Origin: a virus
Length of the DNA: 64,000 nt
Reading direction: 5' to 3' (one strand)
Virus record (IMG/VR): IMGVR_UViG_3300043112_000063
Span: 38,046-102,045 of that record
The notes under the pieces: model-generated
Databases searched by the model: none
Told to the model about the DNA's origin: nothing
The model's input: only the letters and a program-made list of their open reading frames with translations
Shown: piece after piece, positions 1-64,000 of the stretch
Numbering within the stretch: the first letter of the stretch is position 1
Layout of the letters: each line of letters starts with the position of its first letter
Position numbers and translations under genes: made by a program

Positions 1-35
1 GAAGGTTGTAGGTTCAAGTCCTATCGTGTTCACCA
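1..35 (+). tRNA. 3' part of a tRNA truncated by the window edge (identity unknown)
   Basis: T-arm GTAGG-TTCAAGT-CCTAT, acceptor 3' strand and encoded ACCA. Confidence 0.8.
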
Positions 36-182
36 ACAATTAAATAAAACAAGGTTTACCCCGATTCCTTATAAAAAAATCGGGGCGTGGTGGTAACATT
101 CAGAAGATAAGGTAAGCTTAAAGTAATTTTAAAAACTCCCTTATCTTACTAAAGACCTAAGCTTATAGGGTCTTTAGGTTAT

Positions 183-258
183 CGAGGTGTAGCTCAGTAG
201 GAAGAGCGCCTGGTTTGGGACCAGGAGGCCGTAGGTTCGAGACCTATCACTTCGACCA
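183..258 (+). tRNA. tRNA-Pro(TGG)
   Basis: Cloverleaf; anticodon arm CCTGG-TT TGG GA-CCAGG; CCA end. Confidence 0.95.
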
Positions 259-304
259 TTTATAAATTATGTTGCGCTTGTTGAAAAGCTTGTGTGACTC
301 TCGA

Positions 305-380
305 GGTTCTGAGGTGTAATTGGATGCATGTCTGGTTGTCAGCCAGGAGGAAGCGGGTTCGAACCCCGTCTGGACCGCCA
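305..380 (+). tRNA. tRNA-Asp(GTC)
   Basis: TCTGG-TT GTC AG-CCAGG; G73; CCA; A at position 8. Confidence 0.9.
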
Positions 381-554
381 TTAAAAAATTACCGAGTATT
401 ACGGTTAGAATATAGTACACGAGGAAGATAATGATAGCATTAGTATTACGACAATATTTATATTTGAGTTCTTACTGGTTATGCTCAGAGTCTGAAAAAA
501 GACAATCTTTTTATCGTGGGTTAATGTTGGTGTAATCACACCGATTTATTTATT

Positions 555-589
555 ACCTACGACATTTATAATCGTAGGTTTTTTATTTT
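555..589 (+). terminator. Putative intrinsic terminator inside the tRNA array
   Basis: ACCTACGA/TCGTAGGT stem followed by T-run. Confidence 0.55.
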
Positions 590-665
590 GTAGGTAGAAG
601 GCGTATATCTACGGATATACAAGTGTTGTCACACACTTAACCACTGACGAGTGGTAGTGACATTT

Positions 666-750
666 GGCGTTGAGGACGATATAGGTCGAGTCGCAGGGCT
701 TTCAACCCTGTTCATATGTTAAGTGGGTTCGATTCCCATCAACGTCACCA
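666..750 (+). tRNA. tRNA-Glu(TTC) with 12-nt variable region
   Basis: CAGGG-CT TTC AA-CCCTG; variable region TTCATATGTTAA; T-arm GTGGG-TTCGATT-CCCAT; ACCA. Confidence 0.85.
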
Positions 751-754
751 ATAC

Positions 755-844
755 GGAGGATTAGTCAAACGGTTACGACAGCGGCTTGCTAAGCCGTCAA
801 GTCCCGAAAGGGATGTGCAGGTTCGAGTCCTGTATCCTCCGCCA
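755..844 (+). tRNA. tRNA-Ser(GCT)
   Basis: GCGGC-TT GCT AA-GCCGT; long variable arm; G73; CCA. Confidence 0.95.
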
Positions 845-980
845 GATAGTTAACAACAAAATATTCAAGGGATAGCACTGCTGGCCACAGGAAAGTAAAC
901 CCAAGTATAGTTGAGTAAACTCGAGATGACATCCTCATTGAATTGGGAATAGTGAATTATTTGAATATTTTGTTTATTAT

Positions 981-1055
981 AGGAGTGTAGCCAAATGGAA
1001 AGGCACTTGACTTTGAATCAAGTAATTGGAGGTTCGAATCCTCTCACTCCCACCA
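981..1055 (+). tRNA. tRNA-Gln(TTG)
   Basis: CTTGA-CT TTG AA-TCAAG; CCA. Confidence 0.93.
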
Positions 1056-1195
1056 AAAAATTAATAATACAAGAAGTTATCGAAACGAGTGTTTAGTAAA
1101 GTGGTCAATACTTGTACACCAAAACAAGCACACCATTTGAAAGACACGAGGAGTAAATAGTGTTGGATTGGTAATCCTGAACTTGTATTATATAT

Positions 1196-1284
1196 GGGGA
1201 TGCGACAACGATGGCGTGTTGTAACAGGCTGTAACCCTGTCGCCTTAACGGGCTTAGTAGGTTCGAATCCTATCATCCTCACCA
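1196..1284 (+). tRNA. tRNA-Tyr(GTA)
   Basis: ACAGG-CT GTA AC-CCTGT; long variable arm; A73; atypical C8 and 5-bp D-stem. Confidence 0.9.
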
Positions 1285-1287
1285 TAC

Positions 1288-1363
1288 AGGAGTGTAGTTC
1301 AATTGGTAGAACGTTGGTCTCCAAAACCAAATGTTGCAGGTTCGAGTCCTGTCATTCCTGCCA
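1288..1363 (+). tRNA. tRNA-Trp(CCA)
   Basis: TTGGT-CT CCA AA-ACCAA; G73; CCA. Confidence 0.95.
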
Positions 1364-1385
1364 TTATAATACGAAAGGAACTAAA

Positions 1386-1817
1386 ATGATAGACGAGTTT
1401 AGAAAAGAATACAGTTTTTTGAGTAACTTTTATACAGTACCGCTAGTATATAAGGGTCTTGGTTATCCAAGTGCTGAGAACGCATTCCAAGCACAAAAAT
1501 CAACGGAAGAATATCATAAGTTTGCATTTACACACATTACTCCAAAAGAAGCAAAACAATTAGGTAAGCGAGTTCCATTAAGAAGAGATTGGGAAAGAAT
1601 AAAAGATACCATAATGTATGAAATATGTAAAGAAAAGTTTAAGAATAAAGAATTAAGAAAACGCCTACTCGATACTGGTAGTGAGCCTTTAAAAGAAGGA
1701 AACTACTGGCATGATACTTACTGGGGCGTATCCTTAAAAACTGGTAAGGGACTAAATAAACTTGGGAATATTTTAATGCAGATTAGGGAGGAAATACGTG
1801 AAGGAGAGATTACGTAG
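1386..1817 (+). CDS. NADAR (YbiA/RibX-like) family hydrolase
   Basis: FLSNFY, SAENAFQAQK, DTYWG, GLNKLGNILMQIRE motifs; start moved to ATG 1386 after SD GAAAGGA because the longer ORF overlaps two tRNAs. Confidence 0.9.
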   Translation: MIDEFRKEYSFLSNFYTVPLVYKGLGYPSAENAFQAQKSTEEYHKFAFTHITPKEAKQLGKRVPLRRDWERIKDTIMYEICKEKFKNKELRKRLLDTGSEPLKEGNYWHDTYWGVSLKTGKGLNKLGNILMQIREEIREGEIT

Positions 1818-2169
1818 AATAAAAGAATTAACTAAACATAAAGTAGCATTTTTTAAATACGAAAAGAAAATACTTGGTAAACACACTCTTAGAGGGCTAA
1901 CACACGATTTAGATAAGTTACTGTTATACCTAACACCCTTACCGATAAAATACGTTAGAGCGCGACATAAAGCCCGTGCTAGACACCATAATCCAACTAC
2001 AACTAGAGATTATGAGGAGAAACTTGTTGATTATGAGTGTGCTAGGTTTACAAAAAGAAATAGTAAATTAACAGCAATACAATACATAAAGAAAAAATAT
2101 CCTTATGAGAAAAATATACACAGAATAACTCTGTTAGCATTAGCTCAATATTACGGACTAAAGGAGTAG
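1798..2169 (+). CDS. HD-like (DUF5662-type) protein
   Basis: H...THDLDK...HH...DYECARFTK pattern. Confidence 0.55.
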   Translation: MKERLRRIKELTKHKVAFFKYEKKILGKHTLRGLTHDLDKLLLYLTPLPIKYVRARHKARARHHNPTTTRDYEEKLVDYECARFTKRNSKLTAIQYIKKKYPYEKNIHRITLLALAQYYGLKE

Positions 2170-2174
2170 ATTAG

Positions 2175-2798
2175 ATGGAATATGTGATATCAGACTTACA
2201 CGGTAATCACACTAAATTACGGGAAAGAACAAGAACACAATTTAAAACTAATGAGGAAATGTCTGAACACATTGTGAGTTGTTGGAATAAAACCGTTAGT
2301 AAAAATGATATTGTCTATTTACTTGGAGATGTTGGAGATAAAAAGTTTATTGAAAAATATATACCACAATTAAGAGGAACAATAGCACTTATATTAGGTA
2401 ATCATGACGGATATAGTAAAACATTTTATAGAAAACATTTCGACTATGTTTATAATAAGCCTTTTTGGTTATCAAGAAGAATATTATTATCACACTATCC
2501 ACAACCAGTAGAAGACGGGAAAATAAACATACACGGACATACTCACGACATATCATTAAGTTTAGGTAATTATTTTAATGTTAGTGTTGATGTTGTTGAT
2601 TATACTCCTGTAAAAATGAAACGTTTTTACGACGAACTTGGAAAAATAAACAAGCCGAATTGTAAGTTTATGTATGAGTGGTATGCTAAGTATCAAATTC
2701 CAGTTTTACATAGAGATAAAGTAGTGCTAAAGAAAAACGGTTTAGTAAATGTAAATAAATCTAGACGTAAATTATACGGTACTACATACGACGTATAG
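2175..2798 (+). CDS. Calcineurin-like metallophosphoesterase
   Basis: SDLH, LGD, GNHD, SH, HGHTH motifs. Confidence 0.9.
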   Translation: MEYVISDLHGNHTKLRERTRTQFKTNEEMSEHIVSCWNKTVSKNDIVYLLGDVGDKKFIEKYIPQLRGTIALILGNHDGYSKTFYRKHFDYVYNKPFWLSRRILLSHYPQPVEDGKINIHGHTHDISLSLGNYFNVSVDVVDYTPVKMKRFYDELGKINKPNCKFMYEWYAKYQIPVLHRDKVVLKKNGLVNVNKSRRKLYGTTYDV

Positions 2799-2857
2799 GA
2801 GGTTCCATATGAAAAAATTAAATGCCTTGTAATTAAATAATTAAGGAGGCGTTCAAA

Positions 2858-3097
2858 TTGATTAATGGACACAATGAAACACAAAGAAGACTTGAGAAAC
2901 AATACAAAACCTGCCCGAGGAATAATGTCTACTATAATGGTGAAAAAGGCTATTATGTAGAGGAGAAATGGAAACCTAAGGCTGCTATTAAGTTTAAGAA
3001 AAAAGAAAACAATAGGAGACTTAGACGATACAAAGGAGAATTAAGTAACGGTAATTATTATCGTAAAGTTTCGGAGATGTGGTGGGATATTTATTAA
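2858..3097 (+). CDS. Hypothetical basic protein
   Basis: SD AAGGAGG upstream; 79 aa. Confidence 0.65.
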   Translation: MINGHNETQRRLEKQYKTCPRNNVYYNGEKGYYVEEKWKPKAAIKFKKKENNRRLRRYKGELSNGNYYRKVSEMWWDIY

Positions 3098-3150
3098 AAG
3101 AAAATAAGGGCATTCAGTAATCTTCGGACACTGTTGTTAGTCCCGTACTT

Positions 3151-3227
3151 TGCGGGGGAGTGAAACGGATAATCATATTGGGCTCATTACCCAAAGATAG
3201 CAGGTTCGACTCCTGCACCCGCAACCA
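3151..3227 (+). tRNA. tRNA-Met(CAT), initiator-like
   Basis: TTGGG-CT CAT TA-CCCAA (three G-C pairs next to the loop); GCGGG acceptor; U37. Confidence 0.88.
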
Positions 3228-3253
3228 TTTTAATTTTTTGGAGGAGATAATAT

Positions 3254-3349
3254 ATGTGGAAGTATATTAAAAGAATTTTTACAGTAGATAGAGAATACAA
3301 ACGTTTATTACTTATTAGAGAAATTGAAGAGAACTTAAGATTTAAGTAA
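3254..3349 (+). CDS. 31-aa small protein MWKYIKRIFTVDREYKRLLLIREIEENLRFK
   Basis: Strong SD GGAGGAG; fills gap between tRNAs; below ORF-track cut-off. Confidence 0.55.
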   Translation: MWKYIKRIFTVDREYKRLLLIREIEENLRFK

Positions 3350-3364
3350 TCTTAGGTATCTAAT

Positions 3365-3440
3365 GTACCAGTAGCTCAACTGGATGAGCACGGTCCTTCT
3401 AAGGCCGCGGATACAGGTTCGAATCCTGTCTGGTACGCCA
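3365..3440 (+). tRNA. tRNA-Arg(TCT)
   Basis: CGGTC-CT TCT AA-GGCCG; CCA. Confidence 0.95.
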
Positions 3441-3464
3441 TTATAAGAAAGGAATATATTTTAT

Positions 3465-4094
3465 ATGAAGGGTTTATTTATTACGTTTGAAGGAGTAGAG
3501 GGTTCTGGAAAAACTACCATCATCTCTAATGTTTATAAACAACTTAAAGAAAAAGGTTTTGATGTTTTGGTAACAAGGGAGCCTGGAGGAATTAAAATAG
3601 CAGAACAAATAAGAAAGGTTATTTTAGATGTTACAAATACCGAGATGGACAAAAGAACCGAAGCCCTACTTTTTGCGGCGGCAAGAAGACAACACCTAGT
3701 AGAAAAGATAATACCAGCATTAAACGAGGATAAAATAGTTTTGTGCGATAGGTTTATTGACAGCTCATTAGTTTATCAAGGTTTAGCAAGAGATTTAGGA
3801 GTAGACGCTGTATATGATGTTAATAGATTTGCTATTGGAAGTCATATGCCTAACTTAACTATATTACTTGATGTTGAGCCAGAAATAGGACTAAAAAGGA
3901 TTATGAACAGTACTAGAGAAGTTAATAGATTAGATTTAGAGAAATTAGACTTTCATAAAAAGATATATTTTGGATATAGAGATTTTGCTTTACAGTTTCC
4001 AAATAGAATTAAAACTGTTGACGCAGAACAAGAAGTAAGTAAAGTACTAGAAGATTGTATGAAAATAATTATTAGTAAAATAAACGAAAAATAG
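3465..4094 (+). CDS. tmk: Thymidylate kinase
   Basis: FITFEGVEGSGKTT P-loop, TREPGG, LLFAAARRQH, CDRFIDSSLVYQG. Confidence 0.96.
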   Translation: MKGLFITFEGVEGSGKTTIISNVYKQLKEKGFDVLVTREPGGIKIAEQIRKVILDVTNTEMDKRTEALLFAAARRQHLVEKIIPALNEDKIVLCDRFIDSSLVYQGLARDLGVDAVYDVNRFAIGSHMPNLTILLDVEPEIGLKRIMNSTREVNRLDLEKLDFHKKIYFGYRDFALQFPNRIKTVDAEQEVSKVLEDCMKIIISKINEK

Positions 4095-4096
4095 TT

Positions 4097-4172
4097 GTAT
4101 CCGTAGCTTAACTGGAAAAGCATTGGTCTACGGAACCAAAGGATGAAGGTTCGACTCCTTTCGGATATGCCA
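4097..4172 (+). tRNA. tRNA-Arg(ACG)
   Basis: TTGGT-CT ACG GA-ACCAA; CCA. Confidence 0.95.
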
Positions 4173-4175
4173 TAT

Positions 4176-4305
4176 GGCGAGATGGCGGAAATACGTTAGA
4201 CGTACCCTCAGGAAAGAGGGGAAGGTAATAGGATAATTAGGTGAAGTCGACTATAAACTAGTTACAAATAACTTCGTGTAGGTTCAAATCCTACTCTCGC
4301 TACCA
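4176..4305 (+). ncRNA. 130-nt tRNA-like RNA (Leu-like acceptor and D/T arms, no canonical anticodon loop, very long extra arm)
   Basis: GGCGAGA/TCTCGCT-ACCA; T-arm GTAGG-TTCAAAT-CCTAC; hairpin CCCTC-AGGAAA-GAGGG; ~55-nt GAAG...CTTC arm. Confidence 0.8.
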
Positions 4306-4412
4306 TTAAAAATAAAGGTTAATAGTAAGTAGAGGAGATTAATTATTTACTATTGTAAAGAACTGAAAACCCGTTTAATCAATGTTTGCCGAGGCAGTTC
4401 TTCCCTTATATA

Positions 4413-4487
4413 CACGCAGTAGCCAAGAGGAAAGGCGGTAGGTTGCAAACCTGTCTATCGTGGGTTCGATTCCCATCTGCGTGTCCA
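4413..4487 (+). tRNA. tRNA-Cys(GCA)
   Basis: GTAGG-TT GCA AA-CCTGT; U73 discriminator; CCA. Confidence 0.93.
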
Positions 4488-4571
4488 AAAATAAATAATT
4501 TGGAAATACATTAGTTTATAGGGATGTACAGTTAGGTTGATGGGTGTGAACGGGTTAGACTTAACATAGAT

Positions 4572-4659
4572 GGAGGAGTGCACTAATTGGTAGGTGACCT
4601 GTCTTGAAAACAGACGTGCGAGCAATCGTGTGCAGGTTCGAGTCCTGTCTCCTCCGCCA
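4572..4659 (+). tRNA. tRNA-Ser(TGA)
   Basis: CCTGT-CT TGA AA-ACAGA; long variable arm; G73. Confidence 0.93.
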
Positions 4660-4682
4660 GATTTAATTTTAAGGGAGTAGTT

Positions 4683-4904
4683 ATGTTTAGATTAGAATAT
4701 ATCAATAGAAATACTACAAACAAGTGGGAGTTTATTGACAACTTTAAAACGGAAAAGGAAGCACACGATAATATGAAAGAGTTTTTTCGTAAGCATAACT
4801 TTACTTCTTACTATTTAAGAATGATGGCTGAAGACGACGAAGGTTATAAATGGTATGATTTTGGTAGTCACAGTCAATTCTACAGAATCAAAGAAGTACA
4901 ATAA
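4683..4904 (+). CDS. Hypothetical protein
   Basis: SD AAGGGAG; 73 aa. Confidence 0.75.
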   Translation: MFRLEYINRNTTNKWEFIDNFKTEKEAHDNMKEFFRKHNFTSYYLRMMAEDDEGYKWYDFGSHSQFYRIKEVQ

Positions 4905-4909
4905 AATAT

Positions 4910-4985
4910 GTGGACGTAGCTCAGTTGGAAGAGCAGCGGACTTTTAATTCGCGGGTCGGAGGTTCGAGCCCTCTCGTCCACACCA
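4910..4985 (+). tRNA. tRNA-Lys(TTT)
   Basis: GCGGA-CT TTT AA-TTCGC; CCA. Confidence 0.95.
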
Positions 4986-5100
4986 AATTAATAAACTTTT
5001 CTAGAAGACGCTAATCCTATTAGTAAGATATTAAGTTGTCAACGTACTGAAAATAGGAAATTAAAGAATGACAGACTTGGTGTTTTCTAGAACGTTATAT

Positions 5101-5494
5101 GGGGTTGTACTGGATTCGACAGAGTAATAAGAGTATAATTAGCATAGGTTCGGTGGAACTAAAACACACGATTAAATAATCGGAAACTTATTTACAAAAG
5201 CAGTTAGTTGGGTAAAGAGTTTATTCTCTAGACCAACTGTTGCACTTTCAGTCTAAGAAGAGATTGAACGGTTTACTACAATTTTAGTTATTATTTGTAG
5301 ATAAACTGACAGTAAAATAACTAGCTCTATTCGATGTCGGGAGGGTAGAGATGTAAATGGCCGATGAATTGTTGCGTGGTGTTTGTTTATTTAAAAACGT
5401 AATGGATTCTAAAATAAAAGAAAATAAACTAACTATGTAGAATATTGTATCACTGTTATTGTGGACAGGGGTTCAACTCCCCTCAACTCCACCA
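5101..5494 (+). ncRNA. ssrA: tmRNA; predicted tag (A)GNLFTKAVSWVKSLFSRPTVALSV at 5182-5256
   Basis: 5' GGGGTTGTACTGGATTCGAC; 3' GACAGGGGTTCAACTCCCCTCAACTCCACCA; G3-U70 pair; 394 nt; short reading frame after ATAATC. Confidence 0.95.
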
Positions 5495-5636
5495 AATAAA
5501 ACATATAAAGAGATAACGGCCTTAAACTTTAGTGATTAAGACGGAATTCCTCAGAGGAGATATCGATAAATACTGAAACCTCTAAACGTGTAAATAAGCC
5601 ATACTTGTGATTACACTTATCTCTTTATGTATATAC

Positions 5637-5723
5637 GGGTATGTGACGCAACTGGTAGACGTGATGGACTTAAAATCCATTGGTCGTAAGGCCTTGAGGG
5701 TTCGACTCCCTTCATACCCACCA
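5637..5723 (+). tRNA. tRNA-Leu(TAA)
   Basis: ATGGA-CT TAA AA-TCCAT; variable arm; A73; CCA. Confidence 0.95.
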
Positions 5724-5743
5724 TTAAAAGAAAGAAGGAAATT

Positions 5744-5968
5744 ATGTTTAGTTTACAGAAACTTATATATGAAGTTATATCACCAAGATTATCGAATAAA
5801 TCTAATTATATTGCTTATTTAGGAAATAGTAGAGAAAATTATTTACGTTTTAAAAAAACATTCAAATACGATAAAAAATTAGTTTTTGTTTGTGATTACT
5901 CTAATGTTGCTGGAAGAGCTTTTGTTGGCTATATAATTGATGCTGAATTATTATCGGATTTTCTATAA
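5744..5968 (+). CDS. Hypothetical protein
   Basis: SD GAAGGA; 74 aa. Confidence 0.6.
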   Translation: MFSLQKLIYEVISPRLSNKSNYIAYLGNSRENYLRFKKTFKYDKKLVFVCDYSNVAGRAFVGYIIDAELLSDFL

Positions 5969-5974
5969 TAAACA

Positions 5975-6000
5975 AGACAGTCACTTTGTTGACTGTTTTT
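5975..6000 (+). terminator. Intrinsic terminator ending the tRNA region
   Basis: GACAGTCA/TGACTGTT stem plus T-run. Confidence 0.65.
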
Positions 6001-6020
6001 AGTTTGTCAACTATTAACTC

Positions 6021-6049
6021 TTTACATTTCATACCCTTTATGGTATAAT
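6021..6049 (+). promoter_or_regulatory. sigmaA-type promoter with extended -10
   Basis: TTTACA-17 bp-TATAAT with TG at -15/-14; same class at 13374, 24640, 29122, 33067 (+) and about 46059-46087 (-). Confidence 0.8.
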
Positions 6050-6074
6050 ATTTAAAGTAGGGGAGGTTTTTTTT

Positions 6075-8975
6075 ATTAATACATTATACATAAATATAGG
6101 AAAGAAAATACATACAACAGGAAGAAGTCCTAGAGCTTTGTATTTAACCTGTGATTTTAACCTTTCCATAATACATAAAATATTAGGACTTAAAACTAAA
6201 TACTATCATCCAAACTTGGAAATGTGGGAAGTACCATTTGGAGATTTAGACTTAGTTCAGTACACATTTGCAGAGGATAATATCGTAACAAATGACGATA
6301 AGATACAAAAGAAGATAGACCAATATAAAGAATCCGTTAAACCCATAATTGAAAGTGAACCAGTAAGCACATACGTTTTTAAAACAAAACCGTTTAAGCA
6401 TCAATTGGACTGTTTTTACTATGGTTTGGAACACGATAGATTTTTACTTGCGGATGACCAAGGACTTGGAAAAGCGCAACCTTTAGATAGTATTGTGTAC
6501 ACTCCAGAAGGACGAACAACAATGGGAGATATTAAACTTGGGGACGATATTTTAGGTAGAGATGGTAAAACATATAAAGTTCTTGGTGTTTATCCACAAG
6601 GTAAGAAAGATATTTATAAGATAACATTTGATGACGGTAGTGTTGTCGAGACTTGTGATGAGCATTTGTGGACGGTTAAAAATACTTCGCGTAAAAAAAT
6701 GGAAAATCCTTGGTTTACTACGGATTTAAAAAGTATAATGAAAACAATATCTAAAAAACAACGGTATTGGATTCCAATGACAAAACCAGTTCACTTTAAA
6801 GAAACAAGTATTCCTTTACATCCGTATTTAATTGGCGTATTATTAGGAGACGGAGGAATAACAAAGTCAGCTTTTCTAACTACAGCAGATAAGGAAATCC
6901 ACGACAATGTCGTTAGTTATTTACCAAAAAACCACGAGTTGAAAAAAGTTTCTAAGTATAGTTATTGTATTGTAAATGGTGGCAGTTTTAATTCTAACAA
7001 TGTTAAAATATATACACAGGATAAATCTAAGTTATTATTTTCTGGGAATATAAACGAAGGTGCGAAGTGGCTAATAGATAATAAGTACTCAAAATCTAAA
7101 TACTGTAAGAAGTATTTACATCATTCTTTATTAACACTTAGTCCTATACGATATGGACTTTATATTGAAAATGAAGAACCAAAGTATAGAGGCAATAATA
7201 AAGTAGTTAATTATCTAAAAGATTTAAGGTTACTTGGAACAAATAGTCATACAAAGTTTATTCCGGATAACTATCTATATAATAGTCTTGGTAATAGAAT
7301 TGCTTTATTACAAGGACTTATTGATACTGATGGTTACGTTTCTAAAACGGGAATTTTACAATATACATCCGTTTCAAAACAGTTAATAGAGAATGTTAAA
7401 GAATTAGTTCAGTCTTTAGGTGGAAATGCTAGATTAAGTATAAAGGATAATCAATATTATACATTAACTATTAATTTACCAGAAGAAATACAACCTTGTA
7501 GATTAAATAGAAAACTAAAGCGATACCATAAGAGAAAGCATTATTATAAACCGAGAAGAATTATTAATAAAATTGAGTTTGTTGGTAAAAAAGAGGCTCA
7601 GTGTATTAGAACGTCTGCAAAAGATAGTTTATACCTTACCGATGAATTCATAGTTACACACAACACAAAGCAAGTTATTGATTTAGCTGTAAATCGTAAG
7701 CATATGATAAATCACTGTCTTATTGTTTGTGGTGTTAATACCCTTAAATGGAATTGGCTAGAAGAAATACAGACGCATTCAAATGAGAGCGCAAAAGTAA
7801 TCGGTAGTTATGTTAATACAAAAGGACGTCTTGTGCAAGGTGGTATGGATAAAAAGTTAGAATACTTAGATTCAGATTTTGACGATTTTTTCATTATTAC
7901 AAATATGGAATCGTTAAGAAATAAAATGTTCTTGCAAAAAATGGAAAACCTTATAAGTACTGGTGAAGTAAATATGGTTGCTATTGACGAGATACATAAA
8001 ATGAAATCTTCTACAAGTAAAGTAGGTAAAGCAATTCATAAATTACAAAGTTACTATAGAGTCGGTCTCAGCGGAACACCATTAATCACAAATGCTTTAG
8101 ACTTATACAATATACTTAAATGGTTAGGAGAAGAAAATGGTACATTAACTAACTTTAAATATAATTATTGTATATTTGGAGGTTTTGGCGGAAGAGAAAT
8201 TGTCGGTTATAAAAATATGGAGGACCTAAGGCAACGTGTTGAAAACATACAACTTAGGCGACTAAAAGAAGACGTATTTGATTTACCACCAAAACTACAT
8301 CAAAATGTTTATGTAGAATTAGAAGGTAAACAAAGAAAACTTTATAAACTAATTGAAGCGGAATTAATAGAAAAAATAAACGATATTGTTCTTAGTCCAA
8401 ATCCTTTAGCGAAGTTAACTAGACTAAGACAGGTTACAAGTGCTCCTGGAATATTAGACGAAGATACTGGTTATGGGGCTAAGATAGATAGACTTGTTGA
8501 AATAGTAGATGAAGTAACTACGCAAGGACATAAAGTATTAGTTTATAGTAACTGGACACAAGTTTTACATCAAGTTAAAAAGGCGTTGGACCACCATAAT
8601 CCTTTGATGTACACAGGAGAACAAAACGAGAGTATTAGAAACCAAAATAAAAACACTTTCCAAAACGATGAAAGTAGAAAAGTTATTGTTGGTACAGTTG
8701 GTGCTATGGGAACTGGTATTACATTAAATAAAGGTAGTTATGTTATCTTCTTAGATGTTCCGTGGTCACCACAAGATAAAAAACAAGCGGAAGATAGAGC
8801 ACATAGAATTGGAACAAATCATACAGTTAATGTACTAACATTTATTACTAGAGATACTGTTGATGAATATATAGAAGAAATAGTTTACAAGAAGAGTGAA
8901 TTGAGTAATTATTTAGTAGACGGAAAAATTGAAAATAACGCTAAACTTCTTGTTAAATCATTACTTGGATTGTAA
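6075..8975 (+). CDS. SNF2-family (DEAD/DEAH superfamily 2) helicase containing an intein
   Basis: LLADDQGLGK|T Walker A split by intein, DEIH, SGTP, QAEDRAHRIG; start proposed at ATT 6075 (track uses TTG 6138). Confidence 0.92.
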   Translation: MNTLYINIGKKIHTTGRSPRALYLTCDFNLSIIHKILGLKTKYYHPNLEMWEVPFGDLDLVQYTFAEDNIVTNDDKIQKKIDQYKESVKPIIESEPVSTYVFKTKPFKHQLDCFYYGLEHDRFLLADDQGLGKAQPLDSIVYTPEGRTTMGDIKLGDDILGRDGKTYKVLGVYPQGKKDIYKITFDDGSVVETCDEHLWTVKNTSRKKMENPWFTTDLKSIMKTISKKQRYWIPMTKPVHFKETSIPLHPYLIGVLLGDGGITKSAFLTTADKEIHDNVVSYLPKNHELKKVSKYSYCIVNGGSFNSNNVKIYTQDKSKLLFSGNINEGAKWLIDNKYSKSKYCKKYLHHSLLTLSPIRYGLYIENEEPKYRGNNKVVNYLKDLRLLGTNSHTKFIPDNYLYNSLGNRIALLQGLIDTDGYVSKTGILQYTSVSKQLIENVKELVQSLGGNARLSIKDNQYYTLTINLPEEIQPCRLNRKLKRYHKRKHYYKPRRIINKIEFVGKKEAQCIRTSAKDSLYLTDEFIVTHNTKQVIDLAVNRKHMINHCLIVCGVNTLKWNWLEEIQTHSNESAKVIGSYVNTKGRLVQGGMDKKLEYLDSDFDDFFIITNMESLRNKMFLQKMENLISTGEVNMVAIDEIHKMKSSTSKVGKAIHKLQSYYRVGLSGTPLITNALDLYNILKWLGEENGTLTNFKYNYCIFGGFGGREIVGYKNMEDLRQRVENIQLRRLKEDVFDLPPKLHQNVYVELEGKQRKLYKLIEAELIEKINDIVLSPNPLAKLTRLRQVTSAPGILDEDTGYGAKIDRLVEIVDEVTTQGHKVLVYSNWTQVLHQVKKALDHHNPLMYTGEQNESIRNQNKNTFQNDESRKVIVGTVGAMGTGITLNKGSYVIFLDVPWSPQDKKQAEDRAHRIGTNHTVNVLTFITRDTVDEYIEEIVYKKSELSNYLVDGKIENNAKLLVKSLLGL
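6474..7664 (+). mobile_element. Class 3 intein (397 aa) with LAGLIDADG endonuclease
   Basis: Starts Ala (AQPLDS), TCDEHLW block B, AQC block F, VTHN|T end; LIGVLLGDG and LQGLIDTDG motifs. Confidence 0.93.
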
Positions 8976-8989
8976 AGGGGGTACAGAAA

Positions 8990-9472
8990 TTGTCTTTAGA
9001 CAAAACAATTATTGATGCCTATAAGAAACTAAGTTTACAGGATATTCCAGAAGAACCAGAGGAACAGTTGTCCGAACTTGGAGATATAGTGCAGAAGTTT
9101 TACGATGCTTCTCAAACACGTAAACAAGCAAAAAAAGTAGAAGACAAGTATAAAAAAGGAATTCTACTTAGAGTTCAGCCAGGAGAAAGTGTAAACTTAT
9201 CCGACATTGGTTATAATGTAACAATAGGTACAAGAAAGACCATTGATATGGACGAACAAAAATTGGAATACTTAGTTAGAGAGGCAATTAAAGAAAACGA
9301 AGATTTAAAAGATATACTTGTAACAAAAGAAGTTGTAACTATCGATGAGTTTAAATTAAACAAGTATATTGAAGAGGGATTAATTGATGAAAAAGAAGTA
9401 TCAAGTTGTATTACAATTAAGGAATCACCTATGGTGAAAGTTAAAAAAATTAAAGATGGGGGTAAAAAGTAA
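8990..9472 (+). CDS. Hypothetical protein
   Basis: SD AAGGGGG; in replication operon. Confidence 0.75.
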   Translation: MSLDKTIIDAYKKLSLQDIPEEPEEQLSELGDIVQKFYDASQTRKQAKKVEDKYKKGILLRVQPGESVNLSDIGYNVTIGTRKTIDMDEQKLEYLVREAIKENEDLKDILVTKEVVTIDEFKLNKYIEEGLIDEKEVSSCITIKESPMVKVKKIKDGGKK

Positions 9473-9688
9473 ATGGCTAAAGTAAAAGAAATGTCTTTTC
9501 ACAAAACACTAAAGTTATCACACAGTTATAATTCTTTTGATATTGGTTTTGGTGTGACTATTGCATTAGAGGGAGACGACTACAAAGACACACAAAAAAT
9601 TAAAGATATGGGCTGGAATACGGTAGATAACGAATTAGATAAGCAGTTACCTAAGGTTATTCAAGTATTAACAGAACTAGGAGAATAA
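9473..9688 (+). CDS. Hypothetical protein
   Basis: Abuts neighbours; 71 aa. Confidence 0.7.
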   Translation: MAKVKEMSFHKTLKLSHSYNSFDIGFGVTIALEGDDYKDTQKIKDMGWNTVDNELDKQLPKVIQVLTELGE

Positions 9689-9689
9689 A

Positions 9690-10370
9690 ATGAATTTTTA
9701 TGCAGTAATTCCTTCGGCAATACTCACAAACAATAACCTAAGTTCTAACGAAAAAATACTTTATGGTGTTATATCGTCTATGACCAATAAACTAGGATAT
9801 TGTTATGCAACGAATAACACTCTATCTGAATACTTTAAAAAGGATGGAGATACACCACACCCAAAAACAGTTAGTAGATGGGTGAACAATTTGGTTGGAC
9901 TTGGATATTTAACAACAGAGTTATTTATGGATAAGGGAACTCAGGAAAGAAGAATTAGATTATCAGATAAAATTGTTATTAAAAGAGTAGAAAAGCCGAT
10001 AGAAAAGAAAGAAGAAACAAAAGACGAAAGTAAAAAATACGAAGGATTTGTCAGTAAAGTAATTGCTTACTTGAATAGGTTAACAGGAAAACACTTTAGT
10101 GACAAAACAAAGAAATACGAAAAATTAATTATTAAACAAGTAAGAGATAATAACAGAACAATGGACGACTTTATGAAAGTAATTGAAGCCGCTAGTATTA
10201 ATGAATGGTATGTAAAAAATCCACAGTACTTTGCACCTACAACATTATTTAGACCAGAAAAATTCGAGGCTCATTTAGCTGCTTGGACACAAAAAACAAG
10301 AGAGGCTATCTTTGCGACAAGTGGAGAAAAGCCAAAAACAGAAATTGATTTAAGTGAGAAGGATTATTAA
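9690..10370 (+). CDS. Replication initiator (N-terminal winged HTH, phage conserved C-terminal domain)
   Basis: FYAVIP...LSSNEKILYG...GYCYATN; YLNRLTGK...PTTLFRPEKFEAHL; precedes DnaC-like gene. Confidence 0.8.
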   Translation: MNFYAVIPSAILTNNNLSSNEKILYGVISSMTNKLGYCYATNNTLSEYFKKDGDTPHPKTVSRWVNNLVGLGYLTTELFMDKGTQERRIRLSDKIVIKRVEKPIEKKEETKDESKKYEGFVSKVIAYLNRLTGKHFSDKTKKYEKLIIKQVRDNNRTMDDFMKVIEAASINEWYVKNPQYFAPTTLFRPEKFEAHLAAWTQKTREAIFATSGEKPKTEIDLSEKDY

Positions 10371-11068
10371 TGTGGTGGGATGATGTTAATGTAGAGCCTT
10401 GTAGACTTAAAGATACGTGTAAATATTATGGTAAGCCTGGATGTAAAATAAACTGTGGTAGGTATTATAGAGCTAGATTATTATACGCAAATAGTAATCT
10501 TCCAATATCGGCATACGACTTGACGAAACTTGTTCCAGAAAAACAGGACGAGAAATCTTTTGACATATGTAAATCTTTTCAAGATAACGTTGTTAATCAC
10601 GTAAAAGAAGGAAATGGTATATATCTTCATAGTAGTAATGCTGGAAATGGTAAGACAACTTGGGCGTACAAGATATTACATAAATACGTAGAACACCTAA
10701 GTAAAACGGATGAAGAAGGAAGTGTTTATTACGTTAACGTAGCACAACTGTTCGAATTTTTACGTGTTAATATGAATAACAAAGAAGAAGTAGCGGAAGT
10801 AGAAAAAAGAATACTTGGTTCATCTTTAGTAATATTCGATGACTTAGGTGTAGAATCTCCTACAACTTGGGTTACAGAAAAGTTATATACCTATGTTAAT
10901 AGAAGATATGTAGAAAAGAAATCTAGTATTTTCACAAGTAATCTAAGTTTAGTTGAAGTACAAAAAAGATTGGGGAACAGAATTTTTGATAGAATACTTG
11001 AAACTTGTAGACCAGTTGAATTTAAAGGAACAAGTAGGAGAGTTACGAAAGCGTGGTGGAACAAATAG
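10370..11068 (+). CDS. DnaC/IstB-like helicase loader ATPase
   Basis: GNGKTT, IFDDLGVE, IFTSN, RIFDRI. Confidence 0.88.
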   Translation: MWWDDVNVEPCRLKDTCKYYGKPGCKINCGRYYRARLLYANSNLPISAYDLTKLVPEKQDEKSFDICKSFQDNVVNHVKEGNGIYLHSSNAGNGKTTWAYKILHKYVEHLSKTDEEGSVYYVNVAQLFEFLRVNMNNKEEVAEVEKRILGSSLVIFDDLGVESPTTWVTEKLYTYVNRRYVEKKSSIFTSNLSLVEVQKRLGNRIFDRILETCRPVEFKGTSRRVTKAWWNK

Positions 11069-12366
11069 TGACAGAATTACAATTATTGAACTATGTAATC
11101 GCAAATAAATCATTAGATTTACTTGTTCATAACAACATAACACCAGATAAGTTTAGTGAAGCATATATGATGGAAGCCATGTTTATCTTTAACCACCACA
11201 GCGAGTACGGTAAAGTTCCTGATTATCCAACTATGTTAAACGAGTTTGAGGACTTTGAAGTAATAGAAGTACTTGAAACAGAAAAATATCTTGTTTCTAA
11301 GTTTGTTGAGTCTCTTAAACAAAGATTACAAATAGAGGCGATTAATGAGTGGGCAAAAAAACTTGGTGGAAAAGATAGTGATGAGGCTTTTGTTTCTATC
11401 AGAAGAAGAGTTGAGGATATTGAAAACATTGATGTTGGTGCTTCTGTTGCTGTTGATATTGTTAAAGATACAAGTAGACATCAAAGATACGTTGAGGCTT
11501 TAGAAAATCCAGATGTTTCAGGAATTCCAACTAACATTAAATTACTAGATGATATTATACACGGAATACTTGATAACGATTTGACAGTTATTGCGGCTAG
11601 AACAAATCAAGGTAAATCATTCTGGGGATTAAAGTTAGCTGCTAATATGTGGGATTTTGGTAAACGTATTCTTTTCTATTCTGGTGAAAATAGTGTTTTA
11701 AATACTGGATATAGATTCGACACTTTAACAGAACACTTTTCTAATAGTGGACTTATGTTTGGAGATAAGAACTTAAAGAATGGTAAGACACCAAAAATGT
11801 ACGAAAACTATATTAAGTCTTTAGCAGAAAAAACAATTCCGTTTTATGTAGTTACTCCACAGGAGATAAATGGAGAGAGATTAACTATAACAAAGTTGAA
11901 AAGTTTAGTGAGACAGTACGAACCAGAAGTCATATTTTTAGACCAACTTAGTTTAATGTCAGACGAAAGAGCAAAACGTAATCAAGGGGAACGCTTTAGG
12001 TATAGTAACATAATGGAAGACCTTAGGCTGTTTGTTGAAAGCCATCACATACCAGTTATTATAATGAGTCAGACAAGTAGAAACAACGCTAAAAATGATG
12101 ATGGATTATTAGAGCCTGCACGAATAGAACACCTATCTGAATCAGATGGAGTAGGACAAAACGCAACTAAAGTAATAACGTTCGCTGTTAATAAAGGTGT
12201 AATGCACGTTATGGTTAGAAAGAATACCAATGGAGAAAAAGAACGTGGTTTTAAGATGATTTGGGATATTGATACTGGTACGTTTGAACAATTTTCTGAC
12301 CCAGAAGATTTTGAACAAGTACCTCCAGACGAAGACGAAGAAGACAATAGAGAGGCTGTATTCTAA
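11053..12366 (+). CDS. DnaB-like replicative helicase
   Basis: AARTNQGKS, YSGE, IFLDQLSLM, MSQTSR, SDGVGQNA. Confidence 0.9.
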   Translation: MVEQIVTELQLLNYVIANKSLDLLVHNNITPDKFSEAYMMEAMFIFNHHSEYGKVPDYPTMLNEFEDFEVIEVLETEKYLVSKFVESLKQRLQIEAINEWAKKLGGKDSDEAFVSIRRRVEDIENIDVGASVAVDIVKDTSRHQRYVEALENPDVSGIPTNIKLLDDIIHGILDNDLTVIAARTNQGKSFWGLKLAANMWDFGKRILFYSGENSVLNTGYRFDTLTEHFSNSGLMFGDKNLKNGKTPKMYENYIKSLAEKTIPFYVVTPQEINGERLTITKLKSLVRQYEPEVIFLDQLSLMSDERAKRNQGERFRYSNIMEDLRLFVESHHIPVIIMSQTSRNNAKNDDGLLEPARIEHLSESDGVGQNATKVITFAVNKGVMHVMVRKNTNGEKERGFKMIWDIDTGTFEQFSDPEDFEQVPPDEDEEDNREAVF

Positions 12367-13370
12367 TGGACAACTATGATTTACTAGTAAACTTAGATAT
12401 GGAAACATTAGTAAATGACCTAAGGGAAGAAATTAGATTTGATACCGTATATTTAAGGGATGTAAAAATAGCTGGAGATAATATAATGGTTTCGTGTCCT
12501 TATCACGCTGGTGGTATGGAAGAGCACGTTTCAATGGGAATTACATTAGAAGATAACGATAAAGCCCGTAAAGGAACTTGTCATTGTTTTATGTGTAATA
12601 CAACAGTTGATTTTTTAACTATGGTTGGTTTTGTTAACGGTGTTGATGACTTTGGTGCCTATGGTAGAAAGTGGCTTTATAAAAACTATCTTGTTTTTGA
12701 CGATGAAGAAAAAAGAGAACCGATAAAAATAAATATTGGTAAATTACAAGGTAAAAATGATACACAAAAGATGGTAATAGATGACGAAACTGTAGAAAAA
12801 TACAGTAAACAGATTCCAAACTATGTACTTAAACGTGGAATTAATGTTGATGTAGCATCGTATTTTAATGTTGGTTATGACGAAGAAAAGAATGCTGCTG
12901 TTTTTCCTGTTTATGATGAGAATGGTGTTTGTAGATTTATACAAAGAAGAATGATAAATTATAAGTTTTTTGAAAACACAGAGGAGGCAGACAAAGCTTC
13001 CTTGTTGTATGGATTGGATAAAGTTTATGAACAGTTAGAGTATGATTCTGGTTTAGTTGATTTAACGGAGTTGTATGTTGTAGAATCTATTATTGACGCA
13101 TTGTATTTATGGAGTAATGGTAAGTTGGCTGTTGCTACATTACAAGCAGTTGTAACAAAAGAACAATTAGAATTACTTAGACAAGTACCTATAAAAAATA
13201 TTGTTGCAGCACAAGATAATGATAAGTCAGGAAATATAGGTGCTAATTTATTAAGGAAAAAATTAAAAACTAAAATAATACGTAGATTACTGTTTCCAGA
13301 GGGTTGTAAAGACGTCAACGACTTGACAGAAGATTACATACGTGAAAATCACACGACATTGGTATTTTAA
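12366..13370 (+). CDS. DNA primase (zinc finger + TOPRIM)
   Basis: CPYH...CFMC; VVESIIDA; DND; KDVND. Confidence 0.9.
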   Translation: MDNYDLLVNLDMETLVNDLREEIRFDTVYLRDVKIAGDNIMVSCPYHAGGMEEHVSMGITLEDNDKARKGTCHCFMCNTTVDFLTMVGFVNGVDDFGAYGRKWLYKNYLVFDDEEKREPIKINIGKLQGKNDTQKMVIDDETVEKYSKQIPNYVLKRGINVDVASYFNVGYDEEKNAAVFPVYDENGVCRFIQRRMINYKFFENTEEADKASLLYGLDKVYEQLEYDSGLVDLTELYVVESIIDALYLWSNGKLAVATLQAVVTKEQLELLRQVPIKNIVAAQDNDKSGNIGANLLRKKLKTKIIRRLLFPEGCKDVNDLTEDYIRENHTTLVF

Positions 13371-13432
13371 CCCTTGTGTTTACAGTAAAAATATGTTATA
13401 ATAAGGTAGTAAAAAATATAAGGGGGTATTAG

Positions 13433-14194
13433 ATGGATAGATTACCAGTAGCAGAAACATTTGGACCTACAATCCAAGGAGAAGGAAATTACGCAGGCAA
13501 AAAAGTTTTATTTATTAGATTTGCAGGCTGTGATTTTAGGTGTAGCTGGTGTGATAGTAAATACACACACGTTATTACCAATGAAACAGAGTGGTTAAGT
13601 ACTGAGGCTTTAATAAATAGAGTTAGAGCACTTAATGGAGAAGGCGTTTTTGGAAAAGGAAGAAAATGCGACCACATTATTTTAACTGGTGGAAACCCTG
13701 CTTTGTATAACTTAGATAAGTTTATTGATGGACTTCATAAAATGAATATGTTTGTTCATATAGAAACACAAGGTACTAAGTTTCCAGAGTGGCTACATAA
13801 GGTAGATAATGTTGTATTTTCACCAAAGGCTCCAAGTAGTAAGATGGAAGTTGACCAACAAGATGTTGCAGAAAAGATTAATGATTTTGCTAAGAATAGA
13901 GAATTAGACGAAAACAAACACGTTATTGTTAAGATTCCTATTTTTGACGACATTGATTACGATTGGGCAAAAGAATTTCATAGGTATTTAGATATGAGAT
14001 TAATCGACCATTATTTCTTATCTGTAGGTAATAGTAATTTCAAACCAACAGATACAAAAGACGTCATTGTTAGTGGACTTTTAGATAGTTACGATTGGCT
14101 TGTTCAAAAAGTACAAAACGATAGTTACTATAAAGATGTTTCCGTGCTACCACAAATTCACACGTTGCTATGGGGCAACAAGATAGGAGTATAA
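13433..14194 (+). CDS. queE: 7-carboxy-7-deazaguanine synthase (radical SAM)
   Basis: TIQGEG, FIRFAGCDFRCSWCDS, LTGGNP, IETQG, LPQIH. Confidence 0.95.
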   Translation: MDRLPVAETFGPTIQGEGNYAGKKVLFIRFAGCDFRCSWCDSKYTHVITNETEWLSTEALINRVRALNGEGVFGKGRKCDHIILTGGNPALYNLDKFIDGLHKMNMFVHIETQGTKFPEWLHKVDNVVFSPKAPSSKMEVDQQDVAEKINDFAKNRELDENKHVIVKIPIFDDIDYDWAKEFHRYLDMRLIDHYFLSVGNSNFKPTDTKDVIVSGLLDSYDWLVQKVQNDSYYKDVSVLPQIHTLLWGNKIGV

Positions 14195-14204
14195 AAAGAT
14201 AAAT

Positions 14205-14888
14205 ATGGATGATGTGAAAAGAAGAATTAAGTTGGAACCAAAACAAAAAGAAAAACTTTTAGTTGCTGGAAAAGGAAGAATTTTAGAGCAGGAACTAGAG
14301 GAAATCGAAACGGATATTTTACCGTCTATTTATAGACTTATGGAAATGTGTGGTGGAGACCCTTCCGGAAACGGACAAAAGGATACACCATATAGAGTTG
14401 CAAAAGCCTGGATGGAAATGTCTGAGGGTTACACAGAAGACCCAAGAGAACATCTCAACACTTCGTTTGATTTAGATGACGGAGATAAGGAAATTGAGAA
14501 AGACGAGGACGATTTAGTAATTGTAGAAAACATTACTATTAAAAGTGTATGTGAACATCATATCTTACCGTTCATTGGAACAGTAGATATTGGTTACATA
14601 CCAAAAACAAAGGTATTAGGACTTAGTAAGTTTGCACGTTTAGTTAGAGGGTATGCAAGTAGATTCCAAATACAAGAGAAACTTGGTGCTCAGATTGCTA
14701 AGGCGATTATGGAAGAAGCAGACGCTAAGGGCGTAATTGTAAAAATAAACGCAGTTCATACTTGTATGATAGCACGTGGTGTTAGAGAAAAAAATTCTAA
14801 TACAGTTACCGTTGCTGTTAGAGGTGTGTTTAAAGAAGATAAGATGTTAGAACAAAAATTCTTAACTGCAACAGGAGGAAACAGATGA
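14205..14888 (+). CDS. folE: GTP cyclohydrolase I
   Basis: TPYRVAKAW, CEHHILPF, GLSKFAR, QIQE, HTCMIARG. Confidence 0.95.
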   Translation: MDDVKRRIKLEPKQKEKLLVAGKGRILEQELEEIETDILPSIYRLMEMCGGDPSGNGQKDTPYRVAKAWMEMSEGYTEDPREHLNTSFDLDDGDKEIEKDEDDLVIVENITIKSVCEHHILPFIGTVDIGYIPKTKVLGLSKFARLVRGYASRFQIQEKLGAQIAKAIMEEADAKGVIVKINAVHTCMIARGVREKNSNTVTVAVRGVFKEDKMLEQKFLTATGGNR

Positions 14889-15337
14889 TTTTTGGAAAAA
14901 GTTATGTAACAAAAGAATTTACATTTGATGCTATGCATCAGTTACCCAACCACGACGGATTATGTAAAAACCACCACGGACACACTTACAAACTACAAGT
15001 TACCGTTACGGGTCTTATAGATACAAATGAAGGCAAGGCTTCTGAAGGTATGATTTATGATTTTGGACATTTAAAGAAACTTGTTAAAGAGTTAGTTTTA
15101 AATAAGATGGACCACGCATTTTTGGCTAAAGGCGATGAGGAAATACTTCCTGAAATAAAAAGACTTGGAACACGTGTTTGTGTAATGGGAGTTAGAACAA
15201 CAGCTGAAAATATGTCAAAGTATATTTTTGAATTATTATCACCACAATTACCGAAAAATGTTTACTTAAAAAATGTTAGATTGTATGAAACACCAACTAG
15301 CTGGGCTGACTATACTTTAAGTGACCCAACTAAATAA
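14885..15337 (+). CDS. queD: 6-carboxytetrahydropterin synthase
   Basis: FDAMH, CKNHHGHTY, DFG, DH, TAEN, ETPTS. Confidence 0.95.
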   Translation: MIFGKSYVTKEFTFDAMHQLPNHDGLCKNHHGHTYKLQVTVTGLIDTNEGKASEGMIYDFGHLKKLVKELVLNKMDHAFLAKGDEEILPEIKRLGTRVCVMGVRTTAENMSKYIFELLSPQLPKNVYLKNVRLYETPTSWADYTLSDPTK

Positions 15338-15360
15338 TTATAGAAAAGGAGAAATTAAAA

Positions 15361-16257
15361 TTGAAAGAACTTAGTGCATTAAAACAAGCGATTAAAGAAA
15401 ACGCCACCACAAGTAAGGATTATTTTGTACTGGAGGATGACGGAGATAAAGCAACGGTTGTATTCCTACACGCCTCAGAAGAAGATATCGATTGGGGAAA
15501 AGTTTACGAGGTTAAACTACCTATCGAAGGAGAAAACAAACAAATCAAAAAGTACGTTTTATCTAAGGGAGACGATGACCCATTAGCAGGAATGTATAGA
15601 ACAAAAGTAAGAGCGTTATTTCAATTGGTTGAATTAGACGAAGATGGAGAATTTAGTGATATCAAAGTTTGGGACAGAGGACCTAAACATATTACTCAGT
15701 TATTAACGTTTATGGAAACTGTTGGACCGCTTAACACGTACCCAATTACTATTGTTAGAAACGGTAAAAAAGGCTCTACACAAACAACATATCAAATGAT
15801 TACTGGTAGAGAAGACATTGACCCAGAAGAAGTTGGTTTACCAAAACCAGAAAACTTGACTAAAACAGGAAGATACATTTTAGATTTAAGTATTGAAGAT
15901 ATGCAAAAAGTTGCTGACGGAACTTATGAATTACCTGCTTTTGATAAGAAAGACAAAGAAGAAACTACGCAAAAGAAAAAAGGTAACGCATTTAGTAAAG
16001 GTGTAAAAATTGTCGGTAAGAAAAATAAACAAACGGAAGAAACACCTAAAGATGCACCACCAAAACCAGTCTTTAATCCTGATACTGGAAAATACGAAGT
16101 TCCAGCAAAAGAGGAACCTAAAAAACAAACACCACCACAACCAAAATTAGTTGACGGTGAATGGCATACACCAGTATTAAATAACGAAACTGGAGAATGG
16201 GAATTTCCTACACTAGAAGGACAGGAAGAAGACGACGAACAGACAAATATGTTTTAA
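15361..16257 (+). CDS. Probable phage single-stranded DNA-binding protein (gp32-like OB fold, acidic tail)
   Basis: IKVWDRG, ITIVRNGKKGSTQTTY, acidic C-terminus; located before the polymerase. Confidence 0.65.
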   Translation: MKELSALKQAIKENATTSKDYFVLEDDGDKATVVFLHASEEDIDWGKVYEVKLPIEGENKQIKKYVLSKGDDDPLAGMYRTKVRALFQLVELDEDGEFSDIKVWDRGPKHITQLLTFMETVGPLNTYPITIVRNGKKGSTQTTYQMITGREDIDPEEVGLPKPENLTKTGRYILDLSIEDMQKVADGTYELPAFDKKDKEETTQKKKGNAFSKGVKIVGKKNKQTEETPKDAPPKPVFNPDTGKYEVPAKEEPKKQTPPQPKLVDGEWHTPVLNNETGEWEFPTLEGQEEDDEQTNMF

Positions 16258-16278
16258 TAAAAAACGGAAGGACTAACG

Positions 16279-18853
16279 ATGAAAAGAGGAGTACTATTTG
16301 ATGGCTTTAAAACGCCAAAAGTAAAAGACAAAGAAAAGATAAAAAAGTTAGTCGCAAAAACTAAAAATCCAAAGTCAAGGAGAGGCTCTTCACGTAATTT
16401 AAGTATTGATGAGTGTGTAAAAAGAGTACGGGAATATTCACTTAGAGTTGCCGAAAGGTTGCCAGAGTACACTTTTGATTTAATTACGGACGAGGAGACA
16501 CTTAACAATTACTTGGAAGCCTCAATTGACAATGGAGTATTATCTTTAGATACCGAAACAACAGGACTTGATAAGGACGATAAAGTTGTCGGTATTTGTA
16601 TTTATACGCCAGGAATGAATCCATCATACGTACCATATAATCATCTTAATTACGAGTACAATGTAAACGTAAAGCCGTTTTTAGAAGAAGTTATGAAACT
16701 TAGTCAAGAGGAAAAGTTAATTGTACCTATGGCTAAGGCTACTTATGACCAACGAAAAATTAAAGACACATTTGAGATGGACGATTATATTCGTTGTTTG
16801 TGGGATGTTCAAATAGCTGGAAAGTTTTTAAATGAGAACTTAAGAAAATATGGTCTTAAAATATTGTGGGAATACTATGTTATGAAAACACCGTATGATA
16901 AGATAAAACCAGACGATTATAAAAGTTTGTTTGGTAGTCATAGTTTCGACGAGTTTAATCCAGAGGATGTAATTACATATCCTGCTTTAGACGGTTTGAT
17001 GACACATCAAGTTTACGAATTTCAGTATGAATATTTAGGAGAAAATGGTAAATACACAGATAAGGTTGGTCTTAGAAGTGCTGTTGAAACACACAAAATG
17101 TGGAGCAGACTTATTGAAGTCGTTTCTGGAATGATGGACAATGGTGTAAACATTGAAGATGAGGCTATACAAGAGTTAGGAGACTTACTACAAGCACAAG
17201 CACACGAAAAACATTTGGCTTTTGATAGTGCAGTAGACGATGTAGCAGAGGAATTCTTAACACCACTTATGAACAATGACCCAGAGTTATTTAGTAAAAT
17301 AGAAAGACCACTTAACCCAGCAAGTCCAGCACAACTATCAATTCTTTTTTATGATGCTATGCATTTACATCAATATAAAAAACGTAGTGTTGACGAATCT
17401 GTTGTTGAGAGGTTACTTAAAAAATATCCACAATACGCTAAAATGTTCAACGCTTTGATGGACTATAGAAAAGTACAAAAACTATTGAGTACTTATGTTG
17501 AAGGTTTACAAAAACGTAAAAATGAAAAAACTGGTAAAATACATACACACTTTAAAATATATGGTGCGAGAACAGGAAGATATTCTAGTTCGGACCCTAA
17601 CTTACAGAATATACCAGTTAGAACAGAACTTGGTAGACAAATAAGAAGAACTTTTGTTCCTAGTGAAGGACATTATTTTATAGGTTCCGATTATAGCCAA
17701 CAAGAACCACGCCTTCTTGCTTTTGCATCTGGGGATAAGAATATGATTAACGCTTACCTTAGCGGAAAAGATATTTATGCAACAACTGCAGCCTTAGTTT
17801 ATAATGTACCTTACGAGCATTGTTTAGAATCTTACGGTAAAGAGGGTAAAAAGCGCCGTACAAGTATGAAGTCAGTAATACTTGGTATAATGTACTATAG
17901 AGGAGCAAACAGTATAGCGGAGGAATTAGGTATCTCTCCAGGAGCGGCAAAAAGTATTATAAGTAAGTTTTATCAGAATTTTCCTACTATTAAACAGTAC
18001 GTAGATGACTCTATAAACTTCTGCTATAAAAATGGTTATGTTAAGACCGTTTGGGGAAGAAAAATACGAATACCTGAATTACAATTACCACCTTACGAAT
18101 ACACAAGTAAACTTAAATTAGATGCTGAAACAAAACAACAGATTGAAGCTGATTTATCTAATATTTGGAATAGGGATAAAAAACGTGAACGAATTAGTTG
18201 GTATAAGAAAAACTATGGTATTAAGATTAAAGATAATACAGGAAGAATTCATGCGGCAAAAAGACAAGTTGTAAATAGTATTATTCAGGGTAATTGTATT
18301 GCCCTTACATATTGAACCCTATTACTCGGGGGTGTCGTAACAATAACAAAAAATAAGTTACGGCTAACGGGGAAGCTTAAGTCGAAAGATATGGTAATCC
18401 CGTGCTAAGATTTTAATTGAAAAAGTTAACCTCTTGACATTTAGTTATATTAGAATAAAGTGTAACGACTATTCCCGTTGTTGGGAAGTACAGCCGAGGA
18501 TGAGTTACGGTTGGAAGAGGTATGAGACACACAAGTGTCTAAGAGATAGTCTGTGCTTATAGAAATATAAGAATAACACGAGTGCTGCAGATATGATTAA
18601 TGAAGCATTGGTTATGGTTGGTACTAACAAAAGATTTAAAGAACTTGGTGGAAAACTTCTTATTACTGTTCACGATGAAATTATTGGAGAAGCACCAAAA
18701 GAAACAGCTGAAGAAGCGTTACAACTTATGATTAGATTAATGATAGAAGCTTCGGCCAAAAAAGTATCTGTACCGATGAAATGTGACGGAGAGATACTAG
18801 AAAGATGGTCGGGAGAAAATATAAGGGATAGGATTGCTAATGAACAAACATAA
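16279..18853 (+). CDS. polA: Family A DNA polymerase; exons 16279-18291 and 18581-18853 (761 aa spliced)
   Basis: DTETTG exo I, TGRYSSSDPNLQNIP, DYSQQEPR, splicing restores NSIIQG|SAAD, TVHDE. Confidence 0.95.
18292..18580 (+). mobile_element. Group I intron (289 nt, no ORF) in polA
   Basis: 5' exon ends U pairing with GCCCT (P1 G-U); P7 GACTATT/GATAGTC; terminal G; reading frame restored. Confidence 0.93.
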
Positions 18854-19130
18854 TAAAGTAATTAAAAAGATTAAAAGTTTACATAAATTAGTTACTCCTA
18901 CTTTTAGAGAATACGAAACAGAACTTAAAACCTTTATTAGTCGGTATGGATATGATGCGGACACATTTAAAATAATGGATACTATGTGGCACATAATTGT
19001 TTATGAAAAAGAAACACGGACATTATGTGCCGTCATTAAAGTTGGCTTTAGAGGTAAGGAACATTGTACGACGTATAATGTTAAATTGTATATGAAGGAG
19101 AAGACTATTGAAAAAGATTTTATTGTATAG
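18834..19130 (+). CDS. Hypothetical protein between polA and queC
   Basis: Overlaps both neighbours in operon. Confidence 0.65.
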   Translation: MLMNKHNKVIKKIKSLHKLVTPTFREYETELKTFISRYGYDADTFKIMDTMWHIIVYEKETRTLCAVIKVGFRGKEHCTTYNVKLYMKEKTIEKDFIV

Positions 19131-19842
19131 TGGCGGACTCGATTCTTGGCTAATTAATAAAATATGGAAACCAGATATTAAGATATATGTTGATATTAAT
19201 GGTGCATATAGTAAAGAAGAGATTTCAAAGCTGCCAGAAGATGTAATTGTAGAAAAATTAGATTTAGGAAAATGGGAGCTACCTAATAAAATAATCCCAA
19301 TGAGAAACTTATATTTCTTAATGGTAGCAAGCAATTACGCTAAAGACGACAAGTACGAACAGTACGAAATATGTCTAGGGGCAACAGCTGGAGACCGTGT
19401 ACTTGATAAAAGCGTTGAATTTGCAGATAAAGTAACTGATTTATTCAACTATTTATACCAAGAACAATGGTGGACTAAACAAAAACACTTTAGAATAAAT
19501 CTCGATTTTAAAGATTACACAAAAGGAGATTTATTAGAACAATACTTAACTATGAACGGTACTTTAGAAGAGGCTTGGGAAAGTAGTTTTAGTTGTTATA
19601 ATCCACAAGAAGACGGTACAGAATGCTGGTCTTGTAAACCTTGTTTCCGTAAGTTTGTTACATTTTATATGGAAGGTATGACATTCGATAAGGAAAAAGA
19701 AGTTCGTATTTTAAACTACTTAGAAAAAAATATCATTCCAAAAATAAAAAGTGGTTCTTATGGACGTGGAAAAAAAGAAGAAGGAGATATTGTGACTGTT
19801 TACGAACACTTACGTTCTAAGTATCACAATATAAAAGCGTAA
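19108..19842 (+). CDS. queC: 7-cyano-7-deazaguanine synthase
   Basis: YSGGLDS PP-loop, IPMRN, SCY...CWSCKPC zinc site. Confidence 0.9.
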   Translation: MKKILLYSGGLDSWLINKIWKPDIKIYVDINGAYSKEEISKLPEDVIVEKLDLGKWELPNKIIPMRNLYFLMVASNYAKDDKYEQYEICLGATAGDRVLDKSVEFADKVTDLFNYLYQEQWWTKQKHFRINLDFKDYTKGDLLEQYLTMNGTLEEAWESSFSCYNPQEDGTECWSCKPCFRKFVTFYMEGMTFDKEKEVRILNYLEKNIIPKIKSGSYGRGKKEEGDIVTVYEHLRSKYHNIKA

Positions 19843-20744
19843 TGGGAAAGTTTAATACCTACTATGCCGGGATACAGTGTCCTGAGGCCGACGAGTATAT
19901 AAACGAGCACGGCTTATTAAGGTTATTAAGTTATTGGAATGATAAAAAAATGTTTGAAAAAAGATGCAAAGAAGGTCTAAAAACATTTTTAGATAGTGGT
20001 GCGTTTACAGCGTGGACTAAGAACACAGAAGTTGATATTGATGAGTATATTGAATATGTTAATAAGTGGGACGATGGAATAGACCATTTTATTCAGGTCG
20101 ATGAAATTCCAGGAAAAAAAGGATACACACCAACACCAAAAGAAAGACTAGCGTCTAACCAAGTTACTTGGAATAATTATCTTTATATGAGAGAACGTGT
20201 AAAAAGTCCTGACAAATTAGTTCCTGTTTTTCACGCTGGTTCAGATATTAATATACTAAGAAGATTACTTGAGTTCGAACCAAAAATAGACATGATTGCT
20301 ATTGGTAACATTGTTGGAAAAACAAAAGCGGAAAAAGAAGCTAAGTTAGAAGTTATATTTAATGAAATAACTAGAAGTAGTAACCCAGATGTTAAGATAC
20401 ACGCATTGGGAGTTCAAGATTTTAAATTAAGTGAAAAGTTTCCTCTTTATAGTGCCGATGCAAGTAGTTGGATAATGGTTAGCGCAAACGGTGGAATAAT
20501 GAGTGAGTTTGGACCTATATTAGTAAGTGAGAAAAGTACGGAAAAGAAAAACCACTATGAAAACCAATCACCGCCAGTCAAAGAAAAAATAGATGAGTTC
20601 ATTTCTAAATATGGTTACACATACGAAGAGTTAAGTAAGGACTATAAGAAAAGAACCTTATTTAATATTAAGTGGTTGGACGAAAGAAGTAAAAACTATG
20701 TTTGCAAGTATCACTTACGTAAAAAGAAAAACACACTATTTTAG
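19842..20744 (+). CDS. dpdA: DpdA-like DNA 7-deazaguanine transglycosylase (TGT fold)
   Basis: LDSGAF, DEIPG, PVFH, KIHALG, SADASSW; clustered with que genes and polymerase. Confidence 0.85.
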   Translation: MGKFNTYYAGIQCPEADEYINEHGLLRLLSYWNDKKMFEKRCKEGLKTFLDSGAFTAWTKNTEVDIDEYIEYVNKWDDGIDHFIQVDEIPGKKGYTPTPKERLASNQVTWNNYLYMRERVKSPDKLVPVFHAGSDINILRRLLEFEPKIDMIAIGNIVGKTKAEKEAKLEVIFNEITRSSNPDVKIHALGVQDFKLSEKFPLYSADASSWIMVSANGGIMSEFGPILVSEKSTEKKNHYENQSPPVKEKIDEFISKYGYTYEELSKDYKKRTLFNIKWLDERSKNYVCKYHLRKKKNTLF

Positions 20745-20753
20745 GAGGAAAAG

Positions 20754-21830
20754 ATGCAGGAATTTACAATAGGAACGGTTGCTTTAGCAACCATAGTTAA
20801 AAGAGTATCAAAGGGTTTGGTTAAGAATAAGTTCTTGCCTTACTCTGGATATATTATGATTAAAGGAACAGAAGAAGAATTAAGTTTTATTGTTAATGAC
20901 GGAAGTAATGTATTTGTTCATAAAATTATAAAGGATTATGGTATTACAGAAGAGTTTAATGTTAGTGTCGACGGAGAAAGATTACTACAACTAGTTAGTA
21001 AACTACAAGAAGACAAAACAAAAATTAAAGTAGACGAAAAATTAGTTACTTTATACTGTGGCGGAACATATTCGTTCCAAATAGAAACCGAATTAGTACC
21101 ATATTCAACATTTGACGAACTTATGGAAGTAGAGGAAGGCGCTACACGAGAGGATATACCTACTATGGTACTACCTCCAATAAATAAGTTTGTTACAGCG
21201 CAAGCTGGTTTAAGTAAACTGGTTGTTGACACACGTTTAATGGGGTATTTAGTAGACGATAAGGTAATTAACACCACAAACAGCTCTAAACTAAGTTGTG
21301 TAGAAACAGAAAAAGAAACAGACGATTCTTTTTATTTAACAACAAGAATGGTTGACTTATATGGAACATTTACAGACGAGGAAGCAAATATTTATTGTAA
21401 CAATGGAATTAACATTATTAAAACTCCAACAAAGTTAATTTATGGTCCTGTTCAGCCTGGACACGATACATTCCCAGCTATTGCTGGTGTATTAGCAACA
21501 GAGTTTGAACATACATTAGTTATAAACCAAAACGATTTGTTATCTGCTTTAGAAAGGTTACAAGTATTTAATGAAATCACTGTTTATTTTAATGTTAAAG
21601 ATGGAGAAATTACGTTATCTTTAAATCCAAAAAAGAAAACGTTTGAACCTATTGGAACAACAGATGATACAGAACTAGAATACAGTAAACAATTTGATGC
21701 CGGAGATTTGAAAGAGTTGGTAGGTAAACACCAAGAAGATATTACTGTTCATTTTGGTAGCGATGATTTAGAAGCTATAAAATTAACTTCAGATGGATTG
21801 ACACAATTATTAGCAAGTATGGAGGACTAA
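20754..21830 (+). CDS. dnaN: Beta sliding clamp-like protein
   Basis: 358 aa, acidic, three-domain pattern (TTNSSKLS, FPAIAGVL, LLSALERL, ITVHFG); loader subunits present in window. Confidence 0.75.
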   Translation: MQEFTIGTVALATIVKRVSKGLVKNKFLPYSGYIMIKGTEEELSFIVNDGSNVFVHKIIKDYGITEEFNVSVDGERLLQLVSKLQEDKTKIKVDEKLVTLYCGGTYSFQIETELVPYSTFDELMEVEEGATREDIPTMVLPPINKFVTAQAGLSKLVVDTRLMGYLVDDKVINTTNSSKLSCVETEKETDDSFYLTTRMVDLYGTFTDEEANIYCNNGINIIKTPTKLIYGPVQPGHDTFPAIAGVLATEFEHTLVINQNDLLSALERLQVFNEITVYFNVKDGEITLSLNPKKKTFEPIGTTDDTELEYSKQFDAGDLKELVGKHQEDITVHFGSDDLEAIKLTSDGLTQLLASMED

Positions 21831-21831
21831 A

Positions 21832-22677
21832 ATGGGATTAAAAGATTTAGCAAAGAAAATTGTATTATCGCAGTCAGAAAAAACACTTGGTCAAGAATTT
21901 GAAATGTACTATTATAAAACGGTGCTTTTACAACACCCACCAAGAGAACCAAAAGTAGATATGTTTAGTCCCAGCTCATTAAATAAATGTAGTAGAGAGA
22001 TTTATTATATGATTAATGGTATTAAACCAGAACCAAATCTTAGTACACCAGAACATTTATTAGGTAGTTGGGCTGCAATTACTGATGCGGGAACAGATAG
22101 ACACGAAAGAATACAAACAACGTTAACAGAGATGAAAAAGACAGGTTTAGATATTGAATGGATAGACGTAGAGGAATACGTTAAGGAACATAAACCAGTT
22201 GGAACATCTGTTATTGAAAAAAGTGGTATGGAAACTAAACTATTTTCTGAATTACTATCTGCTAGATTTCTTTGTGATGGAATAGTAAAATTAAAAGGTA
22301 AGTTTTATATTATTGAAATTAAAACTATGAATAGTAGAAAGTACGCTATTGCCGAAAATAAGAACTCTATGTTACCAGAACACTTAATGCAGGCAGCTGC
22401 TTACAGTACGGCATTAGGTATAGATGATGTGTTGTATATCTACGAAAATAGGGAAAATAACCAGATACGTGTTTATGAGAGACACGTTAGAGAAGAACAC
22501 AAAAAAGCCGTTCTAAATAAGATTTTTGCAATTCAATCTTATAAAGAAAAAGGTGCAGTACCACCTAAATGTACTGACGATAAAAGATGTATGTATTGTA
22601 GTTATAAACAAAGATGTCAAGAAGATGGTTATACACCCAATTTATTTCCCGATTTGAAGATTGATATAGATGAATAG
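21832..22677 (+). CDS. Cas4-like PD-(D/E)XK exonuclease
   Basis: SPSSLNKC, GTDRH, CDG...EIKT, QAAAY, C-terminal CMYC..C. Confidence 0.85.
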   Translation: MGLKDLAKKIVLSQSEKTLGQEFEMYYYKTVLLQHPPREPKVDMFSPSSLNKCSREIYYMINGIKPEPNLSTPEHLLGSWAAITDAGTDRHERIQTTLTEMKKTGLDIEWIDVEEYVKEHKPVGTSVIEKSGMETKLFSELLSARFLCDGIVKLKGKFYIIEIKTMNSRKYAIAENKNSMLPEHLMQAAAYSTALGIDDVLYIYENRENNQIRVYERHVREEHKKAVLNKIFAIQSYKEKGAVPPKCTDDKRCMYCSYKQRCQEDGYTPNLFPDLKIDIDE

Positions 22678-23152
22678 TGGAAAATTATTTGAAGAGGACT
22701 TTAGACTATCGTGTAAGGATGAAGTAGCCATAACAAGATTATATGATGCCGTTGGGGGAATGAGTGGCGTTAAAAATATATGTGATTTTATTATTGGTTA
22801 CTTCCCTTATACATTTTACTTAGAATTAAAATCTACAAGCACGGGAACATTACCACTAAGAAACATTAGTGATAATCAGTATAAAGGACTTTTACAAATG
22901 TCTCAGTATAAAAATCAAGTGTGTGGTCTATTAATTAAGTACGCTAAGTTCGGGGAACATTATTTTGTACCGATTGAAGAAGTAAAACGTCTTAAATACA
23001 GCGATTTAAAATCAATATCTAGAGCACATATAAAAGCGGGAAAAGTTAAACACGTAGATTTTTGGTCTAGCATTAGACGAACAAGATTTGATTATAATTT
23101 TCATAAGTTTGTAAAAGAATACAATAAGGTTATGGTGAATAAAGATGGCTAA
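22670..23152 (+). CDS. recU: RecU-like Holliday junction resolvase
   Basis: NSGKLFE, CDF, ELKST, NISDNQ. Confidence 0.8.
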   Translation: MNSGKLFEEDFRLSCKDEVAITRLYDAVGGMSGVKNICDFIIGYFPYTFYLELKSTSTGTLPLRNISDNQYKGLLQMSQYKNQVCGLLIKYAKFGEHYFVPIEEVKRLKYSDLKSISRAHIKAGKVKHVDFWSSIRRTRFDYNFHKFVKEYNKVMVNKDG

Positions 23153-23615
23153 TACGTATAATTTAGACCCTATATCAATACAATTATATGATACACAAAA
23201 GTTAACCGACATAATTATAGAATTAAGTAAAGAAGCCGCAGCACTTGTTTCTGATAACAGTATAGAGTTAGCAAACAAAGTAGTTATTCTTAGTGATGTA
23301 CAAACAATTATTGTAGAGTTACTTAGTAGGTATGAACTTAATTACGAAAATGCTAAGTTAAAAGCTGATGCAAAACAAGCAGTTGCTGCAAAGAAACATA
23401 GAGAAGATTGGGAAGCCGAACATCCTGGAGAAGGTAAGTTTCCAGCAAGTAAATATTTTGAGGACTTAGCCAAAGACGATACATTAGAATTGTGGACGGA
23501 TGTAAACGAAAGTAAAACTATGATGTCTAAGTTTAAAGGTTTTAGAAATAACTACGAAACAAAAATTAATGCACTCAAAAAACTACTGTCTTCTTTAGAA
23601 GCAATTAGATATTAG
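23145..23615 (+). CDS. Helical hypothetical protein upstream of recA
   Basis: Coiled-coil-like; operonic. Confidence 0.7.
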   Translation: MANTYNLDPISIQLYDTQKLTDIIIELSKEAAALVSDNSIELANKVVILSDVQTIIVELLSRYELNYENAKLKADAKQAVAAKKHREDWEAEHPGEGKFPASKYFEDLAKDDTLELWTDVNESKTMMSKFKGFRNNYETKINALKKLLSSLEAIRY

Positions 23616-23623
23616 GAGGAAAG

Positions 23624-24625
23624 ATGGCTAAAAAAGATAAAGAACATATACAAGAAACACTTAAAGACATCAATAAGAGATTTGGTGAAGGAAGTGCTAT
23701 GGTATTGGGAGACGGTAAATCTCTTGATGTAGAAAGGATATCTTCCGGAAGTTTAAATATAGACCGAATAACTGGTGGCGGATTGCCTATGGGAAGAGTA
23801 ATTGAAATATATGGACCAGAGTCTAGTGGTAAAACAACACTAACACTTCACGCAATAGTAGAGGCTCAAAAAGCCTACCCAGATATGTACGCAGCATTCA
23901 TTGACGCAGAACACGCATTAGACCCTAAATATGCTAAGTCCATAGGTGTAGATTTTGAAAGGTTAATTATTACACAGCCGGATAGTGGAGAACAAGCACT
24001 TGAAATTGCCGAGGCTTACATTAGAAGTGGCGATGTTAGTATTGTTGTTATTGATAGTGTAGACGCACTTACACCAGAAGCAACTTTACGTGGAGAAATG
24101 GGCGATACAAATATTGCTAGATTGGCTAGATTAATGTCTCAAGGCTTACGTAAATTAACGGCTGCAATTAACAGAACGAAAACATTGGTTGTCTTTGTTA
24201 ATCAAGTAAGGGAAAAAGTTGGTGTTATGTTTGGAAACCCAGAAACAACGCCAGGAGGAAGAGCCCTTAAATTCTATGCTACACAAAGACTTAGAATACA
24301 GAAACAGAATGACCCTAAAAATAAACTTGACAAACAAGGAGAAAAAGTTTCTGCTAAAGTCAAATGTATTAAAAACAAAGTTTCTAGACCATTTTTGGAG
24401 ACTTTTATTACGATTGAGTTTGGTAAAGGAATTAATGTGGTTGGAGAAGTTTTAGATTTAGCGATAGAATACGGAATTGTCGAAAGAAAAGGTTCTTGGT
24501 TTAGTTTAAATGGAGATAATATAGCCCAAGGACGCTCTTCTGTAATAGAACTTTTAGAAGAAGATAGTAAGTTGTACGACTACTTGCACAAGGAAGTTGA
24601 AAAACACATAAACAAACAGGAATAA
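23624..24625 (+). CDS. recA: RecA recombinase
   Basis: GPESSGKTT, FIDAEHALD, VIDSV, GGRALKFYA. Confidence 0.98.
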   Translation: MAKKDKEHIQETLKDINKRFGEGSAMVLGDGKSLDVERISSGSLNIDRITGGGLPMGRVIEIYGPESSGKTTLTLHAIVEAQKAYPDMYAAFIDAEHALDPKYAKSIGVDFERLIITQPDSGEQALEIAEAYIRSGDVSIVVIDSVDALTPEATLRGEMGDTNIARLARLMSQGLRKLTAAINRTKTLVVFVNQVREKVGVMFGNPETTPGGRALKFYATQRLRIQKQNDPKNKLDKQGEKVSAKVKCIKNKVSRPFLETFITIEFGKGINVVGEVLDLAIEYGIVERKGSWFSLNGDNIAQGRSSVIELLEEDSKLYDYLHKEVEKHINKQE

Positions 24626-24727
24626 AGTAAATTATACCCTATACATTAACTGTAAAATATGGTATAATATAGGTATGTTAGGCGCTTTTTGGTTTAACAA
24701 ATACTTAAATACGAAAAGGAGAATTAG

Positions 24728-25396
24728 ATGGAACAACAGGACATGAATATGGCGACATTTAGCCCACAACCGCAAGTAGATGAGGACGGCTCAGTAATAC
24801 TATTTTTATATGGAGGATTAACCGCCGAGTCTTCAAGTAAATTAATTAGTGAAATACTTGCATATGGTAATGCACCAAACATACAACTAAGAATTAAGAC
24901 AAACGGTGGAGATATGGACGAGGCATTTGCGTTGTGGGATATTATACAAGAATATAATATTAACACACATTTAGATGGATTTGGATTTAGTGGTGGCTTT
25001 ATTGTTTTCTTAGCGGGAATCAATAGGACAATGGGTAAAAACGCTAAAATTATGCACCACGAGATGAGATACCAACATAGTGGTACACTAACAAACCACC
25101 AACAATCAGCACAAGAATTTAGAAGAAGACAAGATAAAATTGACGAACTTATTATGAGTAAAATAAATATTAGAAAAGATGCTTTAGAGGAATGGTACGA
25201 AAGAAGTGGAGATTGGTATATTGATTATGATTTAGCAGTTTCTCTTGGTATTGTTACTCATGTTTTACAAATAGAAACACACAACGAAATGGTTGAAATA
25301 GACGGTATTGAAATGGAGATGCCTGTACGTTACTCAGAATATGTTCCTGTGGAGGATGTATATGCAGTACACAAAAACGAGTCAGTTGAAGAGTAA
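24728..25396 (+). CDS. ClpP-like serine protease
   Basis: IKTNGG, GFGFSGG (Ser), IMHH (His), DWYIDYDLAVSLGIV (Asp); own promoter at 24640. Confidence 0.8.
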   Translation: MEQQDMNMATFSPQPQVDEDGSVILFLYGGLTAESSSKLISEILAYGNAPNIQLRIKTNGGDMDEAFALWDIIQEYNINTHLDGFGFSGGFIVFLAGINRTMGKNAKIMHHEMRYQHSGTLTNHQQSAQEFRRRQDKIDELIMSKINIRKDALEEWYERSGDWYIDYDLAVSLGIVTHVLQIETHNEMVEIDGIEMEMPVRYSEYVPVEDVYAVHKNESVEE

Positions 25397-25739
25397 ACGG
25401 AGAAAAAAGAAACAAAAAGATTTAGGTAAAATAACTGATGCAGTATATAAAAAAGTATTTAATAGGGACAAAAGACGTTGCGTTGTTTGTGGTGGTACTC
25501 GTGGATTAGAGTGTCATCACATTGTTCCGAGAAGTCGAGGGGGTATTGGAGAGCCTAGTAACTTGTGTATGTTATGTAAAGATTGTCATTATAACAAACT
25601 ACACGGACAAGGAGACTACGATACGAAGTCACAAGTTTTTAGGTATATGATTAAACTTGGATATAGTAAGTACTCTAATGATTTAGAAATACTAACCAAG
25701 AAACACAATCAATTGAGTACTGGGAGGAATAGTAAATGA
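25362..25739 (+). CDS. HNH endonuclease
   Basis: RD..CVVC, HHIVPRSRGG, NLCMLCKDCH; start moved to ATG after GGAGG. Confidence 0.85.
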   Translation: MQYTKTSQLKSKRRKKKQKDLGKITDAVYKKVFNRDKRRCVVCGGTRGLECHHIVPRSRGGIGEPSNLCMLCKDCHYNKLHGQGDYDTKSQVFRYMIKLGYSKYSNDLEILTKKHNQLSTGRNSK

Positions 25740-28083
25740 ATTATAGAAAACTAATAAGAGATAGTAATTTAACACAAGGCGAAGTTGCGGATATGATTGA
25801 CATTAATAGGTCAACTTTATACAGATTTTTAAAAGACCCAGATAACCCAGCGAGACATTACATTAAGGAGAAAATTGACCGATTATTTAGTGTAAAACCA
25901 ACACCAAAAAAAGAGGTTGAAGAAGAACAGATTGATGAATTACCACCAGGAACTTCTAAGATGGACAGTAAAGGTAATTTAAACGCAAGTATTAAATTGA
26001 ATAAAAGTATTTCTGGTTTATCATTACCAGAAGTAGTTAAATTGTTTGAATTAGACGAAACTAAATGGAAATGTGTAGGCTATACAACTAAGTCTTGGGA
26101 TACAACTATGAAGGGTCCAGAGGACACACCAATTACACATAGAAATTATTCTGCTTCTGCTAAGTTTGAACCAATTAATCAAATAACTATTAAACCAGAA
26201 GAGGTTAGAGAAATATTTGAGGAAATTAAGGCTATGCCTAAAGACCACTCTATACCAGAGTATGTATCATTAAAAGAGGAAAACGTATTAGTACTACCTA
26301 TCTTTGATGCTCATATTGGTAAACTTGCTTGGGGAAAAGAAACTAGAGAGAATTACGACATAAAAATTGGTATTTCTAGATTTAGATACGCCGTTAAAAA
26401 CTTATTGTCTAGGTCAGCAAGAACTGGATTTTCAAAAATTATTTTCCCTGTGGGTTAAAGAAAAACGTGGCTCACATAAAACATAGTGAACATTATTAAT
26501 GGTGTGCTTACATAACAATAAATAAGTAAGTGCTAACGGGGGACCCCTCCAAAAAATGGGCAATCCCGTGTCAAGATTTACGATTACCTCTTGACATTTT
26601 GAAAACAATATGTTATAATATTTATGTAAGATTGTTTTTAATTTGATAGGAGGTAACAAATGATAATTTATAAAGCAGAAAATATTATAAACGGTAAAGT
26701 TTATATAGGACAAACCCGGAAAAAGTTACACGAAAGAATAGCAGATCATAAGTATAACAGTAAACTAAAAGATGGACATTTTCAAAGAGCTATTAGAAAA
26801 TATGGTTTTGATAAGTTTATATGGAGTATTATTGATACCGCTGAATCATTCGAAGAGTTAAACGAAAAAGAGGCTTATTGTGTTGATTATTACGACAGTT
26901 ATAACAATGGTTACAATTCTACTGTCGGTGGTGAAGATAACCCAATGAACCATGCTGAAATTCGGGAAAAAATAAGTGTAGCGAAAAATAAATGGTACGA
27001 AAAAGCCGGTAATAACGGAGCATTTCTTGGTAAAAACCATACGGAAGAAACAAAAAAGAAAATGCGAAAGGCTGCACTTGGTAGAAAAAGAAGTGAGGAA
27101 GACAGGGCAAAACAAGGAAAAAGTAGACGAAAAGGTATCGAAGATGGGACAATAACATTTCCCACCGGAAAAGACCATCCCAATTCTATACAAATTGAAC
27201 AAGTTGATATAGATACTGGTGAAGTCATTAATACTTTTGATTCCATTGTAGAAGCTGAAATTGCGTTAAAAGGAAAAAGGACTGGAACAATTTGGAAAGT
27301 AATAAGTCCTGAATGTCCTCACAATCATACTGCTTATGGATTTGAGTGGAGAAAAGTAAATAAGATGTAGAGACTATTCCGAAAGGAAGTACACTAACTA
27401 TTAATACGTTGGTGGAAGCGCTATGCACCTATTATTAGGTGAAGATATAGTCCGTACGTAATTATGGAAAAGTTACGACTAATATGAACGACTTCTTCCA
27501 ATTTGATAACGAAAGTTCTGAAACTACAAAAGGAACACGTGTTGACTCAGACATAAGATGGAAAAAATTATTCAAGTTAGGAATAGAGTTATTAAAAGAA
27601 ACATTAGATACTTGTGTTAAGTACGCGCCAGTAGACGTTATATTAGTACAAGGTAATCACGATTCGCAGTTAAGTTTTTATGCTTTTGAGGCGTTACGTG
27701 GTTGGTATGATAATAATAGATACGTTAAGATTGATACTGATATTAGAACAAGAACTTATAGACAAATAGGTGTAAACCTTATTGGATTTACACACGGAGA
27801 AAAAGAGAAGAAAAGATTATACGAAATTATGCATCAAGAGGCTAGAGAGTTATGGGGAAGAACAAAATACAGTGAATGGATTGTTGGACATTTCCATAAA
27901 AGTTATCTTGACGAAAAAAGTGGTGTAAGAAAACGTGTTGTTAGTAGTATCACAGGAACAGATGCTTGGCATTACGAATCTGGTTATAATAGTTTACCAG
28001 CAGCTCAGGCAATTATCTACAACAAGAATCAATTAGGACCTTACGCAGTTTATCACGTTTCGTTTAATTCAAAGATAGACTAG
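25736..28083 (+). CDS. HTH + calcineurin-like phosphoesterase; exons 25736-26455 and 27487-28083 (438 aa spliced)
   Basis: N-terminal XRE HTH; DAHIG, spliced VG|ND, GNHD, THG, GHFH. Confidence 0.88.
26591..26619 (+). promoter_or_regulatory. Intron-internal promoter for the endonuclease
   Basis: TTGACA-17 bp-TATAAT with TG; SD AGGAGG downstream. Confidence 0.8.
26660..27370 (+). CDS. GIY-YIG homing endonuclease with NUMOD3-like repeats
   Basis: IIY...VYIGQT, GYN, HTEETKKKM and RSEEDRAK repeats. Confidence 0.92.
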   Translation: MIIYKAENIINGKVYIGQTRKKLHERIADHKYNSKLKDGHFQRAIRKYGFDKFIWSIIDTAESFEELNEKEAYCVDYYDSYNNGYNSTVGGEDNPMNHAEIREKISVAKNKWYEKAGNNGAFLGKNHTEETKKKMRKAALGRKRSEEDRAKQGKSRRKGIEDGTITFPTGKDHPNSIQIEQVDIDTGEVINTFDSIVEAEIALKGKRTGTIWKVISPECPHNHTAYGFEWRKVNKM

Positions 28084-28097
28084 AGAGGAGTATTAAG

Positions 28098-29012
28098 ATG
28101 AAGAAATACCGAAAAATTATTGCTTACCCAAAACCTAAGGCAAAAGAAGCATTAGATAGTTTTAAGTCTGTTGTTATTTCTGAAAAAATTGATGGAGCAA
28201 ATGCAAGTTTTAAACTATCTGAAGATGGTAAATCAATTGAATGCTTTAGTAGAAATAATCAACTAAATGAAGATAATGACTTACGAGGTTTTTACGATTG
28301 GGTAATGGATAATGTAAAAACAGACAACTTGTTTCCACACGTTATCTACTTTGGCGAGTGGCTAGTTAAACATAAAGTAGGTTACAAAAAAGAAGCCTAC
28401 AATAAGTTTTATTTATATGATTTGTATTCTGAATTAGAGGGCGAATATCAATCTTGTTACAACGAGGTTGGAACTTATTTTATTCAGACAACTAAAGACG
28501 CATTCTTTGCTCCCGTAAGGTATGCTGGATTACTTCCAGAAAATGCCGTTGAGTTTATTCAATCTTATATGGAAAAAAGTACCTTGTCGGATGGTAAACC
28601 AGAGGGCGTGGTTGTTAAGGACTATGCTTATGTCAATAGATTTGGAGAACAGACAGCAATTAAGTTTGTTAACAAAGAGTTTAAAGAAAACCAAACACCC
28701 AAAAAAAGAAGAACACCACCAAAATTAAGTGAAAGAGAAAAAATGTTATACGAATTAGTCGAAGACCGCATTAATGAAATAAGCGTTCAAAAATTCGTTG
28801 ATAAAATGATTGATGAAAGTATTATAGATAAACGTTGGAAAGATGAAGATTTAAGTACTTTGTTAAGTAAGTTGTCTAATTTGTTTAGAGTGGACGTTAT
28901 TGAAGAAGTATTCGATGATAAAGACTTAGATAAAGACGACTTAAAGTTTATTAATAAAAAAATAAGTTATTTATTTGTTACAGAGTTAAAACAAATCTAT
29001 TTTAAAGGTTAA
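28098..29012 (+). CDS. RNA ligase (Rnl2-like)
   Basis: EKIDGAN, SRN, FGEW, YD, EGVVVK, KFV. Confidence 0.85.
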   Translation: MKKYRKIIAYPKPKAKEALDSFKSVVISEKIDGANASFKLSEDGKSIECFSRNNQLNEDNDLRGFYDWVMDNVKTDNLFPHVIYFGEWLVKHKVGYKKEAYNKFYLYDLYSELEGEYQSCYNEVGTYFIQTTKDAFFAPVRYAGLLPENAVEFIQSYMEKSTLSDGKPEGVVVKDYAYVNRFGEQTAIKFVNKEFKENQTPKKRRTPPKLSEREKMLYELVEDRINEISVQKFVDKMIDESIIDKRWKDEDLSTLLSKLSNLFRVDVIEEVFDDKDLDKDDLKFINKKISYLFVTELKQIYFKG

Positions 29013-29192
29013 AATTGGGGCTGTAGCGCCCCTTTTTAATTATATACAATAGTTATACAGTAAAAACAAGAGAAAACGTTTGTGGGCGGGATTTTAAATG
29101 TGATAAAAACAAAAAACACCCTTTACACAGATGTATAAATATGGTATAATAACTATGTAAAAATAAGTATATTATAAGAGAGGAGAATTACA

Positions 29193-29771
29193 TTGAAAAG
29201 AGTAGAAACAACATTCACATTTAGGGAGTATAATTATCTTTACCTATTCGGTATTGATGGAGAAAAACTTCAACCGTACAAAACATTTTCTGGAATTATA
29301 GAATCACACGAACATTTGTCAGAAGAGGACGAAGCAGATTTGTATATGTTATCTTTAGGGGAACGTATTAAACAAAAGAATCCACACTATGACCCAGAGG
29401 AAGAATCTGACGTAGAATATTTCAAAGTTAGTTACTTACCTAAAACAATTAAAAACGAAGATGGGGAAGAGGAAGAAATTCATTACGTAATTGAAAAGAA
29501 TGTAAATTACGATAAGTTTGAAGACACAGACCACACTAACAAAACACCAGTTGAAAGTGCTAAACAGGCTATGGGCTTTATTCACAATACAGCAAGTAAA
29601 TACACTAAACATAATAAAGAAGTGAGAAAAACGTCAGAGCAAGATGACCCTACATTAAGATACTGGCTAACGTTAACTTTAGACGAGGAAGAGTTAGAAA
29701 AGATGAAAGAAGACGGTAGTGATATGAGTACAAGTTTACAAGCCGTTGACTTCAAGTTTTTCTATAAATAA
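29193..29771 (+). CDS. Acidic hypothetical protein
   Basis: Promoter at 29122 and SD GAGGAG upstream. Confidence 0.75.
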   Translation: MKRVETTFTFREYNYLYLFGIDGEKLQPYKTFSGIIESHEHLSEEDEADLYMLSLGERIKQKNPHYDPEEESDVEYFKVSYLPKTIKNEDGEEEEIHYVIEKNVNYDKFEDTDHTNKTPVESAKQAMGFIHNTASKYTKHNKEVRKTSEQDDPTLRYWLTLTLDEEELEKMKEDGSDMSTSLQAVDFKFFYK

Positions 29772-29772
29772 T

Positions 29773-30939
29773 ATGAAAACAAATGAGCAAGCTTTTGTAG
29801 AGTTATTTAATAAATCCCCACAAAGAGTAATTAACAAACTGGACAAATACGTAGCGGACGGATATATCAAATCAAACGTAAATTCTTTTTTCCCAGAATT
29901 AACGATATACAACTATTCTGAAAAAACAACATTTGAAAGAAAATGGAATACATATACTTTGGCTTGTAGGGGCTTAGTTATTGATAAAAAAGAGTTAAGA
30001 ATAGTTGCTATGCCCTTCTCAAAATTCTTTAATTTAGACGAACTTAAAAATACAGATTATGAACACTTGAGTTGTGTAGAACCAACACAAACATATGAAA
30101 CGTATATTAAGATGGACGGCAGTCTAGGTATTGGCTTTGTACATAAGAACACATTTATATGGTGTACAAGAGGTAGTTTCGATAGTGAACAGGCGAGATT
30201 TGCTAATTTTTATATGCGAGAAAACTTTACTGAAGAAGCGTTAGAGAATTTGGCTTTTGACTATGAAGGGATGACAATACTCGCTGAAATTATTTATCCA
30301 AATAATAGAATTGTTGTTGATTATGGAGAAACAAAAGGCTTAATAATTTTAGGTATGATTAGAAATAGTAATGGTATTGAAATGAATTACCGAGATTTAT
30401 GCTTAGAAGGTTTTATGTGTAACCTTCCAGTAGTTGATAAGTATGAAGGAAATACTAACATTAAAGAGTTATTGAAATCTGCTAAAGAGTGGGACAAAAA
30501 TATGGAGGGTGTTGTTATTAAGTACGCAAACGGAAAACGTCTGAAATTAAAAGGAGCAGAGTATTTACGAGTTCATAAACTAAGATATGGTTTTAGTATG
30601 AAACAACAAGTAGAATTATGGAAGGACCAAATACACGAAAACTATTTAGCGGAAATAGACGAAGAGTTTAGAGATGAATTAGATGTCTTATATAAAACAC
30701 TAGACGTGGTTTTTAATTCTTACGTGTTAGAAGTTATGCGTATGGTTAACGATGTTGAGGTTTTAAAATTAGATAGGTCAGACATATATAAACACTTTGA
30801 ATCTAAAGGTAAAAATAAAACACTTATTGCGTGTGTTTTCTCAGTGTTAGATAATAAAGGCTATAAACAAAAAATACGTGAGTATATGTATAAAGAATAC
30901 CGAAGTATATTGAACGTTAAGGAGTTGGAAGATGAATAA
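29773..30939 (+). CDS. T4 Rnl1-like RNA ligase
   Basis: CRGLV, PFSKFFN, KMDGSLG, TRGSF, EGVV, KLKGAEY. Confidence 0.9.
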   Translation: MKTNEQAFVELFNKSPQRVINKLDKYVADGYIKSNVNSFFPELTIYNYSEKTTFERKWNTYTLACRGLVIDKKELRIVAMPFSKFFNLDELKNTDYEHLSCVEPTQTYETYIKMDGSLGIGFVHKNTFIWCTRGSFDSEQARFANFYMRENFTEEALENLAFDYEGMTILAEIIYPNNRIVVDYGETKGLIILGMIRNSNGIEMNYRDLCLEGFMCNLPVVDKYEGNTNIKELLKSAKEWDKNMEGVVIKYANGKRLKLKGAEYLRVHKLRYGFSMKQQVELWKDQIHENYLAEIDEEFRDELDVLYKTLDVVFNSYVLEVMRMVNDVEVLKLDRSDIYKHFESKGKNKTLIACVFSVLDNKGYKQKIREYMYKEYRSILNVKELEDE

Positions 30940-31897
30940 ATTAATTATGATGATTGGCTTTCCTGGCGCTGGAAAAAGTCATAGAGCAAAGGAATTAAAA
31001 AGAATTGGTTACGTGGTTCACAGTAGTGATGCAATCAGAAAAGAGAAACTTGGTAACGAAAATGACCAGTCGGCTAATAATTATGTATTCAATCTTATGC
31101 GGAGTAGAACAATAGATGACCTTAAAGATGGTAAAAATGTTGTTTACGACGCAACAAACCTTAACCGAAAAATAAGAAAACATACACTTAATACCTTTAA
31201 AAAATATGTCAACAACATAAAAGCATTAGTTGTTCTTAGACCTATCGATGATATATGGAAATACAATTTAGAAAGAGGTTTTCCGGAAGACAAGTTGAAG
31301 GCTTACTTACGAAGTTTTAACCCTCCTTCAAAAGAAGAGGGCTTTACGGAAATAGAATATCATATTAGTGGAAATTCAACGTATAATTGGGACAATAGTT
31401 TAACTACAATAACCGACTTCTTTGTTGAAGCAGTTACCACAGGATATATTAGAATGGAAAATCATCCTTGGTACAAAACAATTAAAGACTACGACCAAGA
31501 TAATAGTTATCATACAAAAACATTAGACCAACATATTTATGAAGTGTCTATTAGAGCCCGTGAATTTCACGATAACGAGGTTTTATTAGCTGCCTTATTA
31601 CACGATATTGGAAAACCATATACTAAGGTTAAAAATAAACACGGTACATCTAGTTATTATGGACACGAACACGTTAGTTCTTATATGTCAGCAATACTGT
31701 TTAGTTTTCTAAACATTAGAGACGAGTTTACGAAATTAAACATAGACACAAATAAAGTACTCAACTTAATTGATTTTCATATGAGAATGCCAAATACAAA
31801 AACACCAAAAGCAAAAAATAAATTAATAAATGAAATAGGAAGAGATATGTACCCACACTTGTGTGAGCTTTTTGTGTGCGATATCTCAGGGAAGTAG
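30932..31897 (+). CDS. Polynucleotide kinase (P-loop) fused to HD domain
   Basis: GFPGAGKS, SSDAIR, YDATN; YDQDNSYH...H, ALLHDIGK, HEHVS, HM. Confidence 0.88.
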   Translation: MNKLIMMIGFPGAGKSHRAKELKRIGYVVHSSDAIRKEKLGNENDQSANNYVFNLMRSRTIDDLKDGKNVVYDATNLNRKIRKHTLNTFKKYVNNIKALVVLRPIDDIWKYNLERGFPEDKLKAYLRSFNPPSKEEGFTEIEYHISGNSTYNWDNSLTTITDFFVEAVTTGYIRMENHPWYKTIKDYDQDNSYHTKTLDQHIYEVSIRAREFHDNEVLLAALLHDIGKPYTKVKNKHGTSSYYGHEHVSSYMSAILFSFLNIRDEFTKLNIDTNKVLNLIDFHMRMPNTKTPKAKNKLINEIGRDMYPHLCELFVCDISGK

Positions 31898-31903
31898 GAG
31901 AAA

Positions 31904-32638
31904 ATGGGAACTAGACAATTTGTAGAAAAGTATCCAAGACTGTTATTTATTGATACGGAGACAACAGGATTGGACTGTAAAGAGAACGAAATAATAGAGT
32001 TTGCTTACGTAATTTATCAAATGAATCCAGAAACTAAAAAATACGAAGAAGTAACTTATGCCGACATTTTTATTAAAACCGACAAAGAAATACCAGAAAA
32101 AATAACTCAGATTACAGGAATAGATAAAGAATTATTAGATGAAAAAGGTATTGATAGAATAGAGTTTGGTTGGTGGTTATATCATTTTTTAACAACAGAA
32201 ATAGACAGTTTACTCGGTGCTTACAATACACAGTTTGATGCTTTGTTTACACAGGAAGAAGTACGTAAATGTCCTAAGATTACTCACCTAGAGGAACCAT
32301 ATAAATTAGTAAACAATATGATTGATGTGTTAACTATTTATAGAGACCGTTATAGTTTTCCACACAAACTTAAAAACGCTATTGATAAATTACAAGTAGA
32401 AGGTGAAAATACACATAGGGCTATCGATGATATTAGGGCTACCTATAATGTATTTGCACAGCTAATGAGAAATAGATTTAATCCAATGTTATATGTAAAT
32501 AGGTTTGGTTATCTTAAAAAATGGGGAATACACGGAGAAAAATTCCCTCATATTGTGTACATTGGACAAGGCTTTAATGGAACAAAAGATATTGAACGTT
32601 ATATGGATAAGTATCAAAAAGAATTGGGGGAATTCTAA
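31904..32638 (+). CDS. DnaQ-like DEDDh 3'-5' exonuclease
   Basis: IDTETTG, AYNTQFD, HRAIDD. Confidence 0.92.
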   Translation: MGTRQFVEKYPRLLFIDTETTGLDCKENEIIEFAYVIYQMNPETKKYEEVTYADIFIKTDKEIPEKITQITGIDKELLDEKGIDRIEFGWWLYHFLTTEIDSLLGAYNTQFDALFTQEEVRKCPKITHLEEPYKLVNNMIDVLTIYRDRYSFPHKLKNAIDKLQVEGENTHRAIDDIRATYNVFAQLMRNRFNPMLYVNRFGYLKKWGIHGEKFPHIVYIGQGFNGTKDIERYMDKYQKELGEF

Positions 32639-33046
32639 ATGGCTAATGTAGTTATTTTAACAGGAAGAATTGCAACAGATTTAGTAATGGGATACACACA
32701 AGACAATGTATCTAAACTTAATTTTAATTTAGCAGTTAGACACGAGTATAAAACAAACGGTGAGTATGGAACATCATTTTTCCGTTGTGTTTGCTGGCGT
32801 AAATTAGCTGAAAGAGTTGCACAGTATAAAGATAAGGGAGATTGGATTGAGGTTGTAGGACAACTACAGAGTCGTTCATACAAACTTCCAAGTGGAGAAG
32901 ACCGTTGGATTACAGAGGTTATGTGTAGAAACGTTAACTTTCCGTTAATAGGAGAACATAGGAACGATAAGCCTGCCGTTATTGACAAACAAGAAGAACC
33001 AGATGTTTCTCATCAATTTGATGAACATGATGATTTACCATTTTAA
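32639..33046 (+). CDS. ssb: Bacterial-type single-stranded DNA-binding protein
   Basis: NVVILTGR, VVGQLQSRSY, DDLPF tail. Confidence 0.93.
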   Translation: MANVVILTGRIATDLVMGYTQDNVSKLNFNLAVRHEYKTNGEYGTSFFRCVCWRKLAERVAQYKDKGDWIEVVGQLQSRSYKLPSGEDRWITEVMCRNVNFPLIGEHRNDKPAVIDKQEEPDVSHQFDEHDDLPF

Positions 33047-33176
33047 GAAAACTTGGTGAAAGGCTCTTTACAATTATGTTATTATGTGGTATAATACAGT
33101 ATAAAAATGTATTACACATAGGGGGTAGGGGATGTGTATGCGTCCCCGTTTTTACTTAAATGAACAGGAGAATAGT

Positions 33177-33944
33177 ATGATAGGACAATCTAAGATAATA
33201 TCTGTATTAAAAAATAGAATACCTAATAGTTTACTATTACTTGGAAAAAGTGGTAGTGGTAAAACCACGCTTGCTAATTATCTTAGTGAACAGTTAAGTG
33301 CAGACTTTGCTGTTGTTGAAGATTTAAACATAGCTGAAATTAAAAACATAACTGAAAATGCTAACTATGTTTCTTATAGACGTGTTTATTGTATAGAGAA
33401 CGTACAAGATATGACACCACTTGTCCAAAACGTTTTACTTAAAACACTTGAAGAAGCGAACAGTAAGATTACCTTTGTTCTTTGTGCTACAACCAAGGAA
33501 AATATACTACCTACAATATTAAGTAGATGTACTATAATTAAAATGGATTCTTATACGGAAAAAGAACTACGACATTATAGTGAAACAAGGGCTGGCAATA
33601 TTGATATAAGTTATTGTAAAACTCCGGGCGATATTACATATAAGAAGTACTTAATTGAAGCTGGAATATACGATGAGTTGATGAAACTTGCAGATTTAAT
33701 TACTACCAAAATTACAAAAGCAAACACGGCTAATGTCTTTAATATAATAAACAGATTAGAGACAATGGACTGTGATAAAAAAATGGTACTATGGCTGATT
33801 GACGTGTTAATAATAAAAATGCGAGATTACTATACGGCCTCTAAGTTATGCGTAGAATTTAAACATCACATTATATACAATAATACCAAATGGGAAAGAA
33901 CTTTTGAACAATTACTTGTTAAATTGAATACTATGGAGGTGTAA
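33177..33944 (+). CDS. holB: Clamp loader delta'-like AAA+ subunit
   Basis: MIGQ, GKSGSGKTT, QNVLLKTLEE, ILPTILSRC. Confidence 0.75.
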   Translation: MIGQSKIISVLKNRIPNSLLLLGKSGSGKTTLANYLSEQLSADFAVVEDLNIAEIKNITENANYVSYRRVYCIENVQDMTPLVQNVLLKTLEEANSKITFVLCATTKENILPTILSRCTIIKMDSYTEKELRHYSETRAGNIDISYCKTPGDITYKKYLIEAGIYDELMKLADLITTKITKANTANVFNIINRLETMDCDKKMVLWLIDVLIIKMRDYYTASKLCVEFKHHIIYNNTKWERTFEQLLVKLNTMEV

Positions 33945-34204
33945 TGATGCCTAGATTTTATGTTAAAAACAAAGAAGAAAAATGGAACGTATTTAGTACA
34001 GATGTTAACGCTTACATATTTGATAACTTTATTGACTATGACGTTATGGAACAGATACTACTTGGCGCAACGGTACAAGATAGATTAGCCGAGTTAAGAA
34101 GTTTAAACACAGATAAACCCGTATTGAATGTAGAAACGGAAGAAAAGATAGAACAGTTTATGAAACTTAAAAAACAGGAGGAATTAGATGCTAGAAACGT
34201 ATAA
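33944..34204 (+). CDS. Hypothetical protein
   Basis: SD GGAGG. Confidence 0.65.
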   Translation: MMPRFYVKNKEEKWNVFSTDVNAYIFDNFIDYDVMEQILLGATVQDRLAELRSLNTDKPVLNVETEEKIEQFMKLKKQEELDARNV

Positions 34205-34466
34205 TCACTTGGATAGAAATGGTTTTCAACTACATAAAATGAAAACTCATTTACAAGCAAATAGACAAGACCACGAAGACATATACCTAGTTAATAGTAT
34301 GCTTATTTATCCTGTACTTAATTGGACAAAGAGTGGAAATACCATTTTTAGATATGATATATTTTTTGCTTGCGGCGGAACTATAACCAAAGTAAAGAAT
34401 TTAACCGAGAGCAAACTGTTTAATTATGTTTGTGAATTGGTAGGACGTGAGAAAAATGAATCTTAA
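34188..34466 (+). CDS. Hypothetical protein
   Basis: SD GGAGG. Confidence 0.65.
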   Translation: MLETYNHLDRNGFQLHKMKTHLQANRQDHEDIYLVNSMLIYPVLNWTKSGNTIFRYDIFFACGGTITKVKNLTESKLFNYVCELVGREKNES

Positions 34467-35292
34467 ATTGTACATAAGTAGTGTTGACTATTTTAAAGAA
34501 ACACATCCAAATGCAATAAGGGTTTTAGACATAAATAACTTTATTAGTATATGTCGAAATGTGCCACTATTCACAACAGTTTCTAATACTAAAACGTATT
34601 ACTATACTAATAGTGATATTAAAAAAGAACAGTTAGAAACACTTGTTAAATCAAAACTACCTATTTATATAATAGACGAAAAAATAGATAAAAGAAGTGC
34701 TCTATATAAATACTGTAAAAAGAATAAACTTATTGTTGAACAACCACCAACAAACAGCGCTATTCTTAAAAGAATGTATCCTATGTTATCAAGTAGAAGT
34801 ATTGGAACTATTTTAAAACATAGTACTGATTATACAAAACTCGCTACTACCAATAAACTACTCAATAGTTTTAATAAGCTTACCGATAATAAAGTAGCAT
34901 GGATTTTTTCTGCAGACTATGAAGATAAAATATTTGAAACACTTGACTATTTAATGGTAGGTAATTCAGATAAGTTTTATAAGTTATATTCAGACCTTAT
35001 TAACTTAGGAGAAAGTAAGTTTAAGTTTATGGTGTTGTTGTATAACAAACTTAAAACATTAATACTTATAAAGCCCCATACAGGCGCCAGTATTAAAGAA
35101 ATACAAAACCACACAGGACTTAACTACTACCAAGTAAAGAACAACGTTATGTTAGCGAAAAGGTATAGTATGAATACTTTTGTTAAGTGGTTTTTAGAGT
35201 GCGGAAGGATTGAAAGAGACATTAAGTATGGTAAGGCTGATGTAGACATTGATTTAGAAATACTTATTTTAAACATATTGAAAGGACAATAA
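34456..35292 (+). CDS. holA: Clamp loader delta-like subunit
   Basis: KIDKRSALYK, IFETLD, GLNYYQVK, ERDIKYG...LEILIL C-terminal pattern. Confidence 0.7.
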   Translation: MNLKLYISSVDYFKETHPNAIRVLDINNFISICRNVPLFTTVSNTKTYYYTNSDIKKEQLETLVKSKLPIYIIDEKIDKRSALYKYCKKNKLIVEQPPTNSAILKRMYPMLSSRSIGTILKHSTDYTKLATTNKLLNSFNKLTDNKVAWIFSADYEDKIFETLDYLMVGNSDKFYKLYSDLINLGESKFKFMVLLYNKLKTLILIKPHTGASIKEIQNHTGLNYYQVKNNVMLAKRYSMNTFVKWFLECGRIERDIKYGKADVDIDLEILILNILKGQ

Positions 35293-35293
35293 T

Positions 35294-35572
35294 ATGAGTG
35301 AAAATTATGTATATATGAAGTGCTTGGGTGATATTTGGAAACTTATTTCTTTAAAAAGATGGGGACATAAATACCCAAAAATTGACAACAAAAACAATGA
35401 ATATGATTTTAATTATGCACATAAGTTTACTGAGACATTATCGCTTCACAAAAATGCACATACAGATTTATTAAGTGCTGGAATTGTTTTTAAAGTTGAC
35501 CAAGTGGAAAAGGCATTTGATGATACTTATAATTTTGTATTGAAGTCAATGGGAGGCAATAATGGAAACTAA
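35294..35572 (+). CDS. Hypothetical protein
   Basis: Operonic ORF. Confidence 0.65.
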   Translation: MSENYVYMKCLGDIWKLISLKRWGHKYPKIDNKNNEYDFNYAHKFTETLSLHKNAHTDLLSAGIVFKVDQVEKAFDDTYNFVLKSMGGNNGN

Positions 35573-35903
35573 ATATCTTATGACAATAGCTCCAGTACGA
35601 AAAGACGAACACGGAGTAAATTATATTGTTAGTTATCCAGAATTTCCTGGGCTGACAGGTGGTGGAGATACTATAGAAGAGGCGTGTGAAGTAGCGCAAG
35701 AGGCTTTATCTATGTACTTAGAAACTAACCCTAAACCAAAAGAAAATAAAAAAGATAGAGAATGGGCTATAGAATTACTTAACATATACAGAAATAGATA
35801 CTTTAGAAGTGGGGACAAAAAAGAATACGCTTTGTTTGAGGCTTTAGATACTGTATTGCCAGATTACTACAAGTTAAGAAATCTGGTTAAGAAAGGAAAA
35901 TAA
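35562..35903 (+). CDS. HicB-like antitoxin domain protein
   Basis: YIVSYPEFPGLTGGGDTIEEACEVAQEAL. Confidence 0.8.
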   Translation: METKYLMTIAPVRKDEHGVNYIVSYPEFPGLTGGGDTIEEACEVAQEALSMYLETNPKPKENKKDREWAIELLNIYRNRYFRSGDKKEYALFEALDTVLPDYYKLRNLVKKGK

Positions 35904-35905
35904 AA

Positions 35906-36139
35906 ATGAAAAGAAGTTATGCATCTAAATGGTGGTATAGATTAATTTATAAAGAAGTTAAGCAACTTGTTCGTTGTCCTTATTGTGGAGAATATACAAG
36001 TTATAGTAATCATTTTGTACCAAGATTTTTTGGTAATGGGGATGTTAGATTAAACCATGTTAGTAAATGGTCTGTTTGTTGCGAACATTGTGAATCTGAT
36101 ATTTCATTTAAAGTAGAAACTAAAATAGAAAGGTTGTGA
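35906..36139 (+). CDS. Small zinc-ribbon protein
   Basis: CPYC...CEHC. Confidence 0.65.
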   Translation: MKRSYASKWWYRLIYKEVKQLVRCPYCGEYTSYSNHFVPRFFGNGDVRLNHVSKWSVCCEHCESDISFKVETKIERL

Positions 36140-36277
36140 GTACCTTGTTTAGAAGAGAGAGACCGATTGAACCACCTAATAGTTATTGGGAAGAAGAATA
36201 TGTAGAAGACCCAGCAGAACGAGTTGACGTTGAATACGATAGATATAGAGAACGAGTATTAGATGAGGAGTTCACGA

Positions 36278-36526
36278 ATGAAAAAAATAATTGTAAATAG
36301 ATTTAAAGTTGTTCATATACCGATACTGTTTTTATTTAAAATTAAAGATTTAAAAAAGGTGTATCGATTTAAAGCGACTCACTGGACTGATGGAAACACA
36401 ACTATAAAATATAAACATAAAGATAGTTTACATTGGTATGATTTGGGCTTTAACGGAAACTTATATAGTTATGAAGATTTAGAATATAATTTAAAGGAAT
36501 TGATTGGAGAAATAGATGAACGGTAA
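36278..36526 (+). CDS. Hypothetical protein
   Basis: SD GAGGAG before ATG 36278. Confidence 0.6.
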   Translation: MKKIIVNRFKVVHIPILFLFKIKDLKKVYRFKATHWTDGNTTIKYKHKDSLHWYDLGFNGNLYSYEDLEYNLKELIGEIDER

Positions 36527-37013
36527 ATACGTAACAGATAAGGAAAATAGAATTAATCTAATAAAAGAAACAAAAGAATGGTTAAGCGATGATGAATTAA
36601 CACCTTTACATAAATACGATACTGAAAATTGTAATTATATAATTAGTATTGACCTCATCAACAATATTCAATGGTTATTAGAAAAATATATTGAAGATTT
36701 CTCCAAACTCACACAAATCGAAAACTGTGATGATAGTGAGGTTATGGAGGCTTTGGAAAGAATGGGTAAAGTGGTAATTGGTAAAAATATTCTATTTAGT
36801 GATACTTTTGAATATGTAAACATCAAAACCTACATACTCAAATCACAACAACAAGAGAAAGAATTGAGTGAGTTGAAAAGTAAGGTTAGAGAATTGTTAA
36901 ATCAATTGGACAATTGGTATAAACCCTATGACTGTGGATACAATAAATGGGTAGATGGTATAAGTGATCTACAGTTTGATTTAGAAAAGTTAGTGGGTGA
37001 AGATGATGACTAA
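36516..37013 (+). CDS. Hypothetical modular protein (shares segments with 37217 ORF)
   Basis: EVMEALER, QQQEKELSELKSKVR, LVGEDDD. Confidence 0.7.
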   Translation: MNGKYVTDKENRINLIKETKEWLSDDELTPLHKYDTENCNYIISIDLINNIQWLLEKYIEDFSKLTQIENCDDSEVMEALERMGKVVIGKNILFSDTFEYVNIKTYILKSQQQEKELSELKSKVRELLNQLDNWYKPYDCGYNKWVDGISDLQFDLEKLVGEDDD

Positions 37014-37224
37014 GCAAACCGATGAAGCAATTAGATATTTAGAAAGCAATCCTAACATACAACAAGATAGATATTCAATGGAGGCATTACATTATATCAA
37101 GCAAGCCCTACAAGAGTTAGAAGAGTTGAGAAGAAGCAATAAAGAATTGAGAAAACAACTTGATGAAGCATACTCGAAAATGCCACACGCTAATGATTGT
37201 TTAGTAGGTGAAGAAGATGAATAA
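37006..37224 (+). CDS. Hypothetical protein
   Basis: Starts in conserved junction; ends LVGEEDE. Confidence 0.65.
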   Translation: MTKQTDEAIRYLESNPNIQQDRYSMEALHYIKQALQELEELRRSNKELRKQLDEAYSKMPHANDCLVGEEDE

Positions 37225-37639
37225 AGAATTAGAATATGTAATAAATTATATGACAAAAAGATACCCAAATAAAAGTTTTAATGAATTATATGAATATAGT
37301 TTAGATTTTTCAAAGGTGTATGATAAAGCCCTAACCCCACCAACTGAAAAGGAAGTTATGGAGGCGTTGAAAAGAGTCAAGGGATATTTAGAAGAAATAG
37401 GTATTTCAAGGTTTAACATTGATACCTTACAAGCCATTGATGATGATATAGATTTATTCGAACAAACACTACTCACAACACACAAACAACAGAGAGAGTT
37501 GAAAGAGTTAAAAAATAAAGTTAGAAGAATTATCAATTTATCTAAACTTAGTGAAGATGATTGGTTTAGCAAAGATGATAGAATGTTCAATGAATTAAAA
37601 TCTGAACTCAAACAATTAGTAGGTGAAGAGGATGAGTAA
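37217..37639 (+). CDS. Hypothetical modular protein
   Basis: PPTEKEVMEALKR, KQQRELKELKNKVR, LVGEEDE. Confidence 0.7.
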   Translation: MNKELEYVINYMTKRYPNKSFNELYEYSLDFSKVYDKALTPPTEKEVMEALKRVKGYLEEIGISRFNIDTLQAIDDDIDLFEQTLLTTHKQQRELKELKNKVRRIINLSKLSEDDWFSKDDRMFNELKSELKQLVGEEDE

Positions 37640-37937
37640 AGAAGAACGCAGAAAAGTATATAAAGAGGGTTATGAACAAGGTCGATTTGATGAACGTATG
37701 GACAGCATTGACAATAGACCACCAACTGAGCAAGAGGTGTGCGATAGTCTAAAAAACTATGGCAAAAAAACTAAAGAGTGGGATAAAGTTTGGTATAAAA
37801 ACGGGTTATTCTATGCTGATGAATGGACTTTATGTTATATGAATAAAAATGGTGGACTTGAATTGAGTAGTGATATAGACCCTAAAAGTCATATATTGTT
37901 AGGCCGATTTTATGAAGGGAAGGCAAATGATGAATAA
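37632..37937 (+). CDS. Hypothetical protein
   Basis: YKEGYEQGRFD, PPTEQEV. Confidence 0.65.
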   Translation: MSKEERRKVYKEGYEQGRFDERMDSIDNRPPTEQEVCDSLKNYGKKTKEWDKVWYKNGLFYADEWTLCYMNKNGGLELSSDIDPKSHILLGRFYEGKANDE

Positions 37938-38037
37938 ACAAGCAATGATAAGCATACACCCTGAACACGCATATAACATACTCATAGGCAAGAAAACGCT
38001 TGAGATACGCAAATCAATGCCTAAAGAGGTAAGGTGA
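37927..38037 (+). pseudogene. Truncated ASCH-domain fragment (36 aa)
   Basis: MISIHPEHAYNILIGKKTLEIRK matches the ASCH GxKxxExR start, then stops. Confidence 0.55.
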
Positions 38038-38243
38038 GAAAAAATGAAAACTTTAAGTAGAGAGTTTTTAGAAAAAAAAACGACCAACTTTAAGTATCAA
38101 AGATGTAAAACCAGAATTATCAAATATAGTAAAATTTGACTGGCAGAAACCCAAAAAATTCCATAGTAATAGCAATAATAATAATGAAAAATATGGGTAT
38201 GAAATAGTTGAAGTCGAATTAGTTATGAAAAGGGGTAAGGTAG

Positions 38244-38627
38244 ATGAGAGAGATTAAGTTTAGAGGTAAAAGAGTAGATAATGGTGAGTGGGTACAAGGG
38301 TATTATTATAGAATATGGGATAAACACTATATTCTATGGGGTATGACAAATGATAAACCTGATATGGTAGAAATCATCCCTGAAACACTGGGCCAAGACA
38401 CAGGACTTAAAGACAAGAGTGGTGTAGAGATTTATGAGGGGGATATAGTTAGCAGTAAAGGTGTAAAACTTGATGTGGTTGAATATTTAGATAGAGAGGC
38501 TAGTTATATTGTGGGTTGTGAACTATTACAAGCATTTGTATATGGCAGTGCTTATCCGTTAGATAATAAAAACGCTTATGTTGAACTCGAAGTCATAGGC
38601 AACATTCACGAGGAGGCTAAACAATGA
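38244..38627 (+). CDS. YopX family protein
   Basis: MREIKFRG, GQDTGLKDKSGVEIYEGDIV, EVIGNIHE. Confidence 0.92.
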   Translation: MREIKFRGKRVDNGEWVQGYYYRIWDKHYILWGMTNDKPDMVEIIPETLGQDTGLKDKSGVEIYEGDIVSSKGVKLDVVEYLDREASYIVGCELLQAFVYGSAYPLDNKNAYVELEVIGNIHEEAKQ

Positions 38628-38790
38628 AACGATATAAAAGAGGTATAGTGGTTTTTCCAAGTCAATACGGACGTTCAAGAGCTGAAATGAATCTTTATAA
38701 AAATGAAACGGGAGATGTTTTTATTAGTTGGGAAGGCGGATGGCAAAAATTAATATGTCGTCCACAATATGGAGAATGGGAGTTTTATTG

Positions 38791-39315
38791 ATGTTAAAAG
38801 GTAAAAAGATTATTATGTTAGTTGGAAAAGCTGGAGTCGGAAAGAATACTTGGGCTAACCAATACATAGAAGAACATCCAGAAGAAACTGTTCGTATTTA
38901 CAGTTTTGCTGGGCATATAAAAGCCTGCGCTAAAGAATACTTTGGTTGGGACACTAAGAAAGATGACAAGGGAAGACAGTTACTTATTGATTTAGGTAAT
39001 TACTTTAGGAAGTATAATGACACATTGTTGATTGATGTTGTTGTAAATAAGATTATTAATGATTGGTATTTAAACGTTGTTGATACATTTATTATAACAG
39101 ATTGTAGATTTGATAATGAAGTTGTTTACTTTAAAAAGAGAATTAATATTACACGTATGGACGTAGAAGTACGTCTACTTAAAAGAAGTTTTGAAACTAA
39201 GTTAACAGATGAACAGAAAAAAGACCCCACAGAACAAGGAATAAATAATAAATTAATTGATGTTATTGAGGATTTAGATACGGGAACTAAAGCATTTTTA
39301 GGAGGAAGATTTTAA
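38791..39315 (+). CDS. Deoxynucleoside monophosphate kinase-like P-loop protein
   Basis: GKAGVGKNT, SFAGHIK, RQLLIDLG, ITDCRFDNE. Confidence 0.8.
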   Translation: MLKGKKIIMLVGKAGVGKNTWANQYIEEHPEETVRIYSFAGHIKACAKEYFGWDTKKDDKGRQLLIDLGNYFRKYNDTLLIDVVVNKIINDWYLNVVDTFIITDCRFDNEVVYFKKRINITRMDVEVRLLKRSFETKLTDEQKKDPTEQGINNKLIDVIEDLDTGTKAFLGGRF

Positions 39316-39830
39316 TGGCAGTAGAGAACAGTACCGATAGATTACCAGATACAAAATTATTAAGAGTTATGACTAAGGACCAGTTATTAATTGTTTGGAG
39401 AGATATATTGTATGTACTTAACAATATGGATAAAACACCGTCTAAGGACGGACATAAGGAACAGTATGTAGCCTACGCTTTTATGGTTTACGCTTACCTT
39501 ATTAAAGAGGGAAGTAGTCCAAACAAAACCAACGTACACGTTGATTACAATCCAAACTTTTCTTACATTGCTAAGTTTGATACTTGGCTTAACACCGCAA
39601 AACTAAGAAATTATTTAATCAAACAACACATAGTAAATGATGGTAACTTTGAATTGGGTAGTAGATATGTAGAAAAGTTGTGGGAAAAAGAACAAGAAAA
39701 AGGCAATGTATTAAACGGAGAATATAGCAAACAGGAACTGCTTGATTTAATTAATAGTCAAGGAGTCGATAAAGAAATAGGTAAAAAAGTACTTTCACTT
39801 TTAATTAACGGACATTTAGAAGAAAAATAA
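39315..39830 (+). CDS. Hypothetical protein
   Basis: SD GGAGG; 171 aa. Confidence 0.7.
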   Translation: MAVENSTDRLPDTKLLRVMTKDQLLIVWRDILYVLNNMDKTPSKDGHKEQYVAYAFMVYAYLIKEGSSPNKTNVHVDYNPNFSYIAKFDTWLNTAKLRNYLIKQHIVNDGNFELGSRYVEKLWEKEQEKGNVLNGEYSKQELLDLINSQGVDKEIGKKVLSLLINGHLEEK

Positions 39831-39840
39831 AAACCCACAA

Positions 39841-39868
39841 AAAGTGAGATACGACTTCGCGCAATTAC
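39841..39868 (+). repeat. Dispersed 28-bp motif, copy 1 of 9
   Basis: AAAGTGAGATACGACTTCGCGCAATTAC; others at 45089, 45121, 50691, 50723, 60408, 60450, 61788, 61820. Confidence 0.85.
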
Positions 39869-39939
39869 AGGAGCCTTATGTACGTACACGTACAAACAAG
39901 AAGTAAATAGTTATTTAGTTTCATAAAGGAGACGATAGG

Positions 39940-40983
39940 ATGAAACATACAACTTTAGCGGTCAAGTATAGACCGAAAACTTTTGATGATGTTATTGGTC
40001 AACAATTTATTAAAGAAGTAATTGAAAATCAAATAAAACAGAACAAGATGGGTAAAGCCTATCTATATAGTGGACCTAGTGGAACAGGAAAAACAACTGT
40101 TGCAAGAATTGTTGCCGATAAGATTGACGCTGAAATACTTGAGGTTGATGCTGCAAGTAATAACGGTGTTGAAAACATTAGAAAGATTACCGAGAATGTA
40201 AAATATAAACCACTGACAAAATCATACAAGGTTTATATTATTGACGAGTGTCATATGTTAAGTAAGGGCGCTTGGAATGCGTTGTTAAAGACATTAGAAG
40301 AACCACCAGCACACGCAATATTTATTCTTTGTACAACCGAACCGCATAAAGTGATACCTACAATTATAAGTAGGACACAAAGATTTAATTTTACGAGACC
40401 TACTACACAAGAAATAACAGATAATTTAGTTCGTATTATTGAGAGCGAGAAATTAGATGTTGATTACGACGTACTTAGATACATTGCTAAACTTGCTGAT
40501 GGTGGTGTTAGATTAAGTATTACAATGTTAGAAAGTTGCTTAAACGCAGAACAGGAATTAACCGTTCCAAATGTCGAAAACATTTTAGGTTATCTTCCTA
40601 CTCAGTACTTTGTAGATATATTAAAGGCTGTATCACTAAAAGATAGAGATAAGATTATTAGTTTGATTGAGGAGTATTATAGGGCAGGTACTGACTTTGA
40701 AAGGTTTATTGAGAACTTGGTTATGTTTACTCTCGATTTACAAAAATATTATGTTACAAGAAATATGGATTACTTGAGAACAAGTAGTTTGTACGAAGAT
40801 GATATTAAAATGATTCTTAACCATATGGGAATTTTAGTTGATAAAGATTTTAAACGACTTGATAAACTAATTAAAAGATACACACACGATGTGAAAACGC
40901 TTTATTACGATAGTCAAAAGTTAGAACCTAAAAGATACTTACTTGAATTAACCTTGTTACAAATGACGCAAATAAACGTTTAA
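39940..40983 (+). CDS. dnaX: DNA polymerase III gamma/tau clamp loader ATPase
   Basis: KYRPKTFDDVIGQ, GPSGTGKTT, DAASNNGVE, IIDECHML, NALLKTLEEPP, SRTQ. Confidence 0.95.
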   Translation: MKHTTLAVKYRPKTFDDVIGQQFIKEVIENQIKQNKMGKAYLYSGPSGTGKTTVARIVADKIDAEILEVDAASNNGVENIRKITENVKYKPLTKSYKVYIIDECHMLSKGAWNALLKTLEEPPAHAIFILCTTEPHKVIPTIISRTQRFNFTRPTTQEITDNLVRIIESEKLDVDYDVLRYIAKLADGGVRLSITMLESCLNAEQELTVPNVENILGYLPTQYFVDILKAVSLKDRDKIISLIEEYYRAGTDFERFIENLVMFTLDLQKYYVTRNMDYLRTSSLYEDDIKMILNHMGILVDKDFKRLDKLIKRYTHDVKTLYYDSQKLEPKRYLLELTLLQMTQINV

Positions 40984-41006
40984 GTAAACCACAAGTTCAT
41001 AAAAAT

Positions 41007-41042
41007 AAACCGTTACAATTTAGCCTGTAACGGTTTTCTTTA
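41007..41042. terminator. Hairpin at the convergence of the two gene blocks
   Basis: AAACCGTTACA/TGTAACGGTTT with A- and T-rich flanks. Confidence 0.7.
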
Positions 41043-41287
41043 TATAGTTGTATGTATTACATAGGGGAGTGTGTTGAATACGTGTACAAAAAGAACCACA
41101 TAGTTTACACGTTTGAATTACGTGGTAAATTGTTTTACATTAGCTCTGTAAACGTTTTCACCGTGTAGGTGTAGTAACAATACTTATAACCCAAGTCTTC
41201 ACGTTGTAACGCGCAAATACACAGGCTAAAAATTGATTTAGCGTACCTATATAGGCTCAATAGTATTTTAACACAAAAAAAAAGACA

Positions 41288-41512
41288 TCATTTAGATGTC
41301 TTGTTTTCTTTTCTTAATTTATACAAGTAGTAAGCATGAATAAAAATTAACAAAGCATTCATAAAGTAAACGCTAAATGCTCCAATGCAAGCCCCGTAAA
41401 CAACGAATGTAACAGCGCCAAAAATGTTAATCAATCTTATGTGTTTTTCTCCACGCATTAAGAAAGAAATTAATACAAATGCTGTAGCAAGTATTCCTAT
41501 AAGTTCAACCAA
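41288..41512 (-). CDS. Small membrane protein (YgjV-like)
   Basis: Three hydrophobic segments, IRLINIFGA...FVVYG. Confidence 0.65.
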   Translation of the reverse strand: MVELIGILATAFVLISFLMRGEKHIRLINIFGAVTFVVYGACIGAFSVYFMNALLIFIHAYYLYKLRKENKTSK

Positions 41513-41515
41513 ATA

Positions 41516-42715
41516 TTATTCCACCATCTCATCTAAGTATTTATCTACAATGTAACTGAAGTACAAGGTATGTAAAGAAGAACAGTCTTCAATAATATCT
41601 TTAATCTCTCCAATTTCTTCGTCGTTAAACTTGTGTCTTTTCTCAATAAAGAAGTTAACAACACGTTCCCAATCACTGCCTTCGAAGTAATCCTCCGCAG
41701 TTTCTTCTTTTGATAATTCTCGTACACGTTGTTGTATCTCTTTGTACTCGTCTTCTTTATCTAAACCTGAGTTAACTAATGCTGCAACGGCCTTACTTTC
41801 AACAACGTAAGACTTTTCTTTCTTAGCAATAGTTACTTCTTTTTCTGTACCAACAAAAGTATCTTCATCTAATTCGTGTCTTTTAATAAAGTCGTTAGCA
41901 AAATTAGTTTTGAACTCTTTTGTTATATCATCTAGGTTGTCTATAATATCTCTAACATCAACTGCATTTTTACTCATTGCCGTAGTTACGATTTCAATAT
42001 TCATTTGAGAAGTAATTGCTTTAGAAGTCAACTCTCTTAGTTTATAATAGTTAATTGCTTTACGGTCTCTATCTAAATGTAAGTACTCTGGCTTAAAGTC
42101 GTAACCATAACGAAACGAACTGTCTGTTTGTACATATAGACCGTTAACAAACATCATACCTTTATATTGTTTATCAAGTAAAATATTTCCATATTCACTC
42201 TCAACCGTTAGACCTTCGTTGTATCCAAGAGAACGTTTCATTGCTAAATTGCGGTCTCTAATTTCTTCGAATGTATCTACGTCTAAACCACTTATTTCAA
42301 ATTGAATTACGTCCTCTGAAACATTATCATCTTTACTTACATAAATATGTAGTGTATCAATTTTAAACTTTCTACTCTTTTTAAATTCTGGTTCCCATCT
42401 TTCTCCATTTGTTGAAATGGTAACACCAAGACCGTTTCTAAGTAATACGACTAAGGCTAACTTAAATCCTTCACCATAAGTACCAATATATTTCTTATCG
42501 CCCTTGCCTGTGTTTCCTAAAACAAGAGAACTGATATCTAGTTTACAACCATAGTTTCTTATTGATAATAAACCATCTTCATAAGTTACTTGTAACGGAT
42601 TTCCATCTGTTTCACTGTCAATTGCGTTCTGCATAATTTCTCTAATTGCTTCCTCTATTCCCCAAGTGTGAACGTACTCTTTTGAAATAGGTAATTCATA
42701 CATCTTTTTGTTCAT
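41516..42715 (-). CDS. GHKL (HATPase_c) domain protein
   Basis: EAIREIMQNAID, RNYG, IGTYGEGFKLA. Confidence 0.8.
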   Translation of the reverse strand: MNKKMYELPISKEYVHTWGIEEAIREIMQNAIDSETDGNPLQVTYEDGLLSIRNYGCKLDISSLVLGNTGKGDKKYIGTYGEGFKLALVVLLRNGLGVTISTNGERWEPEFKKSRKFKIDTLHIYVSKDDNVSEDVIQFEISGLDVDTFEEIRDRNLAMKRSLGYNEGLTVESEYGNILLDKQYKGMMFVNGLYVQTDSSFRYGYDFKPEYLHLDRDRKAINYYKLRELTSKAITSQMNIEIVTTAMSKNAVDVRDIIDNLDDITKEFKTNFANDFIKRHELDEDTFVGTEKEVTIAKKEKSYVVESKAVAALVNSGLDKEDEYKEIQQRVRELSKEETAEDYFEGSDWERVVNFFIEKRHKFNDEEIGEIKDIIEDCSSLHTLYFSYIVDKYLDEMVE

Positions 42716-42744
42716 CTATATTTTCTCCCTTCAATTTTTACTAT

Positions 42745-44164
42745 TTATTTGCGCCAAGGCAAGTTAATACCCAGTTTGTCTATTATGTAAAAAGCCCCAA
42801 ATATGGACCCGGACAGCGCCGTCCAAAAGAGCAACGATACACCAATAGCCCTTACTAACGTAAGTTCGGCGTCGATGTGCGCAAGATATCCTGGCAAAAG
42901 AAACAGTATCCAAGATATCACTATTAAAATTAACCAAGTTAACACTAATTTCATAATATTACCCCTATTCTTTAGGCATTGTATAACTCGAACATTTGCG
43001 GTAAATGTATTCAATTCTTTCTGGTGGATAATATTCATACATTGTAACATCATAATCGTCACAAGCTTTTTGCAATTCATCTAGAACTTCTAAAGCTCTT
43101 TCTTTTGTTTCGTATTCTCCAAGTTTACAAGTTTTGTTATTCCAAATAGGATACCTAATAGTGTTTTGACCTCCGACAATTTTTCTATCAGTAATACTAA
43201 TATCGCCAATCAAAACTAACTTACTACCATCTTGCGTTCTAACTCTCATCTTAATATACTCCAATCCTTTTAATTTTTATTTATCATAGAGTGTAATGTA
43301 TCAATAACCACAACGACTCCAGACAAAACAATTAGTATTGATGTCCACAAAACCATAGACGCAAAAACAACCTCAAAGACATTAACATCTTGGTTCCATA
43401 AGTAAATAACTCCGGGCATTAGAAATAATACCGCAGTAACAATAATTGCGAACATCCAAGTCATTATATTTATAATTTTATTCTTATTCATTTTATCTCC
43501 CTATACATCATTTAGTTTGTCAATACGAAGTTTCATACCAACAAATCTTTTATATTCTTTCATTCCAATTATTACTTTCTTAATACTCCAACTATCAGTA
43601 GTTTCAACACTACCAACTTGCCAAACTTCTTTTTTATGTAAACGCTTGTTATTCATAGTGGCTCCAAGATAAAAGATGTAACCTCCGTCTTTGGAATCTA
43701 ACATATACGTATCGGCGTCTGCTTGACTAAGTAAGTATCGCATATAAACTATTGACGGTGTCGCTAAAGCCTTACCACTGTTAGTTAAGTTATTAGAAAA
43801 AGCCATTAGTTGATGGTCAGGCATATTATGAAGACACCTTTTAAATCTACTTTTGGAAGGGTAGACACTTAGTATGATATCCATAAAACGCTTACGTTCT
43901 CTTTCTTTTAAACGAATACCTATTCCTGTATCTTCATAAGTTTTCACTAAAACATCAACTCCTTAGTTCTGCTTTAATTAACAATATCATAATTATCATT
44001 ATAATAGTAAATCCCAATGTTGTTCCTATAATAAGAGGAAGTAAAACAAAACCCCATCTCCAACTAATTATTTCAAATACTTTTAACGCGACAAATAAAA
44101 TAGACATCCAAATAGGTGCAGATACTATTGTATTGATAATACGTTTGATATTTTTATTACTCAT
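42745..44164 (-). other. Run of five small hypothetical genes, three membrane-type (42745-42954, 42965-43264, 43270-43491, 43501-43947, 43955-44164)
   Basis: Tightly packed ORFs with SD sites; hydrophobic segments. Confidence 0.65.
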
Positions 44165-45065
44165 CTTTATCTCCTTTAGCCAACGCCTCATAGGCTTCCT
44201 GATAAGTTTTTCTAAGAAGTATATCATTAACAATAAGTGTTAGCCTATTTTTTAAGTCTACGTTTGGAACATAATTGTCGTGTTTCTTTTTAATCCAAGT
44301 TAATTCTTCTTCCCAAAAAGCGATAAGTGTTTCCACGCTTTCTTCATCACTCATAAGACGTATGTCTATGTCTGATATATTATATAAAGATAATAAATTC
44401 TTAACAGTCTCAAAAATATTTTCTCCAGTTTTTAAAGACATTAATTCTTTTCGTCTAGGTAGTATTGGAGTAAGTGCTTCTTTAAAAGTTCTACCGTTCT
44501 CAAATATTGCGTCCGCAAATAAAAGTAATCTATACATATGATGAAGTTCCTTAGGGTCAAAACCATATTTATTGTGCCACTCTTTACGTGAAGGATAAAC
44601 GTGTTTAAAGGCTTTCTTTTTATTATTAAACGTTCCAACTATTGCATTTACTAATGCTGTCTTATTCATTAAACTTATTTCATCTTTATGTTCAACAAAA
44701 TATTTAATGTCATTGGTATAAATACAGTAATCAGTGTTAATAAGTTCAACGTAAGAAGGATTGCCTCCCATAAGTAAATCAACAACAAGTCGTATATCTT
44801 TTAAGTCAATATGCTCGTCGTTATCCAATACTAAAGTTGTACTCACTGGTTTCTTTCCAAAAATTAAATCTTCTAAACTAGGTACAATCCAAGCCTTACA
44901 ATCAATATCACTCTTGTATTCTTTTGTGTACGTATCTAGTTCGTAGTTTTGACTTCCTTGTAAAAAGATTCCTGCTACATCATAACCTTTATCTTTTAAA
45001 TACTGTAATTTTTCCTTAATGTTTTTCATGATAAATTGTTTTTTATTTGATTTACTTGTATTCAT
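44157..45065 (-). CDS. Pol-beta superfamily nucleotidyltransferase
   Basis: LQGSQNY...SDID, NPSYVE, DPKELHHMYRL. Confidence 0.85.
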   Translation of the reverse strand: MNTSKSNKKQFIMKNIKEKLQYLKDKGYDVAGIFLQGSQNYELDTYTKEYKSDIDCKAWIVPSLEDLIFGKKPVSTTLVLDNDEHIDLKDIRLVVDLLMGGNPSYVELINTDYCIYTNDIKYFVEHKDEISLMNKTALVNAIVGTFNNKKKAFKHVYPSRKEWHNKYGFDPKELHHMYRLLLFADAIFENGRTFKEALTPILPRRKELMSLKTGENIFETVKNLLSLYNISDIDIRLMSDEESVETLIAFWEEELTWIKKKHDNYVPNVDLKNRLTLIVNDILLRKTYQEAYEALAKGDKDE

Positions 45066-45155
45066 TTTTCCTCCTATGTATTCTATAAAAAGTGAATTAT
45101 TACTTTGCGTAATAACGCTAAAAACGGATTACGACTTCGCGCAATGTTACTCTCA

Positions 45156-45455
45156 TTAACTACGAACATCTGTATCATTTCCGCTAAACATCGTATAGAA
45201 TATAAAGTAAACAAGAAATGTTGACCAATATGTTAATTGAAAATCAACACCATAATGTTCGAACCAAGTGTTAATCATTAGCATTCCAATAAAACTAATA
45301 AAGAACGGATAGCCGAACGATAAAATTAAGATTGGAACGGCGTCTATATACGTCGCGTCTTGTTTCTTTAGTACCTGAACTGTCATACCTTTCACAATAC
45401 CTTTATAAACAATAATTGATAAGATTAATAAAATAATCATTAAAATTGGATTCAT
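45156..45455 (-). CDS. Small membrane protein
   Basis: Three hydrophobic segments. Confidence 0.65.
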   Translation of the reverse strand: MNPILMIILLILSIIVYKGIVKGMTVQVLKKQDATYIDAVPILILSFGYPFFISFIGMLMINTWFEHYGVDFQLTYWSTFLVYFIFYTMFSGNDTDVRS

Positions 45456-45970
45456 TAGTAAGTCCCCCTTATGACTTTTTGAATAGTGTCTTTACTGACA
45501 CCGTATAGTTTTGCTAACATACGATACGATGGTTTACGACCAAACAATCCTGCTTCGTGTTCTCGTATCCACCTAATTGCTCGTTGTTGTATCTCTGTCA
45601 AATATTTTGTGTGTGTAGCACGTTCTGTTACGTATAGGTTAATAGGTCTAAAGTCCATCACCTTTCCATTCCTATGTCTAATAACTTGATTTGGGTCATC
45701 AATATCGAAGAACGGATAGTAAGCAGCAGCTACAACTCGTGAATAGTTATAAAACTTTTGTGGTAATCTAACTTGTACTTGAATGAGTTTAGAACCATCG
45801 ACAAGTGTTTTCTCTCTAATCAATTTCTTAAGTGGTCTCTCTGTTGACTCATTGAGTATAGTACCATCTTTCATAACCATATATCTACGAGTTTTGTCTT
45901 CTCCACCGTACTTATATTTGTGAGTAAATATTTTGTAATCTTGGTAGTATTTCATTTTGTTAAAATGCAT
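45455..45970 (-). CDS. HNH-like (degenerate) domain with C-terminal HTH
   Basis: SRVVAAAY, VIRHRNGKVMDFRPINL, LAKLYGVSKDTIQKVI. Confidence 0.6.
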   Translation of the reverse strand: MHFNKMKYYQDYKIFTHKYKYGGEDKTRRYMVMKDGTILNESTERPLKKLIREKTLVDGSKLIQVQVRLPQKFYNYSRVVAAAYYPFFDIDDPNQVIRHRNGKVMDFRPINLYVTERATHTKYLTEIQQRAIRWIREHEAGLFGRKPSYRMLAKLYGVSKDTIQKVIRGTY

Positions 45971-46166
45971 TATTTTCCTCCTTTTCTTAATTTTGTAATA
46001 TGTGTTCACTCTTAATACCTATATATAGACAATGTTACATATCACAAACACATATATTATTATAACATATATAACACTAAATGTAAAGAGTAAAGTGTTA
46101 AAATCTCGTTGTGTGTTGTTTTCATTACACTTTGTTAGTATAACCCAGGCTTTTAACTCTTCACGT

Positions 46167-46706
46167 TTATAACACGGTTTTTATAGTTGGTTCTAAATAC
46201 AATTCGTGGTAATAAATGTTCATTAATGTAGTTGGATGCCAAACCGTGTAACCTCTTTTTTCAACTTCATAAAGTGTTTCGTGTGTATCATCAATCAATA
46301 TAATATCTTTTTTGTTAAGTTTCTCTTTCCATATAACCTTATGGTCTTCTTGTAGTAAAGGAAATAACTCGTCAATATAATTTGCTTTATGTTTAGCAGA
46401 CGCTACAAAGTGAACATTGTTTTTTAGAATAAACGGAACATTTTTTTGTAGCCAAATTCTTTTTTCTTTTTCTATTTGTGGTGTATAAGCAACACTAAGA
46501 ACGTGAAACTCTGCCTTGTTGTATTTTCTAAACTCGTTAAGTGCTTTAATTATGTAGTCAACTGGTTGTCTATTGAGAAAAGCTCCGACACTTTTAAGTT
46601 CTCTATCAGTCATAAATACCTTATCGTTGTACCTATACTCAACTAATACTCCGTCCATATCAAGGATAAAATAATAAACATTTTCTTTGTTTTGTTTACT
46701 CATCAT
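46167..46706 (-). CDS. HAD-family 5'(3')-nucleotidase-like phosphatase
   Basis: LDMDGVL, EKRIWL, LIDD. Confidence 0.8.
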   Translation of the reverse strand: MMSKQNKENVYYFILDMDGVLVEYRYNDKVFMTDRELKSVGAFLNRQPVDYIIKALNEFRKYNKAEFHVLSVAYTPQIEKEKRIWLQKNVPFILKNNVHFVASAKHKANYIDELFPLLQEDHKVIWKEKLNKKDIILIDDTHETLYEVEKRGYTVWHPTTLMNIYYHELYLEPTIKTVL

Positions 46707-47076
46707 TAAACCTCGATTCGTAGTTATTCCAACCGTCAAAACAATACGTTTCTATATCATCATCAACAAGTTCTAAATGTAGTTTCTTAACTCCACGTTG
46801 TTTCTTTGCGTATCTTTTTGCTAACAAGTAGTAATCTACTTTAACTGTCTTTCCTTTTTCATTAACGACTTTTACTTTTGATGGATAGAGAACGTAACCC
46901 ATATTAGTAGGATAATAATAAAATGGTATCGAACTCATTTTTTTAATTGCATCTAACTGTCCGTCAGTAAATATATAAACAGGCTCTCTACACCTAAGTC
47001 CATCAATTGATTGTGCTGCGACCGTTTCATCGGCACCATAATCAGTGTTATCTCCAGGCAAAAATATTCCACCCAT
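46696..47076 (-). CDS. Hypothetical protein
   Basis: Operonic ORF. Confidence 0.65.
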   Translation of the reverse strand: MGGIFLPGDNTDYGADETVAAQSIDGLRCREPVYIFTDGQLDAIKKMSSIPFYYYPTNMGYVLYPSKVKVVNEKGKTVKVDYYLLAKRYAKKQRGVKKLHLELVDDDIETYCFDGWNNYESRFNDE

Positions 47077-47079
47077 CTT

Positions 47080-48825
47080 CTACTTCACCGCCTTATTCTT
47101 TTTATCTTGTAAACGTAAGTGCATAGTCCACTCGTCTAAATACTCTTTAATCTCTTTATTGGCTTGTCTATTTGTAGCACCTCTCGCTTGAGTAACCTTT
47201 CCATCTCTTACTTCTACGGTAATGAAAGGTTCATCAGGACGGTCTATTCTACGTAAGAAGTAAATCAATAGTTCTCCGTTAATGACACGTGGTATGTAAC
47301 CGCCTACACAATGATTAAGAACGTTACCTTCTCGTTTCAATTCTTCTGCTTTTTTAGGGAAAGTAATCATGTATTTAATTTCGGGAACTTCCTCATCTTT
47401 TTCCTCAAACTTAGCAAGTTCTTTTTTCGTGTATTTCTTAGTCCACTCTTTAGCATCTTTATATTTTTCCATAAAGGCTTTATTTTCTTCTTCACTAACT
47501 GTTATCTTTCTGTTAGCTACATAAACATCGTGAACTCTACGTAAATAATCAGGCTTAACAACAGGCTCTGAATTGTCTTCGTAATTAAATCTAATGTAGT
47601 CTGTTATCTCAGTAACAAAACTACTCACATCATTAAATCCTTGGTCAATAATTGCATCCCTAGCATATTGTAAATACTGCATTAAACTATATGAGTTACT
47701 TATTTTATTACGTTCGTCAAAGTAACCCTCAACAAGTTCATAAAAAACAAACCATTGGTGTTGAGAATGATGAATAAAATCTCTATCCATAACTTTTGTC
47801 AGGTTAAACCATTTGTCGTTTATGTACCAATGGTAATCACCATAGGTATCCATTCCCTTACCGAACAATTCAAACTCTCTTGTTATGTCAACTACTTTAT
47901 TGATAATCTCTTCGGCTTCCTGTTTAGATATTCCCTTTTCTTTTACTAAGTAAACAGCCATAATAAGCAGGTCAGGTTGGTCTTTATATAGGTTATATAC
48001 ATCTTTTGTAATCCCAAACATTTTTGACATATGATTAACTTTATTATAAAACTTCCCTCTAAACTTGTACTCTTTAAAATATAAATCAATAAACCATTTT
48101 GGTGCCGTTTTAATAACTAACTCAAAGTTTTCCGTTTCCTTTGTGCTATAAAAATCCCCCGAGTAAACTTTCGGAATATAATCTACACCATAAAATTCTT
48201 TTGAGAACTCCGAAATAACAGAACTAACCATACCTTCATCATCCAAAGACGCTGCTAGTGTTGACGTAAATACAGTAGTTATTTCACCGTCGGTATTTAA
48301 ACAGAACTTCTCATCAGCATCGAGTAAATTAACCACGTAGTAGTTCTGTAGATTCATACTTATTCTACTATTATCTGCCGATATTTTAAACTTAAAGTAT
48401 CCATAGACTGCCAAGGCTCTCTTAATGTTGTATCCTAAATATAAAGAACCTTCACTGTTTTTCGTTTTAATAGGGTAAAGATATTTATCAGGTTCCCCAT
48501 TATCGTGGTACTCTTCTTCATCAATCTCATAACCATCGTTATCATAGTAATATGTAATGTCTGTTGCTTTATTATGGTATTGAAAATATAGGTTATCGTT
48601 TTTGTGTGTAAGTTCCGGGGAATATATATCTAACATAAGTTGTTTTTCTTTTTCTTGTAGTTCCTTCAATTCCGACTTAGCAACACCAAGTTTACGCTGA
48701 ACTTTTAGTAAGTTTGTAATTTCAGAATTGTTCACAATAACACCGTTTTGAACAAATTCCCTTATGTCTTCCGCCTGATTTATTAGTTTATTATATTGTC
48801 CAAAGTAATTCACTTTTTGTTTCAA
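47080..48825 (-). CDS. PcfJ-like domain protein
   Basis: LRRVHD, ELKREGNVLNHCVGGY, IYFLR, TVEV, QARG. Confidence 0.8.
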   Translation of the reverse strand: MKQKVNYFGQYNKLINQAEDIREFVQNGVIVNNSEITNLLKVQRKLGVAKSELKELQEKEKQLMLDIYSPELTHKNDNLYFQYHNKATDITYYYDNDGYEIDEEEYHDNGEPDKYLYPIKTKNSEGSLYLGYNIKRALAVYGYFKFKISADNSRISMNLQNYYVVNLLDADEKFCLNTDGEITTVFTSTLAASLDDEGMVSSVISEFSKEFYGVDYIPKVYSGDFYSTKETENFELVIKTAPKWFIDLYFKEYKFRGKFYNKVNHMSKMFGITKDVYNLYKDQPDLLIMAVYLVKEKGISKQEAEEIINKVVDITREFELFGKGMDTYGDYHWYINDKWFNLTKVMDRDFIHHSQHQWFVFYELVEGYFDERNKISNSYSLMQYLQYARDAIIDQGFNDVSSFVTEITDYIRFNYEDNSEPVVKPDYLRRVHDVYVANRKITVSEEENKAFMEKYKDAKEWTKKYTKKELAKFEEKDEEVPEIKYMITFPKKAEELKREGNVLNHCVGGYIPRVINGELLIYFLRRIDRPDEPFITVEVRDGKVTQARGATNRQANKEIKEYLDEWTMHLRLQDKKNKAVK

Positions 48826-48844
48826 TTTAATTCCCCGCTTTCTA

Positions 48845-49486
48845 TTATTCTAATTCTTGTAGTAATTCGTTTATTTCGTTTTGCGTGTCAACAAACGATT
48901 TTGTTACGGCTTTAGCAATACGAATAACAATACCTCTTAATTTTTTATTTTCGTCCAATACACCTTGAATTTCCTCCAAGTTATATTCTTTTACTTCTTC
49001 AGAAACCTCAACTTTAGGTTCTGGGTCTTCACAACACTCTTCTTCTTTTTCCATAAAGTTTGCTACACCAAGTAAATCACATACGGAATTAACAACATCA
49101 ACATACTTCTCGGGATTTTTAGTCGCTCTATATATTGTCGACTTACTAACACCAAGTCTTTTTGCCAATTCTTTCTGTGAATACTGAGAACCTTTAATAA
49201 GGTCTTTAAGATTATCGGCGGGAATAGGTTCTTCTACTTCACTGTCATCTTCCATAAGTTCCTCTTCTTTTTTACCTGTCAACCTAACAATCTTAATTAC
49301 TGGCTGACTACCATCACCAACAATACTAGCAACAATCCCTAACTCAAGAAGTTCTTGTATAACTTGTAGTCCATTCATTGAGGTGTTTTTACCTTCAGCG
49401 ACTACTGCAGCCACTTCCATTAAATTAACTTCACCTTGTTCTTTGTTTTTTGATACGTATTCTGCAACTTTTTTTTCAAAACTCAT
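48845..49486 (-). CDS. XRE-family HTH protein
   Basis: SQKELAKRLGVSKSTIYR. Confidence 0.75.
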   Translation of the reverse strand: MSFEKKVAEYVSKNKEQGEVNLMEVAAVVAEGKNTSMNGLQVIQELLELGIVASIVGDGSQPVIKIVRLTGKKEEELMEDDSEVEEPIPADNLKDLIKGSQYSQKELAKRLGVSKSTIYRATKNPEKYVDVVNSVCDLLGVANFMEKEEECCEDPEPKVEVSEEVKEYNLEEIQGVLDENKKLRGIVIRIAKAVTKSFVDTQNEINELLQELE

Positions 49487-49731
49487 TTTCTTCTCCTTTG
49501 GTTTTGGGAACCACCCTTATCTTTTTTTAATAACTCAGTGCCTACCAATGTTAAAAGAACCAAATCTAATAACCAAAGCACTGATAACAATACTTTAACT
49601 TCTGTCAATAACTCTATAGTTGCTATTGCCGTTGGTATAATCCACAATAGGTTGATTAAGAACAACGCTGTGGAACAAAACATAACCACTAACAATGATA
49701 CAGTCAATGACTTCCAATACCCGTCAATCAA
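49483..49731 (-). CDS. Small membrane protein
   Basis: Two hydrophobic segments, basic tail. Confidence 0.6.
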   Translation of the reverse strand: MIDGYWKSLTVSLLVVMFCSTALFLINLLWIIPTAIATIELLTEVKVLLSVLWLLDLVLLTLVGTELLKKDKGGSQNQRRRK

Positions 49732-49736
49732 TTTAA

Positions 49737-50453
49737 TTACACCTTCCCATCTAAATATTTTTTAATCATATTCTCATCAAAATAATACATAAGTAACGTT
49801 ACTATTCTGTGTGACATATGTTTTTTATCTGGTAACTTTAAATACATCAAAGTGCTTAATTCGTCTTTTTTCCAATAACCTCGTAAAAACAATCTTTCTA
49901 GTGGTGAGTTCAATTGCTTTAAAATAACATCAGATATTTTTTTGTTTAGCTGTTCTTTGTAACTACCTTCTCCGTCGAATACATCTAAGTAAAAACAATT
50001 CTTTTTAAACTCAACGTAACCCTTTTGAAATTCTTCTTCGTTATGTCTATTGTAGTAATAATGTGAGGTTATTCTCCCCTTTTCGTCTTCTCTACCAATT
50101 TTCTTAAGCATTTCGTAATAGTCAGGAACTAACTTAATTTTAGCATCTAACTTATTGGCTATGTTTTCAAACAATTTAATTGCTGATATGTGAGGCTCAA
50201 ATGTGCAAGCCTTATTATACCGTCCACCCATAGTAAAGTAAATAGTATTTTCTTTGTCGTTAACTGTATAGTAAATATCATAATTTACAGTAAGTTCATT
50301 GTAGTAAACATTTATTTCTTTTAATGAAGAGAATTCAACGACAGCCGAACTTATTTCCGTGTAGTTATCTACATAACATCTTCGAATATCGTTAGGTCTA
50401 TTTTCTATATCTCTTAACTCAATTACTACCTCGTCTTTTAAATCTAGTTTCAT
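49737..50453 (-). CDS. Hypothetical protein
   Basis: SD AAGGGGG; promoter-like -10 at 50483. Confidence 0.7.
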   Translation of the reverse strand: MKLDLKDEVVIELRDIENRPNDIRRCYVDNYTEISSAVVEFSSLKEINVYYNELTVNYDIYYTVNDKENTIYFTMGGRYNKACTFEPHISAIKLFENIANKLDAKIKLVPDYYEMLKKIGREDEKGRITSHYYYNRHNEEEFQKGYVEFKKNCFYLDVFDGEGSYKEQLNKKISDVILKQLNSPLERLFLRGYWKKDELSTLMYLKLPDKKHMSHRIVTLLMYYFDENMIKKYLDGKV

Positions 50454-50746
50454 TTATACCCCCTTAACTTGTTTACATAAATATTATAACACGAAAACCG
50501 TGTTTTGTGTGTGAAAACTTTTACTTTTTCTGGTTTTCTTTTAGGTTACTAACGTGTTCGGTAAACATTTCCTTCGCTTCTTTAAGTGTAAATCCCATAT
50601 ATTTTCTATGTACGTAAACATCGTTAACAATATCACTTATTGTAAAACTTCCATCTTTATTTTTTTCTACTTGCATTTTATTTTCCTCCAAAAGTTAATT
50701 ACGACTTCGCGCAATTCCGCTAAAAGTGAAGTACTACTTCGCGCAA

Positions 50747-51235
50747 TTACAGATTTTTTCGTTTGTTTCTAATAACCAAATCATAGTGGTCTTCCCAATC
50801 TTTGTATGTTCGTAACTGACCACGCATCTTGTAAAAATTACCTTTTCCTGCATTATACATTTTCTTTATTCTTGTTAGTATTCTACCTATGTTAATCACG
50901 TAGTCCGCGTAAGTAGGTTTATAATCATTCATCATAACAAACGGTATCTTATCTAACATCGGTTCAAGCCTGTTCTCTTCTCTAATCTTGTAACCTCTAC
51001 TAATCATCTCTTGTTCTAGTTCACTGTGCCGTCTAGCAATGTATCCGAACTTGTTGTAAAAGAATTTAGCGTGACCTTTATTTAGTGTGTATGTATCGGG
51101 AATGCTTTTATAGTCGATTCCATTTTTACTTTTCTTACTGCGAAGATAATAGTGAGGAGCCATTAGTATTTCTCTATACTCAGCCCTTAGGTGAACATCA
51201 CTAAGACTATCGACTGGAACAACATTTATTCTCAT
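50747..51235 (-). CDS. denV: Pyrimidine-dimer DNA glycosylase (T4 endonuclease V family)
   Basis: MRINVVP..LSDVHLRAEYREI, YTLNKGHAKFFYNK, EMISRG. Confidence 0.88.
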   Translation of the reverse strand: MRINVVPVDSLSDVHLRAEYREILMAPHYYLRSKKSKNGIDYKSIPDTYTLNKGHAKFFYNKFGYIARRHSELEQEMISRGYKIREENRLEPMLDKIPFVMMNDYKPTYADYVINIGRILTRIKKMYNAGKGNFYKMRGQLRTYKDWEDHYDLVIRNKRKNL

Positions 51236-51816
51236 TGTTCCTCTAATGCTTTTTTATAAAGATTAAGGTAAGCCTCAGCTATTCTAGACTGTTCTTCCCA
51301 AGTTTTATTTTCTACAACTTCTAATTCTTCGTACGTAAGACCAATAACAAGATAAGTTCCTCCCATAGGTACATCGTGACTATGAACTTTAAAGACATTA
51401 AATTGTCTACTTTCTTCCTCAGTTGCTTTGTGGTAAATGGTTACATCATAATCAAAGTTAAGTATATTACGCCAATTTTTTTCAATCCTAATTCCTGTAC
51501 TACCCTGCCAATTAGCATTGTAGTAAACGATTAAGAATCCTTCGTGTTTATCAGGATTTGTTATTTGTCTAAGTTCTTCGTAGTAGTTGTCTTCATCAAA
51601 TCGCCAATCATAATAATAATCTACATAGTCGAAGTCCTCAACTTGGTCTTCCGTAACACAAACTGAGAAGTCCATAATGTCTTCATCTTCGTCTATCTCG
51701 TTAATAAAATCATCGATATACATTTGTCGGTATTCTTTTTTAATACCTCTTATTTGGCAGTCTACTAGATTAAACTGTTCTGGGAAACTATCTGATTCTA
51801 ATAAAGTCGCTTTCAT
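51232..51816 (-). CDS. Acidic hypothetical protein
   Basis: SD AGGAGG; HSHDVPMG. Confidence 0.7.
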   Translation of the reverse strand: MKATLLESDSFPEQFNLVDCQIRGIKKEYRQMYIDDFINEIDEDEDIMDFSVCVTEDQVEDFDYVDYYYDWRFDEDNYYEELRQITNPDKHEGFLIVYYNANWQGSTGIRIEKNWRNILNFDYDVTIYHKATEEESRQFNVFKVHSHDVPMGGTYLVIGLTYEELEVVENKTWEEQSRIAEAYLNLYKKALEEQ

Positions 51817-51980
51817 TCTTTTCCTCCTATTAAAATATATTGTACATATAAAATGTTGTGAACATAATTGTTTTTGGTGTGTAATTGGCGCTGTAACGGT
51901 GAAAGTTGTTTTTACTGTACCTAAACCGTACCCGTAACCGTGAATACCGTTACAGGCGCTAAATACACGGTGAACAAGTA

Positions 51981-52037
51981 CTATTTACCAAGTGCAAATC
52001 GTACCAATCCAAGAATAAGTCCGAGTAATAATTTCAA
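51981..52037 (-). CDS. 18-aa hydrophobic peptide MKLLLGLILGLVRFALGK
   Basis: SD AGGAGG 7 nt before TTG; TAG stop. Confidence 0.5.
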   Translation of the reverse strand: MKLLLGLILGLVRFALGK

Positions 52038-52090
52038 TGTATAACCTCCTCGTAATTGTCGTAAAGAAAAACTACTGTGTCAAACAGTAG

Positions 52091-53736
52091 TTATTCAACT
52101 GTAATATAATCATTAAAATGGTTTGTCATATGTCCGTTTATATAACCTAATTGTGAACTTGTTAGTTCTTCTTCTTTAGCAATCTCACTAAGTCTTTCAT
52201 CAACTTTATCTTGTAACGCATTCATCTCTTTACCTGTCAAGGTAATAGGATTAGCACAAGTTCTTCTTTCGAAAGCGTCACATTCTTTATAAGCAACGCC
52301 TTTTAACTTAATGACTGTGTTCTTTACAATACCTTGCATTTTAACGTCAGGATAAGTTAATCTTAGGTCCACTGAAGGTCTACGTCTCCAAAATCCGCCT
52401 TCACGTTTTACAACGTTAGCACGTTCTTCGGACATTTCTTTTGTTGCAACTTCAGATAATGTTCCCATTTAGTTTTCCTCCTTCGTTTAAATATAGTATT
52501 ACTTAACTACTAATATTATACTTGATAATTGTTGAAATGTAAATACTTTTGTATGAATATTTTTATTTGTTCTTTAAAAGTAAATGAAAAAAGCGTAGTA
52601 ATGATAACGACGACCACCAAACTTCATTCCAGAATACCAGTCCATATTAAGTGTTTCCATTATGTCTTCTTTAAGTTCGGGAATACCTTCTGCAATATTG
52701 GTTGCCCATTTTTCCATAGCTTCTATAGCTATAGCATCATAATCTGGTTGTTCACCTCGAGTAAATAAAGGAACCATCAACTTGATATATAAAGTAATAG
52801 AATTATTTTCTAAACTGTAATCTAATTTAAGTTGTTCTGGAACATTTGGAATACTACTTTTTACTATTCTTAAATAGTTGTTTTCTTCCGATTCAAAATA
52901 CCTAGAATCATTAAGTCCTAATTCTTCATTAAGATACATCTGTGCCATATGTTCATCTTCGAATAAGACTATATGTCCTTCTTCGTCTAGCAATGCTTGT
53001 TCGCCAACTACAATATAACACTCGTTCTTATTACTTACTAATGTATCATAAACAATAGAAACATATGGAATTATTACTTCATCTTTAATTTCTTTTTTAC
53101 TCACCTCGATAAACCTCCTTTGGAACTTTGTCTATTCCTAATAATTGTTGAATTCTTTTTATGTAATCTTCTTTTGATAACTGATAAAAATGTGGTTTCA
53201 TAATATACTGTGCATAATTAGATTCTTTTGTACTAACAATTTCATTTCTCATACTTTCATAGCAAACTGGACAAGCCGTATGACCCGTATGGTTAATCAT
53301 CTTACCATAGTATTCTACTCGTCCACAGTTACGACAAATAACCTTGTCTTTCATCTCGTCTGTTTCGTGTCTTGATACAAAAACTTGTGGTCTTTTATTC
53401 GCCATCTTCTTCCTCCAAGACAGCCGTTGTTTCTTTTGGCGGTAATTTAGAATTAAAATGTCTAATTGCTTGGTCTAAATAGAGTTTAGCATTATTCAAT
53501 TTCTCCAACGCATATCCCGAATTGATTTCTTTATGTCTAGCCAATACTTCGATAACTATTCCACAACCCTCAATTGCGTAAACTAATTCTTTTGTGAATG
53601 TTGCGTCCCTGTTTTCTGGATTTTCAATTTCCATTTTTTTAACGGTGTGAAAATGATTTGCCAACTTATTTACGTACGCACGAAATTCCATAGCGTCCTT
53701 CTCGGCATAAAATAATCTTTCTTCTTTACTAATCAT
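52091..53736 (-). other. Four hypothetical genes (52091-52468, 52574-53104, 53097-53405 with two CxxC pairs, 53395-53736)
   Basis: ORFs with SD sites, co-oriented. Confidence 0.7.
52515..52543 (-). promoter_or_regulatory. Early-type promoter with conserved spacer
   Basis: TT(G/T)(T/A)(A/C)A-TTTCnnnnnTTATCAnn-TATAAT; also 56258-56286, 56848-56876, 58363-58391, 60335-60363, 61709-61737. Confidence 0.8.
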
Positions 53737-53760
53737 TATATTACTCCTTCTTTTTTAAAG

Positions 53761-53854
53761 TGGTGGTCAGGGATGGACTCGAACCATCGACGCACGGGTT
53801 TTCAAGCCGTCGCTCTTCCTCAAACGAACGGTGTCGCTTCTGAGCTACCTGACC
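53761..53854 (-). tRNA. tRNA-Phe(GAA) with ~18-nt hairpin insertion in the D-loop
   Basis: GGTCAGG/CCTGACC-ACCA; D-stem GCTC/GAGC with 26-nt loop; ACGGC-TT GAA AA-CCCGT; T-arm GATGG-TTCGAGT-CCATC. Confidence 0.85.
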
Positions 53855-53860
53855 ATAATT

Positions 53861-54090
53861 GCTACACGATTTTTTGTTAGGTCAGGTGTAGCCGTTGACC
53901 CCGCCGATTTAGTTTATACTCCTACGCGCTTGCAAGAGTTAATTATTTCCCCATCCAAATAATAGAGTTCACTACGTTCTATTTACTATTAAGGAGATAA
54001 TTAGTATGAGAGTAGGAAACTTCCCCCGGATTTGAAAACTACTCTAATTTATCTGACCACAACGGGCACCCATTTTTGAGTGGTGGCAGA
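53861..54090 (-). ncRNA. Putative structured RNA/leader upstream of tRNA-Phe
   Basis: Several stems and a 3' H-type pseudoknot, no ORF. Confidence 0.55.
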
Positions 54091-54104
54091 AAAGTTTTTA
54101 TATT

Positions 54105-57100
54105 TTATTCTTTATACTCGTCTAATACTTCTTTGATAAAAGTTGCGTTAGCAGTGTATTTTCTTTCTCCATCAAGTGAAGTTAGATTAAATCTAGTTCT
54201 ACGTACACTATCAAAGACATACCTATTACCGTCATTTCCAACAAAGATTTGACCTTTAGTCATAGAGTGCATTGTTTGTTTACGTTCTAGTTCTTCTTGT
54301 TTTTCTTTTTCTACTAAGTCAATAACATCTTGGTGTACGTTATCAGTAGATAATTCCTGCACCTTATCTAAAGTAAGTGTGGTCTTAAAACGTCTTGGCG
54401 ACATATCTTTTAATCTATATGCCAAAACTGAACCGCCACTTGTTATTCCTGTATAAGCATACTTCTTACCGTTTACTACAAATTCTTGTCCGATTTTTAC
54501 CATTACTCTCTCCTTTCTAAATCTTCATAATTTAATTCGACTACAACTGTATTGAACAAACAATATACTTCTAAATAATCTGCACGTACATTCGGTTCAA
54601 TTATATCTCCCATTTTTTCTAATACGTGTGTCATAAAGTCATTAAAATCAAATAATACTATCTTCTCTCTGTTCTTACGTTCCATTTTAATAAACGTTCC
54701 TCTAAAGGTTACAAGTATCTTGTCTTGACAAACAATAATTGTATAGTCTTCTTTAAGATATTTTTTTGCTTTTTCGTTTAGGTAACTAATGATACAACTA
54801 TCAAGTAAATCTTTATAGTTATAGAAATCTCTAGTCGTTATATTTTCATAAGCCATTTCTAAATCATCAATAGCCCGCATAATAACTTGCTCAAAAGTCG
54901 TGGTACTTGATAGCGCAATTACACATTGTTTGACAAATTCTTCTCTACTCAAACTTTGCGCATCTATTCCAAAAGATGTTTGAGCGTTATCAGAAATCTC
55001 GTACCAATTATAATCATACTCTAATTCTAATACTGCTTTTATCAGTAGTTCTTTTGGTGTTGGTATATCAGTCTTAATACTCATCTTTAAACCACCTATC
55101 ATATTTAGATGCTGATATATGTCCCGCCATTGCGTATAAGAAATCTTGTATCTCTTCGCATATAGTATCTTCATCATTATTATTCAAGTACTCATCGTTA
55201 GTTTCTTTTGTGCCTCCGATTAAGATATGAATAATACCTCTATTACGCAAGTGTTCGTAAGGGTCAATTACTGTCGCATTCAGGAACTTAGAAAATTGTT
55301 CTTTACCTTCTTCCGTAAACATATCAAAGCCACTACTCATACACTCAGTACTTGCAGGCATATACTCAAAGCCATCTACATAAATGTCAACACAACTATC
55401 GTTTCTAATTAAGAATTCGTGAAGTGTCATTGGACTTAACCTATCTTTTATTTCCATTCTTTGTGCTAGCGTTACTTCCTTATTATGAACTAACGAAACT
55501 ACAAATTCAACTATCTCGTCTTCCTTTAATTCTTTTAGAACAATATTCTGTAGAAACTTTAATTTCTTTTTTCTCATACTGTTTCTCCTTTCGTTTCGTC
55601 TTTATAAATTGGTTCTCCATCACTACATACTTCTGCACCAGCTTCAAGCGCCATTAAGATACTGACATAACGGCTTTGTTCACTGCCCTCACACATAAGT
55701 ACTGCTTCACGAAACTTCGCTATCTCTTTGTCTCGTTGTCCAAATGTTCTTTTACCGCCACATTCAATAATTACTTGACCCATCTTTGTACCTCCTATCG
55801 TGATAACATATCATAAACTTCTTGTGTTTCATATCTTAGTCTTCCACCGTCCCACATTGGTCCGATATAACCTTTAATGATTGGTTGGTTGTCTAATTCT
55901 TTTCTATGACATAAACCACCGTTCTCTCTCACTTCGGTTAAGTCATCGGTTAAGCCTGTCGCCTCAGCATAAAGGTCAACAACACTAACAACTTTTCTAT
56001 TGTATCTTCCACCAAAGAAAATTGCTTTTAATTCGGTAGGTGCGTCATAAACTGCGATAACTTCTATTTCTTTTTTATCAAGTTTATTTTTAGCTTCAAT
56101 GGCTTCTGAATAAGTATATCTTGGTGCGTCAGATAAATTAAAACTTCCTACTCCGTCTGCATTTATATACTCATCATAAGCATTAGTTACTTTCAATACA
56201 CAATTCTTATTGTTACTTACTTTCATTTCTTTACCCCCTTGTTATTTAACTACTTATATTATAAGTGATAAACGTTGAAATTACAAGTACTTTACAAGAA
56301 AAGTTATTTATTTTTTCTTTGCTTATTTTTTACCCTATAATATAAGGTTAACTATTGGTGAATATGTACGAAATACCCACCAAATAGCGCCACAGTTTAC
56401 GTTCATTGTTATTATGGTGTTACATACTACCATATAACGTGAAAACGTTTACAACGAGAATTAAGTAGTAATATTCTACGTGTTAATCACATTATTGATA
56501 GTTAAGTAGTAATATTCTACTACTTAATCTTTTAGATTATACCAATATCTTCTGAACAATTTACTGATTGTTGTTTTTTCTCCGTTAACAAATACTCTTG
56601 TGAACGGTATTGAAATAGTTGTACCATCTTTTTTCTTGACACGTAAGAAACCTTGTTCCACGTTAATATTAAGTTGTTGCATCTCTTCGTTTTTTTCGGT
56701 GTCGAGAACTTTAATAGCATCACTGTTTCCTTTTTTCCATTCGTGTAAATCTTCCATAGTTTCAAAGTACTCATACCCACTGTTGATAATACTGCAATTT
56801 TTTACAAAGACCATAATTTAATTTTCCTCCCTTAACTGTATATACCTATTATAATTGATAAACATTGAAATTACAAGGGTATATATAAAATAATCTTTAT
56901 GAACACAAAATAATCACATTTGAGTAAATTGTTAACACAAAAAACCTCCAATCAAGTCAGAAAGGAGGTTTTGAAATTAAATTGTATCAGTCTCTGATAC
57001 TATATGAATTATTATTAAGAATAACTTTTTAAGTCTACTCATCAATCCCACCAAGCACGCATATATTTCTGAGTTCTTTGCGGCCAATTACCCTCAGTAA

Positions 57101-57527
57101 ACTTTTCATATCCATTATCCCACGACCAAGCACTTGTTCTTGTATTTACTGAAAACTCTTGTGCTTGATATTTGTTTTTAAATATACGAACAAATTCTTC
57201 TATATCATTTGGTGTTTGCTTACTACCAACAGGATGATAAACTCTAATCCCCCCAAGACTAATACCAACATCCGCATCTAAGTTTCTTCTTCGCGGAGAG
57301 AATACAATAACCTCAAGTCTAATGTATGGTCTAAGGTGCTTATTCTTTTTACAGTAAGACAGTATTTTTTTCGTTGGTGTTTCGTTGTGATACAGTTCGT
57401 CCCAACCATTTTCAATTAGTTTATCTAACTCATCGGGAGTTATCTGAACTCGGTATGTACCACCCATCCAAGTGATGTTTCTCAACTTTAATATTTCTTC
57501 GGGTGTTGATATTCTATTGGTACGCAT
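54105..57527 (-). other. Run of small hypothetical early genes (54105-54503, 54503-55084, 55074-55577, 55574-55783, 55795-56226, 56524-56814, 57042-57527)
   Basis: Co-oriented ORFs with strong SD sites behind repeated promoters. Confidence 0.7.
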
Positions 57528-57765
57528 TTTTCCTCCTTCTTAACCTTTCCGCCACAATAAATGCACGGAGATTTACTTTTTGTATCTGCTGAGTATTGGT
57601 CTTTACCACACTCTTCACAAATATATTTTACCATCAATACTCACTCAAGTAAGTAAAGAAAGCACTGTTTCTCATTTTTAATTGTTCTTTAGTTAATTCA
57701 CGTTCTACCTCTAACGAAGCAACTAGTGGTGTCTTACATTTAGGACATCTTAACATTTTTTCCTC

Positions 57766-58320
57766 CTATTGTTCTCTCATATAATAATGTTTATCTTTAT
57801 AATCAAATTCGTTATGGTCTACACTATAATCACTTTTTACACTGTCCCAATCAATATACTTTTCTACTAATTCCCAATTATCTTTATCAGTAAAATTACA
57901 AGATAAACATTCCTCACAGAATTGAGTAAACGCATCTTCGTCCATAATTAAATAATTACTGAGGTCTTCGTTTTCCAATGCTTCAAGTGCTGTTCTTTCG
58001 CTTTCTGTTTCATATAAACCAATAAACTCAAGTTTTTGGTCGTCAGTTAAGTTAATCCATTTTTGATAAAACTTAACAACCTCAAGTGGATAACATTCGC
58101 CAAACATTTTATACAGTCTACCACCAAATTCTTCATCGTCGTAATCGTGAATAACTAATTCTTCGTCTATGGTGTCTGGAAATAAACCAACCTCTTCCAT
58201 TCTTTGTTTAAAGTTATCTTCGTCTATAACGTCTAAGTCAATCCAGCCACCTCGACCAGCTCCTTCGTTATATGAAGCCCAACTTGTAACGTAAATCTGA
58301 TTGTTATAAAATTCTCCCAT
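57766..58320 (-). CDS. ardA: ArdA-like antirestriction DNA mimic
   Basis: IYVTSWASYNEG..GGWIDL, IHDYD, YIDWD; very acidic. Confidence 0.85.
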   Translation of the reverse strand: MGEFYNNQIYVTSWASYNEGAGRGGWIDLDVIDEDNFKQRMEEVGLFPDTIDEELVIHDYDDEEFGGRLYKMFGECYPLEVVKFYQKWINLTDDQKLEFIGLYETESERTALEALENEDLSNYLIMDEDAFTQFCEECLSCNFTDKDNWELVEKYIDWDSVKSDYSVDHNEFDYKDKHYYMREQ

Positions 58321-58409
58321 TCTTGTTCCTCCTTCTAATACCTTATTTATTGTTACATAAATATTATAAGTGATAATACAAGAAATTACAATACTTTTTT
58401 ACGAATATT

Positions 58410-59819
58410 TTATTTTTTCGTACGTTTTAGTACTGTTTCACTACCATCTGCGTATTTAAGGATAATAATGTCGCTCTTAAACTCAGATAACTCTTCGACA
58501 CTACATAATGGTTCGTTGTAATCTCCTACAACTCGATACAAGTCACTAAAATGTTGTACTTCTTGTTCGTTTGGGTCTGTTTGGTTAATATCAGTATATA
58601 GGAAATCTGTTTCTTCGTCGATATAGACTATTTGACCAAAGTTATCGAATCCTAAACATTTTAAGACTATTTCTTTATTCCACTTAGCCCTCTCTTTCCT
58701 GACAACTTCTTCCCACTTGTTGCTTCCGTACCATTCGTTAATCATATTTCTTGTTACGTGAATAGCCCAAACACCAAACCCATAAACAATCCATTCTTCT
58801 AATGTTGGTTCTTTATACGTTCCATTCTCTTTAATAAGCATTCTTTTCATCGATGTACTGCCTCTGAGTAAATGCATAAGTTGCTTCCAGTCATCTCTTC
58901 TATCTACAATTTGAGACAAGATAGAACATAATGTCCCCGCACTAGGCTCTCCATCATAAACACCATAGTGTTCTTCGTAGTATTCTTTTACTTTACCATC
59001 TTTGTACGCAAATATCCAAAGTAGTTCTTCGTCTCTTAATTTTTCCATACCATTCCTCCTAATAAGATTGATACTAAATTCTTTAATATTATATTTTCTT
59101 TTTCTAAACGATTAATTTTATCGTTATCACTTTCAAATAATCCGGTGGCATCTAATATTGATTCCATAGAGTTATAAGCAAGAACTTTTTTTGATACGTG
59201 CTTTACTTCTCTTTCTATGTACATTCGACTATGTCTTCCTACTCTAGGTCTACCAACGTCAATAGTAATACGAACATAATGTTCTCCTTTGTTTATTGAA
59301 AGACCTGATAAATCACATACGTAATCTTTTCTTGCTTGAACCAATTTTTGTTGATAATATTTCTTGTTATAATGTGGCATATTAAACTCCCTTCTCAAAA
59401 GAATAATTTTCATCGTAGTATTCTTTTGCACTTACTTCACTTTGTTGTTTTTCGACACTCTCTAACCTTTTGTCGTGATTACCATCTACTGATATAACTT
59501 CTTCTACTTCTTTGTCCCAATTATCTAATACTACATCGAAACCACACTTCTGAAGCTTTTTAGTGCTTGTTACAAATTGCTGACCATAAAAAGTATGAGT
59601 ACTTAAATAGTAATCTTCATATTTATGTTTGTTTCTTGCTTTAGCGCATTTATATTTTTCTCGATGCTTCGCTTTTAGCCAACCACTATATTCACCAATT
59701 TCAAGTATATGTGTATCAGATTCATTTGGTACATCACGTAACTCTTTCCAGTTTTTGATAAACTTAGCAGTAGGGTATTTCTTTTTAAGTTGTTCTACTG
59801 TTCTAATGACTTTACTCAT
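58410..59819 (-). other. Three hypothetical genes (58410-59048, 59036-59380, 59382-59819)
   Basis: Co-oriented ORFs with SD sites. Confidence 0.7.
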
Positions 59820-59823
59820 AATA

Positions 59824-60051
59824 CTACTCGTTATCTTTTAGTAGTTGAATTAACTCTGCTTTTTTAAGTTTTGAAAAACCAACTAATTTACGTTCTCTAG
59901 CAAGGTCTTTAAGTTCTTTTACTAACATATCATCGTAGTTGTATTTTTCTTTTACATACGGCTCAGTCGGATTTTTAACAACCCAATTTTTTGGTCTTGG
60001 TGCTTGTGTTTGTTCATACTTTCCTGTTTCTTTGTTATAAGTACCTTTCAT
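59824..60051 (-). CDS. Rho N-terminal (HeH) domain protein
   Basis: MLVKELKDLARERKLVGFSKLKKAELIQLL. Confidence 0.8.
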   Translation of the reverse strand: MKGTYNKETGKYEQTQAPRPKNWVVKNPTEPYVKEKYNYDDMLVKELKDLARERKLVGFSKLKKAELIQLLKDNE

Positions 60052-60618
60052 CTTTCTTCCATCTCCTCTTTAAATATAATTATAAATTCATATAAACATA
60101 ATGATAATATAATAACCCACGCGATAAACATAAGAATTATTTTTCTTCTAACATATCAATAATATCATAGCCATCACGGAAGCATCCTTTTTGTTCTTTA
60201 ACTAATTTACCGTCTTTGAACACACGGACCCAACCGTAATCGTCGGCATCAATAGTGTATCCTTTATAATCTCCTATTTCGTGTCCCATCTTGTTCTCCC
60301 CTTTCCTGTAACCTTATTATATAACTACACACACAGTATAATTGATAAACGTTGAAATTACAATACTTTTATACGAAAACTTTTATTTAATCTTTTCAAC
60401 TGCGCTAAAAGTGAGGTACGACTTTGCGCAATTACACTCAAATGCGTCAAAAGTGAATTACCACTTCGCGCAATTACACCATTTGTCTGAGTGGCGTTTA
60501 GATAGAAACTTGTATTGTATTTAGTCAATCTTAAAAAGAAACTATCGGTAAACATATCACTCTTTAGATTTACTTTTGAAATTGCAAAGAAAAACAAGGT
60601 CAATTACGACCCTGTTTA

Positions 60619-62791
60619 TTATTCCCATATTGATAATGTTTTAATATTCTGAAGTGCTTTGATGTCAGTACCTTCAAACTTATCCATAAACCATTCATCT
60701 AATGTTTCTATTGATGGTTTTTTTGAATCTTGAAAACAACTTTCTTTGTAAGCAATAAATTCTCTTCTTAATTCACTAACGATAGTTTCTATTTGGTCTT
60801 CCTTTTCTTTTTCTATAATTAGGAATACATCAAATTCGTTATTGTCTTCTTCAGTAATAAGTCTGATAATAGTTTTATCTTTTGGTGGAACTTCATCTTT
60901 AGTAACTGATAACAATCCCCAACCTTGTTTGATACCATTTGATATATTTCGGTTTAGCATATCGTCATCGTCGCACCAAAAGTGTGAATCTACCATATGT
61001 TCCCATCTAATCTCGACCCAGAAACCACTGTCTTTTTGATTAACAAGTATGTTTTCTAGCTCGTCAGTGCCATCGCCTCTACACATTGTCAGTCCCCCTA
61101 CAATTCATAATTTAAGTCAACACGTATTTCCCTGTCAGCATAATTCTCTAAGTCATCGTCCCAAACATCTAATCTAATAATCTTTGTTGGTGTATAACTG
61201 ATAACTTTTAGTTTTGGTACATCATTTAGATTTAATTGGTCTTGAATGTTTTCTACTAGGTATTCCGCACGCTTTCTATCTCCGCGAACGTAAACAATAA
61301 TAAGGTCAGTACCACTAACAGATTTAAAATCAATAATACCATATTCCTTATTTGATTTCCAGTTAGTTAATAAGGTATATATGACACCCATTCCTTTGTG
61401 TCTCGATTGTTTCCAAACATCTTCTGCATCTAAAGTTATTTCAGTTCCTTGTTTGTTCTTAAATTCAGTGTCTTCACTAATGTCGATATTCTCTATTCTC
61501 ATTTTCTTTCTCCTCCTATTCAAATTGTTTTTCTGCTTCTTGTACGGTCATCCCGTAACAGTCTTCAAATTCTTCTTCCGTGTAACTCCCGTCATATACA
61601 TTAAGTAAATCAGCGTACATTCTTTGTTCATCTTTGTCCATACCAAGGAACGCCTGACGGGCTTGATATTCTTCAACGTCGTACATATTATACCTCCTAA
61701 CTATACCCATTATAATTGATAACACGTGAAATTACAATACTTATACGTGAAATTGTTGTTGAAAAACTTTATTTTCTAGTTCCATAAGAAGTGAAGTACC
61801 ACTTCGCGCAATTGCGCTGAAAGTGAAGTAGTACTTCTGACGTTTTTACAGTAAATCACCCATCACAAAATCTAATAAATCATCTGCCAGTTGTTCACTA
61901 CAATCACACTTGGTAATCAGCTGACAATCCGTGTTGAAAACAACGGTATCGGTTTCATTTAAAATGAAGATAACGTTGTCGTCTTTGCGTATTGTCTGAA
62001 CTGATTGTACATCGTATCCGTAATCTTGTAAGAATACTAATACTTGCTTACTAGATAATTTTCTCATACTGACCTCCTTATAATTCTTCTCCATCGAAAT
62101 CGTGTAGATTTCCGCATTTAGGACAACGTTTGAATTGTTCCATATAGACTTCTAATTCTTCACCACAATTTTTGCAAATATCTTTATCTTGTTCCATTAG
62201 GATAACCTCCTTTCACTTACCTAACCTTGACGGCGCGGCGGAATGATTATTGAATAATATTTTTTAACAAACTATTGATTAAATCAACTTGTAAATTATG
62301 AGTAATATGTCTACTGTCAATATACGTAAATGAATTAAGGTCAATTACACAAGATACTTTTGCGAATTCTGTGAATGTAAACGTTAATTCATTGTCTTCG
62401 TTACAAGTAAATTCTACATCAGTGAAGTTATAACCCCAATCTGATAATTGTCTTACAACACCATTTTCGTTGAACTTTACCATATGTTTACCCCTTTCTA
62501 TTTATAATCATTTACTAATACTTGATAAACGTTACCATCTTGACAAGTAATTTCTAGTTCAGTTTGTTTGATACCGTTTACAGTTACTGCTTTTTGATTA
62601 AGAACTCGATAACTAACAAGTGCACCACTACATTGATTTTTTTGAATAAGACCGTTGTACATAGTTTCAGCCTCGTTCGTTGCTACATATTTAGTGTATT
62701 TAGTGAATGCTACCCTTGCTGTTGAATAACCTGCCTGTCTTAGTTGTTCAAACATTTGTTGACAAGACACTTTTTTTGTTAATGAACCCAT
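60619..62791 (-). other. Run of small hypothetical early genes (60619-61086, 61098-61502, 61516-61686, 61846-62067, 62078-62197 zinc ribbon, 62247-62483, 62498-62791)
   Basis: Co-oriented ORFs with SD sites. Confidence 0.7.
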
Positions 62792-63249
62792 TTTGATAAA
62801 ACCCCTTTTCTTTTTTATTTAAGGTTGATGTACCCCTACCTTATACCCCATTATACCACGAAAAACGGGATAATTGGTGAAAAATTGGTGAACATTTTAA
62901 CTTTTCCTATTTGAGTAAAAAGTAATGGTCTACTAAAGGTGTCAGAAGAGAGGTGCGCGGCGGGCGAAAAAGATAGGAACCAACTACTAGTGAACATATT
63001 ACTGATACTATACCCAATATACCAATTATAGGAATCATTTTTATCATTTATTTACACTTTAGACCTGGATACCTTGATAACTGTCTAACTTGGGAACACA
63101 GTATTCCATAGTGAATCCCTATATTTAGACCTTCATATAAAAAGGGGCTGGAAATCAGATATGAAGAGCCATCAACAATGACCACCTTAGTATCATCTAC
63201 GAAACACCTACAATCAGGGAAGAAGTGCTCTTTATCGACGATGAACACA

Positions 63250-63778
63250 GAACCCCAGTTCACTCTTTTTCAAGAACCCCAGTTCCACGTTATCAACCTC
63301 GAAAATGACACCATCTCCAGTGAAAATGACGACTTCACAGTCGAAAATCGGTTTCAATAATAAACAAGACTCCAGAAATTGTATTTTTAAGGGCAATTCT
63401 TAGTCGAAAATGACAAAAATCAGTTTCCCGTCTTTTAGGGAAGAACTCTGACTCCGCCACGGGGATGGATACCGATAAAAAAGCTGATAATTCAATAGTA
63501 AACAAACATTGCAAAAAATGTCAAAAGTGACTGTTTTATCATGAAAAAAGGTCGAAAATGACCAAAAAATGCCAAAAATGGAAAACGGGAAAAGTAAGTG
63601 CTGCTCTTTCAGTCCGGTCCTACGTTTAGGGAAGTTGAGCAAAAAATTCTTCATGAAGAGCAAAATCCTGTCAAGGTAAATCAGTTGACAGCAAATGATG
63701 ATAAAAAGTATATCCAGGCTGACAGTATCTAAGTCGAAAATGAAACTGGGGTGTGCTTATTATTCTCAACTGGGGTTC
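63250..63778. repeat. Non-coding region with paired inverted repeats and phased GAAAAT motifs
   Basis: GAACCCCAGTT at 63250 and 63274, inverted at 63744 and 63768; GAAAAT at 63301, 63322, 63343, 63406, 63554, 63736. Confidence 0.7.
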
Positions 63779-63900
63779 ACTAAAATGTTCTATTCCCGCA
63801 GCAAATCTACCTCTCTACATCTATACTTCCCTATCTTTAGGGACGGAAAGATTCCAAGGCAAAAGTAAAAGGGATGGAATATAGGATAACAGTGTTGTCG

Positions 63901-63940
<40 letters not shown>

Positions 63941-64000
63941 CTAGACCACAATAATATTCCTGACTCCCTTTTAAAAACTTATCTATTTCCGCCGCGACAA

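Follow-up and report, generated by a model that had tools for sequence, protein, structure and literature searches.

Do the non-coding gaps between the tRNA genes of this uncultured phage encode RNAs in their own right, or are they filler, DNA-level insertions or the refuse of tRNA maturation? The window (the whole 64,000-nt stretch of DNA that was analysed) opens inside a tRNA array, whose downstream 5.7 kb lies at positions 1-5723 on the plus strand. In full, the array comprises 25 tRNAs, all with an encoded CCA, and a tmRNA on the same strand over ~10 kb (positions 33728-43768 of the 102-kb phage record), with ORFs scattered through it (NADAR, phosphoesterase, thymidylate kinase-like and small ORFs) and an HNH endonuclease gene within it. 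Five of its junctions are just 3-4 nt long, and the non-coding spacers number eight in the window and 12 in the whole array. Their GC content (0.28-0.36) is the same as that of the genome (0.333), and composition is thus no distinguishing mark of spacers. An earlier note, made from the sequence alone, had proposed that most of the gaps are units closed by long terminal stems, that tRNA processing would release them, and that they form a panel of decoy or sponge RNAs.

Helix-closed and other spacers of the array

Four of the inter-tRNA gaps are predicted to form modules of 94-128 nt whose ends pair in a terminal helix of 10-16 bp. This confirms the earlier proposal in part: among the eight units it listed, 855-974, 1064-1191, 4999-5092 and 5505-5628 are closed by long stems and 418-517, about 4311-4410, 59-177 and 603-662 are not, so that "most" was an overstatement (4/8 spacers in the window, 4/12 in the whole array). 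All four modules are given here on the plus strand. The first, between tRNA-Ser(GCU) and tRNA-Gln (855-974), has perfect 14-bp arms (855-868/961-974) around a 92-nt interior, with the helix reaching 17 bp in the MFE fold and a terminal duplex of -18.3 kcal/mol (p 0.008 against dinucleotide shuffles; interior z -0.5). The second, between tRNA-Gln and tRNA-Tyr (1064-1191), has perfect 10-bp arms (1064-1073/1182-1191), a terminal duplex of -16.1 kcal/mol in the sense as against -9.6 in the antisense direction, and an interior z of -0.6. The third, between tRNA-Lys and the tmRNA (4999-5092), is the most RNA-like of the four: its 16-bp arms (4999-5014/5077-5092) include three G.U pairs, all on the plus strand, its fold z is -4.6 in sense versus -1.3 in antisense, and its terminal duplex amounts to -21.4 kcal/mol (p < 0.001; interior z -1.9). 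The last occupies the 139-nt gap between the tmRNA and tRNA-Leu(UAA) (5498-5636), with perfect 12-bp arms (5505-5516/5617-5628) extendable to 16, a terminal duplex of -15.3 kcal/mol (p 0.004) and an interior z of -0.3. The flanking geometry is alike throughout, with A/U-rich linkers placing the helix 8-13 nt past the upstream CCA and 4-8 nt ahead of the next tRNA. Each module is single-copy in its own genome and 80 related loci, and no motif is common to them, in agreement with the earlier note.

The remaining listed units have other structures. The composite Asp-Glu spacer (381-665, plus strand) carries a candidate 34-codon ORF (431-535) behind a Shine-Dalgarno-like GAGGAAG motif; the unit at 418-517 overlaps this ORF and folds with a z of only -0.7, and the one at 603-662 consists of local hairpins (z -3.3). 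The same spacer contains two terminator-like hairpins, one with a T-run at 526-545 and one, recognized by eye, at ~556-590, and these suggest that the array is not one single transcript. A scan for sigma-70-type promoters returned no excess, with just weak 9/12 matches inside spacers. The spacer between the tRNA-like element described below and tRNA-Cys (4307-4412, plus strand) has two local, non-significant hairpins; the unit at 4311-4410 has a closing stem of just 4 bp (z -1.5; terminal duplex p 0.37). The Val-Pro spacer (38-182, plus strand) lacks a terminal helix (terminal duplex p 0.77) and consists of three or four local hairpins in a row. Its fold is better on the minus strand (z -5.1) than on the plus strand (-2.6), and the same is true of its segment 59-177 (-5.3 versus -3.6). 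The Cys-Ser spacer (4488-4571, plus strand) is unstructured (z -0.8). A further, CCA-ended element at 4176-4305 on the plus strand is tRNA-like, with an acceptor stem and a T-arm (copy at 4280-4306). Besides true tRNAs, this is the sole place with a T-arm copy of the GGTTCGAATCC type, and none occurs in the four helix-closed modules.

Pairing in excess of chance and on the transcribed strand

Could ordinary A/T-rich spacers simply happen to hold inverted repeats? The coordinates had been picked after inspection of the sequence, and ~2% of random genome windows reach a similar terminal-duplex energy, both of which would favour such an accident. However, few inverted repeats spanning up to 200 nt in window positions 1-6200 are as long and as well matched as the four arm pairs, all four helices are terminal with like geometry, and helix closure is found in 4/12 non-coding array spacers but in only 1/150 control windows taken from other phage loci (Fisher p 9e-5). 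The pattern also recurs in other phage arrays, where 5/52 spacers are helix-closed at p < 0.01 (~10% of spacers of 85-200 nt) versus the same 1/150 control windows; these look-alikes have the same architecture and no sequence similarity. Among 117 gaps of 201-1600 nt that contain ORFs in other phages, none had a terminal helix at p < 0.01, indicating that helix closure is specific to short non-coding spacers. Taken with these comparisons, a chance origin is very improbable.

The excess is concentrated at the ends of the modules. The shuffled controls called for in the earlier note divide accordingly: the terminal duplexes of the four modules (-15.3 to -21.4 kcal/mol) outdo 1000 dinucleotide shuffles (p <= 0.008), whereas the interiors of three of the four (z -0.3 to -0.6) fold no better than shuffles, that of 4999-5092 being the other. 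Whole-spacer fold z lies between -2.3 and -3.7 in 6/8 window spacers, against a genome background with a mean of -0.39 (sd 1.16) in which 5.6% of values are <= -2.3. These patterns are best read as selection on the closing helix and not on a particular interior.

Further, the pairing carries a strand bias. Ten helices, from this array and from other phages, together contain 129 Watson-Crick pairs, 10 G.U, 2 A.C and no transversion mismatches; the G.U to A.C ratio of 10:2 has a binomial p of 0.019, with only 12 non-Watson-Crick positions behind the bias. In 7/10 helices the terminal duplex is more stable in sense than in antisense by >1 kcal/mol, in 2/10 the two are within 0.5 of each other, and in the remaining one the sense duplex is weaker by 1.7. 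Since the imperfect positions read as G.U on the tRNA strand, the pairing appears to be selected in RNA, and the earlier argument from G-U pairs holds. In predicted ensembles, the flanking tRNAs would hold their own fold better with native than with shuffled spacers in 8/8 comparisons (empirical p 0.02-0.27 each); such insulation is the expected outcome of any strong self-pairing, and its per-case significance is weak.

Turnover between strains and the proposed fate of the spacer RNA

The phage occurs at oil-field and wastewater sites. A look-up of the public runs that contain its sequence listed no RNA run, and comparison with DNA contigs from such runs shows that the modules differ between close strains. 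The module at 5498-5636 is missing whole in a 98%-identical strain, where a contig of run X5 joins 5497 straight to 5637 with no shared and no inserted letters. That at 1056-1195 is replaced in a 99.8%-identical strain, a contig of run X3 departing from our sequence at 1059-1061, and a pattern scan of sequence collections with this variant spacer found no match. In the syntenic relative L004, the tRNA-Gln/tRNA-Tyr junction, which here holds module 1064-1191, is just 3 nt and the Cys-Ser junction (4488-4571) just 4 nt, and none of the module sequences is conserved. The nearest relative by protein is a 24.6-kb contig encoding a phosphoesterase (P0002) with 81% identity. On these sequence comparisons, the modules are best viewed as dispensable cassettes that may be gained, lost or swapped between close strains.

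Such clean presence or absence of a whole module, the perfect inverted repeats around ~100 bp and the HNH endonuclease gene in the same array could be the marks of DNA-level elements with no RNA role, i.e., invertible segments, miniature mobile elements or scars of template switching or homing. This is improbable: G.U pairs on the transcribed strand account for every helix imperfection except two, the modules are not repeated within the genome or the 80 related loci, the 5497/5637 joint has neither target-site duplication nor microhomology, and neither a serine nor a tyrosine recombinase is encoded by the phage. Inversion in particular was rejected: the phage has no resolvase or integrase domain, and four runs, at low coverage, showed no strand-switch joint at any module. 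Correia/ERIC-type elements are ~100-150 bp stretches of transcribed intergenic DNA with terminal inverted repeats that form RNA hairpins, and the modules resemble them in size, intergenic position, terminal inverted repeats and predicted folding as RNA. However, those elements form multi-copy families with target duplications, and a miniature inverted-repeat mobile element was rejected for the modules, which are unique and single-copy with no target-site duplication.

Searches for families and homologues returned little beyond the tRNAs. With Rfam covariance models at E <= 1 over window positions 1-9000 and the upstream array, none of the four modules had a match, so this check of the earlier note's proposal came back negative, and the only matches above cut-off in the region were to tRNA and tmRNA. 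A Ref84 match at 494-586 in the 381-665 spacer fell far below threshold (30.8 of 52 bits, E 0.93), and the Ile-Met spacer upstream gave one weak ToxI-like match (27.8 of 50 bits) that had no tandem copies and was judged to be chance; integron attC core motifs compared by eye gave no match. The look-alike spacers of loci L005, L056, L077 and L079 had no Rfam match either. Searched by blastn against 50,697 GenBank phage records, T5 included, positions 1-6000 matched only tRNAs, tmRNA and the kinase gene, and in 80 IMG/VR loci and the phage's own genome neither blastn nor blastn-short nor nhmmer recovered a spacer homologue. None of the collections searched contained one.

These results weigh on the idea that every module acts in trans as an RNA, whether as a decoy for defence nucleases or toxins or as a protein sponge, with strain turnover reflecting an arms race. 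Presence/absence and replacement in genomes otherwise 98-99.8% identical would fit it, as would the reappearance of this architecture in arrays of unrelated phages and a location in a region that is plausibly highly transcribed. Yet the modules share neither a motif nor an Rfam family, their interiors lack excess structure, even the syntenic relative shows no conservation of them, and there is no partner gene, with the TROVE/Ro protein absent from the phage. A trans-acting role is hence unlikely, and the panel of decoys or sponges finds no support in plain interiors, the want of Rfam matches and homologues, and two modules absent or replaced in 98-99.8%-identical strains.

The explanation we prefer, with a probability of roughly 0.55, is that the modules are co-transcribed with the array and freed by tRNA processing as nuclease-resistant RNAs. 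The four non-coding modules would be transcribed together with the tRNA array, each spacer folding on itself; RNase P would cleave where the downstream tRNA begins, and the short A/U-rich linker past the upstream CCA would be cut by an endonuclease. An RNA of 95-140 nt would thereby be freed, its paired ends shielding it from exonucleases, and helix closure might also prevent the spacer from mispairing with neighbouring tRNAs. Precursors with an encoded CCA are normally trimmed by 3' exonucleases. Since a helix 8-13 nt past the CCA would block these, an extra endonuclease cut must be assumed. In E. coli, a cut just after the CCA is combined with RNase P cleavage (PMC2190699), and the constant geometry together with the encoded CCA fits this pathway, though the RNase set there may not be that of the host. 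The earlier suggestion that tRNA processing would release the spacers is consistent with the linker geometry and has a direct precedent in T5 RNAIII, an annotated stable RNA that ends exactly at the start of tRNA-His. Co-transcription, cleavage at these sites, accumulation of the RNAs and any benefit that they bring are what we infer for the modules.

Alternatively, the helices could be processing stalks, i.e., sites for an RNase III-type double-strand nuclease, with the spacer discarded and no stable RNA produced. Selection on the helix alone, around random-looking interiors with fast turnover, is what such stalks would entail; the helices of 14-17 bp (in an overall range of 10-17 bp) are near-perfect dsRNA, and RNase III reportedly has a role in T4 tRNA synthesis (McClain 1979, cited in PMC4810235). 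Conversely, at 10-12 bp some of the helices are short for an RNase III substrate, no RNase III domain is encoded by the phage, and the T5 look-alikes are annotated as stable, with both helix strands retained. Discarded stalks are a fairly unlikely account of the modules. Release as protected RNAs could be extended to a broader and unlikely conjecture, in which helix-closed spacers would be widespread, fast-turnover accessory RNAs of phages: tRNA arrays would carry them for the defined, protected ends that tRNA processing supplies, their gain, loss and replacement between strains would reflect conflict with host defence (e.g., with interiors as decoys or guides and the helix as chassis), and T5 RNAIII, RNAIV and RNA2H would be the cultured representatives.

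Comparison with known phage and bacterial RNAs

For some five decades T4 and T5 have been known to encode, in their tRNA regions, small stable RNAs to which no function is assigned. In the literature searched, phage tRNA arrays were nowhere described as containing helix-closed spacers. A similar shape is known from Y RNAs and bacterial YrlA, in which an end-to-end helix closes a loose interior and which in some phages lie near tRNAs; the module ends likewise form a long helix around a loosely structured interior. Membership of this group was rejected, as the spacers gave no Rfam Y RNA-like match, the sole weak one lying over tRNA-Tyr/Trp, and a search of the phage genes (the phage, not the host) returned no Ro (TROVE) domain.

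The RNAs of T4 offer a looser likeness than those of T5. RNAC (species 1, 139 nt) and RNAD (species 2, 119 nt) lie beside tRNA-Arg in the tRNA cluster (PMC3014915; PMC9697503), and the modules are like them in being small, of the same size class and in a tRNA cluster. RNAC, however, is tRNA-like in that it has a GGTTCGAATCC T-arm and its closure is short and acceptor-like; it resembles the element at 4176-4305 and not the four modules, while RNAD, again unlike the modules, has no long terminal helix and a fold z of -0.8. The element at 4176-4305 is accordingly the counterpart of the tRNA-like stable RNAs, namely RNA1 and RNA2 of T5 and RNAC of T4.

The closest parallel is with three RNAs annotated in T5 (NC_005859) as "stable RNAs with unknown functions": RNAIII (106 nt), RNAIV (103 nt) and RNA2H (172 nt), with predicted terminal helices of 12 bp, about 8-10 bp and 10 bp, respectively. 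As in these RNAs of 100-170 nt, the modules lie between or abut same-strand tRNA genes, and their ends are paired in a terminal helix that closes the interior (multi-branch in T5). RNAIII ends precisely where tRNA-His starts, and its interior (z -0.7) is as unremarkable as those of the modules. Like them, it is present or absent among relatives: most of it is covered at at least 95% identity in 283 records, and among the partial matches listed the tRNA-His end alone is retained. The differences are that the modules have no sequence similarity to T5 and are known here by prediction, the T5 RNAs being annotated as stable, and that the module helices are longer and nearer perfect (10-16 bp as against 8-12 bp), with the T5 terminal duplexes standing out less from shuffles of their own sequence (p 0.02-0.11).

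The T5-type layout is thus now seen in an unrelated uncultured phage, and also in about one in ten mid-sized spacers of other metagenomic phage tRNA arrays. Selection on the helix at the RNA level and cassette behaviour narrow the possible functions, and were these RNAs to prove by-products or insulators of processing, the old question would be settled too. The resemblance to the T5 RNAs is an analogy of architecture that does not imply common descent. On that analogy, the modules are a further example of an old, unexplained kind of phage RNA and not a novel kind, counterparts of T5 RNAIII, RNAIV and RNA2H in position, size and architecture, though not in sequence.

The tRNA array and its helix-closed gaps

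The window spans positions 38046-102045 of a 102-kb IMG/VR virus record. On the whole record, ARAGORN places 25 tRNAs, all on one strand and together serving all 20 amino acids, and a tmRNA at record positions 33728-43768; of this 10-kb array the window hence holds only the downstream 5.7 kb. The sequencing runs with the record sequence are mostly oil-field metagenomes. Every tRNA has an encoded CCA, and five junctions are just 3-4 nt long. The wider gaps are occupied by ORFs with good ribosome-binding sites, namely those for a NADAR domain protein, a calcineurin-like phosphoesterase, a thymidylate kinase-like protein and, upstream of the window, an HNH endonuclease, in addition to several small ORFs. 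Non-coding gaps of at least 79 nt number 12 in the array and eight in the window (38-182, 381-665, 845-980, 1056-1195, 4307-4412, 4488-4571, 4986-5100 and 5495-5636), with the gap at 4307-4412 lying 3' of a CCA-ended tRNA-like element (4176-4305). The GC fraction of the spacers, 0.28-0.36, equals the genome average (0.333).

An earlier note had described eight inter-tRNA units as small structured RNAs with long terminal stems. The stems quoted exist for four of them, which we term modules: 855-974 (arms 855-868/961-974, 14 of 14 bp), 1064-1191 (1064-1073/1182-1191, 10 of 10 bp), 4999-5092 (4999-5014/5077-5092, 16 bp including three G.U) and 5505-5628 (5505-5516/5617-5628, 12 of 12 bp, extendable to 16). 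In both length and match, these rank near the top of the inverted repeats with a span of up to 200 nt in window 1-6200. When the strongest pairing of the 35 nt at one end of a spacer with the 35 nt at its other end is scored and compared with 1000 dinucleotide shuffles, the terminal duplexes of the four modules reach -15.3 to -21.4 kcal/mol (p <= 0.008), while the remaining eight array spacers give p values of 0.13-0.96. A value of -15.3 kcal/mol is attained by only ~2% of 3000 random genome windows, and significant terminal duplexes are found in 4/12 array spacers as against 1/150 control windows (Fisher p 9e-5). Further, the possibility that the spacers fold no better than shuffled sequence, which the earlier note named as refuting its reading, is not borne out, as whole-spacer z-scores lie between -2.3 and -3.7 in six of the eight window spacers; in the genome background (mean -0.39, sd 1.16), 5.6% of values are -2.3 or lower.

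The other half of the units lack the described layout. The unit at 418-517 has a fold z of -0.7 and overlaps a 34-codon ORF (431-535, in the Asp-Glu spacer) for a hydrophobic peptide; GAGGAAG lies 5 nt 5' of its ATG, and the ORF may be a real micro-gene instead of an RNA structure. In one strain, 437 G>A changes an Ala of this ORF to Thr. Two local hairpins each make up 4311-4410 (z -1.5) and 603-662, and 59-177 is a row of hairpins with a more stable fold on the minus strand. The entire Val-Pro spacer (38-182) scores z -5.1 on the minus strand versus -2.6 on the tRNA strand, unlike the four modules. A hairpin with a T-run at 526-545 in spacer 381-665 is terminator-like, and a second of this kind was seen by eye at ~556-590. 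Additionally, the end of the Asp-Glu spacer forms an 11-nt inverted repeat with the odd tRNA-Glu (631-641/718-728, 10 of 11 paired), the second arm of which lies where the long variable region of that tRNA passes into its T-arm; pairing would compete with the cloverleaf.

The helix-closed layout is not peculiar to this phage. In a survey of 52 distinct same-strand inter-tRNA spacers of 85-200 nt from other loci, five have a terminal duplex with p < 0.01, against a count of 1/150 in random windows (Fisher p 0.005). Two of the five belong to a tmRNA-bearing locus, L005, with a 49% identical phosphoesterase and a third such spacer at p 0.013; spacers of the phage loci L056, L079 and L077 have 16-17 bp helices running from the first base after one tRNA to one base before the next. 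Rfam matched none of these look-alikes, and terminal helices are not enriched in ORF-bearing gaps of 201-1600 nt. Spacers L005:9618-9819 and L077:4780-4880 hold tRNA-like sequences with a CCA end, an acceptor stem and a T-arm, none of them called by ARAGORN.

In the Ala-Val gap (record 37497-38004; window -548 to -41; L083:4497-5004), the 157-aa HNH endonuclease ORF is enclosed by a long-range helix of 14 bp, three of them G.U (-17.4 kcal/mol in sense, -9.7 kcal/mol in antisense orientation, p 0.003); the 5' arm of the helix is just upstream of the GTG start and its 3' arm over the stop codon. By analogy with the translational sequestration described for T4 homing endonuclease genes, this helix may sequester the ORF from translation.

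Constraint on the helix and exchange of the modules

Without their arms, the interiors fold no better than shuffles (z -0.5 for 869-960, -0.6 for 1074-1181, -0.3 for 5517-5616 and -1.9 for 5015-5076); the signal of a structured RNA thus comes from the closing helix rather than from an evolved, compact fold. The geometry around the helix is constant, with A/T-rich linkers placing it 8-13 nt 3' of the upstream CCA and 4-8 nt 5' of the next tRNA.

The closing helix is an RNA-level feature. Ten pooled helices, four from here and six from other phages, contain 129 Watson-Crick pairs, 10 G.U on the tRNA-sense strand, 2 A.C and no transversion mismatches, a G.U bias with a binomial p of 0.019 based on 12 positions. 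The sense terminal duplex is more than 1 kcal/mol stronger than the antisense in seven of the ten, within 0.5 in two and 1.7 weaker in one. DNA-level readings of the modules are disfavoured by this bias and by three further observations: the modules are single-copy, no further copies having been found elsewhere in the phage genome; the strain joint 5497/5637 is without target duplication; and the phage is without recombinase genes.

None of the four modules matched Rfam at E <= 1, the sole non-tRNA match in a spacer being Ref84 at 494-586 (30.8 of 52 bits, E 0.93), far below threshold. Spacer-like DNA was found neither in 50,697 GenBank phage records nor in 80 IMG/VR loci fetched via the array-embedded phosphoesterase. 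In the nearest relative compared, L004 (phosphoesterase 57% identical, same tRNA order), the Gln-Tyr junction has 3 nt versus 140 nt here and the Cys-Ser junction 4 nt versus 84 nt. Logan contigs of four other metagenomes were compared with window 1-6000, each variant being a single low-depth contig. A 418-nt contig of run X5, 98% identical across the tmRNA, fuses 5497 directly to 5637: exactly the 139-nt module is gone and the usual 3-nt junction remains. A 699-nt contig of run X3, 99.8% identical at 501-1059, diverges 4-6 nt 3' of tRNA-Gln, at the start of the 1064-1191 module. Together, these contigs indicate that the modules are discrete, dispensable and swapped among near-identical strains.

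Other parts of the array also vary. In X3, 222 nt at 1363-1586 (5' half of the NADAR-domain ORF) are replaced by 220 unrelated letters between near-identical flanks, a further cassette-like exchange. Contigs of runs X5 and X7 have five substitutions in 18 nt of the tmRNA tag reading frame (5203-5220) and a nearly identical tmRNA outside the predicted tag part, and hence the tag differs among strains; at 4217, contigs of the same two runs have one additional G, lengthening a run of G in the tRNA-like element's anticodon-like stem.

Predicted release and its alternatives

In polycistronic tRNA precursors of E. coli, one cut is made just 3' of every CCA, and RNase P makes another at every 5' end (PMC2190699). 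The same two cuts here would fall in the A/U-rich linkers flanking the helix and would set free an RNA whose ends are paired. When tRNA-spacer-tRNA segments are folded with the partition function, the tRNAs on either side keep their own structure with a probability of 0.54-0.97 for native spacers versus a mean of 0.39-0.88 for shuffled ones, native exceeding shuffled in all eight comparisons (individual p 0.02-0.27). Self-closure of the spacer is hence predicted to also have a cis effect on the flanking tRNAs. We favour the view that the modules are helix-closed passengers, which would be tolerated because they fold on themselves and would emerge as stable RNAs. The chief rival view is that of an RNase III-type stalk, in which the spacer is cut and discarded; a trans-acting decoy function, as proposed in the earlier note, is a minority possibility.

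Counterparts in T5 and T4

The modules may be compared with RNAs in the GenBank record of phage T5, which annotates eight RNAs within the tRNA region, seven as "stable RNA with unknown functions" or "tRNA-like stable RNA" and the eighth, RNA3, just as a putative tRNA-like RNA. Folding by the method used for the window spacers predicts a 12-bp terminal helix closing three branches in T5 RNAIII (106 nt), and terminal helices of 10 bp in RNA2H (172 nt) and 8-10 bp in RNAIV (103 nt). The last base of RNAIII directly precedes tRNA-His, and thus RNase P makes its 3' end. Its interior has a fold z of -0.7, and a plain interior is therefore no argument against stability. When an RNAIII query (L087, T5 30259-30419) was compared with 424 T5-like records, 283 held most of it at 95-100% identity, and the partial matches listed are confined to the final ~11 nt of RNAIII and the start of tRNA-His. 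This presence pattern mirrors the cassette behaviour of the modules, and judging by these records RNAIII seems to be an accessory cassette among cultured phages as well. In T4, RNAC and RNAD adjoin tRNA-Arg; northern blotting has confirmed both (PMC9697503), and their roles are unknown (PMC3014915). As RNAC is tRNA-like with a T-arm, it is the counterpart of the element at 4176-4305, which has an acceptor stem and T-arm, and not of the four spacers. By their predicted layout, the four modules would be new examples of an already known, unexplained kind of phage RNA.

Follow-up and report, generated by a model that had tools for sequence, protein, structure and literature searches.

Locus and Genomic Context

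The window analysed here is a 64,000-nucleotide stretch of phage DNA with a G+C content of ~32-36%. It spans bases 38046-102045 of an IMG/VR phage record of 102 kb that is rated complete. The phage genome carries 25 tRNA genes that cover all 20 amino acids, and the CCA is encoded in all of them. The tRNA and tmRNA genes are scattered across genome 33.7-43.8 kb, and the auxiliary genes among them include Mom-like, RNase H-like, cold-shock, HNH, NADAR, metallophosphoesterase, and thymidylate kinase (Tmk) genes. After this tRNA island come an SNF2 helicase gene with a LAGLIDADG intein and then the replication module.

Within the tRNA cluster lies a 130-nt element on the + strand, whose parts are listed with its neighbours and homologues in Table 1. 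It follows the head-to-tail packing of tRNA genes, with a spacing of 3 nt from the CCA of tRNA-Arg upstream, and its L087 copy is separated by 3 nt and 4 nt from its own neighbours. A promoter scan found no promoter-like site inside the element, the conserved AUAAU stretch included, and the + strand shows no terminator-like site before the one at 5974-5999. The transcript of the tRNA/tmRNA operon would therefore include the element. The neighbouring genes (Tmk, NADAR, and phosphoesterase, with Mom-like, RNase H-like, and cold-shock genes upstream) gave no clue to a partner, and a model search of the window's own genome found no second copy. Between the element and tRNA-Cys lie 107 nt (4306-4412) with a two-hairpin fold (z -1.5); L087, with a gap of 4 nt, has nothing comparable, so this stretch is lineage-specific.

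Several other features of the phage concern RNA or defence. A tmRNA gene lies within the tRNA array, and ARAGORN found no tmRNA in the loci examined from the relatives L087/L088, L095, and L096. Downstream of the replication module is an RNA-repair set comprising an Rnl2-type RNA ligase (PF09414), a T4 Rnl1-type RNA ligase (PF09511), and a protein that joins a P-loop kinase to an HD phosphohydrolase domain. In T4, an RNA-repair kit of this type is the answer to anticodon nucleases. The NADAR-domain and Mom-like proteins of the tRNA island and a QueC-like protein downstream are candidate DNA-modification or anti-defence genes. The SNF2-family helicase contains its LAGLIDADG/Hint intein at roughly residues 118-505, and the L087, L095, and L096 relatives align only to the flanks of the intein.

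Table 1. Positions of the element, its neighbouring genes, and its homologues (window coordinates unless another record is named).
Feature	Position	Strand	Evidence or remark
Acceptor stem, 5' strand (GGCGAGA)	4176-4182	+	Pair-by-pair reading; both-sided changes in 5 of 7 pairs
Leu-type D arm, 3-bp stem, 13-nt loop without G18G19	4185-4203	+	Sequence; cross-matches of model R1
Stub hairpin in place of anticodon arm, 5 bp and 6-nt loop	4205-4220	+	Sequence, MFE fold
57-nt extra arm at variable position	4221-4277	+	Sequence, fold, identity to L087 arm
T arm (GUAGG-UUCAAAU-CCUAC)	4278-4294	+	Sequence; both-sided changes in 4 of 5 pairs
Acceptor 3' strand with A73 (4302) and encoded CCA (4303-4305)	4295-4305	+	Sequence
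tRNA-Arg(ACG), CCA encoded	4097-4172	+	ARAGORN; Rfam 63.3 bits; ends 3 nt upstream of element
tRNA-Cys, next array gene	4413-4487	+	ARAGORN; in L087/L088 4 nt downstream of orthologue
tmRNA	5101-5494		Rfam 99.4 bits; ARAGORN tag peptide GNLFTKAVSWVKSLFSRPTVALSV
SNF2-family helicase	6138-8975		LAGLIDADG/Hint intein
RNA-repair set	28098-29012, 29746-30939, 30932-31897		Downstream of replication module
NADAR-domain and Mom-like genes (tRNA island) and QueC-like gene (downstream)	1194-1817, 19108-19842; genome 34426-35256		Positions given for the three genes as a set
L087-type homologue	L087 1394-1526 = L088 2075-2207 = L093		DnaB 62%; Rfam tRNA 40.7 bits, R1 55.9 bits
L096 homologue (L096/L163; 108-kb record with terminal repeats)	L096 4864-4993		DnaB 51%; R1 26.7 bits, full-length
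L095 homologue (L095/L164 phage)	L095 3921-4037		DnaB 47%; R1 21.5 bits, full-length
Second copy in L095/L164 phage	L164 947-1071		R1 22.5 bits

Anatomy of the Element

The acceptor stem GGCGAGA/TCTCGCT forms seven pairs, the first of which (G1-U72) is a G-U wobble. U8 and G9 lie between the acceptor and the D arm, and A26 follows the D arm. The D stem is GCG/CGU, and the D region (UGGCGGAA...UAGACGU) is of tRNA-Leu type. The anticodon arm is replaced by the stub hairpin CCCUC-AGGAAA-GAGGG, whose loop is closed by a C-G pair. As judged from the sequence, this 6-nt purine loop without U33 shows that the window copy cannot decode a codon. The extra arm is made up of a basal GAAG/CUUC stem, internal loops, an AAUUAG/CUAGUU stem, a 17-nt apical region with GUCGAC, and a GU linker, and contains unpaired segments of 10, 17, and 8 nt.

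Folding of the complete RNA gives the proposed cloverleaf as the minimum free energy structure (-35.6 kcal/mol, z -2.4), and 3 of 200 shuffled sequences fold equally well. Folded alone, the extra arm has weak structure (-6.9 kcal/mol, z -0.4). The element is placed beyond chance because homologues show it, not because of its folding energy.

A first-pass annotation made from the letters of the window had described a tRNA-like outline here, with acceptor stem, A73, CCA, T arm, and Leu-type D region. Direct and pair-by-pair reading confirms that outline, as well as the 5-bp stem with a 6-nt AGGAAA loop lacking U33 at the anticodon position. Some details needed correction. The "intact 7-bp acceptor" does have seven pairs, but the first is not Watson-Crick; the Leu-type signature is present in the D region, but the G18G19 doublet is missing; and the arm said to replace the variable arm with about 55 nt has the GAAG/CTTC and AATTAG/CTAGTT stems named there but measures 57 nt.

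Comparison with Established RNA Families

ARAGORN, one of the checks proposed with that annotation, called no tRNA on the element at its default threshold, with or without introns. The Rfam tRNA model (RF00005) gave no match to it at the gathering score or at E<=1 in a 6-kb search, and the isolated element scores 14.7 bits against a threshold of 29. The 7-bp acceptor stem, 5-bp T stem, and UUCRANY-type T loop of a canonical tRNA are all present, and the 7-nt anticodon loop with U33 and purine 37 is absent, AGGAAA standing in its place. With class II tRNA-Leu the element shares the Leu-type D arm, A73, and a possible A15-U48 pair; it lacks G18G19, and it contains neither a leucine anticodon (NAG or YAA) nor any other.

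An intron-bearing tRNA was rejected, since ARAGORN with the -i option makes no call at the default threshold and offers an implausible intron at 28/29 only when the threshold is lowered. Splicing to a normal tRNA, named with that annotation as a refuting outcome, likewise fails, because taking out 4221-4277 leaves the 6-nt loop as it is. The element is not a tmRNA: it has C3-G70 instead of G3-U70, its insert has no reading frame, and both ARAGORN and Rfam place a tmRNA only at 5101-5494. It has no Rfam match to YrlA (RF02553), and its termini pair as an acceptor stem that ends in CCA. Thus, the element is neither a tRNA nor a tmRNA nor a YrlA-type RNA, and no other Rfam family matches it.

Other functions for the insert were also examined and rejected. 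As a Shine-Dalgarno or anti-Shine-Dalgarno sponge, it yields duplex energies no better than those of shuffled sequences in four of five homologues (0.09 for the window copy). As an antisense regulator of the phage's own genes, its longest complement in the genome is 13 nt, compared with 11-14 nt for shuffled sequences. A small open reading frame of 26 codons is found in the insert of the L095 copy only, and the frame of its paralogue stops after one codon.

Two features of phage tRNA-like stable RNAs, by contrast, are present. The element is located in a tRNA cluster, co-oriented with and close to the tRNAs, and it has a tRNA-like acceptor/T domain, a size greater than that of a tRNA, and no usable anticodon.

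Homologues in Related Phages

Direct searches yielded no useful relative. No close relative was found by blastn among INPHARED phages. The exact 28-nt pattern of the 3' end matched only one unrelated tRNA(CAT) in IMG/VR, and the exact 16-mer of the stub hairpin gave only three chance matches. Thymidylate kinase as a probe yielded no relatives in viral contigs, and the element was absent from the 80 metagenome Tmk loci listed, which were 40-61% identical to the query. A motif pattern produced 62 matches in bacterial and archaeal genomes, none of which was confirmed by the model, so these are chance. Matches to the model in L203-L228 consist of an ORF end plus terminator and are not homologues.

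The clade was found in IMG/VR through its DnaB helicase, followed by alignments of DnaB and of the C-terminal half of SNF2. The covariance model R1 was built from the window's sequence and the proposed structure, and its L096 and L095 matches were found with filters off. This covariance search, also proposed with the first-pass annotation, led to homologues in related phages: five distinct homologous sequences of 115-133 nt are present in four phage lineages whose DnaB proteins are ~47-63% identical. The gene order of tRNA island, SNF2, replication genes, and DnaB is common to all lineages. In L087/L088, Rfam itself calls a 130-nt "tRNA" between tRNA-Arg(UCU) and tRNA-Cys, the same slot as in the window; relative to that slot, the window has a kinase gene and tRNA-Arg(ACG) added upstream. 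Among normal tRNAs, those matched best by R1 are tRNA-Leu genes (38.4 bits).

Further unusual tRNA-like genes occur in these and other phages. Between tRNA-Ser and tRNA-Lys, L087 has another oversized tRNA-like gene (1706-1824, = L088 2387-2505), which scores 43.6 bits against Rfam tRNA. Its acceptor, D, and T arms are normal, its 5-bp anticodon stem encloses a 51-nt "loop" with a hairpin, and its last bases are AUCA; the window has a 73-codon ORF (4683-4904) at the counterpart of this place. Related islands contain further non-canonical tRNA-like genes at L096 1005-1105, L096 4763-4851, and L095 4857-4932, of which one is a 101-nt tRNA(CAU) with a long variable arm and two are tRNA-shaped units lacking a canonical anticodon loop.

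A conserved tRNA-like RNA of 115-121 nt is encoded by another group of phages, with genomes of ~66 kb (L138 11494-11613, L144, L148, L152, L154; L146 12138-12256). This RNA contains a second, internal T-arm-like hairpin (CUGG-UUCGACU-CCAG), and T5 RNA2 has an internal T-arm-like hairpin too. A 145-nt unit follows tRNA-Ser(UGA) at L149 4841-4989, with the same element in L150-L156; the 3' portion of this unit amounts to a mini-tRNA of ~62 nt in which the acceptor, D, and T arms are present and the anticodon arm is missing (GCACACA...UGUGUGC). L092 9966-10085 (= L090, L094) is a G+C-rich multi-hairpin unit of ~120 nt that lies 10 nt after tRNA-Ser(UGA) and has a T-arm-like hairpin at its end. 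The motif-pattern match in L090/L092/L094 is probably due to chance.

Covariation and Selection

Pairing was scored on an alignment of the five sequences to the model, which was fitted to the structure and so favours pairing. Two MAFFT alignments (A2 and A5) were out of structural register and were left out of the pair counts. In the model alignment, standard pairs occupy 95.5% of cells, compared with 68% after shuffling and 38-49% when the partner strand is slid. The covariation score is 0.76 (0.27 shuffled, 0.09-0.17 with partner slid), both-sided changes occur in 23 of 30 pairs, and none of 500 shuffles attains the observed values. The acceptor, T, D, and basal extra-arm helices are all kept by compensatory changes. 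The acceptor and T helices, however, are set by distance from the ends. Each of the five acceptor 5' strands (GGCGAGA, UACGAGA, UGGAAGA, GAGUAGA, and GAACGGG) is accompanied by its complement.

Sequence identity to the closest homologue leads in the same direction. The window element is 74% identical to the L087-type copy. Nine orthologous tRNAs range from 66% to 97%, so the element falls among them, whereas three spacers between tRNA genes reach only 47-53%, the level of shuffled sequence. By segment, identity to L087 is 72% for the acceptor 5' strand and D arm (shuffled 56 +/- 5.0), 82% for the T arm and acceptor 3' strand (56 +/- 5.6), 72% for the extra arm (59 +/- 3.5), and 53% for the stub hairpin (46 +/- 7).

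The covariation and the tRNA-like identity amid randomised spacers therefore indicate that the RNA is maintained by selection, the one part that is not maintained being the anticodon position. Comparison across the family shows selection keeping the acceptor, the T arm, the Leu-type D arm and core, and a large arm at the variable position, and leaving the anticodon position free to change.

Variation Among the Homologues

The anticodon position differs in every lineage. In the window it is a closed hairpin with a 6-nt loop, and in L096 it is a 4-bp hairpin with a tetraloop. Both L095/L164 paralogues carry an identical, essentially unpaired 17-nt stretch (CUGAAGAAAAUAAUGUG) at this position, with the remainder of the two sequences diverged to 67%. 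The L087-type copy has a canonical arm with loop CUUCUAA (UCU) and forms a full cloverleaf. Its UCU arm is equal at 15 of 17 positions to that of the adjacent tRNA-Arg(UCU), which suggests a secondary copy from this neighbour, and the L087-type lineage may still be able to decode. Across the four lineages, the non-decoding state is probably ancestral because neither outgroup has an anticodon.

A large arm of 44-61 nt occupies the variable position in all five homologues. Its sequence is common to the window and L087 only (UAGGUGAA, UCGA, and AUAA motifs), and there is no similarity among the deeper lineages. At the apex, GUCGAC in the window corresponds to CUCGAG in L087, a compensatory G-C to C-G change around a UCGA tetraloop, and L096 has UAC-UGCA-GUA; the apex, which lies outside model R1, may therefore be read as paired.

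The ends are less constant. CCA is encoded in two of the five (window and L087) and the others end in ACUA, GCCC, and UAAA, compared with an encoded CCA in 90-100% of ordinary tRNAs of these phages. Three copies have A as the discriminator, one has G, and one has U. The Leu-type D signature (GGCGGAA/GGCGAAA) is kept in four of the five, as is U48 for the Levitt pair, and by inspection an A15-U48 pair is possible in four.

These comparisons bear on broader claims of the first-pass annotation. That the element is no product of random decay is upheld by compensatory changes in helices across lineages whose spacers are randomised, and its description as a non-decoding, tRNA-shaped, selected RNA agrees with the sequence and the homologues. 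Relatives had been suggested as the place to look for an ordinary tRNA-Leu at this site, and they have the large insert too. The absence of an anticodon does not extend to the family as a rule, since the nearest orthologue (L087/L088/L093) has the CUUCUAA loop with UCU. Chargeability, likewise, is not a conserved design feature, given CCA in two of five homologues, the mixed discriminator, and the missing G18G19 of the window copy. An aptamer-like extra domain is disfavoured by the weak folding energy and by sequence conservation that reaches no further than the closest lineage. The proposed ligand for T-box/RelA-type sensors is unlikely, as such roles need an anticodon.

Interpretation

The element is probably a non-decoding small-RNA gene derived from a class II tRNA-Leu, belonging to a small family in a clade of roughly 100-kb phages with a tRNA island and falling within the class of phage "tRNA-like stable RNAs". 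The acceptor/T minihelix is the part of a tRNA needed by RNase P and the 3'-end enzymes. Because this minihelix is intact, the RNA would be released as its neighbours are, with RNase P cutting at G1 and 3' trimming to the encoded CCA, and once released it should be stable, like a tRNA.

The Leu-type D arm and core, kept within the family and recurring in T5 RNA1, suggest that some protein recognises a tRNA-Leu-like upper body. The upper body could serve as a handle for tRNA-binding proteins, making the RNA a mimic or decoy in a tRNA conflict between phage and host, with the lineage-specific arm barring it from translation and giving specificity. This mode of action is put forward tentatively; the context counted for it is the presence of 25 tRNAs, a tmRNA, two RNA ligases, and the kinase/HD protein in the same phage. 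Leucylation of the window copy is possible, in view of A73, the possible A15-U48 pair, and the CCA. However, recognition by LeuRS is doubtful because CCA and A73 are not conserved in the family and the window copy lacks G18G19. A further, unlikely reading has the RNA undergo tRNA-like maturation and leucylation, stay off the ribosome because of its stub and arm, and act as a counter-defence decoy or inhibitor that absorbs a host tRNA-directed immune effector or its sensor, beside the phage tRNAs, tmRNA, and RNA-repair enzymes. If true, it would give a first function to the class that includes T4 species 1 and T5 RNA1.

Next in rank after a mimic or decoy, with a modest chance of being right, is the proposal that the tRNA body serves only for processing and stability (RNase P, CCA enzyme, exonuclease resistance) and that the extra arm is the active part, binding a protein or RNA through large single-stranded loops. 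In the two closest lineages the arm is indeed more similar than background (72% vs 59 +/- 3.5), it offers unpaired segments of 10, 17, and 8 nt, and in the deeper lineages the arms are wholly different while the body is constant. Nonetheless, a mere handle needs no Leu-type D arm, yet one is kept in four of five homologues together with U48 in four of five, and T5 RNA1 has a closely related D arm (CCGGAAUUGGUAGACGG). The arm also shows no antisense target in the phage genome, no Rfam motif, and no Shine-Dalgarno mimicry.

The element might instead be a degenerate tRNA kept solely as a site for RNase P and 3' trimming that parts tRNA-Arg from the downstream RNAs. Spacers to the neighbouring tRNAs of just 3-4 nt and the superior preservation of the acceptor and T helices would fit, but this is quite unlikely: neighbouring tRNAs have their own RNase P sites, so that a 130-nt spacer is needless, the D arm and extra arm are also constrained, and one genome retains two diverged paralogues with an identical 17-nt linker.

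A working decoding tRNA, reached after removal of an intervening sequence or by means of an unconventional anticodon loop, is very unlikely. The L087/L088/L093 orthologue does form a full cloverleaf with UCU and exceeds the Rfam tRNA threshold at 40.7 bits. In the window, however, the loop is 6 nt without U33 and is unchanged by removal of the 57-nt arm, ARAGORN with introns finds nothing at its default threshold, and phage tRNAs already span all 20 amino acids. An arm of 57 nt is far below the size of a group I intron. The UCU arm of L087 itself resembles that of the neighbouring tRNA-Arg (15/17 nt), suggesting secondary copying. In favour of a decoding tRNA, class II Leu bodies with foreign anticodons are reported from nematodes (nev-tRNAs, PMC3333845).

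Finally, a decaying tRNA-Leu pseudogene with an insertion would account for the missing ARAGORN and Rfam calls, the 6-nt loop, the loss of G18G19, and the weakly folded insert, but is scarcely credible given compensatory changes in every helix across lineages with randomised intergenic DNA and an insert of 44-61 nt at the same position in all five homologues.

Comparison with Known Systems

To our knowledge, stable tRNA-like RNAs of phages T4 and T5 have been known for decades with no function assigned. The element is a variant of this known, unexplained class, and its closest known RNAs are T5 RNA1 and T4 rnaC. It extends the class in several ways. The covariation shows selection acting on such RNAs in uncultured phages whose lineage is quite different from those of T4 and T5. 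A tRNA-Leu-type body can be kept while decoding is given up, with a large insert possible at either the variable or the anticodon position, and hypotheses are narrowed to recognition of a tRNA upper body by an enzyme or defence protein. For annotation, gaps in phage tRNA arrays can conceal real RNA genes overlooked by tRNA finders.

Compared with bacterial class II tRNA-Leu (RF00005), the element has the same 7/5 acceptor and T arms, U8, A14, D arm (UGGCGGAA...UAGACG), possible A15-U48 pair, A73, CCA, and arm at the variable position. Unlike tRNA-Leu, it has no 7-nt loop, U33, Leu anticodon, or G18G19, its variable arm is 57 nt instead of roughly 10-20 nt, and it falls below the Rfam threshold. 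With tmRNA, which the same phage encodes, it shares an anticodon-less tRNA-like acceptor/T domain and a large insert, but it differs in C3-G70, in the lack of a reading frame in the insert, and in its length of just 130 nt. The nev-tRNAs (PMC3333845) combine a class II Leu-like body with the anticodon of another amino acid and are reported to decode. They bear only on the L087-type orthologue. Their variable arms are normal, and the window copy has no anticodon.

T4 species 1 and 2 (rnaC, 139 nt; rnaD, 119 nt) are likewise small stable RNAs in a tRNA cluster, directly after tRNA-Arg. The 3' end of rnaC consists of a canonical T arm and an acceptor-like strand, as in the element. Unlike the element, rnaC lacks a Leu-type D arm, has imperfect acceptor pairing and two long hairpins in the middle of the RNA, and matches R1 weakly (11.7 bits).

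T5 RNA1 (rna1, NC_005859 30501-30644) is annotated together with RNA2 as a "tRNA-like stable RNA with unknown functions". RNA1 is about 134-144 nt long and, like the element, lies in a phage tRNA cluster. It also resembles the element in combining an acceptor-like stem with a canonical T arm and a Leu-type D arm (UGCCGGAAUUGGUAGACGG) and in lacking an anticodon. R1 matches it over its full length at 25.6 bits, as it does the divergent homologues, although ordinary tRNAs score similarly and the insert of RNA1 sits at another position than that of the element. The large insert of RNA1 is at the position of the anticodon arm and its variable arm is of normal class II size, whereas the element has a 16-nt stub and a 57-nt variable arm; RNA1 has G18G19 and no encoded CCA, and the element is the opposite on both counts. 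The inserts have no sequence similarity, the hosts differ, and the likeness of the two RNAs does not establish common descent.

Follow-up and report, generated by a model that had tools for sequence, protein, structure and literature searches.

Among small regulatory RNAs, the preQ1-I aptamer (RF00522, B. subtilis queC type) is built as a pseudoknot with a P1 stem of 5 bp, an L1 loop of 2 nt, a P2 stem of 4 bp and an A-rich L3 (PMC10639078). CPK-1 knots, such as the operator knot of gene 32 in T-even phages, are defined by an L1 of 1-2 nt, an S2 of 6-7 bp and the absence of any base between the two stems (PMC11262651). In MALAT1, RNase P cleaves off the tRNA-like mascRNA, and the 3' end created in this way is stabilised by a triple helix (PMC8457004). 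Bacterial RNase P is inhibited by pairing that involves the leader of its substrate (PMC9433436). The phage locus described here, a leader directly upstream of an unusual tRNA gene, has these among its closest known systems.

This locus lies in a window of 64,000 nt from a single virus sequence (IMG/VR record IMGVR_UViG_3300043112_000063), and all coordinates are positions in this window unless stated otherwise. A gene for tRNA-Phe(GAA) is situated between two ORFs of a phage early operon, and its leader occupies the minus strand directly 5' of the tRNA. Both ORFs are encoded on the same strand and lack a known family; the upstream one (54105-54503, 132 aa) ends with its stop 15 nt before the first leader hairpin, HP1, and the AAGGAG ribosome-binding site of the downstream one (53395-53736, 113 aa) starts about 10 nt past the CCA end of the tRNA. 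By consensus scan of the minus strand from 56286 to 52092, neither a sigma-70-type promoter nor an intrinsic terminator is present; the tRNA has no promoter or terminator of its own and is part of the early operon. Searches against phages gave no homologues of the leader-tRNA region (blastn) and no matches to the flanking ORFs (tblastn), a pattern scan of metagenomes for leader-tRNA relatives came back empty, and searches of IMG/VR by flanking proteins and by tRNA patterns returned a single hit, a chance match in coding DNA. Among 5.8 billion proteins, both flanking ORFs retrieved themselves only. With a 224-aa neighbour protein as query, HMMER identified a single 112-aa protein (41% identical) among 1.8 billion representatives, and proteins identical to the 113-aa and 132-aa neighbours are encoded on four contigs. 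Elsewhere in the genome, the leader recurs merely as 13-14-mers at chance level. Both pairings described below are known from this one sequence, no homologue having been found in these collections.

The tRNA-Phe(GAA)-like gene (53761-53854, minus strand) comprises 94 nt including an encoded CCA and can be folded into a cloverleaf with a 7-bp acceptor stem, a 4-bp D stem, a 5-bp anticodon stem with a 7-nt loop, and a 5-bp T stem. It departs from the canonical form by an insert in the D-loop and by a C:C opposition at 31:39. The phage also encodes a canonical tRNA-Phe (genome positions 34395-34470), and in comparison with this paralogue a 19-nt stretch (53821-53839) replaces position 16 of the D-loop; it consists of the hairpin AAGCGA-CACCGU-UCGUUU, also seen in the predicted fold, followed by a G. 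This insert, at a solvent-exposed position outside the tertiary contacts, is the only difference between the two D-arms. The tRNA holds U8, A14, G15:C48, G18G19, A21, U33, a UUCGA T-loop and A73, and the sets of tertiary contacts (U8-A14, G15-C48, G18G19/U55C56, A21, C13-G22-G46, and A9-A23-U12) are intact. As all bases of the tertiary contacts are kept and the insert is solvent-exposed, the five-armed tRNA-Phe is probably functional. Standard tRNA detectors fail because of its 26-nt D-loop: ARAGORN with default settings missed the tRNA at 53761-53854, and Rfam RF00005 gave a partial match (21.6 bits, model positions 10-63) below the gathering score of 29 bits. A split tRNA or an intron was rejected as a reading of this gene, since the ribosome-binding site of the next ORF rather than a tRNA half is found downstream. 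With regard to the host, the 5' 15-mer and the 3' 8-mer of the tRNA are uninformative, occurring in matches of ordinary tRNA size (73-74 nt) from many phyla.

A first-pass annotation of this DNA had described an H-type pseudoknot 6 nt before the tRNA, and the sequence bears this out, as the last stem strand is followed by AAUUAU and then by the tRNA. In stem S1 (53879-53901), GGGUCA (53901-53896) faces UGACCU (53884-53879) across an 11-nt loop, the hairpin alone having a z of -1.7. From within this loop, GCUACAC (53892-53886) can form seven Watson-Crick pairs with GUGUAGC (53867-53861), giving S2 (53861-53892), which as a hairpin reaches z -3.1 and p 0.011. Loop L3, AACAAAAAAUC (53868-53878), must cross the minor groove of S1; 8 of its 11 nt are A, and this fraction (0.73) is among the highest of the pseudoknot candidates genome-wide. 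With an S1 of 6 bp, an L1 of 3 nt, an S2 of 7 bp, a junction of 1 nt and an L3 of 11 nt, the predicted structure has the nested strand and the groove-spanning loops of an H-type pseudoknot and is sterically allowed. The linker AAUUAU (53855-53860), predicted to be single-stranded and with U at -1, connects it to the predicted RNase P site, the position of which was deduced from the cloverleaf. Of random 70-nt windows of the same genome, only 0.4% contain a pseudoknot this good that ends at most 12 nt from their own end, and among the upstream regions of all 26 tRNAs the leader of the five-armed tRNA-Phe has the best one. A parallel that had been drawn with the stretch 603-750 does not hold, as the tRNA-Glu leader there has a weaker pseudoknot and no complementarity to its own tRNA (z -0.37).

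Taken by itself, this arrangement might be a constitutive cap: the tRNA-like gene would signal where RNase P is to cut, and the pseudoknot would do no more than protect the 3' end of the upstream early RNA, in which case the complementarity to the tRNA 5' end would be functionless. The pseudoknot is indeed only 6 nt away from the predicted cut, and an A-rich L3 such as it possesses is typical of very stable pseudoknots. Furthermore, HP1 and a hairpin termed HP3 provide additional stable structures in the same 3' UTR-like stretch, a terminator was not found nearby, and MALAT1 offers an analogy (PMC8457004). However, the strongest statistical signal of the locus, the 12-bp match to the 5' end of the tRNA (z -4), is not accounted for by such a cap, and neither is a second segment complementary to the acceptor stem; moreover, a comparable knot is absent at the other tRNAs of the phage. 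We consider this explanation rather doubtful.

The complementarity to the tRNA start, reported in the first-pass annotation as well, is present as a perfect 8-nt inverted repeat (53847-53854 and 53880-53887) that extends to 12 bp with a 2-nt bulge. The anti-5' segment GGCUAC-AC-CUGACC (53880-53893, minus strand) is complementary to tRNA nt 1-12 and consists of the same bases that form the 3' strand of S1 and the 5' strand of S2. The energy of the leader-tRNA duplex, -18.6 kcal/mol (z -4.0), was equalled by none of 500 shuffles. In the same test, the other 25 tRNAs of the genome all have a z of at least -1.6, and among 672 other phage tRNAs from IMG/VR the only case with z <= -4 is a mis-called tRNA start, so that no true equal exists in this set. 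Across genome windows amounting to 204 kb, about three non-trivial loci are equally good, and about 1 in 1000 windows does as well. Nucleotides 1-11 of the tRNA reproduce the S1 5' strand (GGUCA) and, after a G, the S2 3' strand (GUAGC), so that both pseudoknot partners can be displaced by one strand. The two pairings are mutually exclusive and statistically exceptional. Support for a trapped state also comes from a second, independent anti-acceptor segment in HP1 (54053-54089, minus strand; z -2.5, p 0.02), a hairpin with the outer stem CUGCCAC/GUGG-U-CAG and the inner stem CACUCA/UGGGUG; its 3' strand (54063-54053) is complementary in 10 of 11 positions to the 3' acceptor strand of the tRNA and its ACCA end.

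Nearest-neighbour energies place the two global folds nearly in balance, within the error of such calculations. The ensemble energy is -98.9 kcal/mol for the trapped fold and -85.9 kcal/mol with the pseudoknot bases blocked, the pseudoknot term still having to be added to the latter; to break even, the pseudoknot must supply about -13 kcal/mol, and the S1 and S2 stacks total -24.4 kcal/mol before the knot penalty. In minimum free energy predictions for the growing chain, the S1 hairpin gives way to the S2 hairpin and this to the anti-5' helix once tRNA nt 1-12 emerge. In a 250-nt upstream context, 7 of 25 ordinary tRNAs of the phage are likewise predicted to lose their acceptor stem, so that thermodynamic bistability is weak evidence. 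The ensemble probability of the acceptor stem was dropped as a test, as this control on other tRNAs shows no discrimination.

We tentatively propose that the tRNA and the final ~50 nt of its leader make up an RNA with two states, in which two mutually exclusive folds would gate the release of the tRNA by RNase P, the pseudoknot then capping the new 3' end; this is a possible explanation, though still well short of a probable one. In state A, the H-type pseudoknot would be formed with its A-rich L3 in the S1 groove, the 6-nt linker would be single-stranded, and the five-armed tRNA-Phe would fold as a cloverleaf, so that RNase P could cut at G+1. In state B, tRNA nt 1-12 would be engaged by the core strand 53893-53880, segment 54063-54053 of the leader could take the 3' acceptor strand of the tRNA, and the cleavage site would be buried in a helix. 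Since the tRNA lies between two ORFs of an early operon and lacks both a promoter and a terminator for itself, the balance of the states would set the speed both of tRNA release and of the severing of the polycistronic early RNA. Once cleavage had taken place, the upstream RNA would carry the pseudoknot 6 nt from its newly made 3' end, where it would block 3' exonucleases. The analysis shows the two pairings, their mutual exclusivity and rarity, the intact core of the tRNA and, by consensus scan, the operon context; transcription of the minus strand, cleavage by RNase P, the population of both states, any regulatory input, the capping role and a regulatory switch on tRNA maturation are inferences. 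It speaks against a switch that the pseudoknot has no terminal toehold and once formed may simply persist, and that the real tertiary structure of the tRNA favours state A.

All seven stem pairs previously listed for the leader are found at their places in the minus-strand sequence, namely GCCAC (54087)/GUGGU (54060), CACUCA (54082)/UGGGUG (54072), AGAGUAG (54045)/CUACUCU (54015), UAAUUAU (54003)/AUAAUUA (53946), ACUCUUGC (53939)/GUAGGAGU (53925), S1 and S2. The description of a structured leader of 230 nt proved too generous, however: the whole 250-nt leader is not unusually structured (z = -1.61), and its final ~50 nt before the tRNA are the only statistically distinct part. The middle of the leader (53940-54052), which contains the AGAGUAG/CUACUCU and UAAUUAU/AUAAUUA stems, folds no better than shuffled sequences, with z -0.8 for leader nt 56-165 (53940-54049) and -0.4 and -1.2 for sub-segments. 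Only three local hairpins reach p values of about 0.01-0.02, which are HP1, HP3 (ACUCUUGC-AAGCGC-GUAGGAGU, 53918-53939; z -2.9, p 0.009) and the S2 hairpin. A role of the leader's 5' two-thirds in the proposed device is not demonstrable.

Within the AGAGUAG/CUACUCU hairpin, the loop presents GUUUUCAA (54032-54039, minus strand), which is perfectly complementary to the downstream tRNA's anticodon loop, UUGAAAAC; the significance of this match is modest, as it is an AU-rich 8-mer. In total, the leader contains three perfect 8-nt complements of the tRNA, where ~0.3 are expected (p ~0.01-0.02). It is conceivable, if quite unlikely, that RNase P cleavage liberates an early non-coding RNA of ~250 nt whose targets in trans are tRNA-Phe or fragments of it, reached through these complements of anticodon loop and acceptor strands. 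Such an RNA could titrate a host anticodon nuclease, as a decoy or sponge, or be a splint for RNA-repair enzymes of the phage. Besides the three complements and the display of one of them in a hairpin loop, such a role would fit with the Rnl2-like and Rnl1-like RNA ligases, the kinase-HD protein, the tmRNA and the 25 tRNA genes (called by ARAGORN) of this phage, which point to an attack of the host on tRNAs. On the other hand, the acceptor strands of a folded tRNA are inaccessible in trans, a contact of 8 bp is weak, and the middle of the leader has no significant structure.

Another origin of the complementarities might be the decay of earlier tRNA-Phe copies, fragments of which would persist in the leader and give rise to pairings as functionless by-products. 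The strands of S1 duplicate acceptor-stem strands of the tRNA (GGUCA and CCUGACC), GGTCAGG being repeated at 53765 and 53880, and copies of acceptor strands are found at 54058, 53900 and 53886, together with copies of CCACCACU at 54086 and of ACGGCU at 53895. The S1 hairpin even shows these elements in tRNA order (5' acceptor, anticodon-stem and 3' acceptor strands), and a 14-nt direct repeat spans the tRNA 3' end and the trailer. Yet local alignments of the leader with the tRNA do no better than chance in direct or inverted orientation, whether or not the trailer is included (p 0.50, 0.48 and 0.38), and the four direct matches of at least 6 nt, CCACCACU, GGUCAG, ACGGCU and CCUGACC, are about as many as expected by chance. 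A relaxed ARAGORN search of the leader for a decayed tRNA copy yielded poor pseudo-hits only. Since S2 and the extension of the complementarity by GCUAC would be left unexplained as well, evolutionary debris appears unlikely.

At the level of DNA, the perfect 8-bp inverted arms 25 bp apart and the 7-bp arms 18 bp apart might be a protein operator or a recombination site at the tRNA start. This seems extremely improbable, as the interleaving of the arms suits an RNA pseudoknot and not a palindromic operator, the spacers are long, a promoter-like site is absent here, and no further copies of the arms occur in the genome.

The tRNA genes of phage operons are usually seen as passive passengers that are cut out by RNase P by default. 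If the two-state RNA exists, a leader that holds both acceptor strands of its tRNA and is masked by a pseudoknot would mean that a phage can tune the timing of tRNA release and also the moment at which a polycistronic early RNA is severed. The fifth arm of the tRNA and the heavy investment of the phage in tRNA supply and repair suggest that this module may be part of a contest with host defences that cut tRNAs. We attach a very low probability to the more far-reaching idea that the leader is a riboregulator making the processing of the tRNA by RNase P conditional on a signal. The 7-deazaguanine precursors of the phage could be this signal, as suggested by the GCUACACC loop and the A-rich tail that the element has in common with the preQ1-I aptamer. 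If this held, tRNA maturation, and with it the severing of mRNA by tRNA punctuation, would for the first time be seen under control of a riboswitch type.

A search of Rfam, in line with the cmscan check recommended in the first-pass annotation, gave nothing beyond the partial tRNA match, either at gathering thresholds or at E <= 10, and left the idea of a ligand (preQ0, preQ1 or SAM) without Rfam support. Membership in the T-box, preQ1-I/II/III, SAM-II/V and fluoride families, or among self-cleaving ribozymes, Y RNA, GOLLD and ROOL, was rejected for lack of an Rfam match. The resemblance to preQ1-I is nevertheless apparent, as both are small H-type pseudoknots with a P1 of 5-6 bp and an A-rich tail after P1. 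When the element is aligned without gaps to the B. subtilis aptamer (sequences from PMC10639078), GCUACACC occupies the same loop position, abutting the P1 3' strand in both. The phage element has a P1 of 6 bp, an L1 of 0 nt, an L3 of AACAAAAAA, and at the matching place a possible 4-bp P2-like pairing (ACGG/UCGU). It might accordingly be an aptamer related to preQ1-I that senses preQ0 or preQ1 and ties tRNA release or operon integrity to preQ0 synthesis by the phage, which encodes FolE, QueD, QueC and a QueE-like radical SAM protein, the que genes lying ~34-40 kb from the element on the opposite strand. However, the RF00522 covariance model found no match at E <= 10 in 1001 nt or 81 nt, and without L1 the U that contacts the ligand is missing. 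The P2-like pairing contributes -1.5 kcal/mol as opposed to -9.2 kcal/mol for the competing 7-bp S2, which uses bases forming L2 in the aptamer. Moreover, both versions of the knot would mask the same anti-tRNA bases, leaving no clear logic for ligand dependence, and the phage element precedes a tRNA-Phe gene, not a queuosine gene, whereas the aptamer resides in the 5' UTR of genes for queuosine synthesis or transport. We regard an aptamer of this kind as highly unlikely.

With CPK-1 knots, the phage element shares an S2 of 7 bp, a short L1 and the possible stacking of S1 on S2, but its L1 of 3 nt and the one base (C) between the stems place it outside the strict definition. Like attenuators and T-box leaders, it has one strand that can choose between two partners in which the same short sequences recur, GUAGC at -12 and +7 and GGUCA at -46 and +1. 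It differs from them in its proposed output, which would be access of RNase P and not transcription termination or ribosome binding. It also has no Rfam match to the T-box (RF00230), a family with a Stem I specifier loop and an antiterminator with a UGGN bulge, and no Stem I architecture, the specifier-like word UUCA being located in a simple hairpin loop and not in a Stem I internal loop. As in the 3' modules of MALAT1 and MEN-beta (PMC8457004), an RNase P substrate with the shape of a tRNA is embedded in a longer transcript and immediately preceded by a compact A-rich tertiary structure, and pairing of the leader with tRNA-like flanks influences processing, which for the phage is a prediction only. 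In contrast to these eukaryotic, nuclear RNAs, in which a U-A-U triple helix uses the very 3' end, the phage would employ a classical pseudoknot with a 6-nt tail and a tRNA that resembles a working one, cleavage and stabilisation being putative. Finally, the leader anti-determinants of bacterial RNase P, in which the leader pairs with the 3' RCCA (PMC9433436), are comparable in that pairing of the leader extends or replaces the acceptor stem and hinders the catalytic complex. In the known cases, 1-2 nt beside the cleavage site are involved, whereas in the phage a 12-bp helix with a segment 26-39 nt upstream would compete with a pseudoknot and would remove the whole 5' acceptor strand together with a strand of the D stem.

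The virus record of 102,045 bp (33% G+C), of which the window comprises bases 38046-102045, encodes a family-A DNA polymerase whose identity to those of Clostridium, Bacillus, and Streptococcus phages does not exceed 36%, and carries a cluster of 25 tRNA genes plus a tmRNA called by ARAGORN, all on the plus strand. The leader (54104-53855) and the tRNA-Phe(GAA)-like gene directly following it (53854-53761) are situated on the minus strand, amid tightly packed small ORFs without a match to any known family. By ORF and consensus scans, the minus-strand segment 54104-53737 is free of ORFs of at least 30 aa and of promoter- and terminator-like sites; on this strand the closest promoter-like site upstream is at 56286-56258 and the next terminator-like site downstream at 52092-52070, and for this reason the region is most simply read as lying inside an early polycistronic transcript. 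The upstream site belongs to a series of minus-strand TTGTAA-17-TATAAT motifs (61737, 58391, 56876, and 56286, with a variant at 60363; span 56258-61737), which are probably early promoters of the rightward-end gene block.

An H-type pseudoknot 6 nt before the tRNA had been proposed in the first-pass annotation, and its stems are indeed present, with loop lengths compatible with such a knot. On the minus strand, stem S1 consists of 6 bp (GGGUCA/UGACCU) and stem S2 of seven Watson-Crick pairs (GCUACAC/GUGUAGC), loop L1 is ACG, one C forms the S1-S2 junction, loop L3 is AACAAAAAAUC, and six single-stranded bases, AAUUAU, link the knot to G+1, the first tRNA base. When both genome strands are scanned combinatorially with the same stem and loop criteria, about 25 loci emerge, one of which sits within the tmRNA gene, so the scan recovers real knots; most other loci are AT-rich, and L3 of the tRNA-Phe leader is among the most A-rich. 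By a simple pairing score, a knot this good ending at most 12 nt from the end of the segment occurs in only 0.4% of random 70-nt segments, and none of the upstream regions of the other 25 tRNAs has one approaching it. The parallel that had been drawn with 603-750 does not hold: the pseudoknot there (600-665, plus strand; stems AAGUGU/ACACUU and GUCAC/GUGAC, with the hairpin CCACU/AGUGG inside L3) stops 4 nt short of a tRNA-Glu gene (666-750, plus strand; 85 nt with a 13-nt variable region), but that knot is weaker, its score lies near the 5-8% background, and complementarity to the tRNA is absent (z -0.37).

Although all stems listed for the leader are found in place on the minus strand, the description of a 230-nt structured leader is too generous, as the full 250 nt (54104-53855) only slightly beat shuffles (z -1.61). 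The middle 110 nt, containing the AGAGUAG/CUACUCU and UAAUUAU/AUAAUUA stems, fold no better than expected by chance (z -0.8), and the hairpins HP1 (54089-54053; z -2.5) and HP3 (53939-53918; z -2.9) and the S2 hairpin (z -3.1) are individually above chance at about the 1-2% level. That the leader is debris seems unlikely; its derivation from a decayed tRNA copy finds no support in alignment statistics.

The complementarity that had been noted between the leader and the tRNA start is genuine: 53893-53880 (GGCUAC-AC-CUGACC) can pair with tRNA nt 1-12 (GGUCAGGUAGCU), and the repeat finder reports a perfect 8-nt core with arms 25 nt apart. For the duplex that the first 15 tRNA nt form with the 60 nt preceding the gene, the energy is -18.6 kcal/mol (z -4.0), matched by 0 of 500 shuffles; the other 25 tRNAs of the genome give -2.8 to -11.5 kcal/mol, all with z of at least -1.6. 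Only about three non-trivial loci among 6,800 natural 60-nt windows of the genome are as good, and in a set of 672 tRNAs of other IMG/VR phages z follows N(0,1), with a sole value below -4 that is due to a mis-called start. One of these 672, a tRNA-Ser-like gene of an unrelated phage (L028:2577-2610), reaches z -3.4 via a plain hairpin across the cleavage site, in which the gene's first 10 nt are bound by the 10 nt immediately before it (AGCGCUUUCC followed by a loop of 5 nt); this hairpin would bury the RNase P site and may represent a second leader sequestering a tRNA 5' end. In the tRNA-Phe, nt 1-11 have the sequence of the S1 5' strand (GGUCA), a G, and the S2 3' strand (GUAGC), and therefore one incoming strand can replace both partners of the knot core, a layout that mutually exclusive helices should show. 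Ten of 11 positions in the HP1 3' strand (54063-54053) are complementary to the 3' acceptor strand of the tRNA with its CCA end (inverted repeat I2), and GUUUUCAA in a leader hairpin loop (54039-54032, minus strand) is a perfect 8-nt complement of the tRNA-Phe anticodon loop UUGAAAAC (53798-53805; inverted repeat I6), making a contact between the loops possible for this AU-rich 8-mer. Perfect 8-mer complements between leader and tRNA number 3 versus about 0.3 expected (p ~0.01-0.02); that the inverted repeats constitute a DNA-level site has the slimmest of chances.

In a nested fold model, which is knot-free and cannot represent the pseudoknot, the minimum free energy fold and the ensemble of the full precursor both have the two acceptor strands paired to the leader; the pair probabilities are 0.6-0.99 in the helix on the tRNA 5' end and 0.92-0.93 in the one on the 3' end. 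With the knot bases set aside, the remainder forms hairpins and a cloverleaf at -85.9 kcal/mol versus -98.9 kcal/mol for the trapped fold, and therefore the knot must contribute about -13 kcal/mol for balance. The S1 and S2 stacks sum to -24.4 kcal/mol before the knot penalty, which amounts to about 10-12 kcal/mol in the Dirks-Pierce parameters. Growing-chain folds proceed from the S1 hairpin to S2 and to the helix on the tRNA 5' end once tRNA nt 1-12 emerge. As the acceptor stem is also lost for 7 of this phage's 25 ordinary tRNAs when computed in this way, predicted misfolding alone is not evidence; the evidence for leader/tRNA pairing is the duplex statistics.

As mechanism we tentatively favor, from a single sequence, a two-state precursor. 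Once the knot forms, the tRNA would fold and RNase P would cut after AAUUAU, while in the alternate state the core strand would occupy the tRNA 5' end and the HP1 3' strand the 3' end, burying the cleavage site. The balance of the states would set the rates of tRNA release and of severing of the operon RNA. Leader-involving pairing slows bacterial RNase P (PMC9433436). After cleavage, 6 nt would separate the knot from the new 3' end, and the knot would hinder 3' exonucleases; that it serves as such an end-cap only is conceivable, if rather doubtful.

The tRNA had been called structurally aberrant, which applies to its 26-nt D-loop with an extra hairpin and not to its intact cloverleaf and tertiary-contact bases. 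The 94-nt cloverleaf (53854-53761, minus strand) has the acceptor stem GGUCAGG/CCUGACC, D stem GCUC/GAGC, anticodon arm ACGGC-UUGAAAA-CCCGU (anticodon GAA, C:C at 31:39), variable loop GCGUC, T arm GAUGG-UUCGAGU-CCAUC, and A73 plus an encoded CCA. Because of the D-loop it is missed by ARAGORN at default and by Rfam at gathering score, the latter giving a partial match of 21.6 bits. A canonical phage tRNA-Phe(GAA) is also encoded outside the window (genome 34395-34470), identical in D arm, base 26, and variable loop; its position 16 is a single U versus 19 nt (53839-53821) in the five-armed copy, which fold as the hairpin AAGCGA-CACCGU-UCGUUU. Since the D-loop at position 16 is exposed to solvent and varies in length, and all bases for the L-shape tertiary contacts are intact, we take the five-armed tRNA-Phe to be working or at least correctly folding, not a pseudogene. 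An IMG/VR pattern scan reveals four other phage tRNAs (Arg-CCG, Arg-UCU, Glu-UUC, and Asn-GUU; loci L006:409, L032:1267, L045:9768, and L112:1455) with a D-loop hairpin, D-loops of 23-31 nt, and perfect acceptor, anticodon, and T stems, and therefore five-armed tRNAs are rare, not unique, and recur in phages at low frequency. None of these four has a leader complementary to its own tRNA 5' end.

On the plus strand, an RNA-repair cassette (28098-31897) comprises two RNA ligases, one Rnl2-like (28098-29012; PF09414, 67.9 bits) and one Rnl1-like (29746-30939; PF09511, 84.8 bits), and a fusion of an AAA_33 kinase with an HD phosphohydrolase (30932-31897); RtcB is not found. Together with the 25 ARAGORN-called tRNAs and the tmRNA, the cassette suggests that the host attacks tRNAs. 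A role of the leader as a trans-acting early RNA tied to tRNA damage or repair appears improbable.

The leader element matches no Rfam family, whether 1 kb or 81 nt is searched and whether the cutoff is the gathering score or E <= 10. Assignment to CPK-1 by strict definition is ruled out because of the 3-nt L1 and the junction base. Ungapped alignment with the B. subtilis preQ1-I aptamer (sequences from PMC10639078) shows that the two have in common an A-rich tail and, at matching places in the loop, GCUACACC, and the phage encodes FolE (GTP cyclohydrolase I), QueD (PTPS), QueC, and a QueE-like radical-SAM protein (Pfam; 13433-15337 and 19108-19842, plus strand); a 300-aa ORF at 19842-20744 has no Pfam match at E <= 0.001. 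In contrast to the aptamer, the phage knot is without L1 in this alignment, the aptamer-like 4-bp second stem contributes -1.5 kcal/mol versus -9.2 kcal/mol for the 7-bp S2 on the same bases, the covariance model gives no match, and the context is not a queuosine gene, so that a preQ-type riboswitch is a very remote prospect. For the two-state precursor, MALAT1 provides a precedent in which a compact A-rich tertiary structure is combined with a downstream tRNA-like RNase P substrate (PMC8457004), and the leader knot would similarly be a compact A-rich structure upstream of a putative tRNA-type RNase P substrate.
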